A DNA stretch of 64,000 bases. Source: Selaginella moellendorffii (lineage: Eukaryota; Plantae; Lycopodiophyta). The notes beneath the pieces were generated by a model, which had not been told where the DNA came from, searched no databases, and saw only the letters and a program-made list of their open reading frames with translations. The position numbers and the translations under genes are program-made. Location of the stretch: contig NW_003314370.1 of assembly GCF_000143415.4 (NCBI RefSeq), forward strand, positions 489,517 to 553,516. The letters run 5' to 3'. Positions within the stretch are counted from its first letter, which is position 1. The number at the start of each line of letters is the position of its first letter. Shown here in pieces: positions 1 to 64,000 of this stretch.

Positions 1-1367
1 GAGCTCGAGACGAAGTCGTGCTCGAGCATATGATCCTCGAAAAGCCGCTGCGCTTGAGTGATATGCCCCGACTCGGCATAGGCCGCCACCATTGCCGTGA
101 AGGAGAAAACGTTCCCACACGCCGTCTCCTCAAACACCATCTCGGCTTCTCTCAGCTTTCCATCTTCCCGGAGCATTGCCAGCACCGAGTTCCACACCAC
201 TAAGCTCTTCTCCGGGATCTTCTCGAGGAGCTCCAGTACCTGTTCGAAGCAGCCACTCCGGATAAGAACAGCCACCATGCTCGTCACCGAGGTCCCACTC
301 CACTGCGGCATCATTGTCTCGAAAATCTTCCTCGCGGCTTCCAGTTCTTCGCAGCAGCCGAGGAGAGCGTTCCAGCTGACGAGACTGTGGCTCGGCATCT
401 CGCGGAAGATCGCAACAGCGAGCTCGTAGCGTCCGGATCGAGAAGCCCCGCAGAGCAGCGTGTTCCACGAGATCAAATCCCATTCCGGGAGCTCCAACCG
501 GAAGAACTCCCTGGCTTCTTCCATATGATCGTTCTGAGCATAGGCCGACAGCACCGAGTTCCACGAGACAAGATCCCACACTGGCATTTTCCAGAAGAGA
601 GCACTAGCTTCTTTCACGAGTCTCATCTGTGAATACGCTGCTACTGCAGTGGAGTAAGAAACCATGTCACTGTCCGGCATGATCGAGAAAAGGAGTTCAA
701 GTTCTTCTATAAACCCGGCCTGGGAATAAAGAGCCAGCATCGTGTTCCAGGACCTGTTATTCCGCAGTGGCATCCGGGCGAAGATCTCTTCGGCCATCTC
801 CACCTCTCCATTCCGCGAATACCCCGCGAGCATCGCGTTCCAGGAGAGAATGTCTCGGTCATCGCCCATCTCGTCAAAGATCTCTTGTGCCTCGTCCATG
901 CGATCGCTCTGGACGTAGCTCCCGAGAACTACGTTCCAGACGACGGTGTCATGGCGAGGCATCGCTTCCAGCACCAACTTTGCATCATCGACGTGCCCGT
1001 TCTGGGCATAAGCTGTGACGAGCGTCGTCCACGAAACTATGTCCCGTCTCTCCATTCGATCGAAGAGCTCTCTGGCTTCTCCCAGGCGCCTGTTCTTGGT
1101 GTAAGCAGCGAACATAAGTTCCCAAGAAAAGGTGTTTCTCCGAAGTCCCAAAGTGTCGAAGATCTTGCGAGCTTGGTCTGGGCCACCGCACCTTCCATAC
1201 ATTTGGATGAGCTTGTTTGAGAGGAATGTATCCTTGGTCGCGCCGATGTGTGCGTGCGCAGCCAAAGCCTTTGACAAGCTCTTGGACGACTCGATGAGCT
1301 CGAGGTATCTCTTGAACTGCTCATCGTTCTTTGCCTGTGAGTTCTTTCCCGACTTAACTGGAACCAT
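1..1367 (-). CDS. PLS-class pentatricopeptide repeat protein rich in short (S/SS) motifs; 3' part runs off the left window edge
   Basis: Hand translation of the minus strand from ATG 1367 is open to base 1 (MVPVKSGK...LIQMYGRCG...RDIVSWTTLVTAYAQNGHVDDAK...DILSWNAMLAGYSRNG...NVFSFTAMVAAYAESGH). It shows ~31-aa repeats and is absent from the ORF track because no stop lies inside the window. Confidence 0.92.
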   Translation of the reverse strand, partial: MVPVKSGKNSQAKNDEQFKRYLELIESSKSLSKALAAHAHIGATKDTFLSNKLIQMYGRCGGPDQARKIFDTLGLRRNTFSWELMFAAYTKNRRLGEARELFDRMERRDIVSWTTLVTAYAQNGHVDDAKLVLEAMPRHDTVVWNVVLGSYVQSDRMDEAQEIFDEMGDDRDILSWNAMLAGYSRNGEVEMAEEIFARMPLRNNRSWNTMLALYSQAGFIEELELLFSIMPDSDMVSYSTAVAAYSQMRLVKEASALFWKMPVWDLVSWNSVLSAYAQNDHMEEAREFFRLELPEWDLISWNTLLCGASRSGRYELAVAIFREMPSHSLVSWNALLGCCEELEAARKIFETMMPQWSGTSVTSMVAVLIRSGCFEQVLELLEKIPEKSLVVWNSVLAMLREDGKLREAEMVFEETACGNVFSFTAMVAAYAESGHITQAQRLFEDHMLEHDFVSS

Positions 1368-1533
1368 AGATCTATGACTTCGCCATCTTTCCTGAATGAG
1401 AAGAACAGCTTTTCCTTGAAAGCCAGCTTTACCTTACTACTGCTCTACTTGTACAGCATGCTCAAATCCTCTGCTTTGATTCTTATTCCATTTCTTCCAC
1501 TCCCAGCAAGTTCCATTGGTATCGGTCCCTGAT

Positions 1534-4500
1534 TCAAACGAGCTTATAAGATCCATTCCACGGGAGAATTTTTTTACCTGGATGTTGTGGTCTGCGACGT
1601 CGGCGTGACCAGTTCGCATTGAAAATCGGTTTCTTCGGGACATGCACAAGCTTCATGAGGCAAGCGAGAGGGATGCTGAGACAACAAAGGAAAAGCACAA
1701 CAAAAAATTGAGAACTTCGTAATATTTCGCGATGACGAACCTTAGAAAGCCAATACCAACACACAGGAGCCAGTAGTGAATGACAAGTCGGGTTGTCTTG
1801 AAGTACTTGCCGAGGAACTCGATGATCACAATCTACAATCAACATGGCTTCTTTGAGTAAATAGCAAACGCTTGACAACAAAAAACCTGGATCACAGAAG
1901 TAACGCCTATGACGGTGCAAAACAGATAACTCTGAAAGACTCCCTTGAGCACATTGAGTTTCTGGAGCTTCCTTGCGTTGATTTCGTTAAAAACCTGGCA
2001 TCCACAAAATCAACACATCTGAATAGAGGATTTTTAAACTACCTGGCATAACACAAAAGAGTTGAAAATGATCGTGTTTCGTAGTACGATCTTTTGAGCC
2101 GGGCTTCCCTTCAAATGTAATATCTGATCGCCTCTGAAATACAGCACCAGCAGCACGGCAACCTGATATGCAGCCTGCCGAAAATAGTGTAAGGATTTAA
2201 CCGAAAAGGAGCTACTTGAGTTCGAGAACGCAACCTGGCCAAAGATGTTTCTCCACATGACATTTGTGACCAACGGCTCGCTTGAAAACATCAAGAATTG
2301 AGCAAAACGCGCGGACTTCCAAAGCTTGCTTTGTACCTTAGTCCGATAGGAGCTCTTTCCATCATTTCTTCTGTTGGAGGCTCTGTTGCTAGTGCTAAAG
2401 CCCCAAGCGTGTCCATTATCAGGTTCACCCATAGCAACTGATTAAAAAACAGTGTCAAAAGGTTGTAAGAAAACAATTGAGTAAATTTTCAAACCTGTAC
2501 AGTGTTAAGTGGTACATTTTCAGATCTCCCAGCAGCTACCAAATTAGTCGAAAGGGCAGCAAGGTTAACTGTGAGTTGAAACTGTATAAACTTTTGGATA
2601 TTCTCGTAAACACTACGACCCCAGTGCACCACCTACACATTTATAAAATGTTTTACTTGTAAGATATAAAAAAAAATACAAAGAGCTTACTTTGACAACC
2701 GACGCAAAGTTATCATCCAGAATAATAATGTCTGAGCTTTCCTTTGCGACTTCAGTGCCTATAATTCCCATGGATAGCCCAATATGTGCCTAGAACAAAC
2801 AAATCAGCAACACGAGCATGAAAGGAAGTATCATATTTCTCAAACCTCGCGCAATGCAGGAGCATCGTTTGTGCCATCGCCCGTGACAGCAACGATTTCA
2901 TTGAGAGACTTTAAGGTTTTGACCAGAAGAAGCTTATCAGATGGAGTTGATCTTGCAAGAACCTGCGTAGGACGTCCAGCACAGTGAACACAATTGGAAG
3001 TAAGCATCAGATCTTACGTCTATCTTTGGGACAATTTGAAATCTTTCATTGTCGGTAAGGTTTCTGAAAAAACTCCCCTCGCAGACTAATCCACCAGGCA
3101 TGAGGATGCCACACTCGCTCGCGATGGCCCTGGCCGTCAAAACATTGTCACCAGTAACCATTCGAACCTTAAAGACAACATCAGAACCAACATGAAAGTT
3201 GGTAAAAGGAAAAATTAATATACTTTCACTCCTGCGTCTTGACATTTTCGAACAGCTTCTCGCACACCAGGCCGGCAAGGATCCTACAAAAAGGTGATGC
3301 ATAGAATCCACTTCGTTAGTACATTGGTCTTATGTTGTAAATATTAGTATATGAATGAAAGAATATGAGTCACCTTAATGCCGACTAAGGCGACAAACGT
3401 GAGGCCAGCCGTTGGAATTGGCCTCCCATCCATGGAGTTATATGTTTTAATTGCGAATGCGAGACAGCGCAAGGTGGAAGCAGCCATATGAGTTAACGTC
3501 CCGTGGATTGAGCTTACCTGTGCAAAAGGTTTTAGAGAGTACACAATCTACGTATGTGCTTACCATCTCGCTAGATAATACCTTCTCTGTTCCTTCTCCA
3601 TCCAGCCAGTTCTCGCAAAGATCCAAAATAATCTCAGCTGCTCCTTTCCAGAGGGCACACAACGTTCCATTATTTCGCTGCATGGGCTTATGAATCAGAT
3701 AAACAAGATGACTGTTGATACCTTAATTGCAACTCCTGCCATTTTCTTCGTTGAGTTGAATGGTTCAACAGCTATTATAGAAGATGCAGCTCTAACAGTT
3801 GAATAGTCCATGCCAAGCTTTTGTTAAGAAAACACAAACACACATATCACCATATCAGATAAATCGTTTGTACTCATTGTCTATACCTGTAATCCCCAAG
3901 AAAGAAGAGCTTTTTCTGTGGGACTTCCGGCAACCTCAGGAACTCCATTTCTCTGTCCCCGATGTCAGCAACTCCAGTTGACTAAAAAAATGTCCGGAAA
4001 ACTTACGTCCAGTGTATAGTAAACACTTCCAGCAGAATTGTGTGCAACCCCGTCAAAGATCACGCTTGTGACTGCATCTGGAAGGCCTCTTATCTCGTGG
4101 AAGCTTCTTGTTTGCCCGGCAACCCAGGACTCGATTACAGTCATCTAGAATCGGTATCATATGACTGAGTGGAAAAAACCAGGTATAAAAAATACCTGGT
4201 TCATCGTAAGCGTGCCTGTCTTGTCACTACAGATAGTGGTCGCGGATCCCATTGTCTCGCAAGCAGCCAAATGGCGTACTAGCGATTTATGGGTCATCAA
4301 CTTGCGCATAGAGTAAGCAAGACTAGACATCCACCACATAGAAAATCAAAACAAGGATAGCGATGAAAGGCACTCACCTCAGAGTAACGGCAAGTGGAAG
4401 GCCTTCTGGAACAGCAACGACTAGAATAGTTACCTATCACAACCAAAACAATTAAAACCATGCAAAGTTGATAGGTGTCGATTGATAAAACAGCAAGAAA

Positions 4501-6294
4501 GTGGTCATGGAAATCGAGGAGTGTGTAAACAACCACTTACAGCAACCGAGAGGATGTTGACATTTCTTTTGAAAACCGCTACAGCTTTCTTATCTTTCTT
4601 GTAGTCTTCAACGAAGTACCTGTCATTGCTTGAAACGTTCAGAAAGAATGACACTGAGTAATAGTTCCGAACCTTATGAACAGCATGGAGAAACAAATGA
4701 TTGCTACCGCCAAACCAATCGCTCCAATAACAGTCGCTGCTCCAGCAAGCCTCATCTATACGAGAATTTTTCAAATACAAGTGCCTATTGACGTCGAAAA
4801 TCACTCACTTGTAAAGGCGTTTCTTCGTCACTGATATCGTCCGTAAGTGCTGCCATTGCTCGACCCCATTCAGTGTTTATTCCAACGCTAGTGATCTACA
4901 TTGCAATATATATAAGGAGAGCTTATCAAGAATGCTTTACCAGAATAGTGCCGTATCCATCCACAACTTTACATCCAGACATAAAAAATGGATGATCAAG
5001 TCCTTTGGACATCTACAAAAAGTAGCTTTGAATGGATTCAAAGCAAATCAAATGACACTTACAGGGTCGCTTTCGCCTGTCAAGCTCGACTCGTCCACCA
5101 CCAGCGAATACCCCTCAACCAGAACGCCGTCAGCAGGTATCTGATCACCAGTTTTGAGCGGTACAACATCGCCCACTACAAGCTCAAAAATGGAGACTCC
5201 AATCCGTCGTCCTCCTCTCAAGACCTGCGTAAAAGCCCTAAGTAAGACAACAAATTGGATCACCTCACCTCGACGTGTATTTTCCGTTTTTCGGCATTTA
5301 AGCGCTGGAACTGTAACGATTGCTTGTAATCACTGCAAGCTGGTAGGAGCATAATGTAAGACGACATAGTATCAACTTAACACTTGTACCGGTAACGCAG
5401 ACGACAAGAATCACAGTAAAAGCGATGCTTGCACCATCATACCAAGATGCCTACACAGTGTAACAAAAGCCGCAAATGGAAACTAGTTGCTAAACTTTGA
5501 ACAAACTTTACCTTTGTAGCCAAGGCAAGAGCCAGCGAGACGACTGCACAAACACCTAGAATAACGAGTGTCAAATCTTGGCATGCCTCCCATAGAAAAG
5601 CCTGCAAAACAAAACATTGATCTCCTGCGCATTCAGATAAGATCAACAAGCAATACCAGGAAGCCTTTTGGCGACTGCTGAGGATAAGTGTTGCTCCCAT
5701 ACAGCAGTCGCCTTCTTTCGATCTTTGGAACCTCGTCTTCGATCCCATTCTTTGTGCTGGTCGAAAGAGCTTTCGCCAATCCATCAACCTGGGGAGTAAA
5801 ATGAGAATCAAGCTGAGTTGTCTATCTGTCTTACTCCTCCCAGCTGCTCTAGCAGCTCTAAGTTGTGATCAGCAACAAGCGTGACTAACTCTTTCCTGTC
5901 GATTCCAGCTAACTTGCCTGCTTCTTTAAAACGAAATATAGCCTGAGCATGTTCATGTGACGAGAGCACATTGTCAAGATCAAAATGATGACAGGCTTAC
6001 TCTTATGACATTCGTTCCAAGCCTGAATTTTCTGGATGGAGAGTTAGGCGAGCTTTGAGAGGTCATCTGGACACACTGCTCTGAATTGCATTTGAAGCGC
6101 TGGATGGCGTTTATCACCAGCGTTGCTTGCTGTCCCGAGAAGAAAAGAAAAACGTGAAGAAAGCTCCTGCCAACTGGAGGAATTGAGCTTACCCTCCATC
6201 GCTCCAGATAAGAAGTTCCTTCCTCTTCTTCCCCAAGCCGGCGCCACGGCGATGACAGAGGCGAGCATCTGGGAGTGCATCCGTCGAAGCTCAT
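1534..6294 (-). CDS. ACA: Autoinhibited P2B-type Ca2+-ATPase (ACA8/9/10-like), many short introns
   Basis: N-terminal CaM-binding segment ERWR|[13 protein letters not shown]; motifs [73 protein letters not shown]. The last exon stops at 1534, or at 1437 if there is one more intron. Confidence 0.95.
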
Positions 6295-7509
6295 GATCCA
6301 GATTTGGAAAGGAGAGAAAGAAGAAGAACAAAACGAAAGAAATGTGATGGAAGATTTTGTCCTCTAGGAAGAACCAAATTTTACCAGGAGAAGACAAAGA
6401 GCGAACTAATTTCTACTTGAGACGAAGAGACTGCCTGGGGCAAACTTTTATAAGGAAATTTGCCTAAGAAAATGAGTTAAGATTAAAAACTTTAATTTGA
6501 ATACAATTGTGAACTTTAATGCCATGTTGTCATATTACATTGTCAAGTTTTGTCTAGCTCTCTAAATGTAATTATTGATATCCATGTTTAAATTAAAGTA
6601 TAAAGTCAACCATTTCTAAAGAAATTTTCTATATAGTAAATTTTTTTGTGAGTTCAAAACTATAAAGTAAAATAACATATCTCCATTCTTAATATTTGTA
6701 GAAAAATTCAACTGAATTAAAATTAATAGATAGATAAAAGTATTTTACTTTCATAACTCTACATGCATTTTCATTTTTGTTTTTTAACATATCAATAAAA
6801 AATTATTATTAAATAAAATCATTTAATGTACTTTGATTTTTACAAATATAGAAAAAAGACTTCTAGAAACAGGTCCTTAGAAATTTATGAAATAAATTAT
6901 TTACCAGCCTTTCTAATTTAAATTATATAAAACAATTAGATTGAGTTTGGGAAATTTAGTTTATGAGAAGTTTACTATATTTCTTTTTCCTTTTGCCATG
7001 GAAATCCCTTTTTTTATTAAGAAATTACCTTTTTTAGCTTGAAAAGAGAGAAATGAAGTGTATTATATGTACCAGTAACATATAGTTAATACTTTTTAAA
7101 TAACTTATTTCAACATTTATGACTTAGATATTTATAATAAGTATAATTTACTTGAAATGTTTTTTTGAGATTCCAATATATTTTTAAATAGGTTATAACA
7201 TTATACTATATGTAATCCTGTTATAAAGAAGCATCTAATATACCAAGTTTTATATAATGATAGGTTTGTTTATGTGAGAAACCTCCAAGTGAGGATCATC
7301 ATCTCATGTGGGATTTCAAGTGTCGAAGTATGGATTCAGTAAGTAAGAATTATGTTTTGCACTTGAAATTGGGATTGATCAATGGAGATTGATATGGTCA
7401 GTTCACAATTGGCATTTATATAAAATGTCCAAAAAAAATTCCATATCGTTTGAAAACAACGTTGGTAGCATAATATCGTGATAATTGAAGCAGGGTATAA
7501 CCAAATATA

Positions 7510-9238
7510 TTACTTAAGACAATCTGGCAGTGGTGTGTCTGTGAGAGCAAACAGCATCTTGAGGCCAGTCTGCAGATCATGTGGAGGATAGCAGTATGTA
7601 CCAAAGGGAGAAGCTCCACACTCCATCAGCACACTGCAAGTCACTGGCTCGTCGAACAGGCACGCTACACCAAGAGCAGTGTTCACGGGATCCACTTTGG
7701 TGTCGATCACGCTCCGCTCTTGGCACACACGAGCCACTAGGCGGACAATCTCCGGAGGCTGGTCGTCCACAACAAGGCCCAAGGCACAATTCCCCTGGCC
7801 ATCTTGCAGTGTCGGATCTGCTCCAGCTTTCAGCAGGAGCTGCAGCCTCTCCATACAGTTCCTTCCAGATAGCGCATTGTTGAGGGGTAGTATACCTTCA
7901 TACGCCTTGTTCGGAGATAAGCCGAGGCGTAAAAGCATCTCAAGCAGCTCCGGATTCTCTGTTTCGCACAGCTCCTTGGGTGCCAAACTGTTGAGATGAG
8001 TCTGGGAATTGCCGTTATCATCCAAGGCATCCATTACAGCTTGCATGCCATTCACCACCGCGTAGAGATAAGGCCACACTCCACTTCTCGCTGGAAAAAG
8101 AGAAAAACCTTACTATGTATGTCTTTGAACAACTTTGGGAAGAATACCTCTGCCCGTGGCGTTGGCACCATTGTCCACCAGAAACTTGACCAAGTCGAGA
8201 TCAGGAGCCTGGTACTGCAAAGCAGCCAGCAGCGGAGTGTTGCCATGAACAGGGTCGACAAAGTCAAGACTATCCAGCAGAACCACAATCTCATACGCGA
8301 CTTGCGTTCTCCCCTCACTGATACTTTCCACCAGCCGAGTTCGTAGCTCATCCGTTTGAGCTACCAGCAGCGCTGGATCATGCAAAGGGTCCGCCCAGAG
8401 ACTACCGAGGAAGTGCGCAGGATAGAACCTCATGCCACTCAGCCGCGGAGAGTAAGCTGTCATGTCTAAGAATCTGGGAGCTTCAAGTCTGTCCATCTTC
8501 ACTGCCCCCTGTTCATGATCCAAGTATGCCACCAGAACAACCGAGCCCGGGACCACAAACCCGAACGTAGCAGCTTTCGTGAGCTCGGCTTGCCAGGTAA
8601 CTCCACGCTTGGCATCCTCCTCCGACTCGTAGAACTGGATGAGCACGAGAATGCCCACACCCTCAAGAGCCATCTTGCCGGAGCTCATAGCCGACTCACT
8701 GCTCGTATCGAAGCTGCGTTTCTCGGAGATGGCGATCTCAGGGCCTAGCAGTTGTCCGTCACTACACCGGAACCAAGTGAAGGAGCTTGACACGCAGTAG
8801 TCGCACGAACAGCACCGGTTGCGCCTGGAATACGCGAGTAGCTCACTGACGAGCTGGGAAAACGAAAACATACACGGCCTGCGGATCACAAGCCTGCCAT
8901 CCACCATCTTGAAGATCAGCTCGCACCTGCGCGTCATCTCGTGCAGCGGGATCTTCACATCGGGCGGAAGCGCAATCTCGACGATATTGGATGGCTGCTT
9001 CCCGATTTCGATGTGCGATCCAGCAGGAAGCTCGACTTGCTGCCCCCAGAAGCTGTGGGTGCTGCCCTCTCCACAATCCAAGCGAAATTCCTGGCTAGCC
9101 ATGGCGTGACATGAAATTTCGCAAACAGTACACTCAATCGCTCACCTGGGACGGGCCTTCCGTGGCCGCCTTGCGCGGCCTCTGCCTTTTCATTGCCCTA
9201 ACCATAAACCCTAGTCCTTCATCTTCATTTCCCGCCAT
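7510..9238 (-). CDS. Degenerate Uma2-like (PD-(D/E)xK fold) domain fused to C-terminal ankyrin repeats; exons 9238-9146, 9090-8148, 8090-7510
   Basis: GT-AG introns 9145-9091 (55 bp) and 8147-8091 (57 bp) join the ORFs in frame. Ankyrin motifs: GNTPLLAAL..LVKFLVDNGAN, LLLKAGADPTLQDGQGNCAL. The N-terminal half resembles the Uma2 pattern. The start could be 9238, 9205 or 9193. Confidence 0.8.
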
Positions 9239-9251
9239 AATTTTAAATGGA

Positions 9252-9315
9252 AGTCAATGAAACTCAACCCAGTCACTGAAAAGTCAAAGTAAACGAGAGT
9301 CAATATATAAGTCAA
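9252..9315 (-). promoter_or_regulatory. Cluster of four W-boxes (TTGACT) plus TATA-like TATATA upstream of the Uma2-ankyrin gene
   Basis: AGTCAA at 9252, 9282, 9298 and 9310; TATATA at 9304-9309. An E2F-like TTTCCCGCC lies at 9228-9236 and a telo-box AAACCCTA near 9206. Confidence 0.5.
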
Positions 9316-9360
9316 TGTAAAGCACTTATGTGTAGCTACATTTGTGACGCGTGTCCACTC

Positions 9361-10866
9361 TCATAGTTGCTGCTCCAGGTAGTCCTCTTTGCCGCTAGCT
9401 TTGGGACTGGTAAGATAGCTCGTGATATTGGAGTAAACTCCAGAGACCCATCCTTGCGCCGCCGCTGGAATCCACGAAGGAGAGCTTGGCTGCTGGGAGC
9501 TTCGCAACTTCTCCTCCTCAATGGCCTTGAGCAAGCTCGCTTCCAATCGATAGGCCAGGTACTTCATCGTGGCTGGAGTTCCCTGCTGGACGATCTCCAG
9601 CGGCGGATCCACGAGTGGGTTCTCGTCCAGCTCCAGTGTTTTGATGTTGGTCAGCCTGCCGAAGGAGAGCGGGAGCTCGCGGATCTGGTTGTAGCGGAGG
9701 TCGAGGTGTGTGAGCGAGACCAAGTCGGCCATGGATTCTGGAAGAGCGGTGAGATCGCTGAAGTTACTGCTGGCGTCGAGAGTTTCCAGGCGGGTTAAGT
9801 TGCCGATGGCTCTTGGGAGTGATCTGAGCTTGTTGAAGTGAAGGTCGAGGTGTTTGAGAGTTTTTACCTCGCACAGCGTCGGTGGAAGGTACGTGAGAGA
9901 GTTGAGTTGGAGAGAGAGTCGCTCCAGGGAATCCATTCCTCGTCCAAAGCTCGAGGGGAGATACTCGATCTTGTTAAAGTCGGCATTGAGCTCGATCAAC
10001 GCACTGAAAATCGCGAACTTAGTCATTTGATCTAAAACAAAAGAGAAAAGTTTACCTGCATCCAGAAATCCTCTCTGGAAGCTGCTTTAGCTGGTTCCTG
10101 GAGCAGTTCAAGTACTTGAGGTTCTTCATCAAGCCAATAGAGTCTGGAAGAATTCGAAGACGGTTGGACTGCACCTGGAGCCTTTCGAGATTCGCCAGGC
10201 CAGCAATAGCATCTGGAAGTACCTGAAAAAAACAAAACAACTTAAGCTAGAACCAAGGCAAAAAAATAGCTGAAACTTCTACCTCGATCTGGTTCGTGGA
10301 TAAGTTGAGATCCACCAGCGAAGAAATCCTCCCAATGGATTCCGGGACCAACTGGAGGGACTGGTTGCAAAGATTTAGCTCGGACAATTTTTTCTCCGCG
10401 GCCTCGTCTAGCAGCCGGCTTGCCGCAAGATTCTGCCCTTGCCCCTCTTCCTTCACTGGAACCGAAGAATTCTTCTCGAGAAGAGCCTCGGCATCCTTGA
10501 GCAAATTCCCGTACAAGCGATGGAGCTCATCAAGCTGGAGAATCGCCCTCAACGGCAATCTCTCTCGCTCCGCGGCGTCCCGCGCGGCCTTCTCCTCCTC
10601 AGCCTGATCGATCGAAACAAAGAATTTTGCCCTTGGCCCTGGAGGAAATACAATACCTTAGCCTCAAGATCTTCCAAGGCGATCGACTCCAGAGCTTGCG
10701 CGAGCGACACATTCGACGCGGCGAGCGCCTGGCGCGCGTCCTCAACCTCCTGGGGATCGGGCCGCGGCCCCAGTGCCCGGATTTTCTCGCGAATTTCCGC
10801 CACGTTGAGCAGCGCCATCGCCTCGGGCGTCTTGTACCTCTCGCTTACAACCTCTTCCAATTCCAT
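9361..10866 (-). CDS. PIRL: Plant intracellular Ras-group-related LRR protein (PIRL1/9-like)
   Basis: N-terminal LGPRPDPQEVEDARQAL, acidic coiled segment, tandem LRRs (LPDSIGLMKNLKYLNCSRNQL), NPLVDPP cap and C-terminal DYLEQQL. Confidence 0.9.
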
Positions 10867-11027
10867 TTACCAAAAACCCTAGAAAACGATCAAAAAAATT
10901 CTAGGGCTGGATGGAGCACTAGAACAAGGCGAGAGAGCAATCGCTTGGCAGCATTTTCATTCTCTGAATCCATGGGATTTCTTTGCTCCATCGCTATGGT
11001 ATTCCCCGGTGATCTCGATCAAACCAC

Positions 11028-14000
11028 ATGGCTGTAAGGTTCTTCCCAAATCAAAGAAGAATTTCGCCATTGCAAGACCTTCCATCAACAAGGTATTCTT
11101 CTCTCTTTCTCTCTCATTTTTCTCTTGCTCTTTCTCTTTTCTCATCTTGGATGCATTGTGAAGGAGCCATGAAGCCAAAGACAAAGACTACCAAGTCCTC
11201 AGGATCTACACGAAAATGCGTGACAAGGGCGAGAAGCCGAGCATTTCAATCGTTCTCGCAGCACTCAAGGCATGCAGCAAAACCAGAAACTTGCGAGCTG
11301 GCCGGATCATCCACGCCGATCAGTCAAAGAACAGTGATGAAGAGCTGGAGGTTTTCGTGGCAAACTCGCTCGTAGACATGTACGCCAAGTGTGGGAGCAT
11401 GCTGGAAGCACAGAGAGTCTTCGATCGAATGCCGCGACGTGATGTGATCTCCTGGACTTCTCTCATGTCGGGATACGTGCAAACTGGAAATGGAGAGCTC
11501 GCTTTGGAGCTCTTCGCGTTCCTGCAAGAAGAACAAGGCCTCACTCCCAACGCTCGGACTTTCGTGGCGGCTTTGAGAGCCTGCGCCGATACTGCTGCGA
11601 GAGAAAACTCCATGGAACTTAGCGGGAAACTTGTGAAGCCGGTGTCCTTGGAGAAAGGGATGTTTCTACACTCTCGGGTTGGACAGGAGGAGCTCGGCGC
11701 GGACGTTTTTGTTGCGAGTAGCCTGGTGGAGATGTACTCCAAGTGTGGGAGCTTGGAGGACGCTTACAGGGCCTTTCGGAGGATTGAGAAGCGGGACGTG
11801 GTTTTGTGGAACTCCATGATCATGGGAGCTTCTCAGGGTGGAGATGGCGAGCTTGCGCTGGAGCTCTTCGGCGAGATGCGAAAGGACGGTTTGGTTCCAA
11901 ACTCGAAAACTTTTCAATCGGTGCTAAAGGCTTGTGCTGCTCTTGCAGGGAGAAGAAAATGCTTGGAAGAATGCAAACACATAGCTGATCTTATCTTCAA
12001 GTCTCCACACAAGTCGGACACTGCCGTGTTGAACGCTCTGGTGGACACTTACGTGAAGTGTGGAAGCTTGGCCAGCGGACGCAAGGTGTTTGAGAAAATC
12101 CCGAATCGCGACGTTGTTTCGTGGACTACGCTCATATCTGGATACGCTCAAAGTGGTGACGCTAGCTTGGCTCTAGAGCTCTACGAACGAATGAAGGCCG
12201 AGAAGCTAAGACCAAACGCGAGAACGATGATTGCTGCTGCGAAGGCTTGCACTCAACTTGCAAGAGAAGACGAGAAGGAAATTGGCTTGGAAAAAGGTCG
12301 GGCGATCCACTCGGAGGCAGTAACGGGTGGATTCGAGTCGGATATCTTCGTTGCAAACGCGCTGATCGACATGTATGGAGAGTGTGGGAGCTTGCCGGAA
12401 GCTCGACAGGTTTTCGATAGAATGCCACAGCGTGATATCGTTTCGTGGAACATCATGATTCTGAAGTATGCTTCGAGCAGTGATCCGGGACATGCTTTGG
12501 AGCTCTTTGACAGGCTGAAACAACGAGAAAAAAGACAAGAACAAGGCTTGAAAGCAAATGCTCGAACTTACGTTGCAGCACTCAAGGCTTGCGCTGAGCT
12601 TTCTTGTGGAAGCCACCAAAGAGAAGGAGACGAAGGAGTGGATTTACAAAACAGGAACAGGTGTCTAGAAAAGGCTCGAGAAATTCAATCGCAAGCCGAG
12701 AAGGATGATTTTTCTTGCGATGCTTTTATCGGCAGCTCGCTCGTGGATATATTTGCAAAGTGTGGGAGGCCGGAAGAAGCTCGCCAGGTCCTCGAAAGAA
12801 TGAACAACAGGGATGTGATCTCATGGAGTGCTCTGATTCTGGGATATGTTCACAGTGGAGAAACAAATCTAGCGTTGGAATGCTTCGCTCGGATGCAAGA
12901 AGAAGATGGTTTGAAACCCGACGCTCGAGCTTACGTTGCCGGGATAAAGGCCTGCTGTGCAGGTTTTCGAGCTAAACCGGAGGAGCAGGCAAAGTTTGTG
13001 AGCGCCGGAACAGCGATACACTCTCGGCTTGGTGACTATGAATCGCAAACTTTGGTGGCAAACGCTCTAGTGGATATGTACGCCAACTTTGGAAGGATGG
13101 ACGACGCGAAGAGGGTGTTTGATAGGATGAAGCAGCGAGATCTCATCTCGTGGACGGCATTGATTCTGGGATACGCGAAGAGTGGGAAGAGCGAGCTTGC
13201 ATTGGAGCTCTTTGAGCGCATGCAAAGCGAAGAAGGATTGGAACCGGATGCTAGAACTTTTGTTGTTGCTCTCAAGGCTTGCTCCGAGGCTGTGAGTGGA
13301 AGTGGAGAGAAAATGGCCGAGAAGGAGAAGATTGATGCTTCTTTGAGAGCTTGGTGCCTGGACAAAGGTGCTGCTCTCCACGCTCAAGTTCTGCAAGGCG
13401 GGCACGAGGACGATCTCTTCGTTGCAAATGGTCTGCTCGAGATGTACGTGAAGTGTGGGAGTGTGGGAGACGCTCTTAAAGTTTTCAACAGGATGAAGCA
13501 ACCGGACTTGGCAGCTTGGAACTTGATGATCACAGGTTATGCTCAGAGTCGTGACGAAGCAAGCTTGGCTCTCGAGCTTTTCTCCAGAATGAAAGAGCAA
13601 CGATCGCTACTGCCGGATGCTAGAACTTACGCTGCGGTAGTGAAGGCTTGCACCACTCTCGCGGCACTGGAAACCGGGAGAGAAATCCATGCTGAAAGTC
13701 GCAAGGCGGGACTCGAGAGTGACGAGCTTGTCGCGAGTTCTCTGGTGGATTTCTACGCGAAGTGTGGGAGCATGGCCGAGAGCGAGCAAGTCTTCGAAGC
13801 CATGTCTCGAAAGAACTTGGTAGCGTGGAACGCTCTCATCGCAGGCTATGGCTACCACGGCGACACCGGGAAAGTTTTCTCCCTGTTCGAGAGGATGCAA
13901 GCTTCTAGTTCTCTACAACCAGATGGAGTGACGCTTCTCTGCGTGCTCAACGCATGCAACCACGCGGGGCTCGTCGACAAAGGGAGGGAGATCTTTGAGA

Positions 14001-14359
14001 AGATGCGCTCCTCGTCTAGCAGCTTTGGCGTGGCTCCCGGACTTGGGCACTACACTTGCATGGTCGATCTTCTCGGGAGGAAGAACCATCTCCGGGAAGC
14101 GCTGGCTATGGTGGAAGCGATGCCTATTAGAGCGGACAGGGTGATATGGATGACGGTGCTAGCGGCCGCTTGGAAGTGGAAGGATGTGGAAGTGGCCAGG
14201 ATCGCGTTTGAGGCAGTGGTGGAGCTAGACAGCGAGGATTCGGCAGCTTACTCGCTCATGGCAAACACGTATGCCGCGGCTGGAATGTGGAAAGAAAGCC
14301 ACGAAATACGAAGAAGAATGAAGACGATGGATCATCACTCGAGAGTTCCATCTAGCTGA
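11028..14359 (+). CDS. PLS-class PPR protein with C-terminal E domain and no DYW (organellar RNA editing factor); short exon 1 (11028-11092) probably encodes a transit peptide
   Basis: The 1047-aa ORF has P-L-S repeats (VFVANSLVDMYAKCGS, DVISWT, PDARTFV) and an E-type tail (HYTCMVDLLGR...AYSLMANTYAAAGMW). Intron 11093-11163 joins MAVRFFPNQRRISPLQDLPSTR in frame. Confidence 0.93.
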
Positions 14360-14443
14360 CCAAAGAAAGAATCATCAAAACGAGGATCAGAAAACCATCC
14401 ATCCATACAAACACAAATCTATACTAATTTATACTAGTTTATT

Positions 14444-15786
14444 TCATGACCATATCATTGCAACTAAACCCACTGCTGCTGCTGTGATCACCACTCCAAT
14501 TAATATGGTGATTGATGTGAATGAGCTATCATATGTGTTCTCTTGGGTTTCATCTGGGTGATCGATGAAACCGAGCTCAGATAATTTCTTATGAGACCAC
14601 GCATAATCACGGAAAAATGTGTCTTTATCCTGCTCTCGAAATTATTATAATCATCTCCACAAACCTTGTGATCGATTACCTTGGCATAAGTTTCAACATA
14701 TTGACGAAATACTTTGTCATCCATCAAACACGTATCTGTTGGTAGCTTTAAAAGTCCAGTTTTTTCTCCTTCAATCAGCTCACTATTCACATGGGATAGA
14801 AGAAAAAAAAAATGGTAAAAAAAAAGACTTGAACAGGAAGAAAGACTTATACATGAAATAAGAATTGTCAAAGGTCAGAGGATTTGATGTCCATGGTCCA
14901 TCAAATCCTGATCTGTCCTTGTGAGCTCTTCCCTGCCAAAAATGTCTTTAAAAAAAACTTTATAAATCCCAAAGGTCTCACCAGTGTATGACCACCAGAT
15001 AATGCAACTATATCTTTGTCATTTAAGCCCATCCTACCAAAAACATCTCTCAAGTGATTTGCACCTAAATTGCAAATTTAGAGATCATAAATGAAAATTA
15101 TCATATCAATAAGAAAAGTATTTAGAAATTATCAATGACCTTGAGAAGCATCTGGTAAACGCCCTTCAGGGGGTATTACTGAAGAATCCTGTAAGAAAAA
15201 AAAGAAAATGCATGGTGTTCAAAGATTAATGTTTTACCATACTTTTCTTCCTGAAACAAAATTGATTGTTGGTCCTCCAGTGACTTCCACTGCTGTAACT
15301 CCTGCTAGCTAATTATCCAAACAACATATATATGAGCCAGATACATTATTTATCTTTTTATTTCAATATGCAAACCTGGTAAAGATCTGCATAGCTTATT
15401 TTGGGGCACTTCTCTTTGATTTCCTCTAGAAAAAATAAATCATGATTACCGCAGAATTCAGCCAAAAGTAAACTCTACTCACCACAAAGATCAATAGCAG
15501 CCTTAATGCCCCTATTTGCAAAATGATTATATTCACCCTCTAGTCGAATTGATCCATTTGGACCTCCTGTTTTTGTTTCCCGATCATAGGTTCCTGCATC
15601 ATGCCACCTTAAAGAAAAAAATGTTTCAAGATCATACAAATAAACCAAGCTCCATATATTCACTTACGCTAGCCTTAGCATGATCGGAGCACATTGCTTC
15701 TCAACAATCATTCCACGGAGCTCTTGCCTGGCCTCCTCGATTTCCATGACATACTCATCATCAACAAGGGGAACTTCAGCAGCCAT
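14444..15786 (-). CDS. APX: L-ascorbate peroxidase, membrane-anchored (APX3/5-like)
   Basis: CAPIMLRLA|[23 protein letters not shown]|[23 protein letters not shown]|GRAH, FDNSYF, LPTD; hydrophobic C-terminal tail [20 protein letters not shown]. Confidence 0.93.
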
Positions 15787-16213
15787 GGTGTTTTCTAGTC
15801 CCGCCCCCAAAGTTTTATACCACAGAGGATCACTTCCTTACCTTGGAAACTACCCAAAGATATCCCAAGTGTTTAAACCAAGTTTCCAAAGAGCCCTCAA
15901 TTTCGAGAGCTATTGGCGGGAAATCGAAGATCCTAAAGTTCCGCTTTATGGCTGGCTGGTAAGATGGATCGGTGCTTCAATCGCTGCCCGCTGCCTACTA
16001 TTTAATCTAACACGGTGGCGCGTCGTTTTCCGTGGCATAGAAAATTCAGCTCACAAGGGGCCCATATAAGTCCACAGCACTACCTTTTTTATGTACGAGA
16101 TCCTTGCGACTTCCATCGCGCAGAGAAATGTAAGAACTGGTACTGTTTCTTTTTTCTTCCTATTCCCGCGGTAGAAGGCGTAGAAGAATTCTTTAGTTTC
16201 TTCTCGCGGAGGA

Positions 16214-18035
16214 ATGGATCTCATCTGGAATGTTGTCACAGCAGGGGTCTCTCTGATAGCAACGATATGTGTTTGGCAACTGGCTCGCGATTTTCTTTGG
16301 AGGCCTCGGCGGCTCCTCCAGGCTTTCAAGCAGCAAGGCGTCCTGGGACCGGTTCCACGCTTGTTCCTCGGGAACTTGGATCAAGTACGCGAGCTCATGG
16401 CAGTCGAAGTTGCCAAGAGTTCCACTGGCGAAATTAGAGACGACAATCATGGTGGCGTTGTGGCGAAAGTCCTTCCTTACTATGCAGCGTGGTCCAGATC
16501 ATACGGTACGAAATCGATCGTTTTCCCAGTTTTTGTGGATGATTGAAGCTCGCGGAATGTGTACGCAGGTCAAACGTTTTTGGTGTGGTGGGGATCACAG
16601 CCAAGGCTGATGATAAGCGATCCAGAGCTGATGAAAGAAGTGCTTTGCGACAAAAGTGGGAGTCTTGACAGGGATCCCGGCCAGCATGCTGCCAGGGATT
16701 TGTTTGGGGATGGGATCGCGTTGCTGACTATGAACGAGAGATGGTCCCAAAAGCGAAAGATGGTCTCTTTGGCTTTCCACAACGAGAAGCTCAAAGTGAT
16801 TAACTCTCTCTATTTTGAAAGTTTTCATTTTTCTTTCTCCACCAAGCTTCTAAATGTTTTCATTTGCAGTTGATGATCGATGCTATGGTAGCTTGCGTCG
16901 AGGAGAACCTCAAGCAGTGGAAAACCACCGAGGGACCGGTGGATGTTGCGTCAAAGCTCCGAGGCATCACACAGGATGTTTTGTGCCGGACGGCTTTTGG
17001 GACGAGCTACGCGGCAGGAAAGGAAGTTTTCGAGATGCAAATCGAGCAGCAATACATTCACTTGGAGTGGCAAGGTCAAGTTCATCTCCCTGGTTTTAGG
17101 TGCGGTTTTTGTCTCTTTCTCTTCGTTCTATACGCCTTCTTGATAAACGTAAGCGCTTCTTTAGATTTCTTCCAACGTCCACCAATCGACGCAGGTGGAC
17201 TTTAAAGCAACAAATCGACAGCAAGCTTCGACAAATCGTCGTAAACCGATTGAAGGAGTCGAGTGTCAGTGGATCATACGGGAAGGATCTCTTGGGATTG
17301 ATGCTGGCTGCAAAAGATGGAGTTTTGGATTTTAACAACGGTAAGAAGCTGGACATCCAGGTGACGATGCAGGACGTGATCGACGAGTGCAAGACTTTCT
17401 TTTTCACGGGCCAAGAAACGTCGGCAGCTCTACTAGCGTGGACGATGCTGCTTTTGGCACTCAATCCCGACTGGCAGACTCGGCTACGTCAAGAAGTTTG
17501 TCAAGTTTGTGGACAAGTCTCCGCTCCAAACACTTTGGAGATGCTCGGCAATCTCAAATCCGTAAACTTGCCATTCCTCTATTATCTTGTTATTTTGTAA
17601 AACTCTTTCTTTCTTTTGCTCCAGATGACAATGGTGATCAACGAGGCTCTTAGAATGTACCCCCCGGTTCCTTTGCTAAATCGCTACACACACAACAAGG
17701 TCAAGCTCAAAGAACTCGTCATCCCAAAAGGAACTCTGCTACTCGTGCCTCTGATCGTCATAAACTACAACGAGAAGTTCTGGGGGGGAGATGCCAAGAG
17801 CTTCAATCCAAATAGGTTCGTCTCCCAACAGCAAAGGCCGTTCTTGCCGTTCTCGGTGGGGCCGCGAACTTGCGTGGGACAGAGCTTCGCCATAATCGAG
17901 ACGAAGATCATTCTTGCGATGATCCTACGCAAGTTCACGTTTGAGCTCTCGGAAACTTACGTCCACTCGCCATTTCAGGTGCTAACTTTGCAGCCAAAGT
18001 TTGGCATGCCGATGAATCTCCTGGCAAACCAGTGA
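16214..18035 (+). CDS. Cytochrome P450, CYP72 clan
   Basis: N-terminal anchor, QGVLGP, DECKTFFFTGQETS (I-helix), EALR (ExxR), FNPNRF and FLPFSVGPRTCVG heme motif; five exons. Confidence 0.93.
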
Positions 18036-18294
18036 AAGTCTTCAAAGAACAATAACATTTTCCAAACTTTGACGAACAGTACGTAATTGGTTAAAGAAAT
18101 ATAAATTTGTGTTACCTTTTAACAAATCAAGGTTATGTTTTCAATACTGATTTAACTACAAATTAGGAAGATTATAAGAAAAGGGGGCAAAAGGAAAAAA
18201 AAATTCATTTCCATCCTTTACCTTTTGCTGTACATTGGAGCTATGCAAAATTATAGATAAGCCATAAATTTATTTTAGCTTTTTATTTCAAATG

Positions 18295-18473
18295 AAAATC
18301 TGGTAAAGACTTATTTTCTTCTCTCTGAAAAACAAATCAAGATTAAGTAACACCCTTTATATTTGCTCACACTAGCTTATGATCTGAGCATATTGCTTCT
18401 CATCAATCATTCCACCAAACTCTTGGTCCATGACATATTCATGATCAATAAATGGAAATGTTCCAGCAGCCAT
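18295..18473 (-). pseudogene. Decayed remnant of the APX 5' exons, part of the APX/CYP tandem duplication
   Basis: 18360-18473 (tgatctgagcatattgcttctcatcaatcattccac...catgacatattc...cagcagccatgg) matches 15660-15788, with deletions. Confidence 0.75.
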
Positions 18474-18756
18474 GGTAATTCCTATAACCGCCCCCGCCAC
18501 CAAGAGCCCTAAATTTCGAAAGCTATTGGCGGGAATGAGGACTCTCTACTCTTTGGCGCGTCGTTTTCCGGATCATAGAAATATCAGCTCAATGGGGCCT
18601 ATCTCTCTTTGAAGTCCACGGCACTACCTTTCTTTTGTACGAGATCCTCGTTGCTTGCGACTTCCCATCACGCAGATACGTTTCTTTAGCAGGTTTTGAA
18701 CAAGCTAACGTCAGACTTTTTAATTTTAATTCTCTCCTCTTTCCTTTCTACGAGGA

Positions 18757-19900
18757 ATGGATCTAATCTGGAATGTTGTCACAGCAGGGATCTCTCTGGC
18801 AGCAACCATATGTGTTTGGCAATGGGCTCGCGACTTCCTGTGGAGGTCTCGGCTCCTCCTCCAGGCTTTCAAGCAGCAAGGCGTCTTGGGACCGATCCCA
18901 CGCTTGTTCCTCGGAAACTTGGATCAAATGCGCGAGCTCATGGCAGTAGAAGTTGCCAAGAGTTCCACTGGCGAGATTAGCAACGACAATCATGCTGGCG
19001 TTGTGGCGAAAGTTATTCCCTACTATGCAGCGTGGTCCAGATCATACGGTACGAGATCGATCTTTTCCCAGTCTTCGTGGAATCGTTCGTGATGATTGAA
19101 GCTCGATGAATCTTTGAACATGCGAAACGTTTTTGGTTTGGCTGGGATCACAGCCAAGGCTGATGATAAGCGATCCAGAGCTGATAAAAGAAGTGCTTTG
19201 CGACAAAAGTGGGAGCTTTGACAGAGAACCCGGCCAGCATGCCGCCAGGGATATGGGATTCCGTTGCTGACTATGAACAAGAGATGGTTTCAAAAGCGAA
19301 AGATGGTCTCTTTGGCTTTCCACAGCGAGAAGCTCAAGGTTTCAAAACTTTTAGTTTCTTCAGCTTCTGAATGTTTTCCTTCTTGTTTTCCCTCAGTTGA
19401 TGATCGATGCTATGGTAGCTTGCGTCGAGGAGAACCTCAAGCAGTGGAAGAACCGCTGGACCGGTGGATGTTGCGTTAAAGCTCCGAGACATCACACAGG
19501 ATGTTTTGTGCCGGACGGCTTTTGGGACGAGCTACACTGCAGGGAAGGAAGTTTTCGAGATGCAAATCGAGCAGCAATACATTCACTTGGAGTGGCAAGG
19601 TCAAGTTCATCTCCCTGGTTTTAGGTGCGGTTTTTGTCTCTTTTCTTTTCGTTTTCTTCGCCTTCCTGATAGACTTATTAGATTTCTTCCAACGTCCACC
19701 AATCGACGCAGGTGGACTTTAAAGCAACAAATCGACAGCAAGCTTCGTAAACCGATTGAAGGAGTCGCCATGATCGAGACGAAGATCATCCTTGCGATGA
19801 TCCTACTTAAGTTCACGTTTGAGCTCTCGGGAACTTACGCCCACTCGCCGTTTCAGGGCCAAACAGCCAAAGTTTGGCATGCCGATGAATCTCTCGGCCA
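18757..19900 (+). pseudogene. Pseudogenised tandem copy of the CYP72-clan P450
   Basis: Exon 1 is near-identical to copy 1. Later exons are frameshifted, and the segment equivalent to 17262-17889 (I-helix, ExxR, heme Cys) is deleted. Confidence 0.92.
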
Positions 19901-19948
19901 AAGAAAAATCACACTTTCACAAAACATAGATATATAAGTTTTTCTCTA

Positions 19949-21593
19949 ATGAAAAAAGGAAGATCTTTATCAATGGCGATGGCTATGGCATCGTGCAGTG
20001 GCAGAATCCCAAGTGGTCTTACATTGTCGCGAAGATCCAGGCACAGATTCGTGGCCGCTGCGTCCGAGGATGATTCCAGAGTAGCAATTCAAGAAGAAGC
20101 TTCTTCCGCGATCGACGTTGTCAAGAAAGAATTTCAGGCAAGGAGATACCATGTGGAGAATGACAAAATGTTCGACATATTGGGCGCTTCCTTGGCAGTG
20201 CCGCTTCGTCTGGGAACAGGAGCTCTCGTCCAAGGGTATGAGAAAAAAAAAATTCTCTAATTTGATTTTCTATGCTTGGATATAGCTACAAGGCATCCTT
20301 TGTTCCCAAGGAGCAAGTTCCACCGTCGCAGTACTCGCTCTTTGATTTTGGAGGTAAAAAGTTTTTTTTTTTTCTTATAATCTGTAGAGAGTTTGGTAAT
20401 AAATCAGGACAGAAGCTCGTGGAGACTGCAGAGCTAGGAGCTCGACCGCAACAGCCCATACAAATCTATGAATTCGAAGGGTAATCTTTCGTTTTTTCTT
20501 CTTTCGTTCTTTCATCGCTTACTGATGGTTTCTTTTTTTCCTTAGTTGTCCATTTTGTCGTAAGGTAACTCAGATTGCAAGCGATTGGAAAGGCCTGAAG
20601 AAAAGTGTGTTTGATTTCATAGGTCAGAGAAGCTGCTACGATCCTGGATCTCGACATCTTGTTTTATCCCTGTCCTAAAGACGGTCCAACCTATCGACCC
20701 AAAGCTATCGAACTTGGTGGTAAAAAGCAATTCCCTTACATGGTAAGCTTTGCAAACTTTAAGCTTTCTATCAAATGCTCGTTTTTGTTTTGTTTTTTCG
20801 TCAGGTAGATCCCAACACGGATGTTGCAATGTACGAATCGGATGAAATCATCAAGTACCTTGTAGATAAATACGGTAAATTGTTTTCAAATACCACATAG
20901 ACTTGTTAGTTTATCCTCGATTGTTTTTCCAGGGAATGGGAAGGTGCCTTTTATGCTGTCACTGGGTTTCTTCACGGTAATGTATTGTGTATATATTTTT
21001 TCCACCGGCTTTTCATTTGCTATCAAATTATAACAGACTCTAACAGCAGGATTAGCAATGCTTGGGCGTGCAGGCAAGGTGAACTTTTACGTCTTTCACT
21101 TTGACGATACAAACCAGGTTTTTGTTTTCAAACCAGGGATCCCAATACGTTCCTGCGAGAAAACCAGACAAGCCTCTAAAGATCTGGGCGTACGAGGTGA
21201 ATTGAAAACTCAAAAAAGAAAGAGAGAGCTATATCTTAAAGCTGGATTTTGTGAGCAGCTTTCGCCTTTCTGTAAGATCGCACGAGAAAGGCTGGTTGAA
21301 TTGGAGCTCCCTCACGTTTACTACAAGTAAGTCTCTAGTTTGTGTTTTCTTCTCTCGAGAGCTCTTTTTTAAGTCTCTACTTTACACTGTCCAGTGCCGC
21401 TCGTGGAAGTCCCAAACGAAATTATCTCTTGGAACGGACTGGAATTTTTCAGGTACTCATAAATTCGATACAATGGTGTTGGAATTACTCTTTTGTTTCC
21501 CAGGTTCCTTTCTTAGAAGACCCCAACACCGGCGTGGAGATGTTTGAAAGCTCGGAGATTATCAAGTATCTTAACACAACGTATGCCTTGTAA
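19949..21593 (+). CDS. Plastid GST2N / thioredoxin-fold protein with two GST-N (glutaredoxin-like) domains
   Basis: Transit-like N-terminus; IYEFEG|CPFCRKVRE, GGKKQFPYM|VDPNT...YESDEIIKYL; second domain LSPFCKIARE...QVPFLEDPNTGVEMFESSEIIKYL. The start may be 19949 or a few codons downstream. Confidence 0.88.
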
Positions 21594-21671
21594 AGAAAAG
21601 AGATTCTCATTTTATAGATAAATTCAAGCAGCAGTTTTGGAAGTAGATTATTAATTTTGGACACACGAAAT

Positions 21672-23446
21672 TTAGTTGTAGTACAGTCGGAGTTTTGGTT
21701 GAGTTTGGCACTCGACGTCCCAAACCATGCCTAAACCCTGAGGTTTTTCCCTGAATTTCTGTGTCTCTGGCAACACTCCCTTGCAAGGATTCATCTGGGA
21801 AAGATAGAAGTAGCAAAGTATTAGAAGTTAGAAAGAACTTCTACTAAAACTTACATATCGCCCGAGTGGGAACTCTGCTTTCACGTAATCGTGACCAACA
21901 AACTTCTGGTTCCAGAGCAAATCGTGAGAATAATATTTCCTGAAAAACGAAAAAACAAATCAGAGCATATCTGCGATTTAAAAACTTAAACTCGTACTCT
22001 GGTTGCTTGATGACGATCTCTGAGCCATCTTCTTCATCGGCTTCAATATGTCCCCAAACAGTACCTCTAAAGTGATATGCCGGATAATGTTCCAATCCCA
22101 GTGTAAATCTCGTCACCGGAGTCTCAGACACGGGAATGCCCATGAATCTCTTCTCATTGTTTTCCTGATCAGAAATTTAATTAATATCAATTAATAAGAA
22201 AAACTCCATAAAATTCTAGTAAGGAGACCAACCTTTCGTATGTCATGCTTGCAAGGATCGACCACATCCTTGAGGCTGTACTTAATTGTATGCTCCAGGG
22301 GCTCGAAAGGATTATAATCTGGACGTGGAAAATCTCTCAAAATCATCTGCTTGTTGGCTATCGAACAGTATTGATACTGGTACCATCCTGCAAATTGGCA
22401 AATGAATGAATTAACTGAAAGCTTAAGATTTCTTACTGAGCTTGTCCTTGATGTAATCCGGAGACATTCCATTCAGCTCGTCCTCGATCTGCCTCTGTAT
22501 GGGCTCGAAAACTTGCATTCTCCACTTCTCATACAAGATCGCAAGCTTCTTGACATTCTTCTCGTCAACCAGCTCGATCATATCGCCCATTTGCCGCAGT
22601 ATGTGTCCCTTTTTGTACTCCGAGCCTCTGGAATACGATCGATACATCTTTTCAAACTTGATCTCGTCTTTCCTCCTCTTGCGCTCCTTGATCCTCTCGA
22701 CCAGCTTTTCCAGGGAAAAACAACGCAAACAATCAGCCAAAGAATCTCGCGAGAGCAACTTCAGAAGAGTTTACCTTAGAAACATTCTCACAAGAAAGAT
22801 TTAGGTTCCAACCTCCTTCTCCTCGGGTGAGTAGCACAGGAAATTCTCAACAGGTGTGTTCCTGAGCTTGTATCCGACTTGCTCACAATACCATCCTCGC
22901 CTAACTTTGTAGCCACGAACCTTATATTTCCTCTGCATGGATGATCACGTATCAATTCTTATGTAAAATCGTAAGATCGAGACTTACACGTTTCTTCCTG
23001 ACCCGAGGAACCAGCTTTGAATCCGGCGGCGGCTTTGGAGCATGAACAACACTCCTGGGTGCGGGACAGCCTCGGATCCAGCGCAGGGGTTTGAAGAAAT
23101 CCAGAAATGCATCAGGCTTGGTCATGGTGATCTGGCCTTGGGGATTTGGCTCCTCCTCTTCATCCGCTTGCTTGGCCAACTTTGGGCGGAAGAACCCGAT
23201 ATACGAGAGTGGCTTGCATGGCGAGATCTCCCCCGGCACAACGGGAAGGTCGTGCGGGAGCCGCTTCTTCTTGTTCTTGCGGTATTTCTTCACCTTGGCT
23301 TGATCCAGGTGGTCGTCCAGCGGCGAAGCGGGCCGCCTCCTCTCCTTGTTGCGTGGGATCTCCACCTTTCTCCATGGAACTGGGAAGCGCTCCTTCTTGG
23401 AGTAGCGTTTCTTTGGCGGAGGAGCTCCCCAATTGTCCCAGGCCAT
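21672..23446 (-). CDS. FAM228-like (cilia-associated) protein with a long basic N-terminal extension
   Basis: Spliced segments KKLAILYEKWRMQVFEPIQRQI, ILRDFPRPDYNPF..IKY..DPCK, RFTLGL..GTVWGH and KAEFPLGR resemble recalled FAM228 motifs. Exon-intron structure is clear; the family call is tentative. Confidence 0.6.
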
Positions 23447-23649
23447 GGCTAGAAATCTCTTTTGCAAGACAATAGAGATGGAGATTGAGAATGAGAGAGA
23501 GCAAACCCAAGAAAAAAGGAGGAGAACAATGGTGGAAAATTTGCGCGCGCTTGCTGCTTGAGCCGGCCGGCTTTCCTACCACCGTTTTCCACCTGTATGG
23601 TTTGCCACGTGGAATAGTATCTTTTTTTAAAAAAAGTTTGAAAAAGTAC

Positions 23650-23816
23650 AACATAGCTGAAGGTACAAAGGATGATAGATTTGAAAAGAAATTATAACAT
23701 AGTTGAAGGTACAAAGGATGATAGATTTGAAAACAAACTATAACATGGCTGAAGGTGATAGATTTGGGAAACAGACTATAGTCTATACTTGAAGTTACAA
23801 AGGATGATAGATTTAA
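23650..23816. repeat. Degenerate ~46-bp tandem minisatellite, 3-4 copies
   Basis: Core TGAAGGTACAAAGGATGATAGATTT recurs near 23658, 23704, 23750 (with a deletion) and 23790. Confidence 0.85.
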
Positions 23817-24041
23817 TCACGGGTAGGTATATGGTAGCGGGGGGTGTTTGCATAGCTCGAACTGCTTCTTGAAGAAGTCTGGCTCGGTTGGCGCGATGAG
23901 ATCCATGATCTCCATCATATCTGGAGGCTGCCCTAGCAGCTCGGCGTAGATCATCGCCCTCACGTATTGGCCCTTGGAAGCATAGAAATATGCGTTCGTC
24001 CGCCACTCTTTCTTTTGCTTTTGGCTTGGAGACTTTTCCAT
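23817..24041 (-). CDS. Small intronless orphan ORF (74 aa)
   Basis: MEKSPSQKQKKEWRTNAYFYASKGQYVRAMIYAELLGQPPDMMEIMDLIAPTEPDFFKKQFELCKHPPLPYTYP. It is a GC-richer island with TATAAAG about 35 bp upstream and a telo-box at ~24050. Confidence 0.5.
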   Translation of the reverse strand: MEKSPSQKQKKEWRTNAYFYASKGQYVRAMIYAELLGQPPDMMEIMDLIAPTEPDFFKKQFELCKHPPLPYTYP

Positions 24042-24623
24042 GTGTAAGTAAACCCTAGAACTTAGTTCTACCTTTATAGTAAAGCAACCAAAAGGCTCGC
24101 TAAACAAAGGACGGTCCTTTTGGCTTTAGTTGATGTAGTTTACATAAATAAACTTTGTCAAGTAAAAATACAAGGAATCAAAGAAGAACTTCTAGAAAAG
24201 TCTTGAATTCTTTTCTATCAAGGAAGAGGTAAATAAAGTCAATCAATAAAAAGTTGTAAATTAAAAAAGGACCTCGTTGTCAAAACAAGCAACGAAGACG
24301 TATCGATAGATTTGCTGGAACTGGCATATTTCTTCCTCGTGACACGACACGAAGAGGCGAATATCCTCTCCTTGGAAGAGGCACAAGATAAGATATGGCC
24401 ATGGTGTGGCTGTGAGTGACAGCAAGCTTGGAGTAGTTTTAACCCCAGGTACATTTCTTGGTAGATTTATTTACTACTTTTACCCAATATGATTTCATTG
24501 TTCTAGGGTTGATTGGAGGCTCCGGCTTATCCGCTTCGTCGGGGAGAGCAGTGCTAGGGTTGCGCGATTCGCAGGGCGGGGATTGTTTCTCACGAATTCG
24601 GGGATCGTCTCTATCGCGGCGCC

Positions 24624-26041
24624 ATGGCGTCGGCTCCAGCAGGTCGGGGTTTCGCGCATAGATTAGGTCAATTTCTCACTCGGCATTGCTTTGCGATTCG
24701 CAGAAAAGGCCGCGGATGACAAGAAATCCGAGTCCTCCTCATCGCAGGCGGATTTTAACGCTTTCGACATGTCGGCGATGACGAGCTTGTTGAATGTAAG
24801 CTTTAGTTCTTTCTAGATACTGTTTTGCTAGAAAGTTTCTTGAACTGCACTCTTTTTCTTTTTTTTGCCAGGATCCAAGCATCAAAGACATGGCGGAGCA
24901 AATTGCCAAGGATCCGGCATTCAATCGCATGGCACAGCAACTATCCGAGAGCGTCCAGACCGCCGGAGACGGTGTTCCACAGCTCGACACGAATCAATAC
25001 TTCCAGGCAATGCAGCAAGTTATGCAAAACCCACAGTTCATGAGCATGGCGGAGCGCCTTGGCAATGCTCTCATGCAGGTAGTGTTTGGAAGCTCTATTG
25101 TCTCAAGCTTTTGTTTCTCTGTTTTCCAGGATCCATCCATGGCAGCAATGCTCCAGAACATGACTAATCCAGCTCATAAGGAGCAACTCGAGGCACGCAT
25201 GTCGCAAATCAGAGAGGATCCCGCTTTGAAGCCAGTTCTCGACGAGATCGAGCAAGGAGGCCCAGCAGCTATGATGAAGTACGATCCTCTTTATCTGATT
25301 CTCTCTCACTCGTGCAAGTGACTGACTTTTGTGATGTGAACTTTTGCCAGGTACTGGAATGATCCCGATGTTCTTAACAAGCTAGGACGGGCAATGGGAG
25401 TAGGGGGTCCGCAGCACTTTGGCTTGCCAAGGGAGGAAGTCGAAGAAGCGGAGGCCGAGGGCGAGGGCGAGGAAGAGGAGGAACTGACGCTTCATCACAC
25501 CGCTAGCACTGGCGACATTGAGGTACCTGAGTTTTCTCTATGTAATTTTGTTTTTCTCATGCTCTTCATGCCAGGGGTTGAAAGTTCTTCTAGCGGACGG
25601 TGCAAACAAGGATGAGAAAGACTCGGAAGGGAGAACAGCACTTCATTTTGCTTGTGGATACGGAGAGGTAAGCAAATAGATTGAGTTGATTTCCTCCTCC
25701 ACGACTCATCTGTCATCTCTTTCCAGTTGAAATGCGCGGAAGCTCTTCTCGAGGCTGGGGCGTTCGTGGACTCGGTGGACAAGAACAACAACACTCCATT
25801 GCATTACGCTGGTGGCTACGGCCGGAAGGAATGCGTGGAGCTGCTATTGAAGAACGGAGCGGCCGTGTACGTGTCTCGAAAGCCTCTTCGTTCTTTCGCG
25901 CTTGGATTGGACTAACTTTTCCTTGTTCCTTGTTCCAACAGGACTGTAAGAAACATGGACAGCAAAACTCCAATGGACGTTGCCAAGCTCAACAATCAGG
26001 ACGAGATCGTCCAGCTCTTGCAAAACGACGTTTTCCTCTGA
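24624..26041 (+). CDS. AKR2: Ankyrin repeat domain-containing protein 2 (membrane-protein chaperone)
   Basis: [11 protein letters not shown]|[23 protein letters not shown]|[46 protein letters not shown]-terminal NDVFL. Confidence 0.95.
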
Positions 26042-26271
26042 GAGAAATCGGAATCACAAGGCGAGAAGAACGAATTCGTTGGGGATTGTGTGAAAACTAT
26101 ACTTGAAGGCGTAGAAGTTCCTGGTGTTGGATTTTTCCTCTTATCATTATAGCTACAAAGAAAACCTTTTAAACTCCACAGCATCGCTACAAACATAGCT
26201 TTTCCTTTTGGTATAAAACTTCCTCCCAGTGAGGAAAAGAATCAAAGAAGTTCTTCCAGAGTGCTTCTTCG

Positions 26272-26646
26272 CTATGACGATCGAACTCTCTTGTGACCCA
26301 CCGCTCCAGCGGCAGCGGCGGGAGAATCCATGGCTTTCGCGGTCGCTGGCGGTGGGATGGAATCGCCCTCTTGCGAATTCTCGAAAGACTTGACGAACGA
26401 GGAGGAGATGGTGGAGTACAGGCTCACGACCTGGCCGATGTTCTTGTTGAGCTCCTTGATGAGCACCACGTTCCTGGACAGGCTCTCGGGGACCTTGGAT
26501 TCCTGGTTCTGGTTGATCTCGTTGATGAGGAGCCGGTTGTGATCGAGCAGGAATTGGACCTGGCTAAATCCCCGCTCGAACGCCGCCCACATCTTCCTGT
26601 CCACTGGCGGCGCCTTTGCTGGCGCCGACGATGCGTCGGCTTCCAT
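26272..26646 (-). CDS. ELF4-like: EARLY FLOWERING 4-like protein (DUF1313)
   Basis: FSQVQFLLDHNRLLINEINQNQESKVPESLSRNVVLIKELNKNIGQVVSLYS; C-terminal GHKRVR. Confidence 0.93.
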   Translation of the reverse strand: MEADASSAPAKAPPVDRKMWAAFERGFSQVQFLLDHNRLLINEINQNQESKVPESLSRNVVLIKELNKNIGQVVSLYSTISSSFVKSFENSQEGDSIPPPATAKAMDSPAAAAGAVGHKRVRSS

Positions 26647-26874
26647 GGAAAATCTTTGCGCTCGCGAGAGATTTTGGGAGAGGCGCGATCATTCCTGGAA
26701 AGAATCCCACTCACGAATTGTGAGATCGATGGAGGAGCTGGGAGGGGAGAGATTTGCTACTTACCACCACTGGCGCGCATGGATTCATCGTCTCCGCTCG
26801 AAATATTTCACTTTGCCCTAGCTAGGTAGAGAGCGAAGAACTGAGTTAGGGTTTCTTCTACCTAGAGCGATCCA

Positions 26875-27976
26875 ATGCGGCGAGCGGCGGGGGCGCTGCG
26901 CGGGGCGTGGGCGATTCTCGCGCGACAGGAGGAGCGAGCAGCGCCTCTAGCGACTCGATTCTTGTCGCAGGTCGCGAGTGTCAACAGATCGCCTCTTGTT
27001 CGTCCGGCACTCCTTTTCTCTCGCCGGGTAAGCTACCTTTTCTTTCTTGCCGCTCGAGCTAATGTAGATTGCGATTGCTAGGATGCGAGGGATTTCGCTG
27101 ATAAAGCCAAGGAGGATTTGCCTCCTCTACCTCCTCCTGTGAAGGTAAGGAAGATTTTTTCTTTCTCTCTTTTGGGCTTGCATGAAGGGCTGGTGTTTTT
27201 CTCTTTTTCTTTCTTGTAGATGCCGAAACTCTTGAGTGGTGTTCATGGCAACTACGCTGCTTCCTTGTATGTGACCGCTGTGAGGGCCGAGGCTACCGAC
27301 CAAGTGGACTCTGAAATGCGGGCGATCGCAGCCGCGGTCGCGCAGTCCCCCGAGTTTCAAGCTTTCGCGGAGGATATCTTCATGAAGAGGGAAGACCGCA
27401 TTGAGACCGTGAAGAAAGTCTTTGGTGACTCCAATCTACATACGATTACCATGAACTTTCTAAGTAAGTTTGCCTTTTTTTCTCTCGTCTTTTCTGATTG
27501 TGGTTGTTTGAGCAGCAATCTTAGCTGAGGATGGCCAGTTCAAACTCTTTCCAAGGATCGCGAAATCGTTTGCCGAGGTGATGGACGCTCACAGGGGGCG
27601 TATACGCACGCTTATCACCACAGCAGATGTACGTACTAGTGAAGCCTGGTTGCTGGCATTAACATTTACGTGGTTTTTCGTTTCTCTCCTCTTTCAGGAG
27701 CCCTCATCCTCCGATTTGGATTATATAAAGAAGAATGTGGTGGACACGATGCTAGAGCCTGGACAAACTGCGATCATTGAGACAAAGGTATGCGCGATTC
27801 CCTCTTGCTAATGCGCTCTTACCGGTTAGCTACTTTTTTGGGCTTAGATCAACGAGGACATCATAGGGGGCTGTATCGTGGAGGTCGGGGACAAGCTCGT
27901 GGACATGTCCATCGGCAAGAGAATAGTGCAGATCGAAAAGGTTTTGCTCGAGTCCCTCTCGCAAATGGATGCGTGA
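26875..27976 (+). CDS. OSCP: Mitochondrial ATP synthase OSCP (delta) subunit
   Basis: Arg-rich presequence; GVHGNYAASLY, TMNFL, INEDIIGGCIVEVGDKLVDMSIGKRI. Confidence 0.9.
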
Positions 27977-28368
27977 GGTGGGATCAAGAACTCGAAGAGA
28001 CTCTTGGAATAATTTAGCAAAAAGCGAAAGGTGTGTGACAATAAGCTGATATTGATGACAACCACGGTGGTGTTGCAGACCAAGCGTAAATCTCATGTAC
28101 AAGTATCAGAAAAGAGGACCGATTGCTACTTTCGCTTCGTGATTCACGAGTTTGTTTGTGAGTGCAGGACAATAGTCGTTCTCGAACATGTGCCAGTTTT
28201 TGCTCTGCAATGGGACCAAGTAGGTTCTTAAATTCTACTTCCTTTTTTTGTTCTACCCCGTTTGAATGCAGGCAAAAGACAAATTTCTTTCCTCTCTGGA
28301 AAGTATGCTCGCAAGCAGGTACGGGGATTCGTGCGGTTTTATAAGCCTGTAGCGCGAAAAAGATCTCT

Positions 28369-28871
28369 TTATTCGCGATTCTTCCTAAGCTTCTCCGAAG
28401 AGGTATCCGAACTAAAGCAGCCTTGATCCTTACAGAAGTTTGGTACGGATAAACTCGAGCTCCACGATGTTGGGCTGCTGCTCCGGCTGGAAGAAGAATC
28501 GGCGGGTCTGCTGCTGCTGCGCTTGGCCTCTCTCGCTCGAAAGTAGTGCGCGAAGAACTCGGTGTTGGCCTTGACGAGCTCATTCCAAACTAGCGATCCA
28601 AGCAAGAACAAGAAAAGAAGAGAAGAGGATTATCATCAAACTATTCATGGATTTTCGAGGTACCTATTTCAGCAATAGCTGGGTCTACATTCGCTTGTGC
28701 CAGAGCTTCGATGGTTTCTTCTTGATCCATATGTAGCAGCAGGCATCTCTCGATCAAGTAATGCACCTACAAATCCTAGTAAAAGGCTGCTCCAAAATTT
28801 TTAAGTCAAATTGCTACCTTGAAAATGTAGGAACTCGAGATTGTCTCTTCCGGCGGCCTGCGCGCGCTCAT
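28369..28871 (-). CDS. Plant A_thal_3526 (TIGR01589) family protein
   Basis: SSSYIFK|VHYLIERCLLLHMDQEETIEAL..NVDPAIAEI|VWNELVKANTEFFAHY. Confidence 0.85.
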
Positions 28872-29224
28872 AGCGAGGATCAAACTGGAAATCACGAGAG
28901 ATTTCCTTCTTCCTTCTTTAAAACACTGCCGCTCTTTGCTGTTCGTGGAAATCGTGGAAAGCAAAGCTGTGCCGTTGATCGGCACCCATCAACCGTCAAC
29001 ATGTCATTCACATCTCAACCGTCGGGAGCCCGCATCCAACGCTTGAAGTCGCGGCACGCGGCGAAAGCGATATGCAATGCGGCGTGGTTTTTAAGCAACT
29101 CCCGTCCACCGTCGAACCGAGACTGCTGTCGCGCCATCCAACGGCCAGGCTTGCTAACGGATAATTTGCCATGTGACCGTCATGTGAAGTGTGCTATTTT
29201 AATGCTTCCTCGTGGGTCCACGGT

Positions 29225-29327
29225 CACGTGGCAGTGCTGTTGACCCAATAATATACAATGCGAACGCACGATTGTCCATTGACCATTAGAGTCAATGTTT
29301 TTCGTGGACTTAAGTCAACTAAGTCAA
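29225..29327. promoter_or_regulatory. G-box (CACGTGGC) plus five W-boxes upstream of the A_thal_3526 gene
   Basis: CACGTG at 29225; TTGACC at 29240 and 29279; AGTCAA at 29290, 29313 and 29322. Confidence 0.45.
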
Positions 29328-29568
29328 CGTTTTGATTGAATCGTTCGAGTAAGAAGAATCGTGGTGTTCATGTACAATTGCTATGGCTATGATATTGTCA
29401 TCGTTGTCGTTCGAAGGAATCGAGGAATCAAGGAGAGAGTAGTGATCTTGGCGGTGACTGCCTCTTCTAGTCTGCCTGCTGGTTAGCTTCCCAAAAGGAG
29501 AACAGAGAAAAAGAAAGAGAGAGAGAAAAAAATTCGAGGAGAAGAGTCAGTGAGTGAGTTCTTGGGAC

Positions 29569-31369
29569 TCAATCCTGACGAGGAGCTTGTTGTTGTTGCT
29601 CCTCTTGCTTCTCGACCGTCTCCATTTCTCGCAGCTGGCGTTGCATGAGATAGCCCTGCGCCGTGGAATTCACGATGGAAGCCAGGAATCCCATGAGTAT
29701 GACCATCACGAAGGTGTTCCAGGCGAACGCGACCATGTTTGGCTGCCCGGACTGAAAGCAACATCCATCAGTACCGAGGAACAAGACTAGATTTTGCTTC
29801 TTCAATCTTGTCAGTACCAAGGATCTTGGGGAGACTACTTACTTTCGCTTGCTGGCCGTGACGAAAGCTCTCCTGGGCACTTTGTAGAGTGGTCCTGATT
29901 CTCGGCAAGATGAAGGAGAACGTAGGCACCTTAGATAAACTCCAGGTTAGCGAGTCCAATATGAGCTCTACCAAGTGCGCGTTGCAAGCCAAGATGATGA
30001 AAATCGTCTGCCAAACAGTGCACAAATGAGATTTTCTGTTACTGTCAAGATACAGTACCTGTATGTGCGTCTTGATGACTGCCTTCCCCAATAAGGTGGC
30101 CAGGAAAAACTTCCAGAAAGGAACAAGAAAATGCCCACACATCATTCCCGCTAAATCGAACAACGGATTCGGCACCTGCGGAACGGAGCGTGAGTCGTGC
30201 CAAAAAGCAACACTAAAAAGAAATAATATAGACATACCGAAGCACAAATCAAGATCGTGAAAAATCCAAACCGCTGGATTTTCGTCACCATCCACTGCCT
30301 TACTCGCGTCAGCAAGGAATCCTTTGTGGCGGACTCATTCTCAATGTCGTCAAGAGCCTTTAGACGCTCGCCAGACAACCGAGCTGCGGACCTTCTAAGT
30401 CAGTGACACGAAACTTAAAAGCAAATGAAGTGAGGATACCTGCTCTAGAAACAAAGTAAGGCGGAAGCTCTCCAAGCGCCGTCCCAATCCCCCACAAGAC
30501 TGCCTCGGGCTGGACTTGTACCAAGACGTTGTAGAGCGGGACCATGTAACTCTCGTGCTCGGATGCAAGCCGGGGAAACTGGGGAGCTCCAATGCTCGTA
30601 CAGTCCTTGTCCGCCCATGAGGCACTCGTTCCAAAATATGGTGTGTCATATGGAGCGGACTTTAAGTCGTCGCGTCCACAGAGGGTGGCTTTGAGCGTAA
30701 ACATGGCAATGTGAGGACCAAGGTAGAGCACGAACGTGTGTAGTCCCGAGCCTGGAGAATCGCGTAAGACTTTAAGAGAGAAACCTTTTAAAAAAATCCA
30801 GGAACTTTACCGAGTCCGATCGAAGAAGCCACTCCAAGGCCGATCCACCACACAGCGAAACGAAAATATAGCCAGGCTTCCTCCATTGCCTGCGAGAGAA
30901 GAATCGAGCTTTCATGAAGAGCAGGCTTGAATGGAAGGAGAGAAATAAATACCTTCTCATACCCTCCGACCACCAGCAGTGTGCATCCCGACGCGAAGCA
31001 GAGAAAAAGGAACAAGAGAAACGTGAATCTGTGCCTCGCAGCGTAGATCCAAATCCGTCCCAGATGTTGGAGCATGGCCAGCAGGAAGAATTTCGTGGTC
31101 GTGAGCGGCTGCTTCGTGAGAACGAGCTGCTCGCGTTGTCTGGTATGCATCCTCTTCAACCGTTCTGGAAGGAACGAAGTGAAAAAAAAAACAAAAGAAA
31201 GAAGAAATCGCGAGATCGGTGTCTAAGAGCTCGAAATTTCGAGCGAGCGCGAGATCGATGAGAGCGCTGGAAAGAGCGAACGACACTTACTCATTGGATC
31301 GATCCCGATGGTGCTGGTGAAGCTGGAGCTGGCGGTGGGCGCTACCGGCGAGGAGAATTCGTCCGCCAT
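29569..31369 (-). CDS. KMS1: Vacuole membrane protein KMS1 / VMP1
   Basis: [14 protein letters not shown]|[45 protein letters not shown]|[24 protein letters not shown]. Confidence 0.95.
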
Positions 31370-31681
31370 TGGGGAGGCGCGACCAATGCGCGTGACAAAC
31401 CCTAGCGCCTTGAGCAGATTAGGGCTCTTGGACGTCGGAGGGCCCGAAGTATTTCGGGGCCGGCTAAGCGCGCTTTCCAAGGTAATCGCCACTACGAATC
31501 TTAGCTAGATCCCCTTTTGCCGCATTCTCAGCATTCCTCCATGCTTGAGCTCTATCGAATCGTGCTGTTCTTCTAGCTGTTCTAGGTGAAGAGAGCTTTG
31601 CTCTCTATGTAACAAAATTGCTACTACCGCTACAAGGCTACCAGGTAAAAAAGCCTCTAGCTGCTATATTGGAGAAGAAAA

Positions 31682-32562
31682 TCACTCGACTAGACTAAAC
31701 ATACTGACGAACTTAGCAGGACCGAGCGAATCCAGCATATCAGCCAGTTTGCTGGCAGTCCACCGCAATGGGAGAAGCTGCCGCTCTTGTGCCTTCATCC
31801 AGATGCGTCCATGAAAGAGGAAGAGTCCGCTCTCTAAAGGTACCACGACCTTGCTGCTGCTGCTGATTTTGCTGGCTTGGGTGATGTTGGTGTTGAGCTG
31901 CAGGGCTTCCAGTCGTGGCTGCGCTGCTGCCACTGCTGCTGCCGCGGCATTCGAGTTTGAGAAATCCGTGTCCGGCAACTTTGCAGTGATCCAGACGACT
32001 TCCATGTCTTCCAAGTCACTGAAGGCCTGCAAGCTCTGCCTGGTAGGTTTCCACTCCTTGGACTGCTCCCGGAAGGTGTTGTCCTCCTCCTTGTCCCTTC
32101 TTGGAGGGGGGATTTCCTTACAGTGCGTAGCATTCTCTTTCTCTCTGTTTCGTTAGTTTGGTTTCAGCTCTACAGGCTTGCGAGATGGCTGGAAGATTAA
32201 GTTACAAGTGTGGCTTTTCTTCTTACCTGGAATGCAGAGAACTCGTCGAGGGGCTCCTTGTTCATGTCGTGCAAGTCGAGGCCGGAGCAGTCGCCTTTGC
32301 CGCACAGCGTCTTGGGCCGCTGCAGTGCCCTCTTCTGCCTGTTACTCCACAAGTCTTTGACATCGTTGTCAGTGCGCCCAGGCATCGATCTTGGCCCACT
32401 TTGCCGAGCTTGGCTTGCATTTCCACGACGAGCTTTTCCAGGAAAAAACGCTGGAACTCTTACACTACAGTGACTCAGCTCAAGGTGCTTGCACAGGATG
32501 TTGCAAGCTTCAAGCCTCTCCACTTCACACTCTGAAACACAGAAAACTCCCAACTCAAACAC
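31682..32562 (-). pseudogene. Truncated or chimeric DUO1-like R2R3-MYB fragment
   Basis: MPGRTDNDVKDLWSNRQKR at 32385-32329 resembles the DUO1-type R3 end. The rest of the R2R3 domain is missing and the phase of the downstream exon is ambiguous. Confidence 0.55.
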
Positions 32563-33843
32563 AGATAGACATAGGTGTGTTACAAATTCTTAAACACTTG
32601 GTTATGTACTACTTACATTGTCATCCTCCATAACCCATGATCTGATCCTCCATGTTATCATGTACCTCTAAACCATATACCACAAGTTTTGTTATTTCCA
32701 ACTTTAGGCAGTGGGTAGCCATTAAGTACCAGAGTAGTTTAGAATAATGAGTTGAGAAGTGGTTAGTAATTACAAGCTAAAAAATTTACTTAGAGGACTA
32801 AGAGAAGTTAATGGTGTTTTCCAGTGAGTTAACAAAGAATAAGGTGAAAGATTAATCTTGAGAAAAGAGTTAAAGTAAGTACAAAAACAGGAGCATTAGT
32901 AATATTTTCAATTCCAGTTTACTTGGCTTATTTGCTTTTATGGATCTTTTTTCAAAATTTTTTTGTTAACTCAAGTTTGTTCTTTTTTTCAATAACTCTA
33001 AAAGTTTTTTCACCAGCTCAAGTCACGAACTAAAGAAAAATCACATATATAAATGTACTTTCAAAGTTGCAGGCACAATATTATCATCCTCAGTATAAGC
33101 CTTTCTTAATTAATCTAACAAATTTAAATAACAATATTGAAATAGTTATTGAGTTTTTTATTTTAAATAAAACATTTACCATAACCTTCTCAAATAAAAA
33201 ATGATATTACTATTATATATGATTACATCAATTTCAAATTTTTTTTGGAACCAATTTTAATAAACTATATAATTTTTGTAGCATTTAATTTAATTAATTA
33301 AAAATGTACTTTTCCATGATAAAACTTATGCTCTAAAAATGTATTAATCAGGATGTATATATCAGCATGCTCTAATGTATATAGTATAAAATTTCATTAT
33401 TCTTGAAAAAAATTAATAAAAATTTAATATAAGGTTTTAAATTAAAAAATAGCTTAAAAATAAAATTAATAATTTTTATTTAAAAATTAGTATAAGAAAT
33501 GTAATGTATGTTTTAAAAATTAAAATATTTATAAAAACTTATCATATGTTATAGCATAAAGAATAGATTTTTTTTCTCATTCTGTTTATTAAATTTCTTA
33601 GAAAGCTATAACACCACAAATAATATATTAAAATTTTAAACTTTTAGCTAAAAAAAGTGAAATACCATTATGAAATAAGAAATAGAGTTTTTAAAAAAAT
33701 CTAAACTGTTTTAATAAAAAACATTAAAGTTAATTTTTTTTGTTATGGAAAACTATAAAATCTTAAAAGTATAAATATAACTAAAAGTTAATAATTATTT
33801 TATGTAATTTACACACTTATAATTTATCAATACTCCACTAATA

Positions 33844-34235
33844 CTTATGCCATAGCTTTGGATTTCATTTTAGTCATAATTGTTAGTAACGTTGTTACTA
33901 ATTTTGTAGGAGTTTTAAATTCTTGTGGTAGTTTATAATCAATCAATAGAAGTTTTGAATGTTTCATCTGATCACATTTTTCAATCTTTTGGAGGGGAGG
34001 ACGCTTTAAGCTTAATATATATATAAACAGATACATATGCCGATATTGCTCCATCCTTCCCCTTATGCCATAGCTTTGGATTTCATTTTAGTGTATATAT
34101 ATATGTATGTATATATATATATATATGTATGTATATATGTATGTATATATATATGTATATATGTATATGTATATATATATATTTATGTATATATATATAT
34201 ATATATTTATGTATATATATATATATATATTTATG

Positions 34236-34266
<31 letters not shown>

Positions 34267-34415
34267 GTATATATGTATATATATATATAAGTAATACACT
34301 ACTTATAGTACTAAAGCATATGGACTATCCATTTGGGATTAAATTTGGTCCATCCATTCTTGAATATAAACAATGGTTTAAACCCCAATTAATATACTTA
34401 TTCCTATATCCAAGT
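33844..34415 (+). mobile_element. 3' remnant of a Gypsy-family element: integrase C-terminal relic, polypurine tract and LTR with a (TA/TG)n expansion
   Basis: Reverse-complement match to 50505-50845; PPT-like GGAGGGGAGGA at ~33991; LTR core tataaacaatggtttaaaccccaattaatatac. Confidence 0.65.
34092..34289. repeat. (TA)n / (TATG)n microsatellite of ~200 bp
   Basis: Directly visible dinucleotide repeat. Confidence 0.97.
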
Positions 34416-34683
34416 ATATATAAAAAATCAGTATATATAAAAGAATGATTGGGGTTTAAATCTAAATTTTTTTAAAAACAATATATTAAATTTAATTTTT
34501 TTAGTGTTTTTTGTAAAATGTATAAAATTTATTATTTATATTAAAAAATTAAATATACTTAAAAGTTAATAACTATTCTATCTAATCTACACACTTTTAA
34601 TCTATTATATAATTAGTGAAAACAATAACCTGATTTATAATATATTTCTTTTTACATTGTAATTTAATTTTAATATCGAAGGA

Positions 34684-36973
34684 TGTGAAGGCCAAGTATA
34701 CGGCTATGATGCCGTATACTAATATTATTGTAGTGGGATTTTGGTAGCCATCAGATTGGTTTTAATCCAGACCACTTGCTCGTGTATATAAACTTGGGTT
34801 TTTAGGCTAATTGATATGCACATTTTCTATATTCCCTTTCCATATTCCAAACACTCACATTAGTGGAGATGAAGAGCACTTTTGATTGTTCTTGAGGAGT
34901 GTTTGGATTTGGGATTTTGGTTTAGATTTAGCTTTTGCATCGTCTAGATCTAGCTTTTTCCATTTACTTTCTTTTGTTCTTTCCTTTCAGGATTTTGGTT
35001 TAGATTTAGCTTTTTGCATTGTCTAGATCTACTATTTTCTTCTAGTTTTTTGTCATTTCTCTTCTTTTGCTCTTTCTTTATTCGTCTTCATGGCAGATCA
35101 ACAATCTCCTTCTTTGACTATGGAGCAGCAGTTGGTACAATTGCTTGATGCTATGCGCTTGCAATTAAACAACTAAACTCAGTTGATAGTGGGGGCTCAT
35201 GGCACGTGGTACAACTCTTCCCGCTTTTGGTCCCAATCCTTGCGTTTTGCTGGAGTTCTTTCGTGGGAATCCTGGGGATGATGTGTATCATTGGTTCAAT
35301 CATTTCACACTGATTGCCACATATCATTCTTGGGATGATGCTCGACATTTGGGTGAGTTTCTCACGTGTCTCCAAGGCACGGCGTTGCAATGGTACAATA
35401 GTTTGAGTGCAGCCACTCGTGAGGATTGGAGTGCCTCTCGGACGTCTTCAAACGCGCTTTCAGACATGTCGATAATTGTGATAATGCCTTCCAACAATTG
35501 CATCGTCTTCGCCAAGGGCCATCTAAGTCGATGATGCAATTTGGTGTTTGTTTCCGAAGTCTTTTGCTTCGTACGGAGCCAAATATGTAGGAGCGGATCA
35601 AGCTAGGAATGTTGTGGCTAGCACTTTGTCAAGATCTTGTTAAACTTATGCATGCACTTGCTCCTGCCACCCTTGACGATGCTTTTCGCTTGGCACAACG
35701 TTATGAGACATTGCCTCTTCCACTTCTCACTGCACGTCCTTCAACTTCACTTCCTATGGGCCCAATGGAGGTTGACGCTGCTGCTGCTCGAGTCCAAGAA
35801 CAAGGGCGAAGACGTGGTTGTGGCCATGATGTTCAATGCTGGGCATGTGATGAAGTTGGTCATACTTATCGGCGTTGTTGGTGTTTTCTAGATTGGATTT
35901 CCTAGGTGGAGACCTTGGCGTCAACAACGTCTTGTTGATGCTGCTGCAGTGGAAGGTTTGGACACCAAGATGCATCCGGGAAATGAGGAGTCTTGCGAAT
36001 AATGGAGGGACCTTGCACGAATAAGTCAGTGACTCCTCCATCTTTTTTTCGGGAGTATCATCAAGGGGTTCACTCGGCACTGGTTCATCCATTTGTGTTG
36101 GTTGATACAGGTTCAAGTTTATCTTTTATTGCTCAACCTGTTACCACATGTTGCCATCTACACTTGCGTCGTGCGGCCAAACCAATTTTCATTCTTTATG
36201 GCAACGGCTGTACACATGCATGTGCATGGGATGAGGTAGACTTGGTTGTGCATGTGGGCGATCTCGAGTTTGGGTTGCAGTCATTGCAGGTGGTGTTGAA
36301 TCAAGCTTTTGACCTTATCCTTTGTATAGATTGGTTGCAGCACAATCATGCCAAATGTGACTTTGAGGCTTCTCCCCCTTGTCTCATACTTCCTTATGTT
36401 TCATCCATTCCTTTCACTTCCGTACCTCTTTGTCCCTCTACTTCCATTACTTTTGTTCCCCCATTATTTCCTCCTATGTTTCTGTTTTGTTTTGCTCTTC
36501 CTTTTTCTGATCCCTCTGACGATCTTTGTGTTGCAGTGGTTGACCGGCTCATGAAAGAGTATTCTAATCTATTTGAATGTTTGGGGCCAAGATTGCCACA
36601 TGTCATCCGATTCCAACCGGGAATGCTCGTCCAATCAAGGTTTCTGTTCATCGTCGGTCACCCAAGGAGATCAAGATTTTACGTGCAAACGTCAAGGAGA
36701 TGTTGGATAAGGGTGTTATTCAGAAGTCGCGGAGTTCTTAGGTATGTGAACTTTATCTTATGACAAAGTCTAATAGAAGTATTCATTTTTGCATCGACTA
36801 TCATTTGTTAAATGAAGTGACGATCCCAAATGTGTACCTTCTTCCTCACACTGCTGATCTCTTGATCGTCTAGGGTGAAGTCGTTGGTTCACTAAGCTAG
36901 ATCTTTCTTTTGGGTACTGGTAAGTACCAATGGCCAAAGAAGATATTTCTAAGATTGTTTTTCATACACCATT
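34684..36973 (+). mobile_element. Decayed Ty3/Gypsy LTR retrotransposon (short 5' LTR 34684-34859, gag, protease, start of RT), cut by the assembly gap
   Basis: TG...CA LTR followed by TTAGTGGAGATG; gag (LQGTALQWYNSL); zinc knuckle CWACDEVGHTYRRC; protease VLVDTGSSLSFI; RT relics FCIDY, TKLDL..GYW*VP. Contains stops and frameshifts. Confidence 0.9.
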
Positions 36974-37073
36974 NNNNNNNNNNNNNNNNNNNNNNNNNNN
37001 NNNNNNNNNNNNNNNNNNNNNNNNNNNNNNNNNNNNNNNNNNNNNNNNNNNNNNNNNNNNNNNNNNNNNNNNN
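36974..37073. other. Assembly gap (100 N)
   Basis: Run of N. Confidence 1.
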
Positions 37074-39807
37074 ATGAACTGACCATTGGGAAGTCCAAGA
37101 CTAGAGTGAATACAGACCGACAAGCAGGGTAGCTTGGTGAAGTGTTCAAGAGTTAGCTCTAGTTCCCCCGGGAGATCGAATGGTCGATGCTCGCAGTCCA
37201 AGTGTGGGTGGCACTACCTACTTGGATACCTGGCGTGGCTCAACGGAACCTCGCTCTAAGCCCATGGCTAGAACACCTAAAGGCAGAAGGCAGGGAGAAT
37301 ACCCATGAGGCTCGCGTAGGGCTATGGTGTTCCAAAATGTTGTCCCAAAGTCCCAGATTGTGGAAAGGAAGAGGAGTAGCTCTTTGGTGTGGTAATCAAG
37401 GACACAGTCACACAATGAGGAAGTCCCAAATGATAGTGGGACTTAGTGGTCGGGCCTATGGGCCTTGATCTAGTGGCAATGTTGGCAAACACGGCCATGG
37501 ACAGAAAGGGACTTGGTGGGGACCAGAATAGAGATATTGGGGAAGGCTGTTCCCCATATTTGTGGGCATCCTAAAGATGCTAAGGAGTGGATCTAGGATG
37601 ATCATTCATGGACGGATGGTCTAGTCGTTGAGAGACGGGATTGCAACACAAGTGGTGTTAGACCACTAATGTGACCAAGGTGAATGGGTATGGCGTAGCG
37701 TAATGAGTTGATATGTTGGTGGTACCTTGGGGTGTCGGTCATGGGATCGGACACGTGGAGCACTTGAACCAAGTGCAAAGGTTAAGTGGCATGGATGCCA
37801 TTCTCGGGGTTAGCAGACCCCAAGTCCTGAATTGGACTTATGGAGGTTGTGAGTGAGACTCTTCCTAGTGATCGGAGAGGGGGTTAGGTGACTAAAGTAG
37901 AATGGAAAAATTAGTCTCTTACAATTTGGTATTGGAGTTGTTCCTTAGTCCGACTTTTATTGATGGCTAAGTATATCACCACTTGTATTGAATTGGAAGG
38001 TCTTAGGTATGGACTTATCCTTAAGGAGTAGCATGTCAAGAAGATATGGCTCTCCACTCAAGTTCATGCATGAACTTGTGCACAATGTGATGGATAGAAA
38101 AGGGCTAGTAAAGGAACAACTTTGGGATCTTGGGAACAATATAAGGGTTTCTTCAGAGAGTTGAGGATGTGATTCAAATAAGCATTTGGCTCAGCAAACT
38201 GGCTAAGGTAGTTATGATAAACAACTATATTTGGGATCACGGGAAAGATAGAGACTCCAGAACAATAAAGGAGTTACAAGATTATCCTCAAATAGTTGAG
38301 GTTGGTGCTCATCAATTTGAGACCAGAATTAATAACCGTGGGAGGTCAAATATAAAAAAGGACACAGGTCCTTGAAATGGTACCTGAGGCTACTTTTTAT
38401 AAATGCTAGAATAAACCCAAGGAGTTGGGGGTGTGCTTAGAGGATGAGTTGGTATTCTCATCATATGGACGGATAGTCCTAAAGGGCAAAAGTAGCCCAT
38501 AGAGAACGGAAAATAATAAAGTGTTGGAGTAACATTTGCAAAGATGGTCTTTATGAGTAAGGCATGAATACACACAATTGTATTCCAGCGAGCTAACACC
38601 TGAAAAATAGGACCTTACGGGTCAGTGGATTAACAAAGTCCATAAATGTGGGATGACTTGAGTAGAGTCAAGAAATGGTCCTAAGGGATTGGTAAAAAAC
38701 ATTTGGACTATGGTGTGTTGTGCCCCATGAAGGTTGGGGAGGATCATAAAATCCAAGTATGAGAATGGTGAGTATCTTATTGATAGCAGAATGTGCCATA
38801 CTAAAGCGGTGGGGAAGGTGTTCCCAGAAGAAAACAACTTTAACATAAAGTTGTGTGTAAACCTTATGGTGCAGTGCTAACGGATAGTTGGTATGAGAAA
38901 GAATTGTAGTGGTTTTGGTAAGGACCTAGACACAAGTAAGAAGTGTCATAAAGGTAGGCTCGTGGAGCTGATGGTGTGGAGACATCGAATGTGCTAAGAC
39001 ATGATGCTTTAAGGTGAGGTGATGGGTTCACGAGAACCCCTTCTCAAAGGAAACCTAATGGAAATGGGAATGGCATAACCTAAGCGGAAGGCATGCAATT
39101 GGAGTGTGGTGACCTAGATAATGATGGAGGTGTGAAAGCATCAACAATGAGTTGTAAGACTTGACAACTATGAGGCAACTAAGCAAAAGGTGCAAAATAA
39201 TCGGTTAAACTAGTAAAAGGTAGCTACCCAAGACTTCTAGCATAAAGAAGTTAAATATACCCGTATAGGGGATAAATTGCTTATGTTGCGATATAGTAAG
39301 TCAATGTCGTAAAAGGGAATGCTCATTGTCAAAGAGGCCATCATTAGGACACCTAAACACTCGAGAACACAAGGAGGTGGTGTTTGGTGTCGCAAGGGCA
39401 ATCCAAGGGACTAAATCCCTAGTGAATGATGGATAAAAGGTGCTATCCAAACGTCGAAGGTTGTGGAGATGGGAGAAGACCATCTACCCGAATTGGACAA
39501 AGCTAAAAATGGAATTTTGGCAAGGCTAGTGATGGGCATATAAAGGCCCATAAGTAGCAACATTAATCCCGGTGTGTGGAATTATAAGGTGACCATACTC
39601 GGATTGAAGAACCACTCCCTAGGCTATCAGGTAGGTTCATCTTTAAGAATACTTGCTAAAGCATGGTAGAAAATGCAAATCTATCCTCCTAGTCTGGAGA
39701 AGAATATCCAAAGGAAATGTATGAGGCCAAAAAGCAAATAGTAATGGGATAAAACCAAACCATAGGAATTAAAGAGCATAACTAAAGGTGAGTTGAGAGT
39801 GGAGAAT
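37074..39807 (+). mobile_element. Heavily decayed second LTR retrotransposon (LTR end at 37923, tRNA-Met-like PBS, internal relics)
   Basis: ...CTCTTACA followed by TTTGGTATTGGAG (degenerate TGGTATCAGAG); purine-rich, stop-ridden internal region; ends abruptly at the LRR fragment. Confidence 0.6.
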
Positions 39808-40056
39808 CTGAGCTCCCTCGACCTCTCGCACAACTCGTTTAGCGGGGAGATCCCTTCGGAGCTTGGCCAGTGTCAAATGCTGGTGAGCTTGGATCTGAGC
39901 TACAACCTTCTGTCCGGAGAAATCCCGTCCTTCCTCGAGAGCTTGTCGCGGCTGGAAGTTCTTTGCTTGCCTGGGAACTCTTTCTCTGGTGGCGTGCCCG
40001 AGTGGATCGTCCGGAGCTCCAGGAGCTCAACCTCGCGGAGAACGATCTCCGGGTGA
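39808..40056 (+). pseudogene. LRR receptor-kinase fragment (copy A, 5'-truncated at the retroelement junction)
   Basis: LSSLDLSHNSFSGEIPSELGQCQMLVSLDLSYNLLSGEIP. Confidence 0.85.
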
Positions 40057-40490
40057 TAGATTCATGCGGAAAAGATTGTCGATAGGACCACGTAGGGCTG
40101 GATAATGGCGTGTCAAAATATACACTTATTGCTGCGCTTTGTGGAGGATTAGATTCTTCCATGGAATTATTTGAAGATTTTGGGGAATTGGCAAGCAAGG
40201 TTCCCAGTCCACTGGATTGAAAGTGGCAGCGATGGCTAATTCGCGTCTAGCTTCTCTCTTTATCGCTGGCACGGATGGCCACGGACTCCAATACTTTATA
40301 TATTTTGGCTTTTTACCATTTTTTGGAGCTCCTTTAATAAAAAGTGTTCAAGTAATAAAAGGCCCTTATTTGTCACGATCATAAATTACATTCCTTCAAT
40401 TCCATATGCATTTGAACAGTATCAAGAATATTCCTCTAAAAAGGGCGAAGTTCCTTATATAAAGCCCTACACCCAACGCTACAGCGATGT

Positions 40491-41123
40491 ATGGCACAAT
40501 TAGAAGCTCAACACGTTGACAAGGTAGGCAAGCCGACTTTGATCCTCGACTTGGACGGCACACTGATTGCAACGTCTCGGCAAGCGGGGCTACACGCGAA
40601 GCTCGATTTTGTGGTGGAGTTTGATCCTCAAGAACAGCCCGTCTGGGTTTGCAAGCGCCCTGGTCTGGATGATTTCCTCAGCAAAGCATCGCAGCTTTTC
40701 GAGGTGGTGGTGTTCAGCCTGGGGAAGAGAGCGTACGTGGAGAAGATGCGGGAGAAGATCGATCCCAGTGGCTCGCTGGTGGCGTTTTGGCTGTCCAGGG
40801 ACTCTTGCAGTGGCAGTGATGCCATCAAGGAGTACAAGGACTTGAACAGCCCGAGCTTTGGGAGGGATTTGCGCAGGGTGGTGTGGGTGGATGATTTCCG
40901 GGATTCTTTCCGAATGAACCTGGAGAGCGGGATTGTGGTGCCAATGTTTCGGAACAGCAGCAGTGGCAACGATCGGGTGCTCATGGATTTGTGGCCGCAT
41001 CTGGAAACACTTGCAACTTATGGGCCTGATGTGGATGTGAGGGCTGCTCTGCTCTCACTGCCGCTCCCTCTGCTCGAATCCAACCTTGCCAGGGCAATCA
41101 GTCGCCCCAAGCTGTGCATGTAA
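40491..41123 (+). CDS. NIF/FCP1-homology (SCP/CTDSP-like) HAD phosphatase, intronless (copy A)
   Basis: TLILDLDGTLI (DxDxT), KRPGLDDFL, FEVVVFS, KDL..GRDLRRVVWVDD; TATATAAAG ~35 bp upstream. Confidence 0.9.
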   Translation: MAQLEAQHVDKVGKPTLILDLDGTLIATSRQAGLHAKLDFVVEFDPQEQPVWVCKRPGLDDFLSKASQLFEVVVFSLGKRAYVEKMREKIDPSGSLVAFWLSRDSCSGSDAIKEYKDLNSPSFGRDLRRVVWVDDFRDSFRMNLESGIVVPMFRNSSSGNDRVLMDLWPHLETLATYGPDVDVRAALLSLPLPLLESNLARAISRPKLCM

Positions 41124-41765
41124 TCCTACTGTGGTTATATATGATAAAAAGCTATGCCACGCAGAATCTTACAAGGCCGAGCAAAGCATGGCATGTAGAG
41201 GGGAGAAAATCGGAAGGAAAGGGTGTGGCTCGTTTCTCGATATGCTTGCTTGTGAAACTCTTTAATCCTTTTTGCTTCTCGTACACTGCTAGAGTAGAAG
41301 AGAGGAGCAGGATGCCGCACGGGGTCTTTTGTACGAGAGAGACAGCTCCGGCGACAAGAGATGTGAGGGGACTGCTTCTTCACAATCACTTGACATCTTT
41401 TCAAGTTCCTGATTCTGCTCGGTTCCTTGTCCCCGAGATCCATGGAGCGGGGGCTGGAATTGGCTGTGTCATTGTGCAGTCTCTTCATCTTACAGCATTT
41501 GCCCAGAGGCGGGATCCGGTGCGACGAAGCTGGTAAGGATCCAATCTTCCCTGTACATGTCACTCGCAAGACTGAAAATACCACGAAGCCCGCGCGTTCC
41601 GATCTGACCTGTTTCTCTTTTTTGCCCCTTGGTTTCAGTCACGACGGATGCCGCGCGGGGCCGCGCTGCACGGGCTACGGGCTGGACGGGCGGCAGTGAC
41701 GTGCGTCACTTTTGCGCGTTGGCATATTTCTAGGGAGCGTGGGTATATTCCTTCTTGTGCAAGCG

Positions 41766-44236
41766 ATGGCGCCGGGAGCAAGCGCTGACGATCGCGCTCG
41801 GGGCGAAGGCGATGGTGCTCCGGGCGACGGCGATCGGGATGCCGTGGCTCTGGACATTGGTAATGTGCTTAGCAGCATTTCTTTGTTCCTCATCCTCATG
41901 GATCCATGTTTTGGTCTGTCCAGGGGTCTCTATGGTCCGGGTCGCGCGTTTCTTGCCGACTCCCATGGCGGGATCGGATCTCCCCTGCCGTGGAGGCTAC
42001 CTCGAGCTCAAAGAATTCTCGACAATCCGTGAGTGTCTTGACGCGCTGCAATCCCAAGGCATCACAACGATTAAGGTCTCTAGCTCATTGAATTTTCTCG
42101 CCTCGTAGCATTTGCCATTACACAGGCCACGGGGGAGGGGGTTTTCCGGCACTCCCGCATCTTCGAAGAGCACTTGGGCATTCAACTGGAAATCCTACCC
42201 GACATGGAGTGCTTAGTAGCAGGAGCAACGTTCATGCTACAGGACGCAAAAAATCAGCAGGAACATCCTTTATTCCCGTTCCTGCTCGTCAACTTTGGCA
42301 CAGGCGTGAACATGATCAAGGTCAGGGGTCTTTCTCCACAAAAGTAGCTCCACAAAAGAAGCTAACGTGAACCTACAGGTGGAAGGCCATAATGTTTTCA
42401 AAAGAGTTTCGGGCACGACCATAGGTGGCGGTGCACTGCGCGGCCTCTCATCGCTTGCAACTTCCTGTCAAAGGTGAAACAGCAATATTCTAATGTTAAC
42501 ATGAAATTTTTTTGGTGTTTTTTTCTAGTTTTCAAAGCTTTTTGGACTTGTGCTCCAATGGAGAAAGTACTGGAGTGGATTTGCTCGTCACAGATATGCA
42601 TGGGACCACGTCAACAGAGGTAAGAACAGTGTTTTTTTTATCTAAACGTTATTCTTTTCTTTTTTACCAATAGGCCAAGCTCCCGCACTCGGCCATAGCT
42701 GCGAGTCTTGGAAAATTGAGCTGGGGTGAATCCACAGGGCATTGGCGAGAGGAGGACATTGCTATGTCACTCCTTCGGATGATAGTGAACAACATCTCCC
42801 AGATAGCTTCGCTCACCGCTGCCGGACAGAACGTGAAGAAGACTGTGTTCACCGGAAGCTTTTTGCGTGGCCCCGTGGTAAACGTGCTGAGATCTGCGAT
42901 GCAGTTCTGGTCTCCGGCAGCACAGCCAGTTTTCCTCCACAGCGATTACCTCAAAACGGCCGGTGCATTCTTGGCAGGGCCTCGGTGTTGCTCCACTCCT
43001 CCCATGACTAAAAAGGTACATTCCATTTTTGGCTACACACAACGATTGCGTTACTCCTCCTCCAGGGATACACTCCTCCTCATTTGAGGAGGGCACCGGA
43101 GCCACTTTCAGCTGCAACCAAGGATGAGCTGAGCTCAACATTGCTCAATGCCGCGCGATGCCTCAAGGCGTCCGGAGTAAGCGTTTGTTTTGAGTTGTCA
43201 CAGTGTTTCTCTAATTGTATGTGTAGGATTTGTCGGAGAGGACGTTTAATTACATTGTCAAGGATCTCTGCGGCGGTGAGCTGGGAACAAAGCACATCAA
43301 CACCAAGTTCAATGAAGAATTCACGTTGATCAAACAGCTTGGAAGAGGTGCTGACGGTGTGGTTTACATGTGCCGACACAAGTTTGACGGACAAGTGTAC
43401 GCGGTAAAGCAGGTGAGCTTGGAGTGTATGTCATGAACCAAAGCTCTCTAATCTATGCTTTGCAGATCCATGTCCGGAAAGACCTTGAGAGTGTCATGAA
43501 GGAAGCAAGAACACTTTCAACTCTGGCTCATGCAAACATTGTGAAATATCATACTTCTTGGTGGGAGGAGCAGCCTGGTGGGGGTTGTGTGGTGTACATC
43601 CAAATGCAATACTGCACGAGGTACCAGTGTGTAAAATCTTTCCCTTTTTTTTTTTTTTTTTTCCTTTTTTCGAGCTGACAAGCCATTTTTACAGCTCGTT
43701 AAAAGATATGCTGGAAGATCCAAAAGCCTTGATCCCGGTGGCAGCGTTCAACGAGCTCGTTCAAGCTGTTGAGTACCTGCATGAAAAAAAAATCATTCAC
43801 AGAGACATCGCTCCGAAGAATATCTTTTTCGACGACTATAATCGCCTGAAACTGGGAGATTTCGGGCTGGGTACGTAGTTTTCTAGTTTCCTCCTTGCCA
43901 GAGGTTCTCATATTTATTTTTCCAGCGAAGAAGAAGTTGTCGCTCCCGAGAGAGGGTGGGAAAGTTGGGACAGGCATGTACTCCTCGCCAAAGCAACTCG
44001 AGAATGAGATGGCTTCCGATATTTTCAGCCTGGGGATGATACTTTTCGAGCTCAATTGCCGCTTCTCACCCGAGAACCAAGACAGAGACTCCACGATGCA
44101 GCTGGCTAAGGATGGCATCTTCCCAAAGGAGTGGGAAATTGCAAACCAGGAATTGGCAGAGAAGATTCGGAGCATGCTACATCCAAACAGGAGCCTCAGG
44201 CCGACAGCCAGCCAGATCCTGGCTTCTCTCCCGTAG
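41766..44236 (+). CDS. Fusion of a degenerate pantothenate kinase (fumble/type II) domain and a GCN2/eIF2-alpha-type protein kinase; 11 exons, 635 aa (copy A)
   Basis: Exons 41766-41859, 41924-42075, 42126-42320, 42379-42473, 42529-42619, 42674-43015, 43066-43176, 43227-43412, 43466-43620, 43695-43870, 43926-44236. All introns are GT-AG and in phase (1908 nt). PanK motifs: ALDIG, ATGEG, FPFLLVNFGTGV, RVSGTTIGGG, IAASLGK, EDIAMSLLRMI. Kinase motifs: LGRGADG, YAVK, YIQMQYC, HRD, DFG. Confidence 0.88.
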
Positions 44237-44859
44237 AAACAACATTCCATTAGAGAATGTAATGGACCTCAGTCCCACTTTCTCACCTCCGCGGGCTAAT
44301 GGCTGTCCCCTGGTGCTAGGCTCATTCTCCACCGATCAACTTCAAGCTTCCAGCAAAATGGAATGCTTTCTCGAGGTCAAAAACCAGATCAACGACCGGT
44401 GTGAAGACCAAAGACGACCGGAGACCACGTTGGCCTCTACCCAAATGGTTGCTTCTACAATTGCATGCATGATCCATGCAATTTTGGCTCGCCTCGCTAG
44501 AGCTTGCACTGCAGCAAAAGGTGGCGGAGAGGTTGCAAAACCTTTGGCCACCACTTATTTTGAGAAAATGAGAATAAGCACACACTCAAATTTGAATAGA
44601 TAAAGCTTGATCACTAACACTGCAACATGTTGATAAGTTATGCTACCAAAGTAGAAAATTAAAAGGCATACATGCAATTGTCATCCACAAATCATTGCCC
44701 AGTGGGATTGGAAGAAGTGGTATGGCAATTCCTTGCAGATTTAACAAAATTTATGCTAGAAATTATTGTGAATAAGTTTTTTGGACAAAAGAGAGTTGAA
44801 TCTAGTAAATAAAATTGCTGTGTGTTGCATTGCATGGTTTGCTTTTGTTTTTATATTTT

Positions 44860-47598
44860 TTATTAGGATGTATAATTTGTTATGATCTGTCCAATATGCA
44901 GGTCCTATTCCTGCTTTTGTATATATTATATCTTTTATCCATATATGATCTATTAATTTATTATTACATGTGTTGTGCTTTATTATTTATATGCATCCTT
45001 CTTTCTCCATTATTGTTTGAAGTGGTTTTGCTTCTTCTTTTTGGTAGTCAATATTGAAATCTCCTGTAATTATTACTGGCTTTTTATTATCTATTTTCTG
45101 TATATATTTTTGTAGTTGTTTTATGAATATTTGTATATTTGTTCCAGGTTTTCTATGTAAATTTTTTATCTTTAATTTTTAAATTTTTTTTCTAGTGATA
45201 CATATGACATTGCCAATGTTTCTGTTTTTAGATGTTCTATGATTTATAGTCATTTGTATGCAATGTTCATGTATATATGATTTATATTTATTAAAATTTA
45301 AATCCTCATGTTTTTGTGTTCTTACTTCTTGCATACATATCATATCTGATGTTAATAATTGTGAATCACTCTCTATATCGTCTTTATGTGCAGTAATAGA
45401 TGTTGTATTTAGAACTTGTATAATTGTTTGGTTAGCTATTTTTTCTTCTTGTAAATCTATTAAATCAATTTGCTATAGTGCTTCTGTTGTCATTCTTAAT
45501 ATTTCTTTAGCTGCATCTTTATTGATTTTAATATGTTTATGTTCAATTGGTCTATATAAATGTATACCTTTTAGTGTTTGTGCTCTTGATAATGCTGTAT
45601 ATGCTTGTTCTAGATATTTTGTTTTATATGAGTCATATCCTAATTGCATAACAGTTGATCCTTGTGCTCTATGTGTTGTTCTTCTTGCGCATGGTTGTAC
45701 TGGAAATTGGGTTCTACTTATAACATAATTTTTATTTTTAGTAATATTTATTATTCTTGTTTTTTTTTATTGGTGTCCAGTTTTTTTTTTCATTATTTTT
45801 CTTTATTGTTATGTTTTCTTTAGCTCTTGTTTTTTCACCTGTTTTTATATTTGGGAATTCTATCCACATTATTTGTTTTTCTTCAATCTGGGTTACATCT
45901 TGTACTACTCCATTTGCTCCATTTACTAATCCATCTTTTGTTGTTGTATTTTGTGTTATTTCAATTGCCATGTTTTTTTTTCAAATGTAATATTTCATGT
46001 AGTCCTTGTGTTTTTTTTGTGTTATTTGGCAGCATGAAATGTGTAGGACAGGAATTTCCATGTTTGTCTTGTGCTTTTATAATTATATCTTGACTTTGTA
46101 TGTGTTGTATTATTTTTTCATTATGTGTTTTTACTTGTTCATTAGTTGCAAATATCGAATAGTATTCTGTGTTATATGTATCTGTGGTGACTTGTTTCTT
46201 TATATATTCTAGCTCTTTATCTGTTTGTTCTCATATTTTTATTTTATTTAAAGCTTTTATAAAGATTATATCATCTTTTTGCCTCATTATTTTAGTAAGT
46301 TCATAAACTTTAATATTATTTTTCCATGGGTGGTATATAGAGACATTATTTTCAGGTCCATATGTTTTTGTTGAATAAATTGGTGCTTCAAATATAGGAT
46401 TGAATTGATAGAAATCACTTGTAAATAAACAATCCATCTCACCAAAGTTTATTCCATATGTTGTTTTGAAGCTTTCACATCTTCTACTTATATCTTGTAG
46501 CATTTCTGCACTTACTATTGATATTTCATCTATTACTAAACAATTTATTGTTGAAAACTTTCTCTTGTATTTATCTAATGTGTCATTTGTTAATATTGTT
46601 TGACGTTGTTTTGATGCTTATGGTCGAAATGTAAAAGCTGAATGTATTGTTGAACCATTTATATTACAAGCTTCTTTTCATGTAGGTGTTGTTATTAATA
46701 CTGTTTGTCATGGTTCATTATTTATATCTTGGTTTGTTTTATAATATCATTTGAGTGTTTTTATAAGTGTATTTAAAAGCATTAATTTTCCAATTCCTGC
46801 TCTTGTTAAAAATAAGCACATATGTTTGTTACGTTGTTTTATTTTTTTCAATATAAAGTCATCATGTATTATTCTTTGCTTTTTATTTAGAGTTCTTAAT
46901 AATTGGTGATATTTACTAGTTTCTATAAGTTATTCATCTTGTATTATAATTGTTGTATTTGTTAATATTTATATTTTATATTTAAATTTAAGTTTTTTTA
47001 ATTTTTCATTTTTAATAAATCTTTCCCTATATCAAATTCATTTGTTTGGTTTGTATTTATTTCTTGTATATACTGTGTTTGTTCTTTTAATATTTTATTT
47101 GCTTCTTGTTCTAGATTCTCCCAATTAAATTCACTCTCATTTGTTGCTTTTTTATATATGTATTGATATTGTTTTTCATTTATTTATTCCATATTTGCTT
47201 CATATGCATATATTTTGTGTACATTTCTTTAAGATCTTCTTCTTTTCTAAATTTTTTATGTAAGATTAATCTTTCAAATGCCCATTTTCTGGATTTTTTT
47301 CTTTACTAAATTTTATATATTTAGTTATATATATATTTTTTAATGTTTTTGTGTTGTTAATTATTTTTTAATTATATATTCAGTTGTTATCTCTGCTAAT
47401 GTTAAATCTTCTAATTCTTCATGTTTTTATTTGGATATGTTAATAGTTTTTATTTGCTCATTTTTATTCTTTCTTGATAAATAATAGTATCTAGAAACAA
47501 TTTGCTACTCAGTTAAATCAATATTATTATTGAATTTTAGTTCTTTTTCTTTTTTATTTGCAGATCCTTGAAATGATAACAATTTTACATCTAGAAGT
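44860..47598 (-). mobile_element. Helentron-type (endonuclease-encoding Helitron) remnant: PIF1 helicase plus APE/EEP endonuclease (copy A, with stops)
   Basis: AGIGK, GSTIHS, IDEIS, DFYQF, ELTKIMRQ, LVNG, QFP..THRAQG, QAYTALSR; then LNTTS..H..D..SDMICMQE, GDFN, IDHIW, TDH. Confidence 0.85.
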
Positions 47599-47708
47599 TC
47601 TATCTATTCAAAATTTTTCTTTGTCATAATTATGCCCTTTATACTTAAATGCCCTTATTGCCCTTAATGTCTTTACACCCACCGGATAGATGGGTGCATC
47701 CAGATTAG
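47599..47708 (+). mobile_element. Putative miniature non-autonomous Helitron
   Basis: Starts TCTATCTA, carries three TGCCCTT motifs and a subterminal hairpin CACCCA-N9-TGGGTG (47676-47696), and ends in a degenerate CTAG (TTAG|T). Confidence 0.45.
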
Positions 47709-50381
47709 TTTTTTCTATGATTGTTTAGTTGATCAAGATTGTTTAAAGAGATTCAACAATTGAACCAAATGAACTATTTTTAGCCTAATTTCAGTAAGTA
47801 ATAATTCTCTATCTTTCAATCAACAGCTTTGTGAAGGTTGATAATTGATAATCTAGACCAGTAGAAACAATCAAAGATCTTTTACTTACTTTTCAATGTT
47901 ATTCCGTTGAAAACCATTTATGCCCTAAAGGTATATTAAATCTTTATTTAAAAGGGCCTAAAATGGGCTTATCTCTTGCGATGAGAGAAACGTGAGCACA
48001 AGTACTAGACTCGTGCATTTTTAAGTAATTGATTGCCTGCTTGATTGTATTATTTCTATATCTCTTTCTTTTGGGTTAACACCACTATCTCGCATGGATT
48101 CTGGTGTCTTGCTACTTGAGCAGCTGAATGGATCATGCAGTAGGAGATTTCTGAGGGATACCTTCAAAAAGAGGGCCAATGCTTTGTAAATCCTCAAGAT
48201 TCCTCAGCAAAATGAGTTAGGAAAGAAAGAACTTTATCAAAACAAGGTGAAATTTTCTTTTTGTAAGTCTTTTAGGAGTGGTCTTTGTCTTCTTTACACT
48301 ACACTAGGTCAAAGGATTGCACAGGGCATTGGATATAGTTAGAAGACAGATCCAGCACAAGGTGTGTGATTGTCCCTCCTTGTTTTTTCTTTCTTCCTCG
48401 TTTTTCCTTTACATTCACATAAGCTCCCATAGGATAAGAAGGTCTTGAGTAACATCCTGGCTTTGTTAGGTTTTGCAGCTGGTTTCTGAGCAAAGACTTT
48501 CAGCTTGAGCGAGGCTTTGTTGGTTGTTAGGGATGAAATATTTACTAATCTGTATAATTGGAAGTTAGAGTTGAAAGGAGATATAAACAATTTACATTAC
48601 CTTGTAATTAAGAGTGAGGCCACAATGCGTTTTATAAACTTCATTGAGCCTCTGAATTTCGTTTGAATCAACTAGTGGCAAAAATAAAGTACTTCCAAGT
48701 GTTGCTAAATCACCTAACACACTCATGCTTTTCATAATATTAAAAAATAAAAACTTTGGCATGTATCCAACATATAAATTTACTACAATATGATGATATT
48801 GCTCTTCATACTCCAGATGCATATAGAGCTGTGAAAAATATTTTAGAAATAGAAAATTAAATAGAAAAAAAACATTACCATAGTTACATCCAATGGATTA
48901 TCAGAAGAAGCAATCTTTATTTTAGGAAAAATACTAGTGTTGATTACAACAGCATGTATAGCTTGTGGATAAACTCTAGTAGCCATTAAAGATGATATAG
49001 AAGCACCTCTAGTTGGCTGTAATCTTAGTTTAACATGAAAATCATCTATAATTTGAATGATAGAAGAATCTATAATATAAAGAACTTTTTCTGAAGTTCC
49101 ATGGTGGTAAATTGGGTTTTTCTATCGTTCAACCCATCTGAATTGAGAGAATTATAATCTTGTTAATTTTTTTTAAAAAATTATGAACCTTGTAAGTGAG
49201 AAACATTTGCCAACCATAAATTTATTATATAATCACGCACATATGGATGAATTGCCATATACAGTTAAAGTTTGCAAGCCATGCCTATCTGTACAATTCA
49301 TTATATAAGTTAAATATTTTGCACTTCACAGAGTGTTCTTTGCAAGATGAACTTTATAAGTTCCATACCTAGGCAAAAAGAAAATAAACACTACAGAAAA
49401 AAAAGGATTTCAAAACCATATATAGATAAAATCTTCAACTCAAGAATCTTGGTTGAATTTACTTTTTCAAATACAAGTGATGCTATAGTGGCTTTTAGGA
49501 TGGTCAACTTTGTTCTCTTTGCTTGTGAAACTACAAAACCAAAAAGAAATAAATCAAGAAATACTAAAGAATAAAGAGAAAAACCAAACCTTCATAAGAA
49601 TTTGTTTTTGTTGACAAATCCTTAGCGGGTGACGACTGAACAATATCGATAGCACAATCCAAATTTGACATATCTACGTGACTGATTAAATAAAATTACC
49701 TCTAGTTAATTTATATTAGTAAAAAGAGCCAAAAATAAACTAGACTTCACTTTGAAGAATCAACTTTGAGCTAAAAATTAAAATCCGTCAACTTGCCAAA
49801 CTTAGGGTTAGGGTAGACAATAAACCAATTCCGCAGGTGACAAACCTTTTGAACCTTTTCATGTACTGACTCTCCTTGTTGTAAACATCATCCCCAGATA
49901 CTTATCATCATCCAAGCTGAAGCTAGAAGCAGCCTGACTCCACTCCTCAGCAGCTACAATCTCCCTCCCTTCGTCCGTTGCTTTAAAAAAGAGGAAGGAA
50001 TAGGAATAGAAAGATTGTTTTTTGCATGGATTGTCACTGTCCATCAATTTGCTCTTCCCAATGACTCCTCTTTGAAAAGACTCTCCCTCCTCCACTGATC
50101 TTTGTTTTCTACCCACTGCCCACTCACATAATAGGGAGCCATACAAAGGAAGATCTAAGCTCCATCTATGGATGCATTCCAGGTTAATTGATTGATTCTG
50201 GGCAATCAATCAGTACTGCTGTGGTGGGTTTCTGATCCTGGATCATGGCTCTCAGCTCAAACCTCCAGGGAGAGGCAATCCTCAATCAATTCACTAGTTT
50301 AACATGATTTTCTTGACGCTTGCCAAGGACAAGAGCAATCCATTGGAGCCAGTGGAGAATGCAGCGGTTGGGAACGACGAT

Positions 50382-50470
50382 AGCATCGTGATTGATCTTG
50401 AGGGGACCATACTCAAATCCCCAAGTTAGTTTCAATACTTCATGCTTGTCGCAATTGAGGCTAGGAGCCC
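50382..50470 (+). pseudogene. Fragment of a land-plant sn-2 GPAT (N-terminal HAD-like domain)
   Basis: SIVIDLEGTILKSPS*FQYFMLVAIEARSP resembles the GPAT4/6/8 motif DLDGTLL.S.S.FPYFMLVA.EAG. It has an internal stop and is cut by an LTR. Confidence 0.7.
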
Positions 50471-50472
50471 CT

Positions 50473-50625
50473 TATGAGCGCTTATATATACTTAATTATA
50501 AAAGCAGGTATATTAATTGGGGTTTAAACCCTTGTTTATATACAAGAATGAATGAACCAAATTTAGTCCCAAATAAACGGTCCATATGCTTTAGTACTAT
50601 AATAGTGTATTATCTAGGCAGGATA

Positions 50626-50670
<45 letters not shown>

Positions 50671-51430
50671 AACCTTACACCATCCTCCTTTCCGGAAGAT
50701 GAATAAAGTGATCAGGTGGAACATTCAAAACTTTTGTTAGACTATTATAAATTACCACAAGAATTTGAAACTCCCACAAAACTGGTAACAAAGTTACTGA
50801 CAACCATGACTAAAACAAAATCCAAAGCCATCATATAAGCATTAGTCAACTATAAAATTACGATAAATCAATTGTAACTTCGTGTGCAATAGCTAAATGC
50901 TTAAACCAACTTTGAAGCTATAACTTTAAACCAAAATAATCACACCTTACAACACTAAAAGCTCAATCTAATGGAGTAACATTTATAGCCTCAAGTGACA
51001 TATTCTTTGATTAATGACAATGTCGCATGGTAAAAGAAGAAAATGTAATGAAGATTAAAGGAAAGAATAAATAACCTTAAATAACATACTCCTTGATTGA
51101 TAACAACTTAGCATGGTAAAAGAAGAAAATGCAATGAAGATTAAAAGAAAGAGTAAATTTAAGCACAACAATAGCTAAAATTCTAGAACTTGCAAAAAGT
51201 TAATACAAATTTAAATCTAAAAAATAATGAAGAAATAAAAATAAAAAACATGATCCCAAATACTAGAGCAAACATTGCCAAAAACCTCTGCCCGTCAAGG
51301 ATAAATTGCAGTGCCTTTCATCTCCACTAATGTGAGTGTTTAGGATATAAAAATAAATATATTAATTAGGGTTTAAACCCTTACTTATATACAAGAATGA
51401 ATTTAGTCCTAAATAGATGGTTTATAGTCT
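50473..51430 (-). mobile_element. Miniature non-autonomous LTR element (TRIM-like) of the same family as the Gypsy at 34684
   Basis: 5' LTR remnant 51430-51331 ending ACACTCACA; TTAGTGGAGATG at 51330-51319; integrase C-terminal relic; PPT at ~50695-50680; 3' LTR 50679-50473 starting TGTAAGG and containing (TA)n. Confidence 0.7.
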
Positions 51431-52117
51431 AAAAGATTCCAAATGTTTCTCTTATTTGCTTGAATCATAGGATGATCTTTAAGTTCATTTGCTTCTTCTT
51501 CTGGTTTTCCAGCTTCTTTGCTTTGAGCGCAACTTAGAAGGATTAGCAGTTTTCGCTTTCAGGACGGGTGGTGTGTCTCTCATCGTGCATTTGTGGCGGC
51601 GGTAAGGCTTTTCCAGACTTGTGGATGGTAAAGAGAAAGCCAGCCACGCCATAGCCAAGCCAGCACTCGTATACCAGGTTAAAGAGGTCTGTCACTGATA
51701 ATAGATGGATCCAGAGGGAGAGAGAGAGAGAGAGCAGTGGCATCCAACGCCCTTTCAATCAAGCCATCCATCCAAAGTTCTATAATGCTCCACCACGCTG
51801 ATCTTGGATCTCGCCATGGTTACACGCCAGTTGCTCGAGTCATGGCGAGCGAGAGTTTTTGCATTGTGGGGTCACGAAAAACTTCCTTTTTTTTGTCGTC
51901 GCGAGTTGACTGCCTGGAAGTTGAAAGGATCGAAAGCTCTCTCGTCGTGGATAGCATAGATTTCTAGTGTTTTTTCTTCACACTTTCTCGTCGGATCCAT
52001 GGCGGTGGTGGCGCTGTTGCATTGAGCGATCGAGAGCTGCTCTCGCTAATGGGTCATCGAAGAACCCGATCTCTAGCGAGGAAAAGTGAGGATAGATTGG
52101 CGGAAGCAAGACTGGAT

Positions 52118-52945
52118 ATGGTGGTGGTGATGGTGTTCTTCCTTTCCCTGGCTTTACCCGTTGAGAGCTCCGAGAACGATGATGTGCTGGGACTCATCGT
52201 CTTCAAGGCGGATCTTCACGACCCACGACGAGCGCTGGCCTCCTGGAGCGAGGATTCGGCGAGCCCGCGTAACTGGACCGGGATCCAGTGTAGCCCACAA
52301 TCCGGGACAGTCACCCAAGTCACGCTCGATGGCCTGGAGCTCTCGGGACCGCTGGGACGGGGCCTCCTCAAGCTCGACCACCTCCAGGTGCTCTCGCTCG
52401 CCAGGAACAATCTCTCCGCGGATTCGCGTGCTCGAATCCTTGCGAAACCTGAGCTTGAGCCACAACGCTCTCTCGGGTCCCCTCCCTGGAGCCAGCCTCG
52501 CCAGTTTGGAGCTCCGGGAGTGTGCCCACCCGAGCTCTTCGCCCATTGGTCCAAGTCCCTGAGGTACGTGTTTCTGCAGCTCGAGGGCGATCTCCCGGAC
52601 TCCATCGCCAGCTGCGAGAGCTTGGAAGCTCTGGGAGCGTCCGAGAACCGGCTCTCGGGCTCCATCCCAGCCGGAGTTGGATCGCTGTCCCGGCTGAGCT
52701 CCCTCGACCTCTCGCACAACTCGTTGAGCGGGGAGATCCCTCCGGAGCTTGGCCAGTGTCAAATGCTGGTGAGCTTGGATCTGAGCTACAACCTCCTGTC
52801 CGGAGAAATCCCGTCCTTCCTCGAGAGCTTGTCGCGGCTGGAAGTTCTTCGCTTGCCTGGGAACTCTTTCTCTGGTGGCGTGCCCGAGTGGATCGTCCGG
52901 AGCTCCAGGAGCTCAACCTCGCGGAGAACGATCTCCGGGTGATAG
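52118..52945 (+). pseudogene. IRK/PXC2-like (LRR-RLK VII) ectodomain fragment, frameshifted, without TM or kinase domain
   Basis: Signal peptide; NDDVLGLIVFKADLHDP...SWSED; cap Cys replaced (SPRNW); LRRs split across frames. Confidence 0.85.
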
Positions 52946-53376
52946 ATTCATGCGGAAAAGATTGTCGATAGGACCACGTAGGGCTGGATAATGGCGTGTC
53001 AAAATATACGCTTATTGCTGCGCTTTGTGGAGGATTAGATTCTTCCATGGAATTATTTGAAGATTTTGGGGAATTGGCAAGCAAGGTTCCCAGTCCACTG
53101 GATTGAAAGTGGCAGCGATGGCTAATTCGCGTCTAGCTTCTCTCTTTATCGCTGGCACGGATGGCCACGGACTCCAATACTTTATATATTTTGGCTTTTT
53201 ACCATTTTTTGGAGCTCCTTTAATAAAAAGTGTTCAAGTAATAAAAGGCCCTTATTTGTCACGATCATAAATTACATTCCTTCAATTCCATATGCATTTG
53301 AACAGTATCAAGAATATTCCTCTAAAAAGGGCGAAGTTCCTTATATAAAGCCCTACACCCAACGCTACAGCGATGT

Positions 53377-54009
53377 ATGGCACAATTAGAAGCTCAACAC
53401 GTTGACAAGGTAGGCAAGCCGACTTTGATCCTCGACTTGGACGGCACACTGATTGCAACGTCTCGGCAAGCGGGGCTACACGCGAAGCTCGATTTTGTGG
53501 TGGAGTTTGATCCTCAAGAACAGCCCGTCTGGGTTTGCAAGCGCCCTGGTCTGGATGATTTCCTCAGCAAAGCATCGCAGCTTTTCGAGGTGGTGGTGTT
53601 CAGCCTGGGGAAGAGAGCGTACGTGGAGAAGATGCGGGAGAAGATCGATCCCAGTGGCTCGCTGGTGGCGTTTTGGCTGTCCAGGGACTCTTGCAGTGGC
53701 AGTGATGCCATCAAGGAGTACAAGGACTTGAACAGCCCGAGCTTTGGGAGGGATTTGCGCAGGGTGGTGTGGGTGGATGATTTCCGGGATTCTTTCCGAA
53801 TGAACCTGGAGAGCGGGATTGTGGTGCCAATGTTTCGGAACAGCAGCAGTGGCAACGATCGGGTGCTCATGGATTTGTGGCCGCATCTGGAAACACTTGC
53901 AACTTATGGGCCTGATGTGGATGTGAGGGCTGCTCTGCTCTCACTGCCGCTCCCTCTGCTCGAATCCAACCTTGCCAGGGCAATCAGTCGCCCCAAGCTG
54001 TGCATGTAA
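53377..54009 (+). CDS. NIF/FCP1-homology HAD phosphatase (copy B)
   Basis: Translation identical to 40491-41123. Confidence 0.9.
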   Translation: MAQLEAQHVDKVGKPTLILDLDGTLIATSRQAGLHAKLDFVVEFDPQEQPVWVCKRPGLDDFLSKASQLFEVVVFSLGKRAYVEKMREKIDPSGSLVAFWLSRDSCSGSDAIKEYKDLNSPSFGRDLRRVVWVDDFRDSFRMNLESGIVVPMFRNSSSGNDRVLMDLWPHLETLATYGPDVDVRAALLSLPLPLLESNLARAISRPKLCM

Positions 54010-54651
54010 TCCTACTGTGGTTATATATGATAAAAAGCTATGCCACGCAGAATCTTACAAGGCCGAGCAAAGCATGGCATGTAGAGGGGAGAAAATCGGA
54101 AGGAAAGGGTGTGGCTCGTTTCTCGATATGCTTGCTTGTGAAACTCTTTAATCCTTTTTGCTTCTCGTACACTGCTAGAGTAGAAGAGAGGAGCAGGATG
54201 CCGCACGGGGTCTTTTGTACGAGAGAGACAGCTCCGGCGACAAGAGATGTGAGGGGACTGCTTCTTCACAATCACTTGACATCTTTTCAAGTTCCTGATT
54301 CTGCTCGGTTCCTTGTCCCCGAGATCCATGGAGCGGGGGCTGGAATTGGCTGTGTCATTGTGCAGTCTCTTCATCTTACAGCATTTGCCCAGAGGCGGGA
54401 TCCGGTGCGACGAAGCTGGTAAGGATCCAATCTTCCCTGTACATGTCACTCGCAAGACTGAAAATACCACGAAGCCCGCGCGTTCCGATCTGACCTGTTT
54501 CTCTTTTTTGCCCCTTGGTTTCAGTCACGACGGATGCCGCGCGGGGCCGCGCTGCACGGGCTACGGGCTGGACGGGCGGCAGTGACGTGCGTCACTTTTG
54601 CGCGTTGGCATATTTCTAGGGAGCGTGGGTATATTCCTTCTTGTGCAAGCG

Positions 54652-57122
54652 ATGGCGCCGGGAGCAAGCGCTGACGATCGCGCTCGGGGCGAAGGCGATG
54701 GTGCTCCGGGCGACGGCGATCGGGATGCCGTGGCTCTGGACATTGGTAATGTGCTTAGCAGCATTTCTTTGTTCCTCATCCTCATGGATCCATGTTTTGG
54801 TCTGTCCAGGGGTCTCTATGGTCCGGGTCGCGCGTTTCTTGCCGACTCCCATGGCGGGATCGGATCTCCCCTGCCGTGGAGGCTACCTCGAGCTCAAAGA
54901 ATTCTCGACAATCCGTGAGTGTCTTGACGCGCTGCAATCCCAAGGCATCACAACGATTAAGGTCTCTAGCTCATTGAATTTTCTCGCCTCGTAGCATTTG
55001 CCATTACACAGGCCACGGGGGAGGGGGTTTTCCGGCACTCCCGCATCTTCGAAGAGCACTTGGGCATTCAACTGGAAATCCTACCCGACATGGAGTGCTT
55101 AGTAGCAGGAGCAACGTTCATGCTACAGGACGCAAAAAATCAGCAGGAACATCCTTTATTCCCGTTCCTGCTCGTCAACTTTGGCACAGGCGTGAACATG
55201 ATCAAGGTCAGGGGTCTTTCTCCACAAAAGTAGCTCCACAAAAGAAGCTAACGTGAACCTACAGGTGGAAGGCCATAATGTTTTCAAAAGAGTTTCGGGC
55301 ACGACCATAGGTGGCGGTGCACTGCGCGGCCTCTCATCGCTTGCAACTTCCTGTCAAAGGTGAAACAGCAATATTCTAATGTTAACATGAAATTTTTTTG
55401 GTGTTTTTTTCTAGTTTTCAAAGCTTTTTGGACTTGTGCTCCAATGGAGAAAGTACTGGAGTGGATTTGCTCGTCACAGATATGCATGGGACCACGTCAA
55501 CAGAGGTAAGAACAGTGTTTTTTTTATCTAAACGTTATTCTTTTCTTTTTTACCAATAGGCCAAGCTCCCGCACTCGGCCATAGCTGCGAGTCTTGGAAA
55601 ATTGAGCTGGGGTGAATCCACAGGGCATTGGCGAGAGGAGGACATTGCTATGTCACTCCTTCGGATGATAGTGAACAACATCTCCCAGATAGCTTCGCTC
55701 ACCGCTGCCGGACAGAACGTGAAGAAGACTGTGTTCACCGGAAGCTTTTTGCGTGGCCCCGTGGTAAACGTGCTGAGATCTGCGATGCAGTTCTGGTCTC
55801 CGGCAGCACAGCCAGTTTTCCTCCACAGCGATTACCTCAAAACGGCCGGTGCATTCTTGGCAGGGCCTCGGTGTTGCTCCACTCCTCCCATGACTAAAAA
55901 GGTACATTCCATTTTTGGCTACACACAACGATTGCGTTACTCCTCCTCCAGGGATACACTCCTCCTCATTTGAGGAGGGCACCGGAGCCACTTTCAGCTG
56001 CAACCAAGGATGAGCTGAGCTCAACATTGCTCAATGCCGCGCGATGCCTCAAGGCGTCCGGAGTAAGCGTTTGTTTTGAGTTGTCACAGTGTTTCTCTAA
56101 TTGTATGTGTAGGATTTGTCGGAGAGGACGTTTAATTACATTGTCAAGGATCTCTGCGGCGGTGAGCTGGGAACAAAGCACATCAACACCAAGTTCAATG
56201 AAGAATTCACGTTGATCAAACAGCTTGGAAGAGGTGCTGACGGTGTGGTTTACATGTGCCGACACAAGTTTGACGGACAAGTGTACGCGGTAAAGCAGGT
56301 GAGCTTGGAGTGTATGTCATGAACCAAAGCTCTCTAATCTATGCTTTGCAGATCCATGTCCGGAAAGACCTTGAGAGTGTCATGAAGGAAGCAAGAACAC
56401 TTTCAACTCTGGCTCATGCAAACATTGTGAAATATCATACTTCTTGGTGGGAGGAGCAGCCTGGTGGGGGTTGTGTGGTGTACATCCAAATGCAATACTG
56501 CACGAGGTACCAGTGTGTAAAATCTTTCCCTTTTTTTTTTTTTTTTTTCCTTTTTTCGAGCTGACAAGCCATTTTTACAGCTCGTTAAAAGATATGCTGG
56601 AAGATCCAAAAGCCTTGATCCCGGTGGCAGCGTTCAACGAGCTCGTTCAAGCTGTTGAGTACCTGCATGAAAAAAAAATCATTCACAGAGACATCGCTCC
56701 GAAGAATATCTTTTTCGACGACTATAATCGCCTGAAACTGGGAGATTTCGGGCTGGGTACGTAGTTTTCTAGTTTCCTCCTTGCCAGAGGTTCTCATATT
56801 TATTTTTCCAGCGAAGAAGAAGTTGTCGCTCCCGAGAGAGGGTGGGAAAGTTGGGACAGGCATGTACTCCTCGCCAAAGCAACTCGAGAATGAGATGGCT
56901 TCCGATATTTTCAGCCTGGGGATGATACTTTTCGAGCTCAATTGCCGCTTCTCACCCGAGAACCAAGACAGAGACTCCACGATGCAGCTGGCTAAGGATG
57001 GCATCTTCCCAAAGGAGTGGGAAATTGCAAACCAGGAATTGGCAGAGAAGATTCGGAGCATGCTACATCCAAACAGGAGCCTCAGGCCGACAGCCAGCCA
57101 GATCCTGGCTTCTCTCCCGTAG
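54652..57122 (+). CDS. PanK-like / GCN2-type kinase fusion (copy B)
   Basis: Same exons as copy A shifted by +12,886; identical ORF-track translations. Confidence 0.88.
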
Positions 57123-57745
57123 AAACAACATTCCATTAGAGAATGTAATGGACCTCAGTCCCACTTTCTCACCTCCGCGGGCTAATGGCTGTCCCCTGGT
57201 GCTAGGCTCATTCTCCACCGATCAACTTCAAGCTTCCAGCAAAATGGAATGCTTTCTCGAGGTCAAAAACCAGATCAACGACCGGTGTGAAGACCAAAGA
57301 CGACCGGAGACCACGTTGGCCTCTACCCAAATGGTTGCTTCTACAATTGCATGCATGATCCATGCAATTTTGGCTCGCCTCGCTAGAGCTTGCACTGCAG
57401 CAAAAGGTGGCGGAGAGGTTGCAAAACCTTTGGCCACCACTTATTTTGAGAAAATGAGAATAAGCACACACTCAAATTTGAATAGATAAAGCTTGATCAC
57501 TAACACTGCAACATGTTGATAAGTTATGCTACCAAAGTAGAAAATTAAAAGGCATACATGCAATTGTCATCCACAAATCATTGCCCAGTGGGATTGGAAG
57601 AAGTGGTATGGCAATTCCTTGCAGATTTAACAAAATTTATGCTAGAAATTATTGTGAATAAGTTTTTTGGACAAAAGAGAGTTGAATCTAGTAAATAAAA
57701 TTGCTGTGTGTTGCATTGCATGGTTTGCTTTTGTTTTTATATTTT

Positions 57746-60468
57746 TTATTAGGATGTATAATTTGTTATGATCTGTCCAATATGCAGGTCCTATTCCTGC
57801 TTTTGTATATATTATATCTTTTATCCATATATGATCTATTAATTTATTATTACATGTGTTGTGCTTTATTATTTATATGCATCCTTCTTTCTCCATTATT
57901 GTTCGAAGTGGTTTTGCTTCTTCTTTTTGGTAGTCAATATTGAAATCTCCTGTAATTATTACTGGCTTTTTATTATCTATTTTCTGTATATATTTTTGTA
58001 GTTGTTTTATGAATATTTGTATATTTGTTCCAGGTTTTCTATGTAAATTTTTTATCTTTAATTTTTAAATTTTTTTTTCTAGTGATACATATGACATTGC
58101 CAATGTTTCTGTTTTTAGATGTTCTATGATTTATAGTCATTTGTATGCAATGTTCATGTATATATGATTTATATTTATTAAAATTTAAATCCTCATGTTT
58201 TTGTGTTCTTACTTCTTGCATACATATCATATCTGATGTTAATAATTGTGAATCACTCTCTATATCGTCTTTATGTGCAGTAATAGATGTTGTATTTAGA
58301 ACTTGTATAATTGTTTGGTTAGCTATTTTTTCTTCTTGTAAATCTATTAAATCAATTTGCCATAGTGCTTCTGTTGTCATTCTTAATATTTCTTTAGCTG
58401 CATCTTTATTGATTTTAATATGTTTATGTTCAATTGGTCTATATAAATGTATACCTTTTAGTGTTTGTGCTCTTGATAATGCTGTATATGCTTGTCCTAG
58501 ATATTTTGTTTTATATGAGTCATATCCTAATTGCATAACTGTTGATCCTTGTGCTCTATGTGTTGTTCTTCTTGCGCATGGTTGTACTGGAAATTGGGTT
58601 CTACTTATAACATAATTTTTATTTTTAGTAATATTTATTATTCTTGTTTTTTTTATTGGTGTCCAGTTTTTTTTTTCATTATTTTGGTTTATTGTTATGT
58701 TTTCTTTAGCTCTTGTTTTTTCACCTGTTTTTATATTTGGGAATTCTATCCACATTATTTGTTTTTCTTCAATCTGGGTTACATCTTGTACTACTCCATT
58801 TGCTCCATTTACTAATCCATCTTTTGTTGTTGTATTTTGTGTTATTTCAATTGCCATGTTGTTTTTTCAAATGTAATATTTCATGTAGTCCTTGTGTTTT
58901 TTTTGTGTTATCTGGCAGCATGAAATGTGTAGGACAGGAATTTCCATGTTTGTCTTGTGCTTTTATAATTATATCTTGACTTTTTGTTGTATTGTTTTTT
59001 CATTATGTGTTTTTACTTGTTCATTAGTTGCAAATATCGAATAGTATTCTGTGTTATATGTATCTGTGGTGACTTGTTTCTTTATATATTCTAGCTCTTT
59101 ATCTGTTTGTTCTCATATTTTTATTTTATTTAAAGCTTTTATAAAGATTATATCATCTTTTTGCCTCATTATTTTAGTAAGTTCATAAACTTTAATATTA
59201 TTTTTCCATGGGTGGTATATAGAGACATTATTTTCAGGTCCATATGTTTTTGTTGAATAAATTGGTGCTTCAAATATATGATTGAATTGATAGAAATCAC
59301 TTGTAAATAAACAATCCATCCCACCAAAGTTTATTCCATATGTTGTTTTGAAACTTTCACATCTTCTACTTATATCTTGTAGCATTTCTGCACTTACCAT
59401 TGATATTTTATCTATTACTAAACAATTTATTATTGAAAACTTTCTCTTATATTTATCTAATGTGTCATTTGTTAATATTGTTTGACGTTGTTTTGATGCT
59501 TATGGTCGAAATATAAAAGCTGAATGTATTGTTGAACCATTTATATTACAAACTACTTTCCTGTAGGTGGTGTTATTAATACTGTTTGTCGTGGTTCATT
59601 ATTTATATCTTGGTTTATCATTTGAGTGCTTTTATAAGTGTATTTAAAAGCATTAATTTTCCAATTTCTACTCTTGTTAAAAATAAGCACAGCTGTTTGT
59701 TAGGTTTTTTTATTTTTTTCAATATGAAGTTATCATGTATTATTCTTTGCTTTTTATTTAGAGTTCTTAATAATTGGTGATATTTAATAGTTTCTATAAG
59801 GTATTCATCTTGTATTATAATTTTTGTATTTGTTAATATTTATATTTTATATTTAAATTTAAGTTTTTTTATTTTTTATTTGAAATAAATCTTTCCCTAT
59901 ATCAAATTCATTTGTTTGGTTTGTATTTATTTCTTGTATATATTGTGCTTGTTCTTTTAATATTTTATTTGCTTCTTGTTCTGGATTCTCCCAATTAAAT
60001 TCACTCTCATTTGTTGCTTTTTTATATATGTATTGATATTGTTTTTCATTTATTTGTTCCATATTTTGCTTCATATGAATTCATATATTTTGTGTATATT
60101 TCTTTAAGATCTTCTTCTTTTCTAAATTTTTTATGTAAGATTAATCTTTCAAAAGCCCATTTTCTGGATCTTTTTCTTTACTAAAGTTTATATATTTAAT
60201 TATATTGTTTTTTTAATGTTTTTGTGTTGTTAATTATTTTTCAATTATATATTCAGTTGTTATCTCTGCTAATGTTAAATCTTCTAATTCTTTATGTTTT
60301 TCTTTGGATATGTTAATAGTTTTTATTTGCTCATTTTTATTCTTTCTTGATAAATAATAGTATCTAGAAACAATTTGCTGCTCAGTTAAATCAATATTAA
60401 TATTTTATTTTAGTTATTTTGCTTTTTTATTTGCAAATCCTTGAATTGATAACAATTTTGCATCTAGA
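57746..60468 (-). mobile_element. Helentron remnant (copy B), with a longer intact PIF1-endonuclease ORF at 58039-58857
   Basis: DGLVNGANG, RTQFPVQPCARRTTHRAQG, QAYTALSRA followed in frame by VLNTTSITAHKDDIESD...SDMICMQEV. Confidence 0.87.
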
Positions 60469-61049
60469 AGTTCTGCCATTCAAATTTTTTCTTTGTCATA
60501 ATTTTTCCCTTTATACTTAAATGCCATTATTGCCCTTAATGTCCTTACACCCACCGGATATATGGGTGCATCAAGATTAATTTTCTCTAAGATTGTTTAA
60601 AGAGATTCAACAATCGAACCGAATGAACTATTTTTAGCCTAATTTCAGTAAGTAATAATTCTCTATCTTTCAATCAATAGCTTTGTGAGGGTTGTTAATT
60701 GATAATCTAGACCAGTAGAAACAATCAAAAATCTTTTACTTACTTTTCAATGTTATTCCTTTGAAAGCCATTTATGCCCTAAAGCTATATTAAATTTTTA
60801 TTTAAAAGGGCCTAAAATGGGATTATCTCTTGCGATGAGAGAAACGTGAGCACAAGTACTAGACTCATGCATTCTTAAGTAATTGACTGCCTGCTCGATT
60901 GTATTATTTTTAGATCTCTTTCTTTTGGGTTAACGCCACTATCTCGCATGGATTCTGGGGCCTTGCTGCTTGAGCATCTGAATGGATCATGCAGTAGGAG
61001 ATTTCTGAGGGATACCTTCAAAAAGAGGGTTAATGCTTTGTAAATCCTC

Positions 61050-63830
61050 AAGATTCCTCAGAAAAATGAGTTATGAAAGAAAGAACTTTATCAAAACAAG
61101 GTGACATTTTCTTTTTGTAAGTCTTTTAGGAGTGGTCTTTGTCTTCTTTACACTACACCAAGTCGAAGGATTGCATAGGGCATTGGATATGGAGGTGTGT
61201 GATCGTCTCTCCTTGTTTTTTCTTTCTTCCTTTCGTTTTTCCTTTTCATTCACATAAGCTCCCATAGGATAAGAAGCTCTTGAGTAACATTGTGGCTTTG
61301 TTAGTTTTTGTAGCTGGTTTATAAGGTTTGGATTTAGTACTTTGCCACTGGAAACATAGAGTCTTTGCAAATACAAATGTAGGGACAGTGTCGTCTAGAA
61401 TCCTGTGAGACAACAACTCCTCCAGCACCTTAAACTTCTACTTCTGACCAGAGAGAAGATTTTCATCACTACAAATCTGTAGTGAAAGCATCTTCAAGCT
61501 CTATTGATAGTGGCGGCCCTGGACAAGGTAGTTGAGTCCAAAGAAAGTTGTTTAAAATGTTGAGCGAGATATCTTTGGCTTGATGTTTTCACTTTACAGG
61601 GTTGGCTAAGGAAAACTTCACACATCCAATGACAAGTCTCTAAAAAGTCAGTGGACTCAAAGATGGTTTGAAGTAGTTTATAACTTTATTTCTCGTTGGG
61701 ACATTTTTTTTATATACCTTGATGCAAGTTCTACTTGAAAGGATTTCTTTTGAGCTACAACAAGGTAGAGGAGAGCTCAATATCACCAGATTGGATATCC
61801 AGGGCTAAGAACCAAAGCAAACCTTTGATGTATGTGTGCGTTATTTCTTCTAAGCTGCTTTGTTTTTTTTTTGTAAGCTATCCAGTAGGATCCAGTAGGA
61901 GCACGGTCATTCAGAACCCTCACTGGGGTGACAAGAGCCTTAATTTAGCAAATTGCAAGCTCAATGATAAAGAGATGTCAAAGATACAAGGATTTTTAGT
62001 GACCATGTCCATGTCTCTAAAGGTCACCCTTGAAAGACGTGACTTTAGCATAAGTATAAAGTAGTCGCAATGTGAAATGCTATCGCTATTAGTATTTTGT
62101 TGACGCTACAGGAGAATATAATTCGAGGAAAAAGGTGCATACCATGAAGTTTTGCTGCTAATGGTATGCTTTCTAGATCCTCTCCGCTAGACAGCTTCTT
62201 CATGCTTTTCAAATTCGAGTCCTAGCTCAAATTTTTGATTGCCATAGTGATTTTGACCATGGCTTTTCCAACCCTTTTGTCAAGAGCACTACAAGAGCAT
62301 AGACGGCTTCAAACATCTAGTTCAAACAAATCAGCAACAAACTTGAAATTTGGAATTGCTCGTGGCTCAAGCTCTTTCACATTCATTTCCTTGCGCACTT
62401 ACTACAAGATGGGGTTTAGCATCTAGTACAGAAAGCAATACACTATATCCTTCACCCAACTTCTCTGAAGTCCTCAAGGAACTCCCTATCCGGGTGCACA
62501 ATGATCATTTTCCTAGATTCTAGTGTTAGGCATACAATGTTAAAGTGGTAGATTACCTGAGAAGGGCTTTCAGAGGCAACTTGTGTTTCTTGCGTATTAG
62601 TTCTCTTGCGAATTTTAGGTTATTGTGCAATGCAATTAGTAGCAATCTTATGAGTCGTCCATAGGATTGCTATTTTGTGTGCTTTGAAATCTAGAAATTG
62701 TTAAGAGAAGCACTACAAAATTTCACAAATAGATATTTATATTATAGAGAAAGCAATTGAAAAATAGACAAAAGACAAGTGTATCTATTTCTGGTTGTTG
62801 GCAATTTCCATGGCTGAATTATTTGGTGTCTCAAAATGGACAATAATATTTGCCTCATTCAATAGAAAGAACCTTGTTGGTTTTGAAGACAGATAAATAA
62901 CAATCTTTTCTAGGGACTCCGTAGCAAACTTGACTATAGACCCTTCATCCAAATTATAAATTTTATCCACCATTTTATCATGCACTGTAACTCTATACTC
63001 CATCATGTCATTTGATATAATAGAACTAGTTATTGTAACTGATTTATGAGGGATGGAACATGCTTTACACTTTGTGCAAACAACAAAAGCATCTTCCCTC
63101 TCCTCTAACGTTGTGAACGAGCAAAATAAGCAAAGACTTTTAGCTTGAGTGAGGCTTTGTTGGTTGTCAGGGATAAAATATTCACTAATCTGTATAATTG
63201 GAAGTTAGAGTTGAAAGGAGATATAAACAATTTACATTACCTTGTAAGTAGGAGTGAGGCCACAGTGCATTTTATAAACTTCATTGAGCCTCTAAATTTC
63301 GTTTGAATCAACTAGTGGCAAAAATAAAATACTTCCAAGTGTTGCTAAATCACCTAACACACTCATGCTTTTCATAATATTAAAAAATGAAAAATTTGGC
63401 ATGTATCAACATGTAAATTTGCTACAATATGATGATATTGCTCTTCATACTCCAGATGCATATAGAGCTGTGAAAAATATCTTAGAAATAGAAAATTAAA
63501 TAGAAAAAAATATTACCACAGTTACGTCCAATGGATTATCAGAAGAAGCAATCTTTATTTTAGGAAGAATACTAGTGTTGATTACAACAGCATGTATAGC
63601 TTGTGGATAAACACTAGTAGCCATTAAAGATGATATAGAAGCACCTCTAGTTGGCTGTAATCTTAGTTTAACATGAAAATCATCTATAATTTGAATGATA
63701 GAAGAATCTATAATATAAAGAACTTTTTCTGAAGTTCCATAGTGGTAAATTGTCTGAAGTGAGAGAATTATAATCTTGTTAATTTTTTTAAAAACATTAT
63801 GAACCTTGTAAGTGAGAAACATTTGCCAAC
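61050..63830 (-). pseudogene. Decayed multi-exon sequence of unknown family (partly deleted in copy A)
   Basis: Short minus-strand ORFs (62785-63006, 63496-63822) with GT-AG intron-like breaks and many stops; no recognisable motif. Confidence 0.35.
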
Positions 63831-64000
63831 TATAAATTTATTATATAATCACGCACATATGGATGAATTGCCATATACAGTTAAAGTTTGCAAGCCATGC
63901 ATATTTGTACAATCCATTATATAAGTTAAATATTTTGCACTTCACAGAGTGTTCTTTGCAAAATGAACTTTATAAGTTCCATACCTAGGCTGTCCATCAA

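What the first reader, a model, noticed from the sequence alone, without database searches (positions are those of the whole stretch)
7510..9238. Bacterial-type Uma2 (restriction-endonuclease-like) domain fused to ankyrin repeats in a plant gene
Seen in sequence: exon 2 aligns colinearly by eye with the cyanobacterial Uma2/DUF820 pattern. LIFKMVDGRLVIRRP ~ LKFER.AQGELIIMPP; SSSFTWFRCSDGQLLGPEIAISEKRSF ~ DSSTGFKLPNGA.RSPDVSWI..ERW; RLEAPRFLD...RLSGMRFYPAHFL ~ VLQSP.TLSGE.VLPGFVLDL..IW. The catalytic PD..E..K positions look lost (PE, LVLI) and a CCSCDYC cluster is inserted. Several ankyrin repeats follow, and a short in-frame first exon adds an NLS-like MKRQRPRK. Established knowledge: Uma2 is a PD-(D/E)xK-fold family expanded in cyanobacteria and not typical of seed plants. 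Inference: a horizontally acquired, domesticated nucleic-acid-binding or decoy domain with a protein-interaction module.
Basis: partly seen in the sequence, partly recalled or inferred. Interest (0 to 1): 0.8.

Follow-up and report, generated by a model that had tools for sequence, protein, structure and literature searches.

The report
Half-recognisable Uma2-like domain fused to ankyrins
A spikemoss (Selaginella moellendorffii) gene found only in that species joins ankyrin repeats to a domain whose first half resembles bacterial Uma2 restriction-type nucleases, but the catalytic half is unrecognisable, so it is probably a dead nuclease fold reused as a scaffold, and gene transfer from bacteria is not shown.

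Summary
The gene is real. It lies on the minus strand, has three exons and encodes about 538 aa. RNA contigs confirm both introns, and it evolves under purifying selection (dN/dS 0.18-0.28 against a paralogue). It is Selaginella moellendorffii SELMODRAFT_448088. Only two paralogues were found among 5.8 billion and 1.84 billion proteins.

The ankyrin repeats are confirmed, though they are degenerate.

The Uma2 claim is partly supported:
- Pfam and HMMER see nothing, and two AlphaFold runs failed (pLDDT about 30).
The score is 29.0, P 1.5e-4, probability 51%. None of 300-420 natural windows and none of 40 shuffles of that fragment reached the real score.
- The signal grew as the profile became more diverse.
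- The ESM Atlas model of the paralogue has Uma2, type IIS and Mrr_cat endonuclease clusters among its nearest folds, all at TM below 0.5.
- The C-terminal half, where the (D/E)xK motif should be, shows no similarity.

Horizontal transfer cannot be tested because no alignable relatives exist. Other notes of this scan report Uma2-like genes elsewhere in this genome, including one with ankyrin repeats that is probably the paralogue. I did not test them.

The parts
9146..9238 (-). Exon 1, a short basic N-terminal peptide containing MKRQRPRK. In-frame ATGs lie at 9238, 9205 and 9193.
   Evidence: The frame is open from 9238. RNA contigs reach only 9192-9197, which covers the ATG at 9193. The 25 nt ATGAAAAGGCAGAGGCCGCGCAAGG are identical in paralogue locus L090.
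9091..9145 (-). Intron 1 (55 nt, GT..AG). It is sometimes retained, and it contains the alternative start ATG at 9102 (MASQEF...).
   Evidence: Spliced in runs X2 and X7, retained in X1. The paralogue P0002 is annotated from the homologous MAS... start, and the acceptor AG is TG there.
8148..9090 (-). Exon 2: the N-terminal domain plus the first ankyrin repeat.
8686..8928 (-). Uma2-like first half, exon-2 residues 55-135: beta-hairpin ELIF..DGRLVIRRP, a helix, two strands, then PE at 8737-8742 in place of PD.
   Evidence: hhalign gives 29.0, probability 51%, P 1.5e-4 against Uma2 positions 28-97. Natural windows reached at most 18.0 and the reversed profile gave 12.5. The register is the same without either cyanobacterial subfamily.
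8356..8673 (-). Second half of the N-terminal domain, exon-2 residues 140-245. It is the part best conserved among paralogues and has no detectable similarity to Uma2 or to anything else.
   Evidence: The invariant columns cluster here. hhalign scores are at background. Pfam and 1.84 billion representatives give nothing.
8091..8147 (-). Intron 2 (57 nt, GT..AG).
   Evidence: Skipped by contigs of all four runs. The position is conserved in paralogue L090.
7510..8090 (-). Exon 3: the remaining degenerate ankyrin repeats and the stop codon (7510-7512). The whole ankyrin region is 8355-8148 plus 8090-7513.
   Evidence: Pfam Ank_2, Ank_3 and Ank_4 hits. Beyond the paralogues there are only generic ankyrin relatives. 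The transcript 3' end lies near 7451-7481.

Best explanation
This is a gene so far found only in Selaginella moellendorffii, and it is expressed and under selection. Its product has three parts.

1. A short basic peptide that looks like a nuclear localisation signal. It is present only when intron 1 is spliced out.
2. An alpha/beta domain of about 190 residues. Its first half descends from the N-terminal half of a Uma2-type (PD-(D/E)xK, restriction-endonuclease-like) domain. Its second half, where the metal-binding (D/E)xK residues should sit, has diverged beyond recognition.
3. About five or six degenerate ankyrin repeats.

The likeliest working mode is a catalytically dead nuclease-fold module, possibly still able to bind nucleic acid or a ligand, tethered to a protein-protein interaction module. 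That would make it an adaptor rather than an enzyme.

Shown: the gene structure, its expression, purifying selection, the ankyrin repeats and the similarity of the first half-domain. Inferred: the fold of the whole domain, loss of catalysis, nuclear targeting and the adaptor function.
For: Gene and expression. The frame is open, and both introns are confirmed by RNA contigs from several studies. Against the paralogue, dN/dS is 0.28 for the N-domain and 0.18 for the ankyrin part, at dS about 0.5.

Sequence similarity of exon-2 residues 55-135 to Uma2.
- First profile: 23.2, P 0.0019, 0 of 420 natural windows reached it.
- More diverse profile: 29.0, P 1.5e-4, probability 51%, 0 of 300 natural windows reached even 23 (maximum 18.0).
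- Global mode, half against half: 31.1, natural maximum 8.2.
- The register is the same for each paralogue alone and when either cyanobacterial subfamily is removed. The reversed profile scores at background.

Structure. The ESM Atlas model of paralogue P0002, residues 60-262, has among its nearest folds a PF05685 Uma2 cluster (TM 0.41/0.44, 113 residues aligned, spanning both halves), a type IIS endonuclease fragment (0.40/0.40) and Mrr_cat (0.33/0.58). The order of secondary-structure elements in both low-confidence AlphaFold models is strand-strand, helix, strand-strand, strand, helix, strand-strand. From established knowledge of the PD-(D/E)xK core, this fits the Uma2 topology.

Ankyrin. 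Pfam hits.
Against: - Pfam has no Uma2 hit at E<=10.
- My own Uma2 HMM, run with all filters off, scores -1.8 bits and aligns elsewhere.
- The exhaustive HMMER profile search finds only the gene's own cluster.
- The C-terminal half, normally the best conserved part of Uma2, shows no similarity.
- All Atlas TM-scores are below 0.5, and non-nuclease alpha/beta folds (ribokinase-like, DHH, JAB) score about as well.
- AlphaFold gave pLDDT 30-32 twice, so the fold is not established.
- Eight non-cyanobacterial Uma2 sequences alone give a background score.
Confidence: 0.55

Rival explanations
1. The N-terminal domain is a lineage-specific orphan domain of some other fold, old or newly arisen. Its resemblance to Uma2 is a chance match of a common hairpin-helix-strand pattern.
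For: No significant hit appears in Pfam, PDB sequences, 5.8 billion clustered proteins or 1.84 billion representatives. The C-terminal half has no similarity. hhalign probability is only 5-51%, depending on the profile and the fragment. Atlas neighbours are all below TM 0.5 and are mixed in fold. The Atlas search by sequence features found nothing.
Against: The score is a clear outlier against more than 700 natural windows. Only one of 150 whole-domain shuffles reached the first-profile score. The score rises as the Uma2 profile improves and keeps one register across sub-profiles and paralogues. Three of ten structural-neighbour rows are restriction-endonuclease folds, including Uma2 itself.
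Confidence: 0.33
2. The domain is a working Uma2-type nuclease, and the protein is an ankyrin-guided endonuclease.
For: The acidic residue of the PD motif is kept as E118 in both full-length paralogues. The invariant Q152, E155, E157, E158, D159 and K161 in the second half could in principle supply metal ligands and the lysine. The domain is under purifying selection.
Against: The (D/E)xK or E..S block of Uma2 cannot be aligned. In the low-stringency alignment the invariant glutamate falls on a leucine. No part of the second half scores above background.
Confidence: 0.07
3. The gene arose by recent horizontal transfer of a cyanobacterial Uma2 gene into Selaginella, followed by fusion to ankyrin repeats.
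For: The half-domain signal comes from cyanobacterial Uma2 subfamilies and not from eight non-cyanobacterial sequences. Steczkiewicz et al. 2012 list PF05685 as a bacterial family with multiple transfers (PMC3424549).
Against: Identity is about 20% over 65 residues and the other half is unrecognisable. That argues for long divergence, not recent transfer. The gene has spliceosomal introns, ordinary plant neighbours and three paralogues among ordinary plant genes. No tree can be built. Untested notes from this scan report an older eukaryotic Uma2-like family in lycophytes, ferns and fungi, which would be a nearer source.
Confidence: 0.1

Closest known systems
Uma2 / DUF820 / TT1808 family (Pfam PF05685; structures 1WDJ and 3OT2 as listed in PMC3424549)
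   Same: The order and register of the N-terminal hairpin (E-L-x-x-G-x-L-V-x-x-P), the helix that follows, two strands and the P-(D/E) turn all match. The domain length is similar. The Atlas fold neighbour spans the whole domain.
   Different: No HMM-level match. D becomes E in the PD motif. The second half (E..S block, D...K...Y...G..eYW helix and strand, C-terminal LPGF strand) is not recognisable. A Cys-rich stretch of about 10 residues and a Ser-rich loop are inserted. The protein is eukaryotic, spliced and fused to ankyrin repeats, whereas every bacterial Uma2 gene fetched here was a standalone gene of about 155-230 aa.
Other Uma2-like genes of Selaginella moellendorffii reported by this scan (standalone and PHD-finger fusions)
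   Same: Same genome. They show the same idea of a restriction-fold domain fused to a eukaryotic interaction or reader module. One note describes a Uma2-like plus ankyrin gene on another scaffold, which is probably paralogue P0002.
   Different: I could not fetch those sequences, so no relationship was tested. The exhaustive HMMER search with this domain did not retrieve them, so if they are related they are distant.
Ankyrin-plus-nuclease proteins such as ANKLE1/LEM-3 (ankyrin + LEM + GIY-YIG) and RNase L (ankyrin + pseudokinase + KEN). From general knowledge, not tested here.
   Same: The architecture follows the same logic: ankyrin repeats attached to a nuclease-fold domain.
   Different: The nuclease folds differ, the domain order is reversed, and there is no sequence relationship. 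Here the nuclease-like part probably lacks catalytic residues.
DUF506 (PF04720), the plant-specific PD-(D/E)xK family listed in PMC3424549
   Same: It is a restriction-fold family native to plants.
   Different: There is no Pfam hit to PF04720 even at E<=10.

Membership tests
Uma2 (PF05685) | Match to the Pfam family HMM at or above the gathering score (27 bits) | tested here: not met
   No PF05685 hit at E<=1 or E<=10 for exon 2, the N-domain or the paralogue. Genuine Nostoc Uma2 proteins score 93-121 bits in the same tool.
Uma2 (PF05685) | Profile-profile similarity over the N-terminal half (hairpin, helix, strands 1-2, PD) | tested here: met
   hhalign gives 29.0, P 1.5e-4, probability 51%. 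Global mode gives 31.1 against a natural maximum of 8.2. The register is stable.
Uma2 (PF05685) | Profile-profile similarity over the C-terminal, catalytic half (E..S block, D...K...Y...G helix, following strands) | tested here: not met
   Scores are 9.7-12.9 in local mode and 3.6 in global mode, equal to background and in the wrong register.
Uma2 (PF05685) | Conserved acidic and lysine catalytic residues of the PD-(D/E)xK site | tested here: not met
   PD is PE in both full-length paralogues. The invariant glutamate of the E..S block has no alignable counterpart and falls on Leu in the permissive alignment.
Uma2 (PF05685) | Restriction-endonuclease-like alpha/beta fold | tested here: inconclusive
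   AlphaFold pLDDT was 30-32, so Foldseek was meaningless. The ESM Atlas model of the paralogue has a Uma2 cluster at TM 0.41/0.44, type IIS at 0.40/0.40 and Mrr_cat at 0.33/0.58, all below 0.5.
Ankyrin repeat (Pfam clan Ank) | Matches to the Ank repeat HMMs at their gathering scores, in tandem | tested here: met
   Ank_3 scores 23.2 against a cut-off of 22.3, Ank_4 23.0 against 22.7, and Ank_2 27.0 against 27.3. A further repeat lies at the end of exon 2. Precomputed Pfam for P0001-P0003 lists four Ank families. Weak generic ankyrin relatives reach E 2e-10.

The most novel reading that the evidence does not exclude
Selaginella has domesticated a Uma2-type restriction-fold domain into a catalytically dead module, with its second half remodelled, and fused it to ankyrin repeats. 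Alternative splicing adds or removes a nuclear-targeting peptide. Together with the PHD-finger fusions noted elsewhere in this genome, this would point to a lycophyte-specific radiation of bacterial-type nuclease folds into eukaryotic chromatin or signalling adaptors.
Probability: 0.3. Interest if true: 0.65.

Novelty: new variant of a known kind. Interest (0 to 1): 0.45.

Why it matters
If the fold assignment holds, this is a rare case of a bacterial-type Uma2 nuclease fold kept under selection in a land plant after losing its recognisable catalytic half, and joined to a protein-interaction module. It would add a data point on how selfish or defence nuclease folds are recycled in eukaryotes. 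It would also give a function-testable member of a Selaginella-specific expansion.

If the assignment does not hold, the gene is simply an expressed ankyrin protein, known only from S. moellendorffii, with an orphan domain. That is of local interest only.

Tried and rejected
- **Pfam.** Scans of exon 2, the N-domain, a trimmed core and the paralogue at E<=1 and E<=10 returned only weak ankyrin hits.
- **PDB sequence search.** Only ankyrin hits and sub-threshold RING noise at residues 54-97, E 0.15. I rejected a RING or zinc-finger reading because only four of the cysteines are conserved in the paralogue and the spacing does not fit.
- **Word search.** The N-domain search found only three S. 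moellendorffii proteins.
- **Exhaustive profile search.** Against 1.84 billion representatives it found only the gene's own cluster.
- **ESM Atlas by features.** Nothing usable.
- **AlphaFold2.** The three-sequence alignments (245 aa, then a 190-aa core) gave pLDDT 30.3 and 32.1. Foldseek against the PDB with the second model gave no match, as expected.
- **BLASTP against one Nostoc Uma2.**
- **My own Uma2 HMM with filters off.** -1.8 bits, aligned to a different, non-collinear segment, PSNIVEIALPPD.
- **Six-frame scan.** Scanning the window and both paralogue loci with that HMM found no other Uma2-like gene.
- **Widening the Uma2 set from viral contigs.** This failed because the alignment was too diverse to give a search pattern.
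- **Not done on principle.** I did not fold the domain with Uma2 sequences added to its alignment, because that would force the Uma2 fold and prove nothing.
- **Dead lead.** The Bromus paper that 'mentions Uma2' uses UMA2 as a population label.
- **Not reachable.** I could not obtain the other Selaginella Uma2-like proteins noted by this scan, so the intermediate-sequence test was not run.

Full report
**1. What is there**

The finding lies on the minus strand. Joining 9238-9146, 9090-8148 and 8090-7510 gives an uninterrupted 538-codon frame. The introns are 55 and 57 nt long, with GT..AG ends.

The word search identifies the product as Selaginella moellendorffii SELMODRAFT_448088 (P0001). GenBank annotates it from an internal Met, as 456 aa. 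There are two paralogues in the same species: P0002 (522 aa, 75% identical over exon 2) and P0003 (341 aa).

The neighbours are ordinary plant nuclear genes. An LRR gene lies at 9361-10026 (-) and a PPR-E gene at 11216-14359 (+). The paralogues sit among SecY, AP2, DnaJ, SAP18 and bHLH genes. Contamination is therefore excluded.

**2. Expression and gene model**

Twenty public runs from nine studies hold part of the stretch. I laid the contigs of four runs on it.
- Intron 2 (8091-8147) is skipped in all four runs.
- Intron 1 (9091-9145) is skipped in two runs (X2, X7) and retained in one (X1).
- Contigs end at 9192-9197 on the 5' side and at 7451-7481 on the 3' side.

The ATG at 9193 (MKRQRPRK...) is therefore transcribed. 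The ATG at 9238 is not covered.

When intron 1 is retained, the exon-1 frame stops inside the intron. The long frame then starts at ATG 9102 (MASQEF...), which is the start annotated for paralogue P0002.

In the paralogue locus, the 25 nt that encode MKRQRPRK are identical. The homologous acceptor AG reads TG, however, so the in-frame splice is not conserved. The NLS-like exon is thus real here, but it may be an isoform-specific or upstream-ORF element.

**3. Selection**

Codon comparison with paralogue locus L090 gives dS of about 0.5. dN/dS is 0.28 for the N-terminal domain and 0.18 for the ankyrin part. Against L091 the values are 0.25 and 0.26. Both parts are constrained coding sequence.

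P0003 lacks everything before residue 168 of the full 538-aa protein. It keeps only the second half of the N-domain plus the ankyrin repeats.

**4. Ankyrin repeats**

Pfam finds Ank_3 and Ank_4 just above their cut-offs and Ank_2 just below, plus one repeat at the end of exon 2. By eye there are about five or six degenerate repeats. Searching the ankyrin region alone returns the three paralogues, then only generic ankyrin proteins at E of 2e-10 or weaker.

**5. The N-terminal domain: standard tests**

None of the standard tests recognises the domain.
- Pfam gives nothing at E<=10.
- PDB sequences give nothing.
- The Atlas feature search gives nothing.
- A profile search of 1.84 billion representative proteins returns only the gene's own cluster.
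- AlphaFold2 with the three available sequences gave pLDDT 30.3 and 32.1. The Foldseek search was empty and carries no information.

The family is, as far as these databases go, confined to S. moellendorffii.

**6. A direct test of the Uma2 hypothesis**

I fetched genuine Uma2 genes and confirmed two of them by Pfam at 93-121 bits. They came from three sources:
- cyanobacterial and other bacterial plasmids;
- one species-level genome scan;
- the word search.

I then ran hhalign against the alignment of the three paralogues.

*First profile (31 sequences).*
- The whole domain scored 23.2 (P 0.0084, probability 4.8%).
- Column shuffles averaged 13.5 +/- 2.7, and 1 of 150 reached the real score.
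- Seventy-three natural ORF windows reached at most 21.9.

*Splitting the domain.*
- Residues 55-135 carry the whole signal: 23.2, P 0.0019. None of 40 shuffles and none of 420 natural windows reached it (natural maximum 21.5).
- Residues 140-245 score 11-13, which is the shuffle mean, and they align in the wrong register.

*More diverse, better balanced profile (27 sequences, including Clostridium, Bacillus, Streptomyces and Riemerella).*
- The whole-domain score rose to 26.6.
- The fragment score rose to 29.0 (P 1.5e-4, probability 51%). The natural maximum was 18.0 over 300 windows.

*Global mode, half against half.*
- The first half scores 31.1, against a natural maximum of 8.2.
- The second half scores 3.6, against a natural mean of 3.3.

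*Robustness.*
- The register is the same for each paralogue alone (16.2 and 23.3).
- It is the same without the Tolypothrix-like subfamily (20.4) and without the Nostoc-like subfamily (25.2).
- A reversed profile gives 12.5.
- Eight non-cyanobacterial sequences alone give 12.8, which is background.

**7. Independent structural hint**

The ESM Atlas holds a model of paralogue P0002 (pTM 0.43, pLDDT 0.61). For residues 60-262, its nearest clusters include:
- a PF05685 Uma2 cluster (TM 0.41/0.44, 113 residues aligned, query 77-226, so both halves);
- a 'type IIS restriction endonuclease' fragment (0.40/0.40);
- an Mrr_cat cluster (0.33/0.58).

Ribokinase-like, DHH and JAB folds appear beside them at similar scores. 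All TM values are below 0.5, so this is a hint and not a fold assignment. Still, three restriction-fold rows out of ten is not what an arbitrary alpha/beta domain should give, and the evidence is independent of the sequence test.

The order of secondary-structure elements in both weak AlphaFold models is strand-strand, helix, strand-strand, strand, helix, strand-strand. From established knowledge of the PD-(D/E)xK core, this is what a Uma2 domain would show.

**8. Reading**

The third block and the whole catalytic half are not supported.

The best explanation (about 0.55) is a strongly diverged Uma2-type domain. Its N-terminal half is still recognisable, and its second half has been remodelled. 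PD has become PE. The E..S / (D/E)xK block cannot be aligned, and in the permissive alignment the invariant Glu meets Leu. The domain is probably not a nuclease, and together with the ankyrin repeats it likely acts as an adaptor.

The main rival (about 0.33) is an orphan domain with a chance match.
- P 1.5e-4 is only E of about 3 against about 20,000 families.
- The family was chosen after the match was seen.
- The part that is normally best conserved is silent.

**9. Origin**

Horizontal transfer cannot be tested, because no sequence is close enough for a tree. The low identity (about 20% over 65 residues), the introns and the paralogue spread argue against a recent event.

Notes from other windows of this scan report Uma2-like genes in this genome, some fused to PHD fingers, and one Uma2-like plus ankyrin gene on another scaffold that is probably P0002. 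I could not fetch those sequences, so I treat the notes as untested leads. They raise the prior for a Uma2 origin and suggest an internal eukaryotic source rather than direct cyanobacterial transfer.

**10. Verdict**

- Observation: partly confirmed.
- Interpretation: partly supported.
- Novelty: a new variant of a known kind, if the fold holds.
- Interest: moderate (0.45).

Noticed in passing
window 8929-9000 (exon-2 residues 31-54, KQPSNIVEIALPPDVKIPLHEM): This segment lies just upstream of the hairpin. It weakly resembles the Uma2 catalytic-strand block (P-d-l-v-v-E-v-v-s-P...), with hhalign scores of 15-21 and P 0.03-0.04, but it is out of order with respect to the main match. It could be chance, or a relic of a second or permuted Uma2 unit.
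   Followed up: partly
L091:9992-11154 (paralogue P0003, SELMODRAFT_408628): This is a truncated paralogue. It starts at residue 168 of the full 538-aa protein, so it keeps only the second half of the N-domain (the part unlike Uma2) plus the ankyrin repeats. No upstream remnant was found by tblastn.
   Followed up: partly
L090:9917-9941 vs window 9193-9169: The 25 nt that encode MKRQRPRK are identical between paralogues whose coding dS is about 0.5. The intron-1 acceptor AG is TG in the paralogue. This suggests a conserved upstream ORF or regulatory element rather than a conserved coding exon.
   Followed up: partly
window 9361-10026 (-) and further upstream: This is the last exon of an LRR protein (Pfam LRR_8 and LRR_4, E 1e-17). 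Its 3' end lies about 120-170 nt from the start of the ankyrin gene. Its contigs are far deeper (depth 480 against 14 in run X6).
   Followed up: no
window 11216-14359 (+): An intronless 1047-aa PPR protein with an E motif (PPR_2, E 1.6e-114).
   Followed up: no
L083:13198-17372 and 19872-20462 (Pseudanabaena sp. PCC 7367 plasmid pPSE7367.01): Seven annotated Uma2 genes lie here, two of them short fragments on either side of an IS630 copy. The array is embedded in a phycobilisome gene cluster on a plasmid. An eighth Uma2 gene lies at 39287-39982.
   Followed up: no
L090:15004-16971 (-): A 655-aa called gene without any Pfam family, three genes downstream of paralogue P0002.
   Followed up: no

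What the first reader, a model, noticed from the sequence alone, without database searches (positions are those of the whole stretch)
41766..44236. Pantothenate-kinase-like domain fused to a GCN2/eIF2-alpha-type kinase: a candidate CoA/pantothenate-sensing protein kinase
Seen in sequence: ten canonical GT-AG introns (50-74 bp) splice phase-perfectly into one 635-aa ORF, including the two linker junctions (43015|43066 and 43176|43227), with no stop between the halves. The N-terminal half has the type II PanK motif series (ALDIG, ATGxG, PFLLVNFGTGV, SGTTIGGG, IAASLGK, EDIAMSLLRMI, FWS). The C-terminal half has eIF2-alpha-kinase features (F.EEF..LG.G, RHKFDGQVYAVK, HANIVKYHTSW, YIQMQYC), and HRDIAPKNIFFD..LGDFGLAK closely resembles plant GCN2 (HRDxTPNNIFFD..IGDFGLAK). 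Established knowledge: plant PanK is either stand-alone or fused to a DUF89 phosphatase. GCN2 is the only recognised plant eIF2-alpha kinase and senses uncharged tRNA through a catalytically dead HisRS-like domain. Type II PanKs are dimers that bind acyl-CoA as a feedback inhibitor. Inference: a PanK fold has replaced the GCN2 sensor, giving a dimerising, metabolite-gated kinase. I know of no described protein with this architecture.
Basis: partly seen in the sequence, partly recalled or inferred. Interest (0 to 1): 0.92.

Follow-up and report, generated by a model that had tools for sequence, protein, structure and literature searches.

The report
Pantothenate-kinase-like domain fused to stress kinase
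The spikemoss Selaginella moellendorffii has a real, intact gene, present in identical tandem copies, that joins a heavily altered copy of a vitamin-B5 (coenzyme A pathway) enzyme to a protein kinase related to the kinases that shut down translation under stress; the combination was found nowhere else, and its function is untested.

Summary
Ten GT-AG introns (50-74 bp) splice 41766-44236(+) into one 635-aa ORF. That ORF is identical to RefSeq XP_002990529.2, which is misnamed "wee1-like protein kinase 2". An identical second copy lies at 54652-57122.

Pfam finds Fumble (residues 66-309) and Pkinase (393-632). No other PanK+kinase protein appeared among the best hits listed in the four database searches. 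No paper mentions this gene.

The PanK half shares all five of its internal introns, in position and phase, with the native Selaginella PanK2 gene. Its branch is more than ten times longer than the median. It has lost the catalytic Glu (E138→D) and four of five other active-site residues, so it is probably a pseudo-PanK.

The kinase half keeps its catalytic residues. It scores best against GCN2, HRI, PERK and PKR. Its nearest relative (39% identity) is a multi-copy family of stand-alone 357/358-aa kinases in the same species, not GCN2. It lacks the equivalents of PKR Thr446 and Thr487, so eIF2α is an unproven substrate.

The kinase has no start codon of its own, so the fusion is very likely genuine.

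Reading: a new variant of a PEK-like kinase with an enzyme-derived N-terminal module. CoA sensing is speculative. The scan also flagged this stretch in an overlapping window.

The parts
41766..44236 (+). Copy 1 of the fusion gene: complete CDS, 11 exons and 10 GT-AG introns, 635 aa
   Evidence: identical to RefSeq protein P0152; Fumble + Pkinase
41766..43015 (+). Exons 1-6: PanK-like (Fumble/ASKHA) half, aa 1-323. The folded core is aa 27-310; aa 1-21 are disordered
   Evidence: Pfam; PANK1/3, E about 1e-37 to 1e-36; AF2 model; Foldseek PANK1/2/3 and CAB1, E 1e-23; five introns shared with native PanK2
42201..42203 (+). Codon GAC = Asp108, at the position of the catalytic Glu138 of human PANK3. 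The preceding codon is Pro107, at the position of Asp137
   Evidence: Alignments; column conservation; residue roles from PMC8366970
43016..43065 (+). Intron 6, the fusion junction between the PanK half and the kinase-derived part. If retained, the PanK ORF stops 23 codons later (130-aa ORF P0001)
43066..43322 (+). Exon 7 and the first part of exon 8 (with intron 7, 43177-43226, between them): a disordered linker (to about aa 340), then a two-helix N-terminal extension (aa 342-358 and 364-374). The extension is homologous to the N-terminal region of the stand-alone Selaginella kinases. There is no in-frame ATG
   Evidence: alignment aa 337-396 to P0272 aa 49-108, continuous across the exon 7/8 junction; AF2
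43323..44236 (+). Protein kinase domain, aa 393-635 (exons 8-11), PEK-like. Present: GRGADG 399-404, Lys421, Glu435, HRD 509-511, Asn516, DFG 529-531, Thr548
43798..43821 (+). Catalytic loop HRDIAPKN (aa 509-516). The usual HRDLK lysine is Ala513, and a Lys sits two residues later
   Evidence: Sequence
44069..44071 (+). Codon CCC = Pro581, at the helix alphaG position of PKR Thr487
   Evidence: role of Thr487 from PMC11556786
54652..57122 (+). Copy 2 of the fusion gene, 100% identical in nucleotide sequence to copy 1, introns included
39808..48485 (.). First unit of the direct segmental duplication (partner 52694-61320, 97.9% identity). It has zero differences between about 40.1 and 45 kb. It carries an LRR fragment, the NIF gene, the fusion gene and an AT-rich tail
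40491..41123 (+). Upstream neighbour: an intronless 210-aa NIF/FCP1-like phosphatase ORF (second copy at 53377-54009). A 38%-identical NIF gene also sits next to the paralogous stand-alone kinase

Best explanation
This is one genuine, selectively maintained chimeric gene of Selaginella moellendorffii, present here in two identical tandem copies. Shown: the N-terminal half is a complete type II pantothenate-kinase fold. It descends by DNA-level duplication from a plant PanK gene, because all five of its internal introns match that gene. It has since evolved more than ten times faster than ordinary plant PanKs. It has replaced the catalytic Glu and most of the residues that hold pantothenate or stabilise the active site. 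Shown: the C-terminal half is a compact protein kinase of the PEK (eIF2-alpha kinase) type. It has no kinase insert and keeps all core catalytic residues. It belongs to a lineage-specific family of small stand-alone kinases, whose first ~40-50 residues, including the start codon, were replaced by the PanK module. Inferred: the PanK-like domain no longer makes 4'-phosphopantothenate. Instead it acts as a regulatory module, most likely a constitutive or ligand-modulated dimeriser. Type II PanKs are obligate dimers, and PEK kinases are switched on by dimerisation of their kinase domains driven by an N-terminal sensor. The PanK-like dimer would bring two kinase domains together for activation. Its ligand (nucleotide, CoA-related or something new) and the kinase's substrate (eIF2-alpha or another protein) are unknown.
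For: Gene model and identity to the RefSeq protein. Domains. Fold. Evidence that the fusion is real: (1) there is no in-frame ATG between the end of the PanK domain and the glycine loop; (2) the kinase half (313 codons, four introns) is only 39-42% identical to its nearest paralogue, yet it is fully open and keeps the G-loop, Lys421, Glu435, HRD, Asn516, DFG and Thr548, so it must be translated, and that is possible only through exon 6; (3) homology to the paralogue's N-terminal extension runs uninterrupted across the exon 7/8 junction. Origin of the PanK half: five of five introns match native PanK2 in position and phase, and the half sits in the land-plant PanK group with a terminal branch of 4.05 against a median of 0.35. 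Loss of PanK chemistry: 66 of 154 near-invariant plant PanK columns are changed. The changes are D137P, E138D, S195N, Y254H and Y258S in PANK3 numbering, and the P-loop changes GG to GV and K to R. The fold core is kept: 36 columns are invariant across all 54 aligned PanKs, the fusion included, and the long helix EDIAMSLLRMIVNNISQIASL is well conserved. PEK affinity: the PDB ranking is GCN2, HRI, PERK, PKR (1e-34 to 1e-25), then MYT1 (4e-25), with no WEE1 in the top 60. The best database hits after the Selaginella paralogues are PERK, oomycete PEK and HRI-like kinases. Motifs present: YIQMQYC, FNEEF..LGRG, SPxQ and the alphaG D-R.
Against: No transcript evidence could be obtained, so the exon 6/7 junction rests on ORF logic and gene predictions. 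No orthologue was found in any other species, so purifying selection could not be measured. The copies are identical, which rules out dN/dS between them. Dimerisation and ligand binding are inferred from family knowledge, not tested. Glu to Asp at the catalytic base is conservative, Arg207 and the GGG loop are kept, so residual enzymatic activity is not excluded. The kinase has unusual substitutions (HRD-I-Ala, SPK instead of APE-type SPE) that could reduce its activity.
Confidence: 0.6

Rival explanations
1. CoA/pantothenate-sensing eIF2-alpha kinase. The PanK-like domain still binds pantothenate or (acyl-)CoA and gates a true eIF2-alpha Ser51-type kinase. This would give Selaginella a second, metabolite-controlled integrated-stress-response kinase.
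For: The kinase scores best against all four eIF2-alpha kinases and carries several PEK motifs. The PanK fold is intact, with Arg207, Ala269 and the GGG loop retained. There is a precedent in GCN2's HisRS-like pseudo-enzyme sensor (established knowledge). [quoted passage not shown]
Against: Five of the six side-chain residues named as binding pantothenate or stabilising the active site are replaced, and a 14-residue loop is deleted. The PKR Thr487 equivalent is Pro581. Thr487 is one of the few highly constrained PKR sites, and prolines generally disrupt PKR (PMC11556786). The Thr446 equivalent is Gly543. Only 7 of 18 PEK-signature columns match. The tree cannot separate PEK from MYT1 affinity.
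Confidence: 0.12
2. Two adjacent genes wrongly joined by gene predictors: a short PanK-like gene that ends at the stop 23 codons into 'intron 6', and a separate kinase gene.
For: If intron 6 is retained, the PanK ORF closes at about 43086 (P0001). The junction lies in a region predicted to be disordered. No transcript data were found.
Against: There is no in-frame ATG for the kinase anywhere between the PanK domain and beta-2 of the kinase. The out-of-frame ATGs in exon 7 run into stops (sequence). Two independent annotations (JGI, two models; RefSeq) use the same two junctions. The kinase half has clearly been kept open by selection.
Confidence: 0.1
3. A young chimeric gene without a maintained function, for example a by-product of transposon-associated duplication, on its way to becoming a pseudogene.
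For: It was found in one species only. It lies in a repeat-rich, duplicated 12.9-kb unit with a decayed PIF1/Helitron-like remnant downstream. The PanK half has a very long branch. The kinase motifs show odd substitutions.
Against: At about 60% amino-acid divergence from every relative, a 1905-nt ORF with ten precise splice sites and no stop or frameshift would not be expected to survive without selection. The PanK fold core and all kinase catalytic residues are retained.
Confidence: 0.1
4. A bifunctional enzyme: an active pantothenate kinase (Asp108 serving as the base) physically coupled to a protein kinase.
For: Glu to Asp is chemically conservative. Arg207, the phosphate-2 glycines and the GGG loop are kept.
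Against: Glu138 is 100% conserved and Asp137 99% conserved in 115 plant PanKs. The Tyr254/Tyr258 partners are also lost. The P-loop Gly and Lys are changed. Rate acceleration of more than tenfold is typical of released catalytic constraint. The species keeps a normal PanK2 (P0216).
Confidence: 0.08

Closest known systems
GCN2 (eIF2-alpha kinase 4), with its HisRS-like pseudo-enzyme sensor
   Same: A PEK-type kinase domain is controlled by a domain derived from a metabolic enzyme that has lost its catalytic residues. Activation by dimerisation is the family rule. GCN2 kinase domains are among the best PDB matches.
   Different: There is no RWD domain, pseudokinase, HisRS-like domain or C-terminal dimerisation domain. 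The enzyme-derived module is N-terminal and of a different fold (ASKHA/PanK). There is no kinase insert. No specific phylogenetic affinity to GCN2 was found.
Stand-alone 'eIF2-alpha kinase-like' proteins of S. moellendorffii (XP_024523577 and its cluster, 357/358 aa, 17 cluster members)
   Same: They are the nearest relatives (39-42% identity; clade support 100/99). They share the N-terminal helical extension, the HRDIAP catalytic loop, SPx instead of SPE, Pro at the alphaG Thr487 position, the DFGL|AK intron, and a NIF phosphatase gene as neighbour.
   Different: They have their own start codon, a ~48-aa N-terminus and no PanK domain. Four of the five intron positions differ.
Human PANK4 pseudo-pantothenate kinase (PanK-like domain + DUF89 phosphatase)
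   Same: It is a type II PanK fold that has lost the catalytic Glu138 and is fused to another catalytic domain. It is cited as a pseudo-pantothenate kinase in PMC8366970 (reference 26).
   Different: The partner here is a protein kinase, not a DUF89 phosphatase. The substitutions differ: here E138D with Arg207 kept. From memory, and not checked here, PANK4 has E138V and R207W.
Plant PanK1 / PanK2 (Fumble alone, or Fumble + ARMT1-like DUF89)
   Same: The fold and five intron positions are shared. The best sequence hits are plant PanKs at 35-44% identity.
   Different: Its Fumble score is about a third of that of ordinary plant PanKs (215 against about 490-600 bits). The active-site residues are replaced. 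There is no DUF89; a kinase domain follows instead.
WEE1 / MYT1 kinases (the RefSeq product name)
   Same: MYT1 is the next-best kinase family after the four eIF2-alpha kinases. A Selaginella+MYT1 clade is not rejected (AU p = 0.39).
   Different: No WEE1 appears among the 60 best PDB matches. The YIQMQYC motif, the pre-kinase FNEEF motif and the alphaG D-R are of PEK type. The product name is not supported.

Membership tests
Type II pantothenate kinase (Pfam Fumble PF03630) | Significant match to the family profile over the whole domain | tested here: met
   214.7 bits against a cut-off of 28.5; residues 66-309 on profile positions 58-333. The first 57 profile positions did not align.
Type II pantothenate kinase (Pfam Fumble PF03630) | ASKHA/PanK three-dimensional fold | tested here: met
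   AF2 core pLDDT above 90. Foldseek best hits are PANK1/3/2 and yeast CAB1, E 3.5e-23, TM 0.61-0.66.
Type II pantothenate kinase (Pfam Fumble PF03630) | Catalytic glutamate (human PANK3 Glu138) | tested here: not met
   Asp108 (and Asp137 is Pro107). Glu is present in 100% of 115 plant PanKs.
Type II pantothenate kinase (Pfam Fumble PF03630) | Pantothenate-binding and active-site-stabilising residues (Ser195, Arg207, Tyr254', Tyr258') | tested here: not met
   Asn144, Arg156 (kept), His203 and Ser207 (roles from PMC8366970).
Type II pantothenate kinase (Pfam Fumble PF03630) | Nucleotide-binding glycine motifs (DIGG(S/T)..K; ATGGGA; G in the adenosine motif) | tested here: inconclusive
   DIGVS..R, ATGEGV and FTGSF deviate, but NxGxG and GTxxGGG are kept.
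Type II pantothenate kinase (Pfam Fumble PF03630) | Pantothenate phosphorylation and homodimer formation | not testable with these tools
   Needs the recombinant protein.
eIF2-alpha kinases (PEK family) | Active protein kinase domain most similar to PEK members | tested here: met
   Pkinase 146 bits. All catalytic residues are present. The 17 best PDB hits are GCN2, HRI, PERK and PKR. Foldseek: PERK, GCN2, PKR.
eIF2-alpha kinases (PEK family) | Phylogenetic placement inside PEK to the exclusion of other kinases | tested here: inconclusive
   It lies inside the PEK+MYT1 group (96/97). With PEK and MYT1 outside, support is only 64/88. The MYT1 sister alternative is not rejected, p = 0.39. No plant GCN2 or WEE1 sequence was available.
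eIF2-alpha kinases (PEK family) | Kinase insert between beta-4 and beta-5 | tested here: not met
   Only WWEEQPGGGCVVY lies between the strands. The domain spans 250 aa, against 330-540 aa in PERK, HRI and GCN2 rows.
eIF2-alpha kinases (PEK family) | Helix alphaG threonine needed for eIF2-alpha recognition (PKR Thr487) | tested here: not met
   Pro581; Thr is present in 91% of PEK rows (PMC11556786).
eIF2-alpha kinases (PEK family) | Activation-loop threonines (PKR Thr446 and Thr451) | tested here: inconclusive
   The Thr446 position is Gly543 (Thr in 96% of PEK rows). Gly450-Thr451 are kept as Gly547-Thr548.
eIF2-alpha kinases (PEK family) | Phosphorylation of eIF2-alpha Ser51 | not testable with these tools
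   Needs an in vitro or yeast assay.
GCN2 specifically | RWD, pseudokinase, HisRS-like and C-terminal domains | tested here: not met
   Pfam finds only Fumble and kinase-family models (Pkinase and overlapping, weaker matches) on the 635-aa protein.
WEE1-like kinases (RefSeq name) | Best similarity to WEE1 | tested here: not met
   No WEE1 among the 60 best PDB matches or the 120 best database hits.

The most novel reading that the evidence does not exclude
The PanK-like domain still binds a CoA-pathway metabolite (CoA, acyl-CoA, pantothenate or 4'-phosphopantetheine). Through ligand-dependent dimer rearrangement it switches a kinase that phosphorylates eIF2-alpha. This would be a second, metabolite-gated integrated-stress-response kinase in a land plant, built on the same logic as GCN2's HisRS-like sensor but from a different enzyme fold.
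Probability: 0.12. Interest if true: 0.85.

Novelty: new variant of a known kind. Interest (0 to 1): 0.55.

Why it matters
PEK kinases are the standard example of one kinase domain coupled to interchangeable sensor domains: dsRNA for PKR, haem for HRI, unfolded protein for PERK, uncharged tRNA for GCN2. Plants are thought to have only GCN2. This gene adds a domain partner not described before, a degenerate pantothenate kinase. It also shows that Selaginella carries an expanded family of small PEK-like kinases, next to NIF phosphatases in the two kinds of locus examined, that nobody has studied. If the PanK-like module binds a CoA-related ligand, the gene would link central acyl-carrier metabolism directly to protein phosphorylation, and possibly to translation. 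Even if it does not, it is a clean natural example of a new regulatory domain forming by gene duplication, fusion and loss of catalysis. On the practical side, the RefSeq product name is wrong, and the UniProt/JGI model is truncated by a scaffold end.

Tried and rejected
(1) I searched for other PanK+kinase proteins four ways: the exon-6 peptide against 1.84 billion cluster representatives (local phmmer of the kinase half against the 150 best hits); the full-length protein; the kinase region; and the 130-aa unspliced ORF against 5.8 billion proteins. Only this locus's own models came back. Limits: only the top 120-150 hits are listed, candidate lengths are restricted, and other Selaginella genomes may be absent from the databases.

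(2) P0003 (667 aa) and P0123 (616 aa) looked like possible fusions by length. They are plant PanKs with a partly duplicated Fumble domain and no kinase.

(3) Expression evidence: a literature search for the locus tags and accessions found nothing. The supplements of the Selaginella expression-atlas preprint do not contain the gene identifiers. Logan-derived proteins are absent for this gene, and none appear among the listed sources for the native PanK2 or the paralogues, so that absence is uninformative.

(4) dN/dS: the window's two copies and a third at a scaffold end are identical across the gene. The nearest paralogue is only 39% identical, so no meaningful estimate is possible.

(5) A single AF2 run on the full-length protein was dropped, because MAFFT interleaved PanK and kinase rows (alignment A1). 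The halves were modelled separately, so the inter-domain geometry and the dimer were not modelled.

(6) A shared origin of intron 6 with intron 1 of the stand-alone kinase gene: the positions nearly coincide (about aa 36), but the phases differ (0 against 1) and the alignment there is weak. No claim is made.

(7) Rfam over the whole window found nothing.

Full report
OBSERVATION. I rebuilt the gene model from the raw sequence. Eleven exons between 41766 and 44236 on the + strand are joined by ten GT...AG introns of 64, 50, 58, 55, 54, 50, 50, 53, 74 and 55 bp. They give a 1908-nt CDS encoding 635 aa. Translated exon by exon, exons 3-6 hit Pfam Fumble at profile positions 83-162, 164-193, 195-222 and 226-333. 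Exons 8-11 hit Pkinase at 2-31, 41-80, 103-144 and 158-259. The pieces abut along both profiles, so the junctions are correct and not a chance product of GT/AG dinucleotides. The intron sizes match those of the native PanK2 gene of the same genome, which are 43-78 bp.

WHAT IS ALREADY IN THE DATABASES. Searching the largest PanK exon against 1.84 billion representative proteins returned a 396-aa protein that is 100% identical. Its cluster holds three S. moellendorffii entries:
- EFJ08406 / XP_024520126 / UniProt D8T4S3 (396 aa, named "eukaryotic translation initiation factor 2-alpha kinase").
- EFJ08470 (351 aa).
- XP_002990529.2 = XP_024520098.1 (635 aa, named "wee1-like protein kinase 2").
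The 635-aa RefSeq protein equals my model residue for residue. It scores Fumble 214.7 bits (residues 66-309) and Pkinase 146.3 bits (393-632). The 396-aa JGI model is short because that copy sits at the very end of scaffold GL377674.1. No paper in the library mentions any of these identifiers. A search combining Fumble or pantothenate kinase with protein-kinase-domain fusion terms also found nothing.

COPIES AND CONTEXT. The window holds a direct segmental duplication, 39808-48485 against 52694-61320, at 97.9% identity. The two units have no difference at all between about 40.1 and 45 kb. A second gene copy at 54652-57122 is therefore identical, introns included. The differences pile up in an AT-rich tail (45-48.5 kb, GC 0.20-0.30). 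That tail contains a weak PIF1-helicase-like remnant on the minus strand (E = 2.7e-4, below the Pfam cut-off). A third copy at a scaffold end is identical across the part of the gene it holds. Immediately upstream, at 40491-41123(+), lies an intronless 210-aa NIF/FCP1-like phosphatase ORF (122.6 bits).

THE PanK HALF. The best sequence relatives are plant PanK1 and PanK2 at 35-44% identity, including the species' own PanK2 at 37%. I mapped the exons of that native gene and aligned the proteins. All five introns inside the PanK half fall at the same alignment position and in the same phase as introns of native PanK2:
- after DIG, phase 1;
- after TIK, phase 0;
- after IKV, phase 0;
- after SCQ / GCK, phase 2;
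- before the AKL / IGL segment, phase 0.
The native gene has four further introns in this region that the fusion lacks. So the half is a DNA-level duplicate of a plant PanK gene. It is not a retrocopy or a foreign gene.

In a maximum-likelihood tree this half falls in the land-plant PanK polytomy. Its terminal branch is 4.05 substitutions per site, against a median of 0.35 and 0.04-0.35 for the named plant PanKs. Of 154 columns that are at least 97% conserved in 115 plant PanKs, 66 are changed. Against human PANK3 (alignment), and using the residue roles given in PMC8366970, the changes are:
- Asp137 to Pro107;
- catalytic Glu138 to Asp108;
- Ser195 to Asn144;
- Tyr254 to His203;
- Tyr258 to Ser207;
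- Arg207 is kept (Arg156) and Ala269 is kept.
The P-loop DIGG(S/T)..K reads DIGVS..R, ATGGGA reads ATGEGV, and a 14-residue loop is deleted.

The fold, however, is intact. Thirty-six columns are invariant across all 54 aligned PanKs, the fusion included; among them are NxGxG, Arg156 and the GGG loop. AlphaFold gives pLDDT above 90 for 181 residues; only residues 1-21, 214-220 and 314-340 fall below 50. Foldseek returns human PANK1/3/2 and yeast CAB1 at E of about 1e-23. I read this as a pseudo-PanK: structure maintained, ancestral chemistry released.

THE KINASE HALF. The domain has GRGADG (399-404), Lys421, Glu435, HRD (509-511), Asn516, DFG (529-531) and Gly547-Thr548. Against solved structures, the 17 best sequences all belong to the four eIF2-alpha kinases: GCN2 1.5e-34, HRI 7e-33, PERK 9e-32, PKR 6.5e-28 and yeast GCN2 3e-26. 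MYT1 follows at 4e-25. No WEE1 is in the top 60. The AF2 model (pLDDT 87) matches PERK, GCN2 and PKR best (TM 0.77-0.84 on the target), then MYT1. In the 5.8-billion-protein search, the closest non-self hit is a 358-aa S. moellendorffii protein (40% identity over 98% of the region). After it come animal PERKs, oomycete PEKs, HRI-like proteins and MYT1.

That 358-aa protein represents a cluster of 17 near-identical RefSeq proteins from many scaffolds, all stand-alone kinases of 357/358 aa. In the tree, the fusion kinase and these proteins form a clade (100/99). The clade lies inside a PEK+MYT1 group (96/97) that is separate from other kinases. Inside that group nothing is resolved: grouping with PEK and leaving MYT1 outside has 64/88 support, and a MYT1 sister position is not rejected (AU p = 0.39). 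Of 18 columns that distinguish PEK rows from the non-PEK rows, the fusion matches 7 exactly, with Lys for Arg at three more and Asp for Glu at one. The stand-alone kinases match 5 and MYT1 matches 4.

Several features count against a classical eIF2-alpha kinase:
- There is no beta4-beta5 insert.
- The position of PKR Thr446 is Gly543.
- The position of PKR Thr487 in helix alphaG is Pro581. [quoted passage not shown]
- The HRDLK lysine is Ala513, with a Lys two residues on.
- The APE-type Glu is Lys555.
Pro at the Thr487 position and the HRDIAP loop are shared with the stand-alone paralogues. They are therefore family traits, not decay.

IS THE FUSION REAL? BLASTP homology to the stand-alone kinases starts at residue 337 of the fusion, which aligns to their residue 49. 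It runs without a gap across the exon 7/8 junction. AF2 folds this part into two helices, residues 342-358 and 364-374, that precede the kinase domain. So the "linker" is the native N-terminal extension of the kinase. What the fusion lacks is the first ~40-50 residues of those kinases, including the start codon. Between the end of the PanK domain and strand beta-2 of the kinase there is no in-frame ATG, and the out-of-frame ATGs in exon 7 run into stops. The kinase half is about 60% diverged from its nearest relative and has a different intron pattern; only the DFGL|AK intron is shared. Yet it is open over 313 codons, with every catalytic residue in place. That requires long-term selection on a translated product, and translation can only enter from exon 6 or further upstream. 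The two independent annotations (three models) use the same two junctions. The weak point is the 43015|43066 junction itself. It lies in a disordered segment, is not covered by homology, and could not be checked against transcripts. If intron 6 is retained, a stand-alone PanK-like protein ending 23 codons later would result (P0001).

HOW IT PROBABLY WORKS. Shown: the protein has a complete but catalytically altered PanK fold, a flexible linker, a helical extension and a catalytically equipped PEK-like kinase. Established knowledge: type II PanKs are obligate homodimers with active sites built from both protomers (PMC8366970), and PEK kinases are activated when regulatory domains bring the kinase domains together. 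Inference: the PanK-like module acts as a dimerising and possibly ligand-binding regulatory domain for the kinase. The long helix EDIAMSLLRMIVNNISQIASL is among the best-conserved parts; from memory, it belongs to the PanK dimer interface. Which ligand, if any, and which substrate, remain open. I put eIF2-alpha at roughly one chance in four, and CoA or pantothenate gating of an eIF2-alpha kinase at about 0.12.

NEIGHBOURHOOD. The stand-alone kinase loci L002 and L003 carry a NIF phosphatase gene 430 bp away, in divergent orientation. Its product is 38% identical to the NIF ORF upstream of the fusion gene, the same divergence as the kinases show. The kinase-NIF pair therefore predates the split of the two kinase lineages and may be a functional kinase/phosphatase pair. 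I did not follow this further.

COMPARISON AND NOVELTY. Plant PanKs in the hit list are either Fumble alone or Fumble plus the DUF89/ARMT1-like domain. No hit other than this locus combines PF03630 with PF00069. [quoted passage not shown] In logic, the closest precedents are GCN2's HisRS-like pseudo-enzyme sensor and PANK4's pseudo-PanK domain. I file this as a new variant of a known kind: a PEK-like kinase with a new, enzyme-derived N-terminal module. It is present in sequence databases under a wrong name and has not been described in the searched literature. The same stretch was also flagged by the scan in an overlapping window (s1-419363).

VERDICT. Interest is moderate (0.55). The architecture is genuinely unusual and testable. 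Against that, it was found in one species only, there is no expression or orthologue evidence, and the attractive "CoA-sensing eIF2-alpha kinase" reading runs against the substitutions seen in both halves.

Noticed in passing
window 39808-48485 and 52694-61320 (also 48489-49374 vs 63129-63990): A tandem segmental duplication of about 12.9 kb. The two units have zero differences between about 40.1 and 45 kb (NIF gene, fusion gene, introns and spacers). They differ by 2-10% in the AT-rich tail. This could be a very recent duplication, gene conversion or an assembly artefact. A third copy, identical across the part of the gene it holds, sits at the end of scaffold GL377674.1 (L001).
   Followed up: partly
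window 40491-41123 (+) and 53377-54009 (+); L002/L003 7104-7571 (-): A NIF/FCP1-like phosphatase gene lies next to the PEK-like kinase both here and at the paralogous stand-alone kinase loci (38% identity between the NIF proteins). The orientation differs: tandem here, divergent there. This may be a conserved kinase-phosphatase gene pair.
   Followed up: partly
L002, L003 8001-9353 (+); protein cluster of P0272: S. moellendorffii carries a multi-copy family (17 clustered RefSeq proteins on many scaffolds) of stand-alone 357/358-aa PEK-like kinases. They have HRDIAPHN, lack the catalytic-loop lysine, and have Pro at the PKR Thr487 position. They appear to be unstudied.
   Followed up: partly
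window 44500-48500, esp. 46234-46503 (-): An AT-rich block (GC 0.20-0.32) lies downstream of the gene. It contains a short ORF with a weak PIF1-like helicase match (E = 2.7e-4, below the Pfam cut-off). This may be a decayed Helitron-type element and may be relevant to how the unit was duplicated.
   Followed up: no
proteins P0003 (667 aa) and P0123 (616 aa): Two database PanKs (P0003 reads like a plant PanK) carry one and a half Fumble domains, i.e. an internal partial tandem duplication. These are either real variants or annotation artefacts.
   Followed up: no
window 39793-40056 (+) and 52022-52942 (+): LRR receptor-like ORFs (LRRNT_2 + LRR) sit at the start of each duplicated unit. The first copy is only a fragment.
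   Followed up: no
window 11216-14359 (+): A long intronless PPR protein gene (1047 aa, E motif).
   Followed up: no
window 36974-37073: An assembly gap of 100 N inside retrotransposon-like sequence.
   Followed up: no
RefSeq XP_002990529.2 / XP_024520098.1; UniProt D8T4S3: The product name 'wee1-like protein kinase 2' is not supported by any comparison made here. The UniProt/JGI entry (396 aa) is truncated because its copy lies at a scaffold end.
   Followed up: yes
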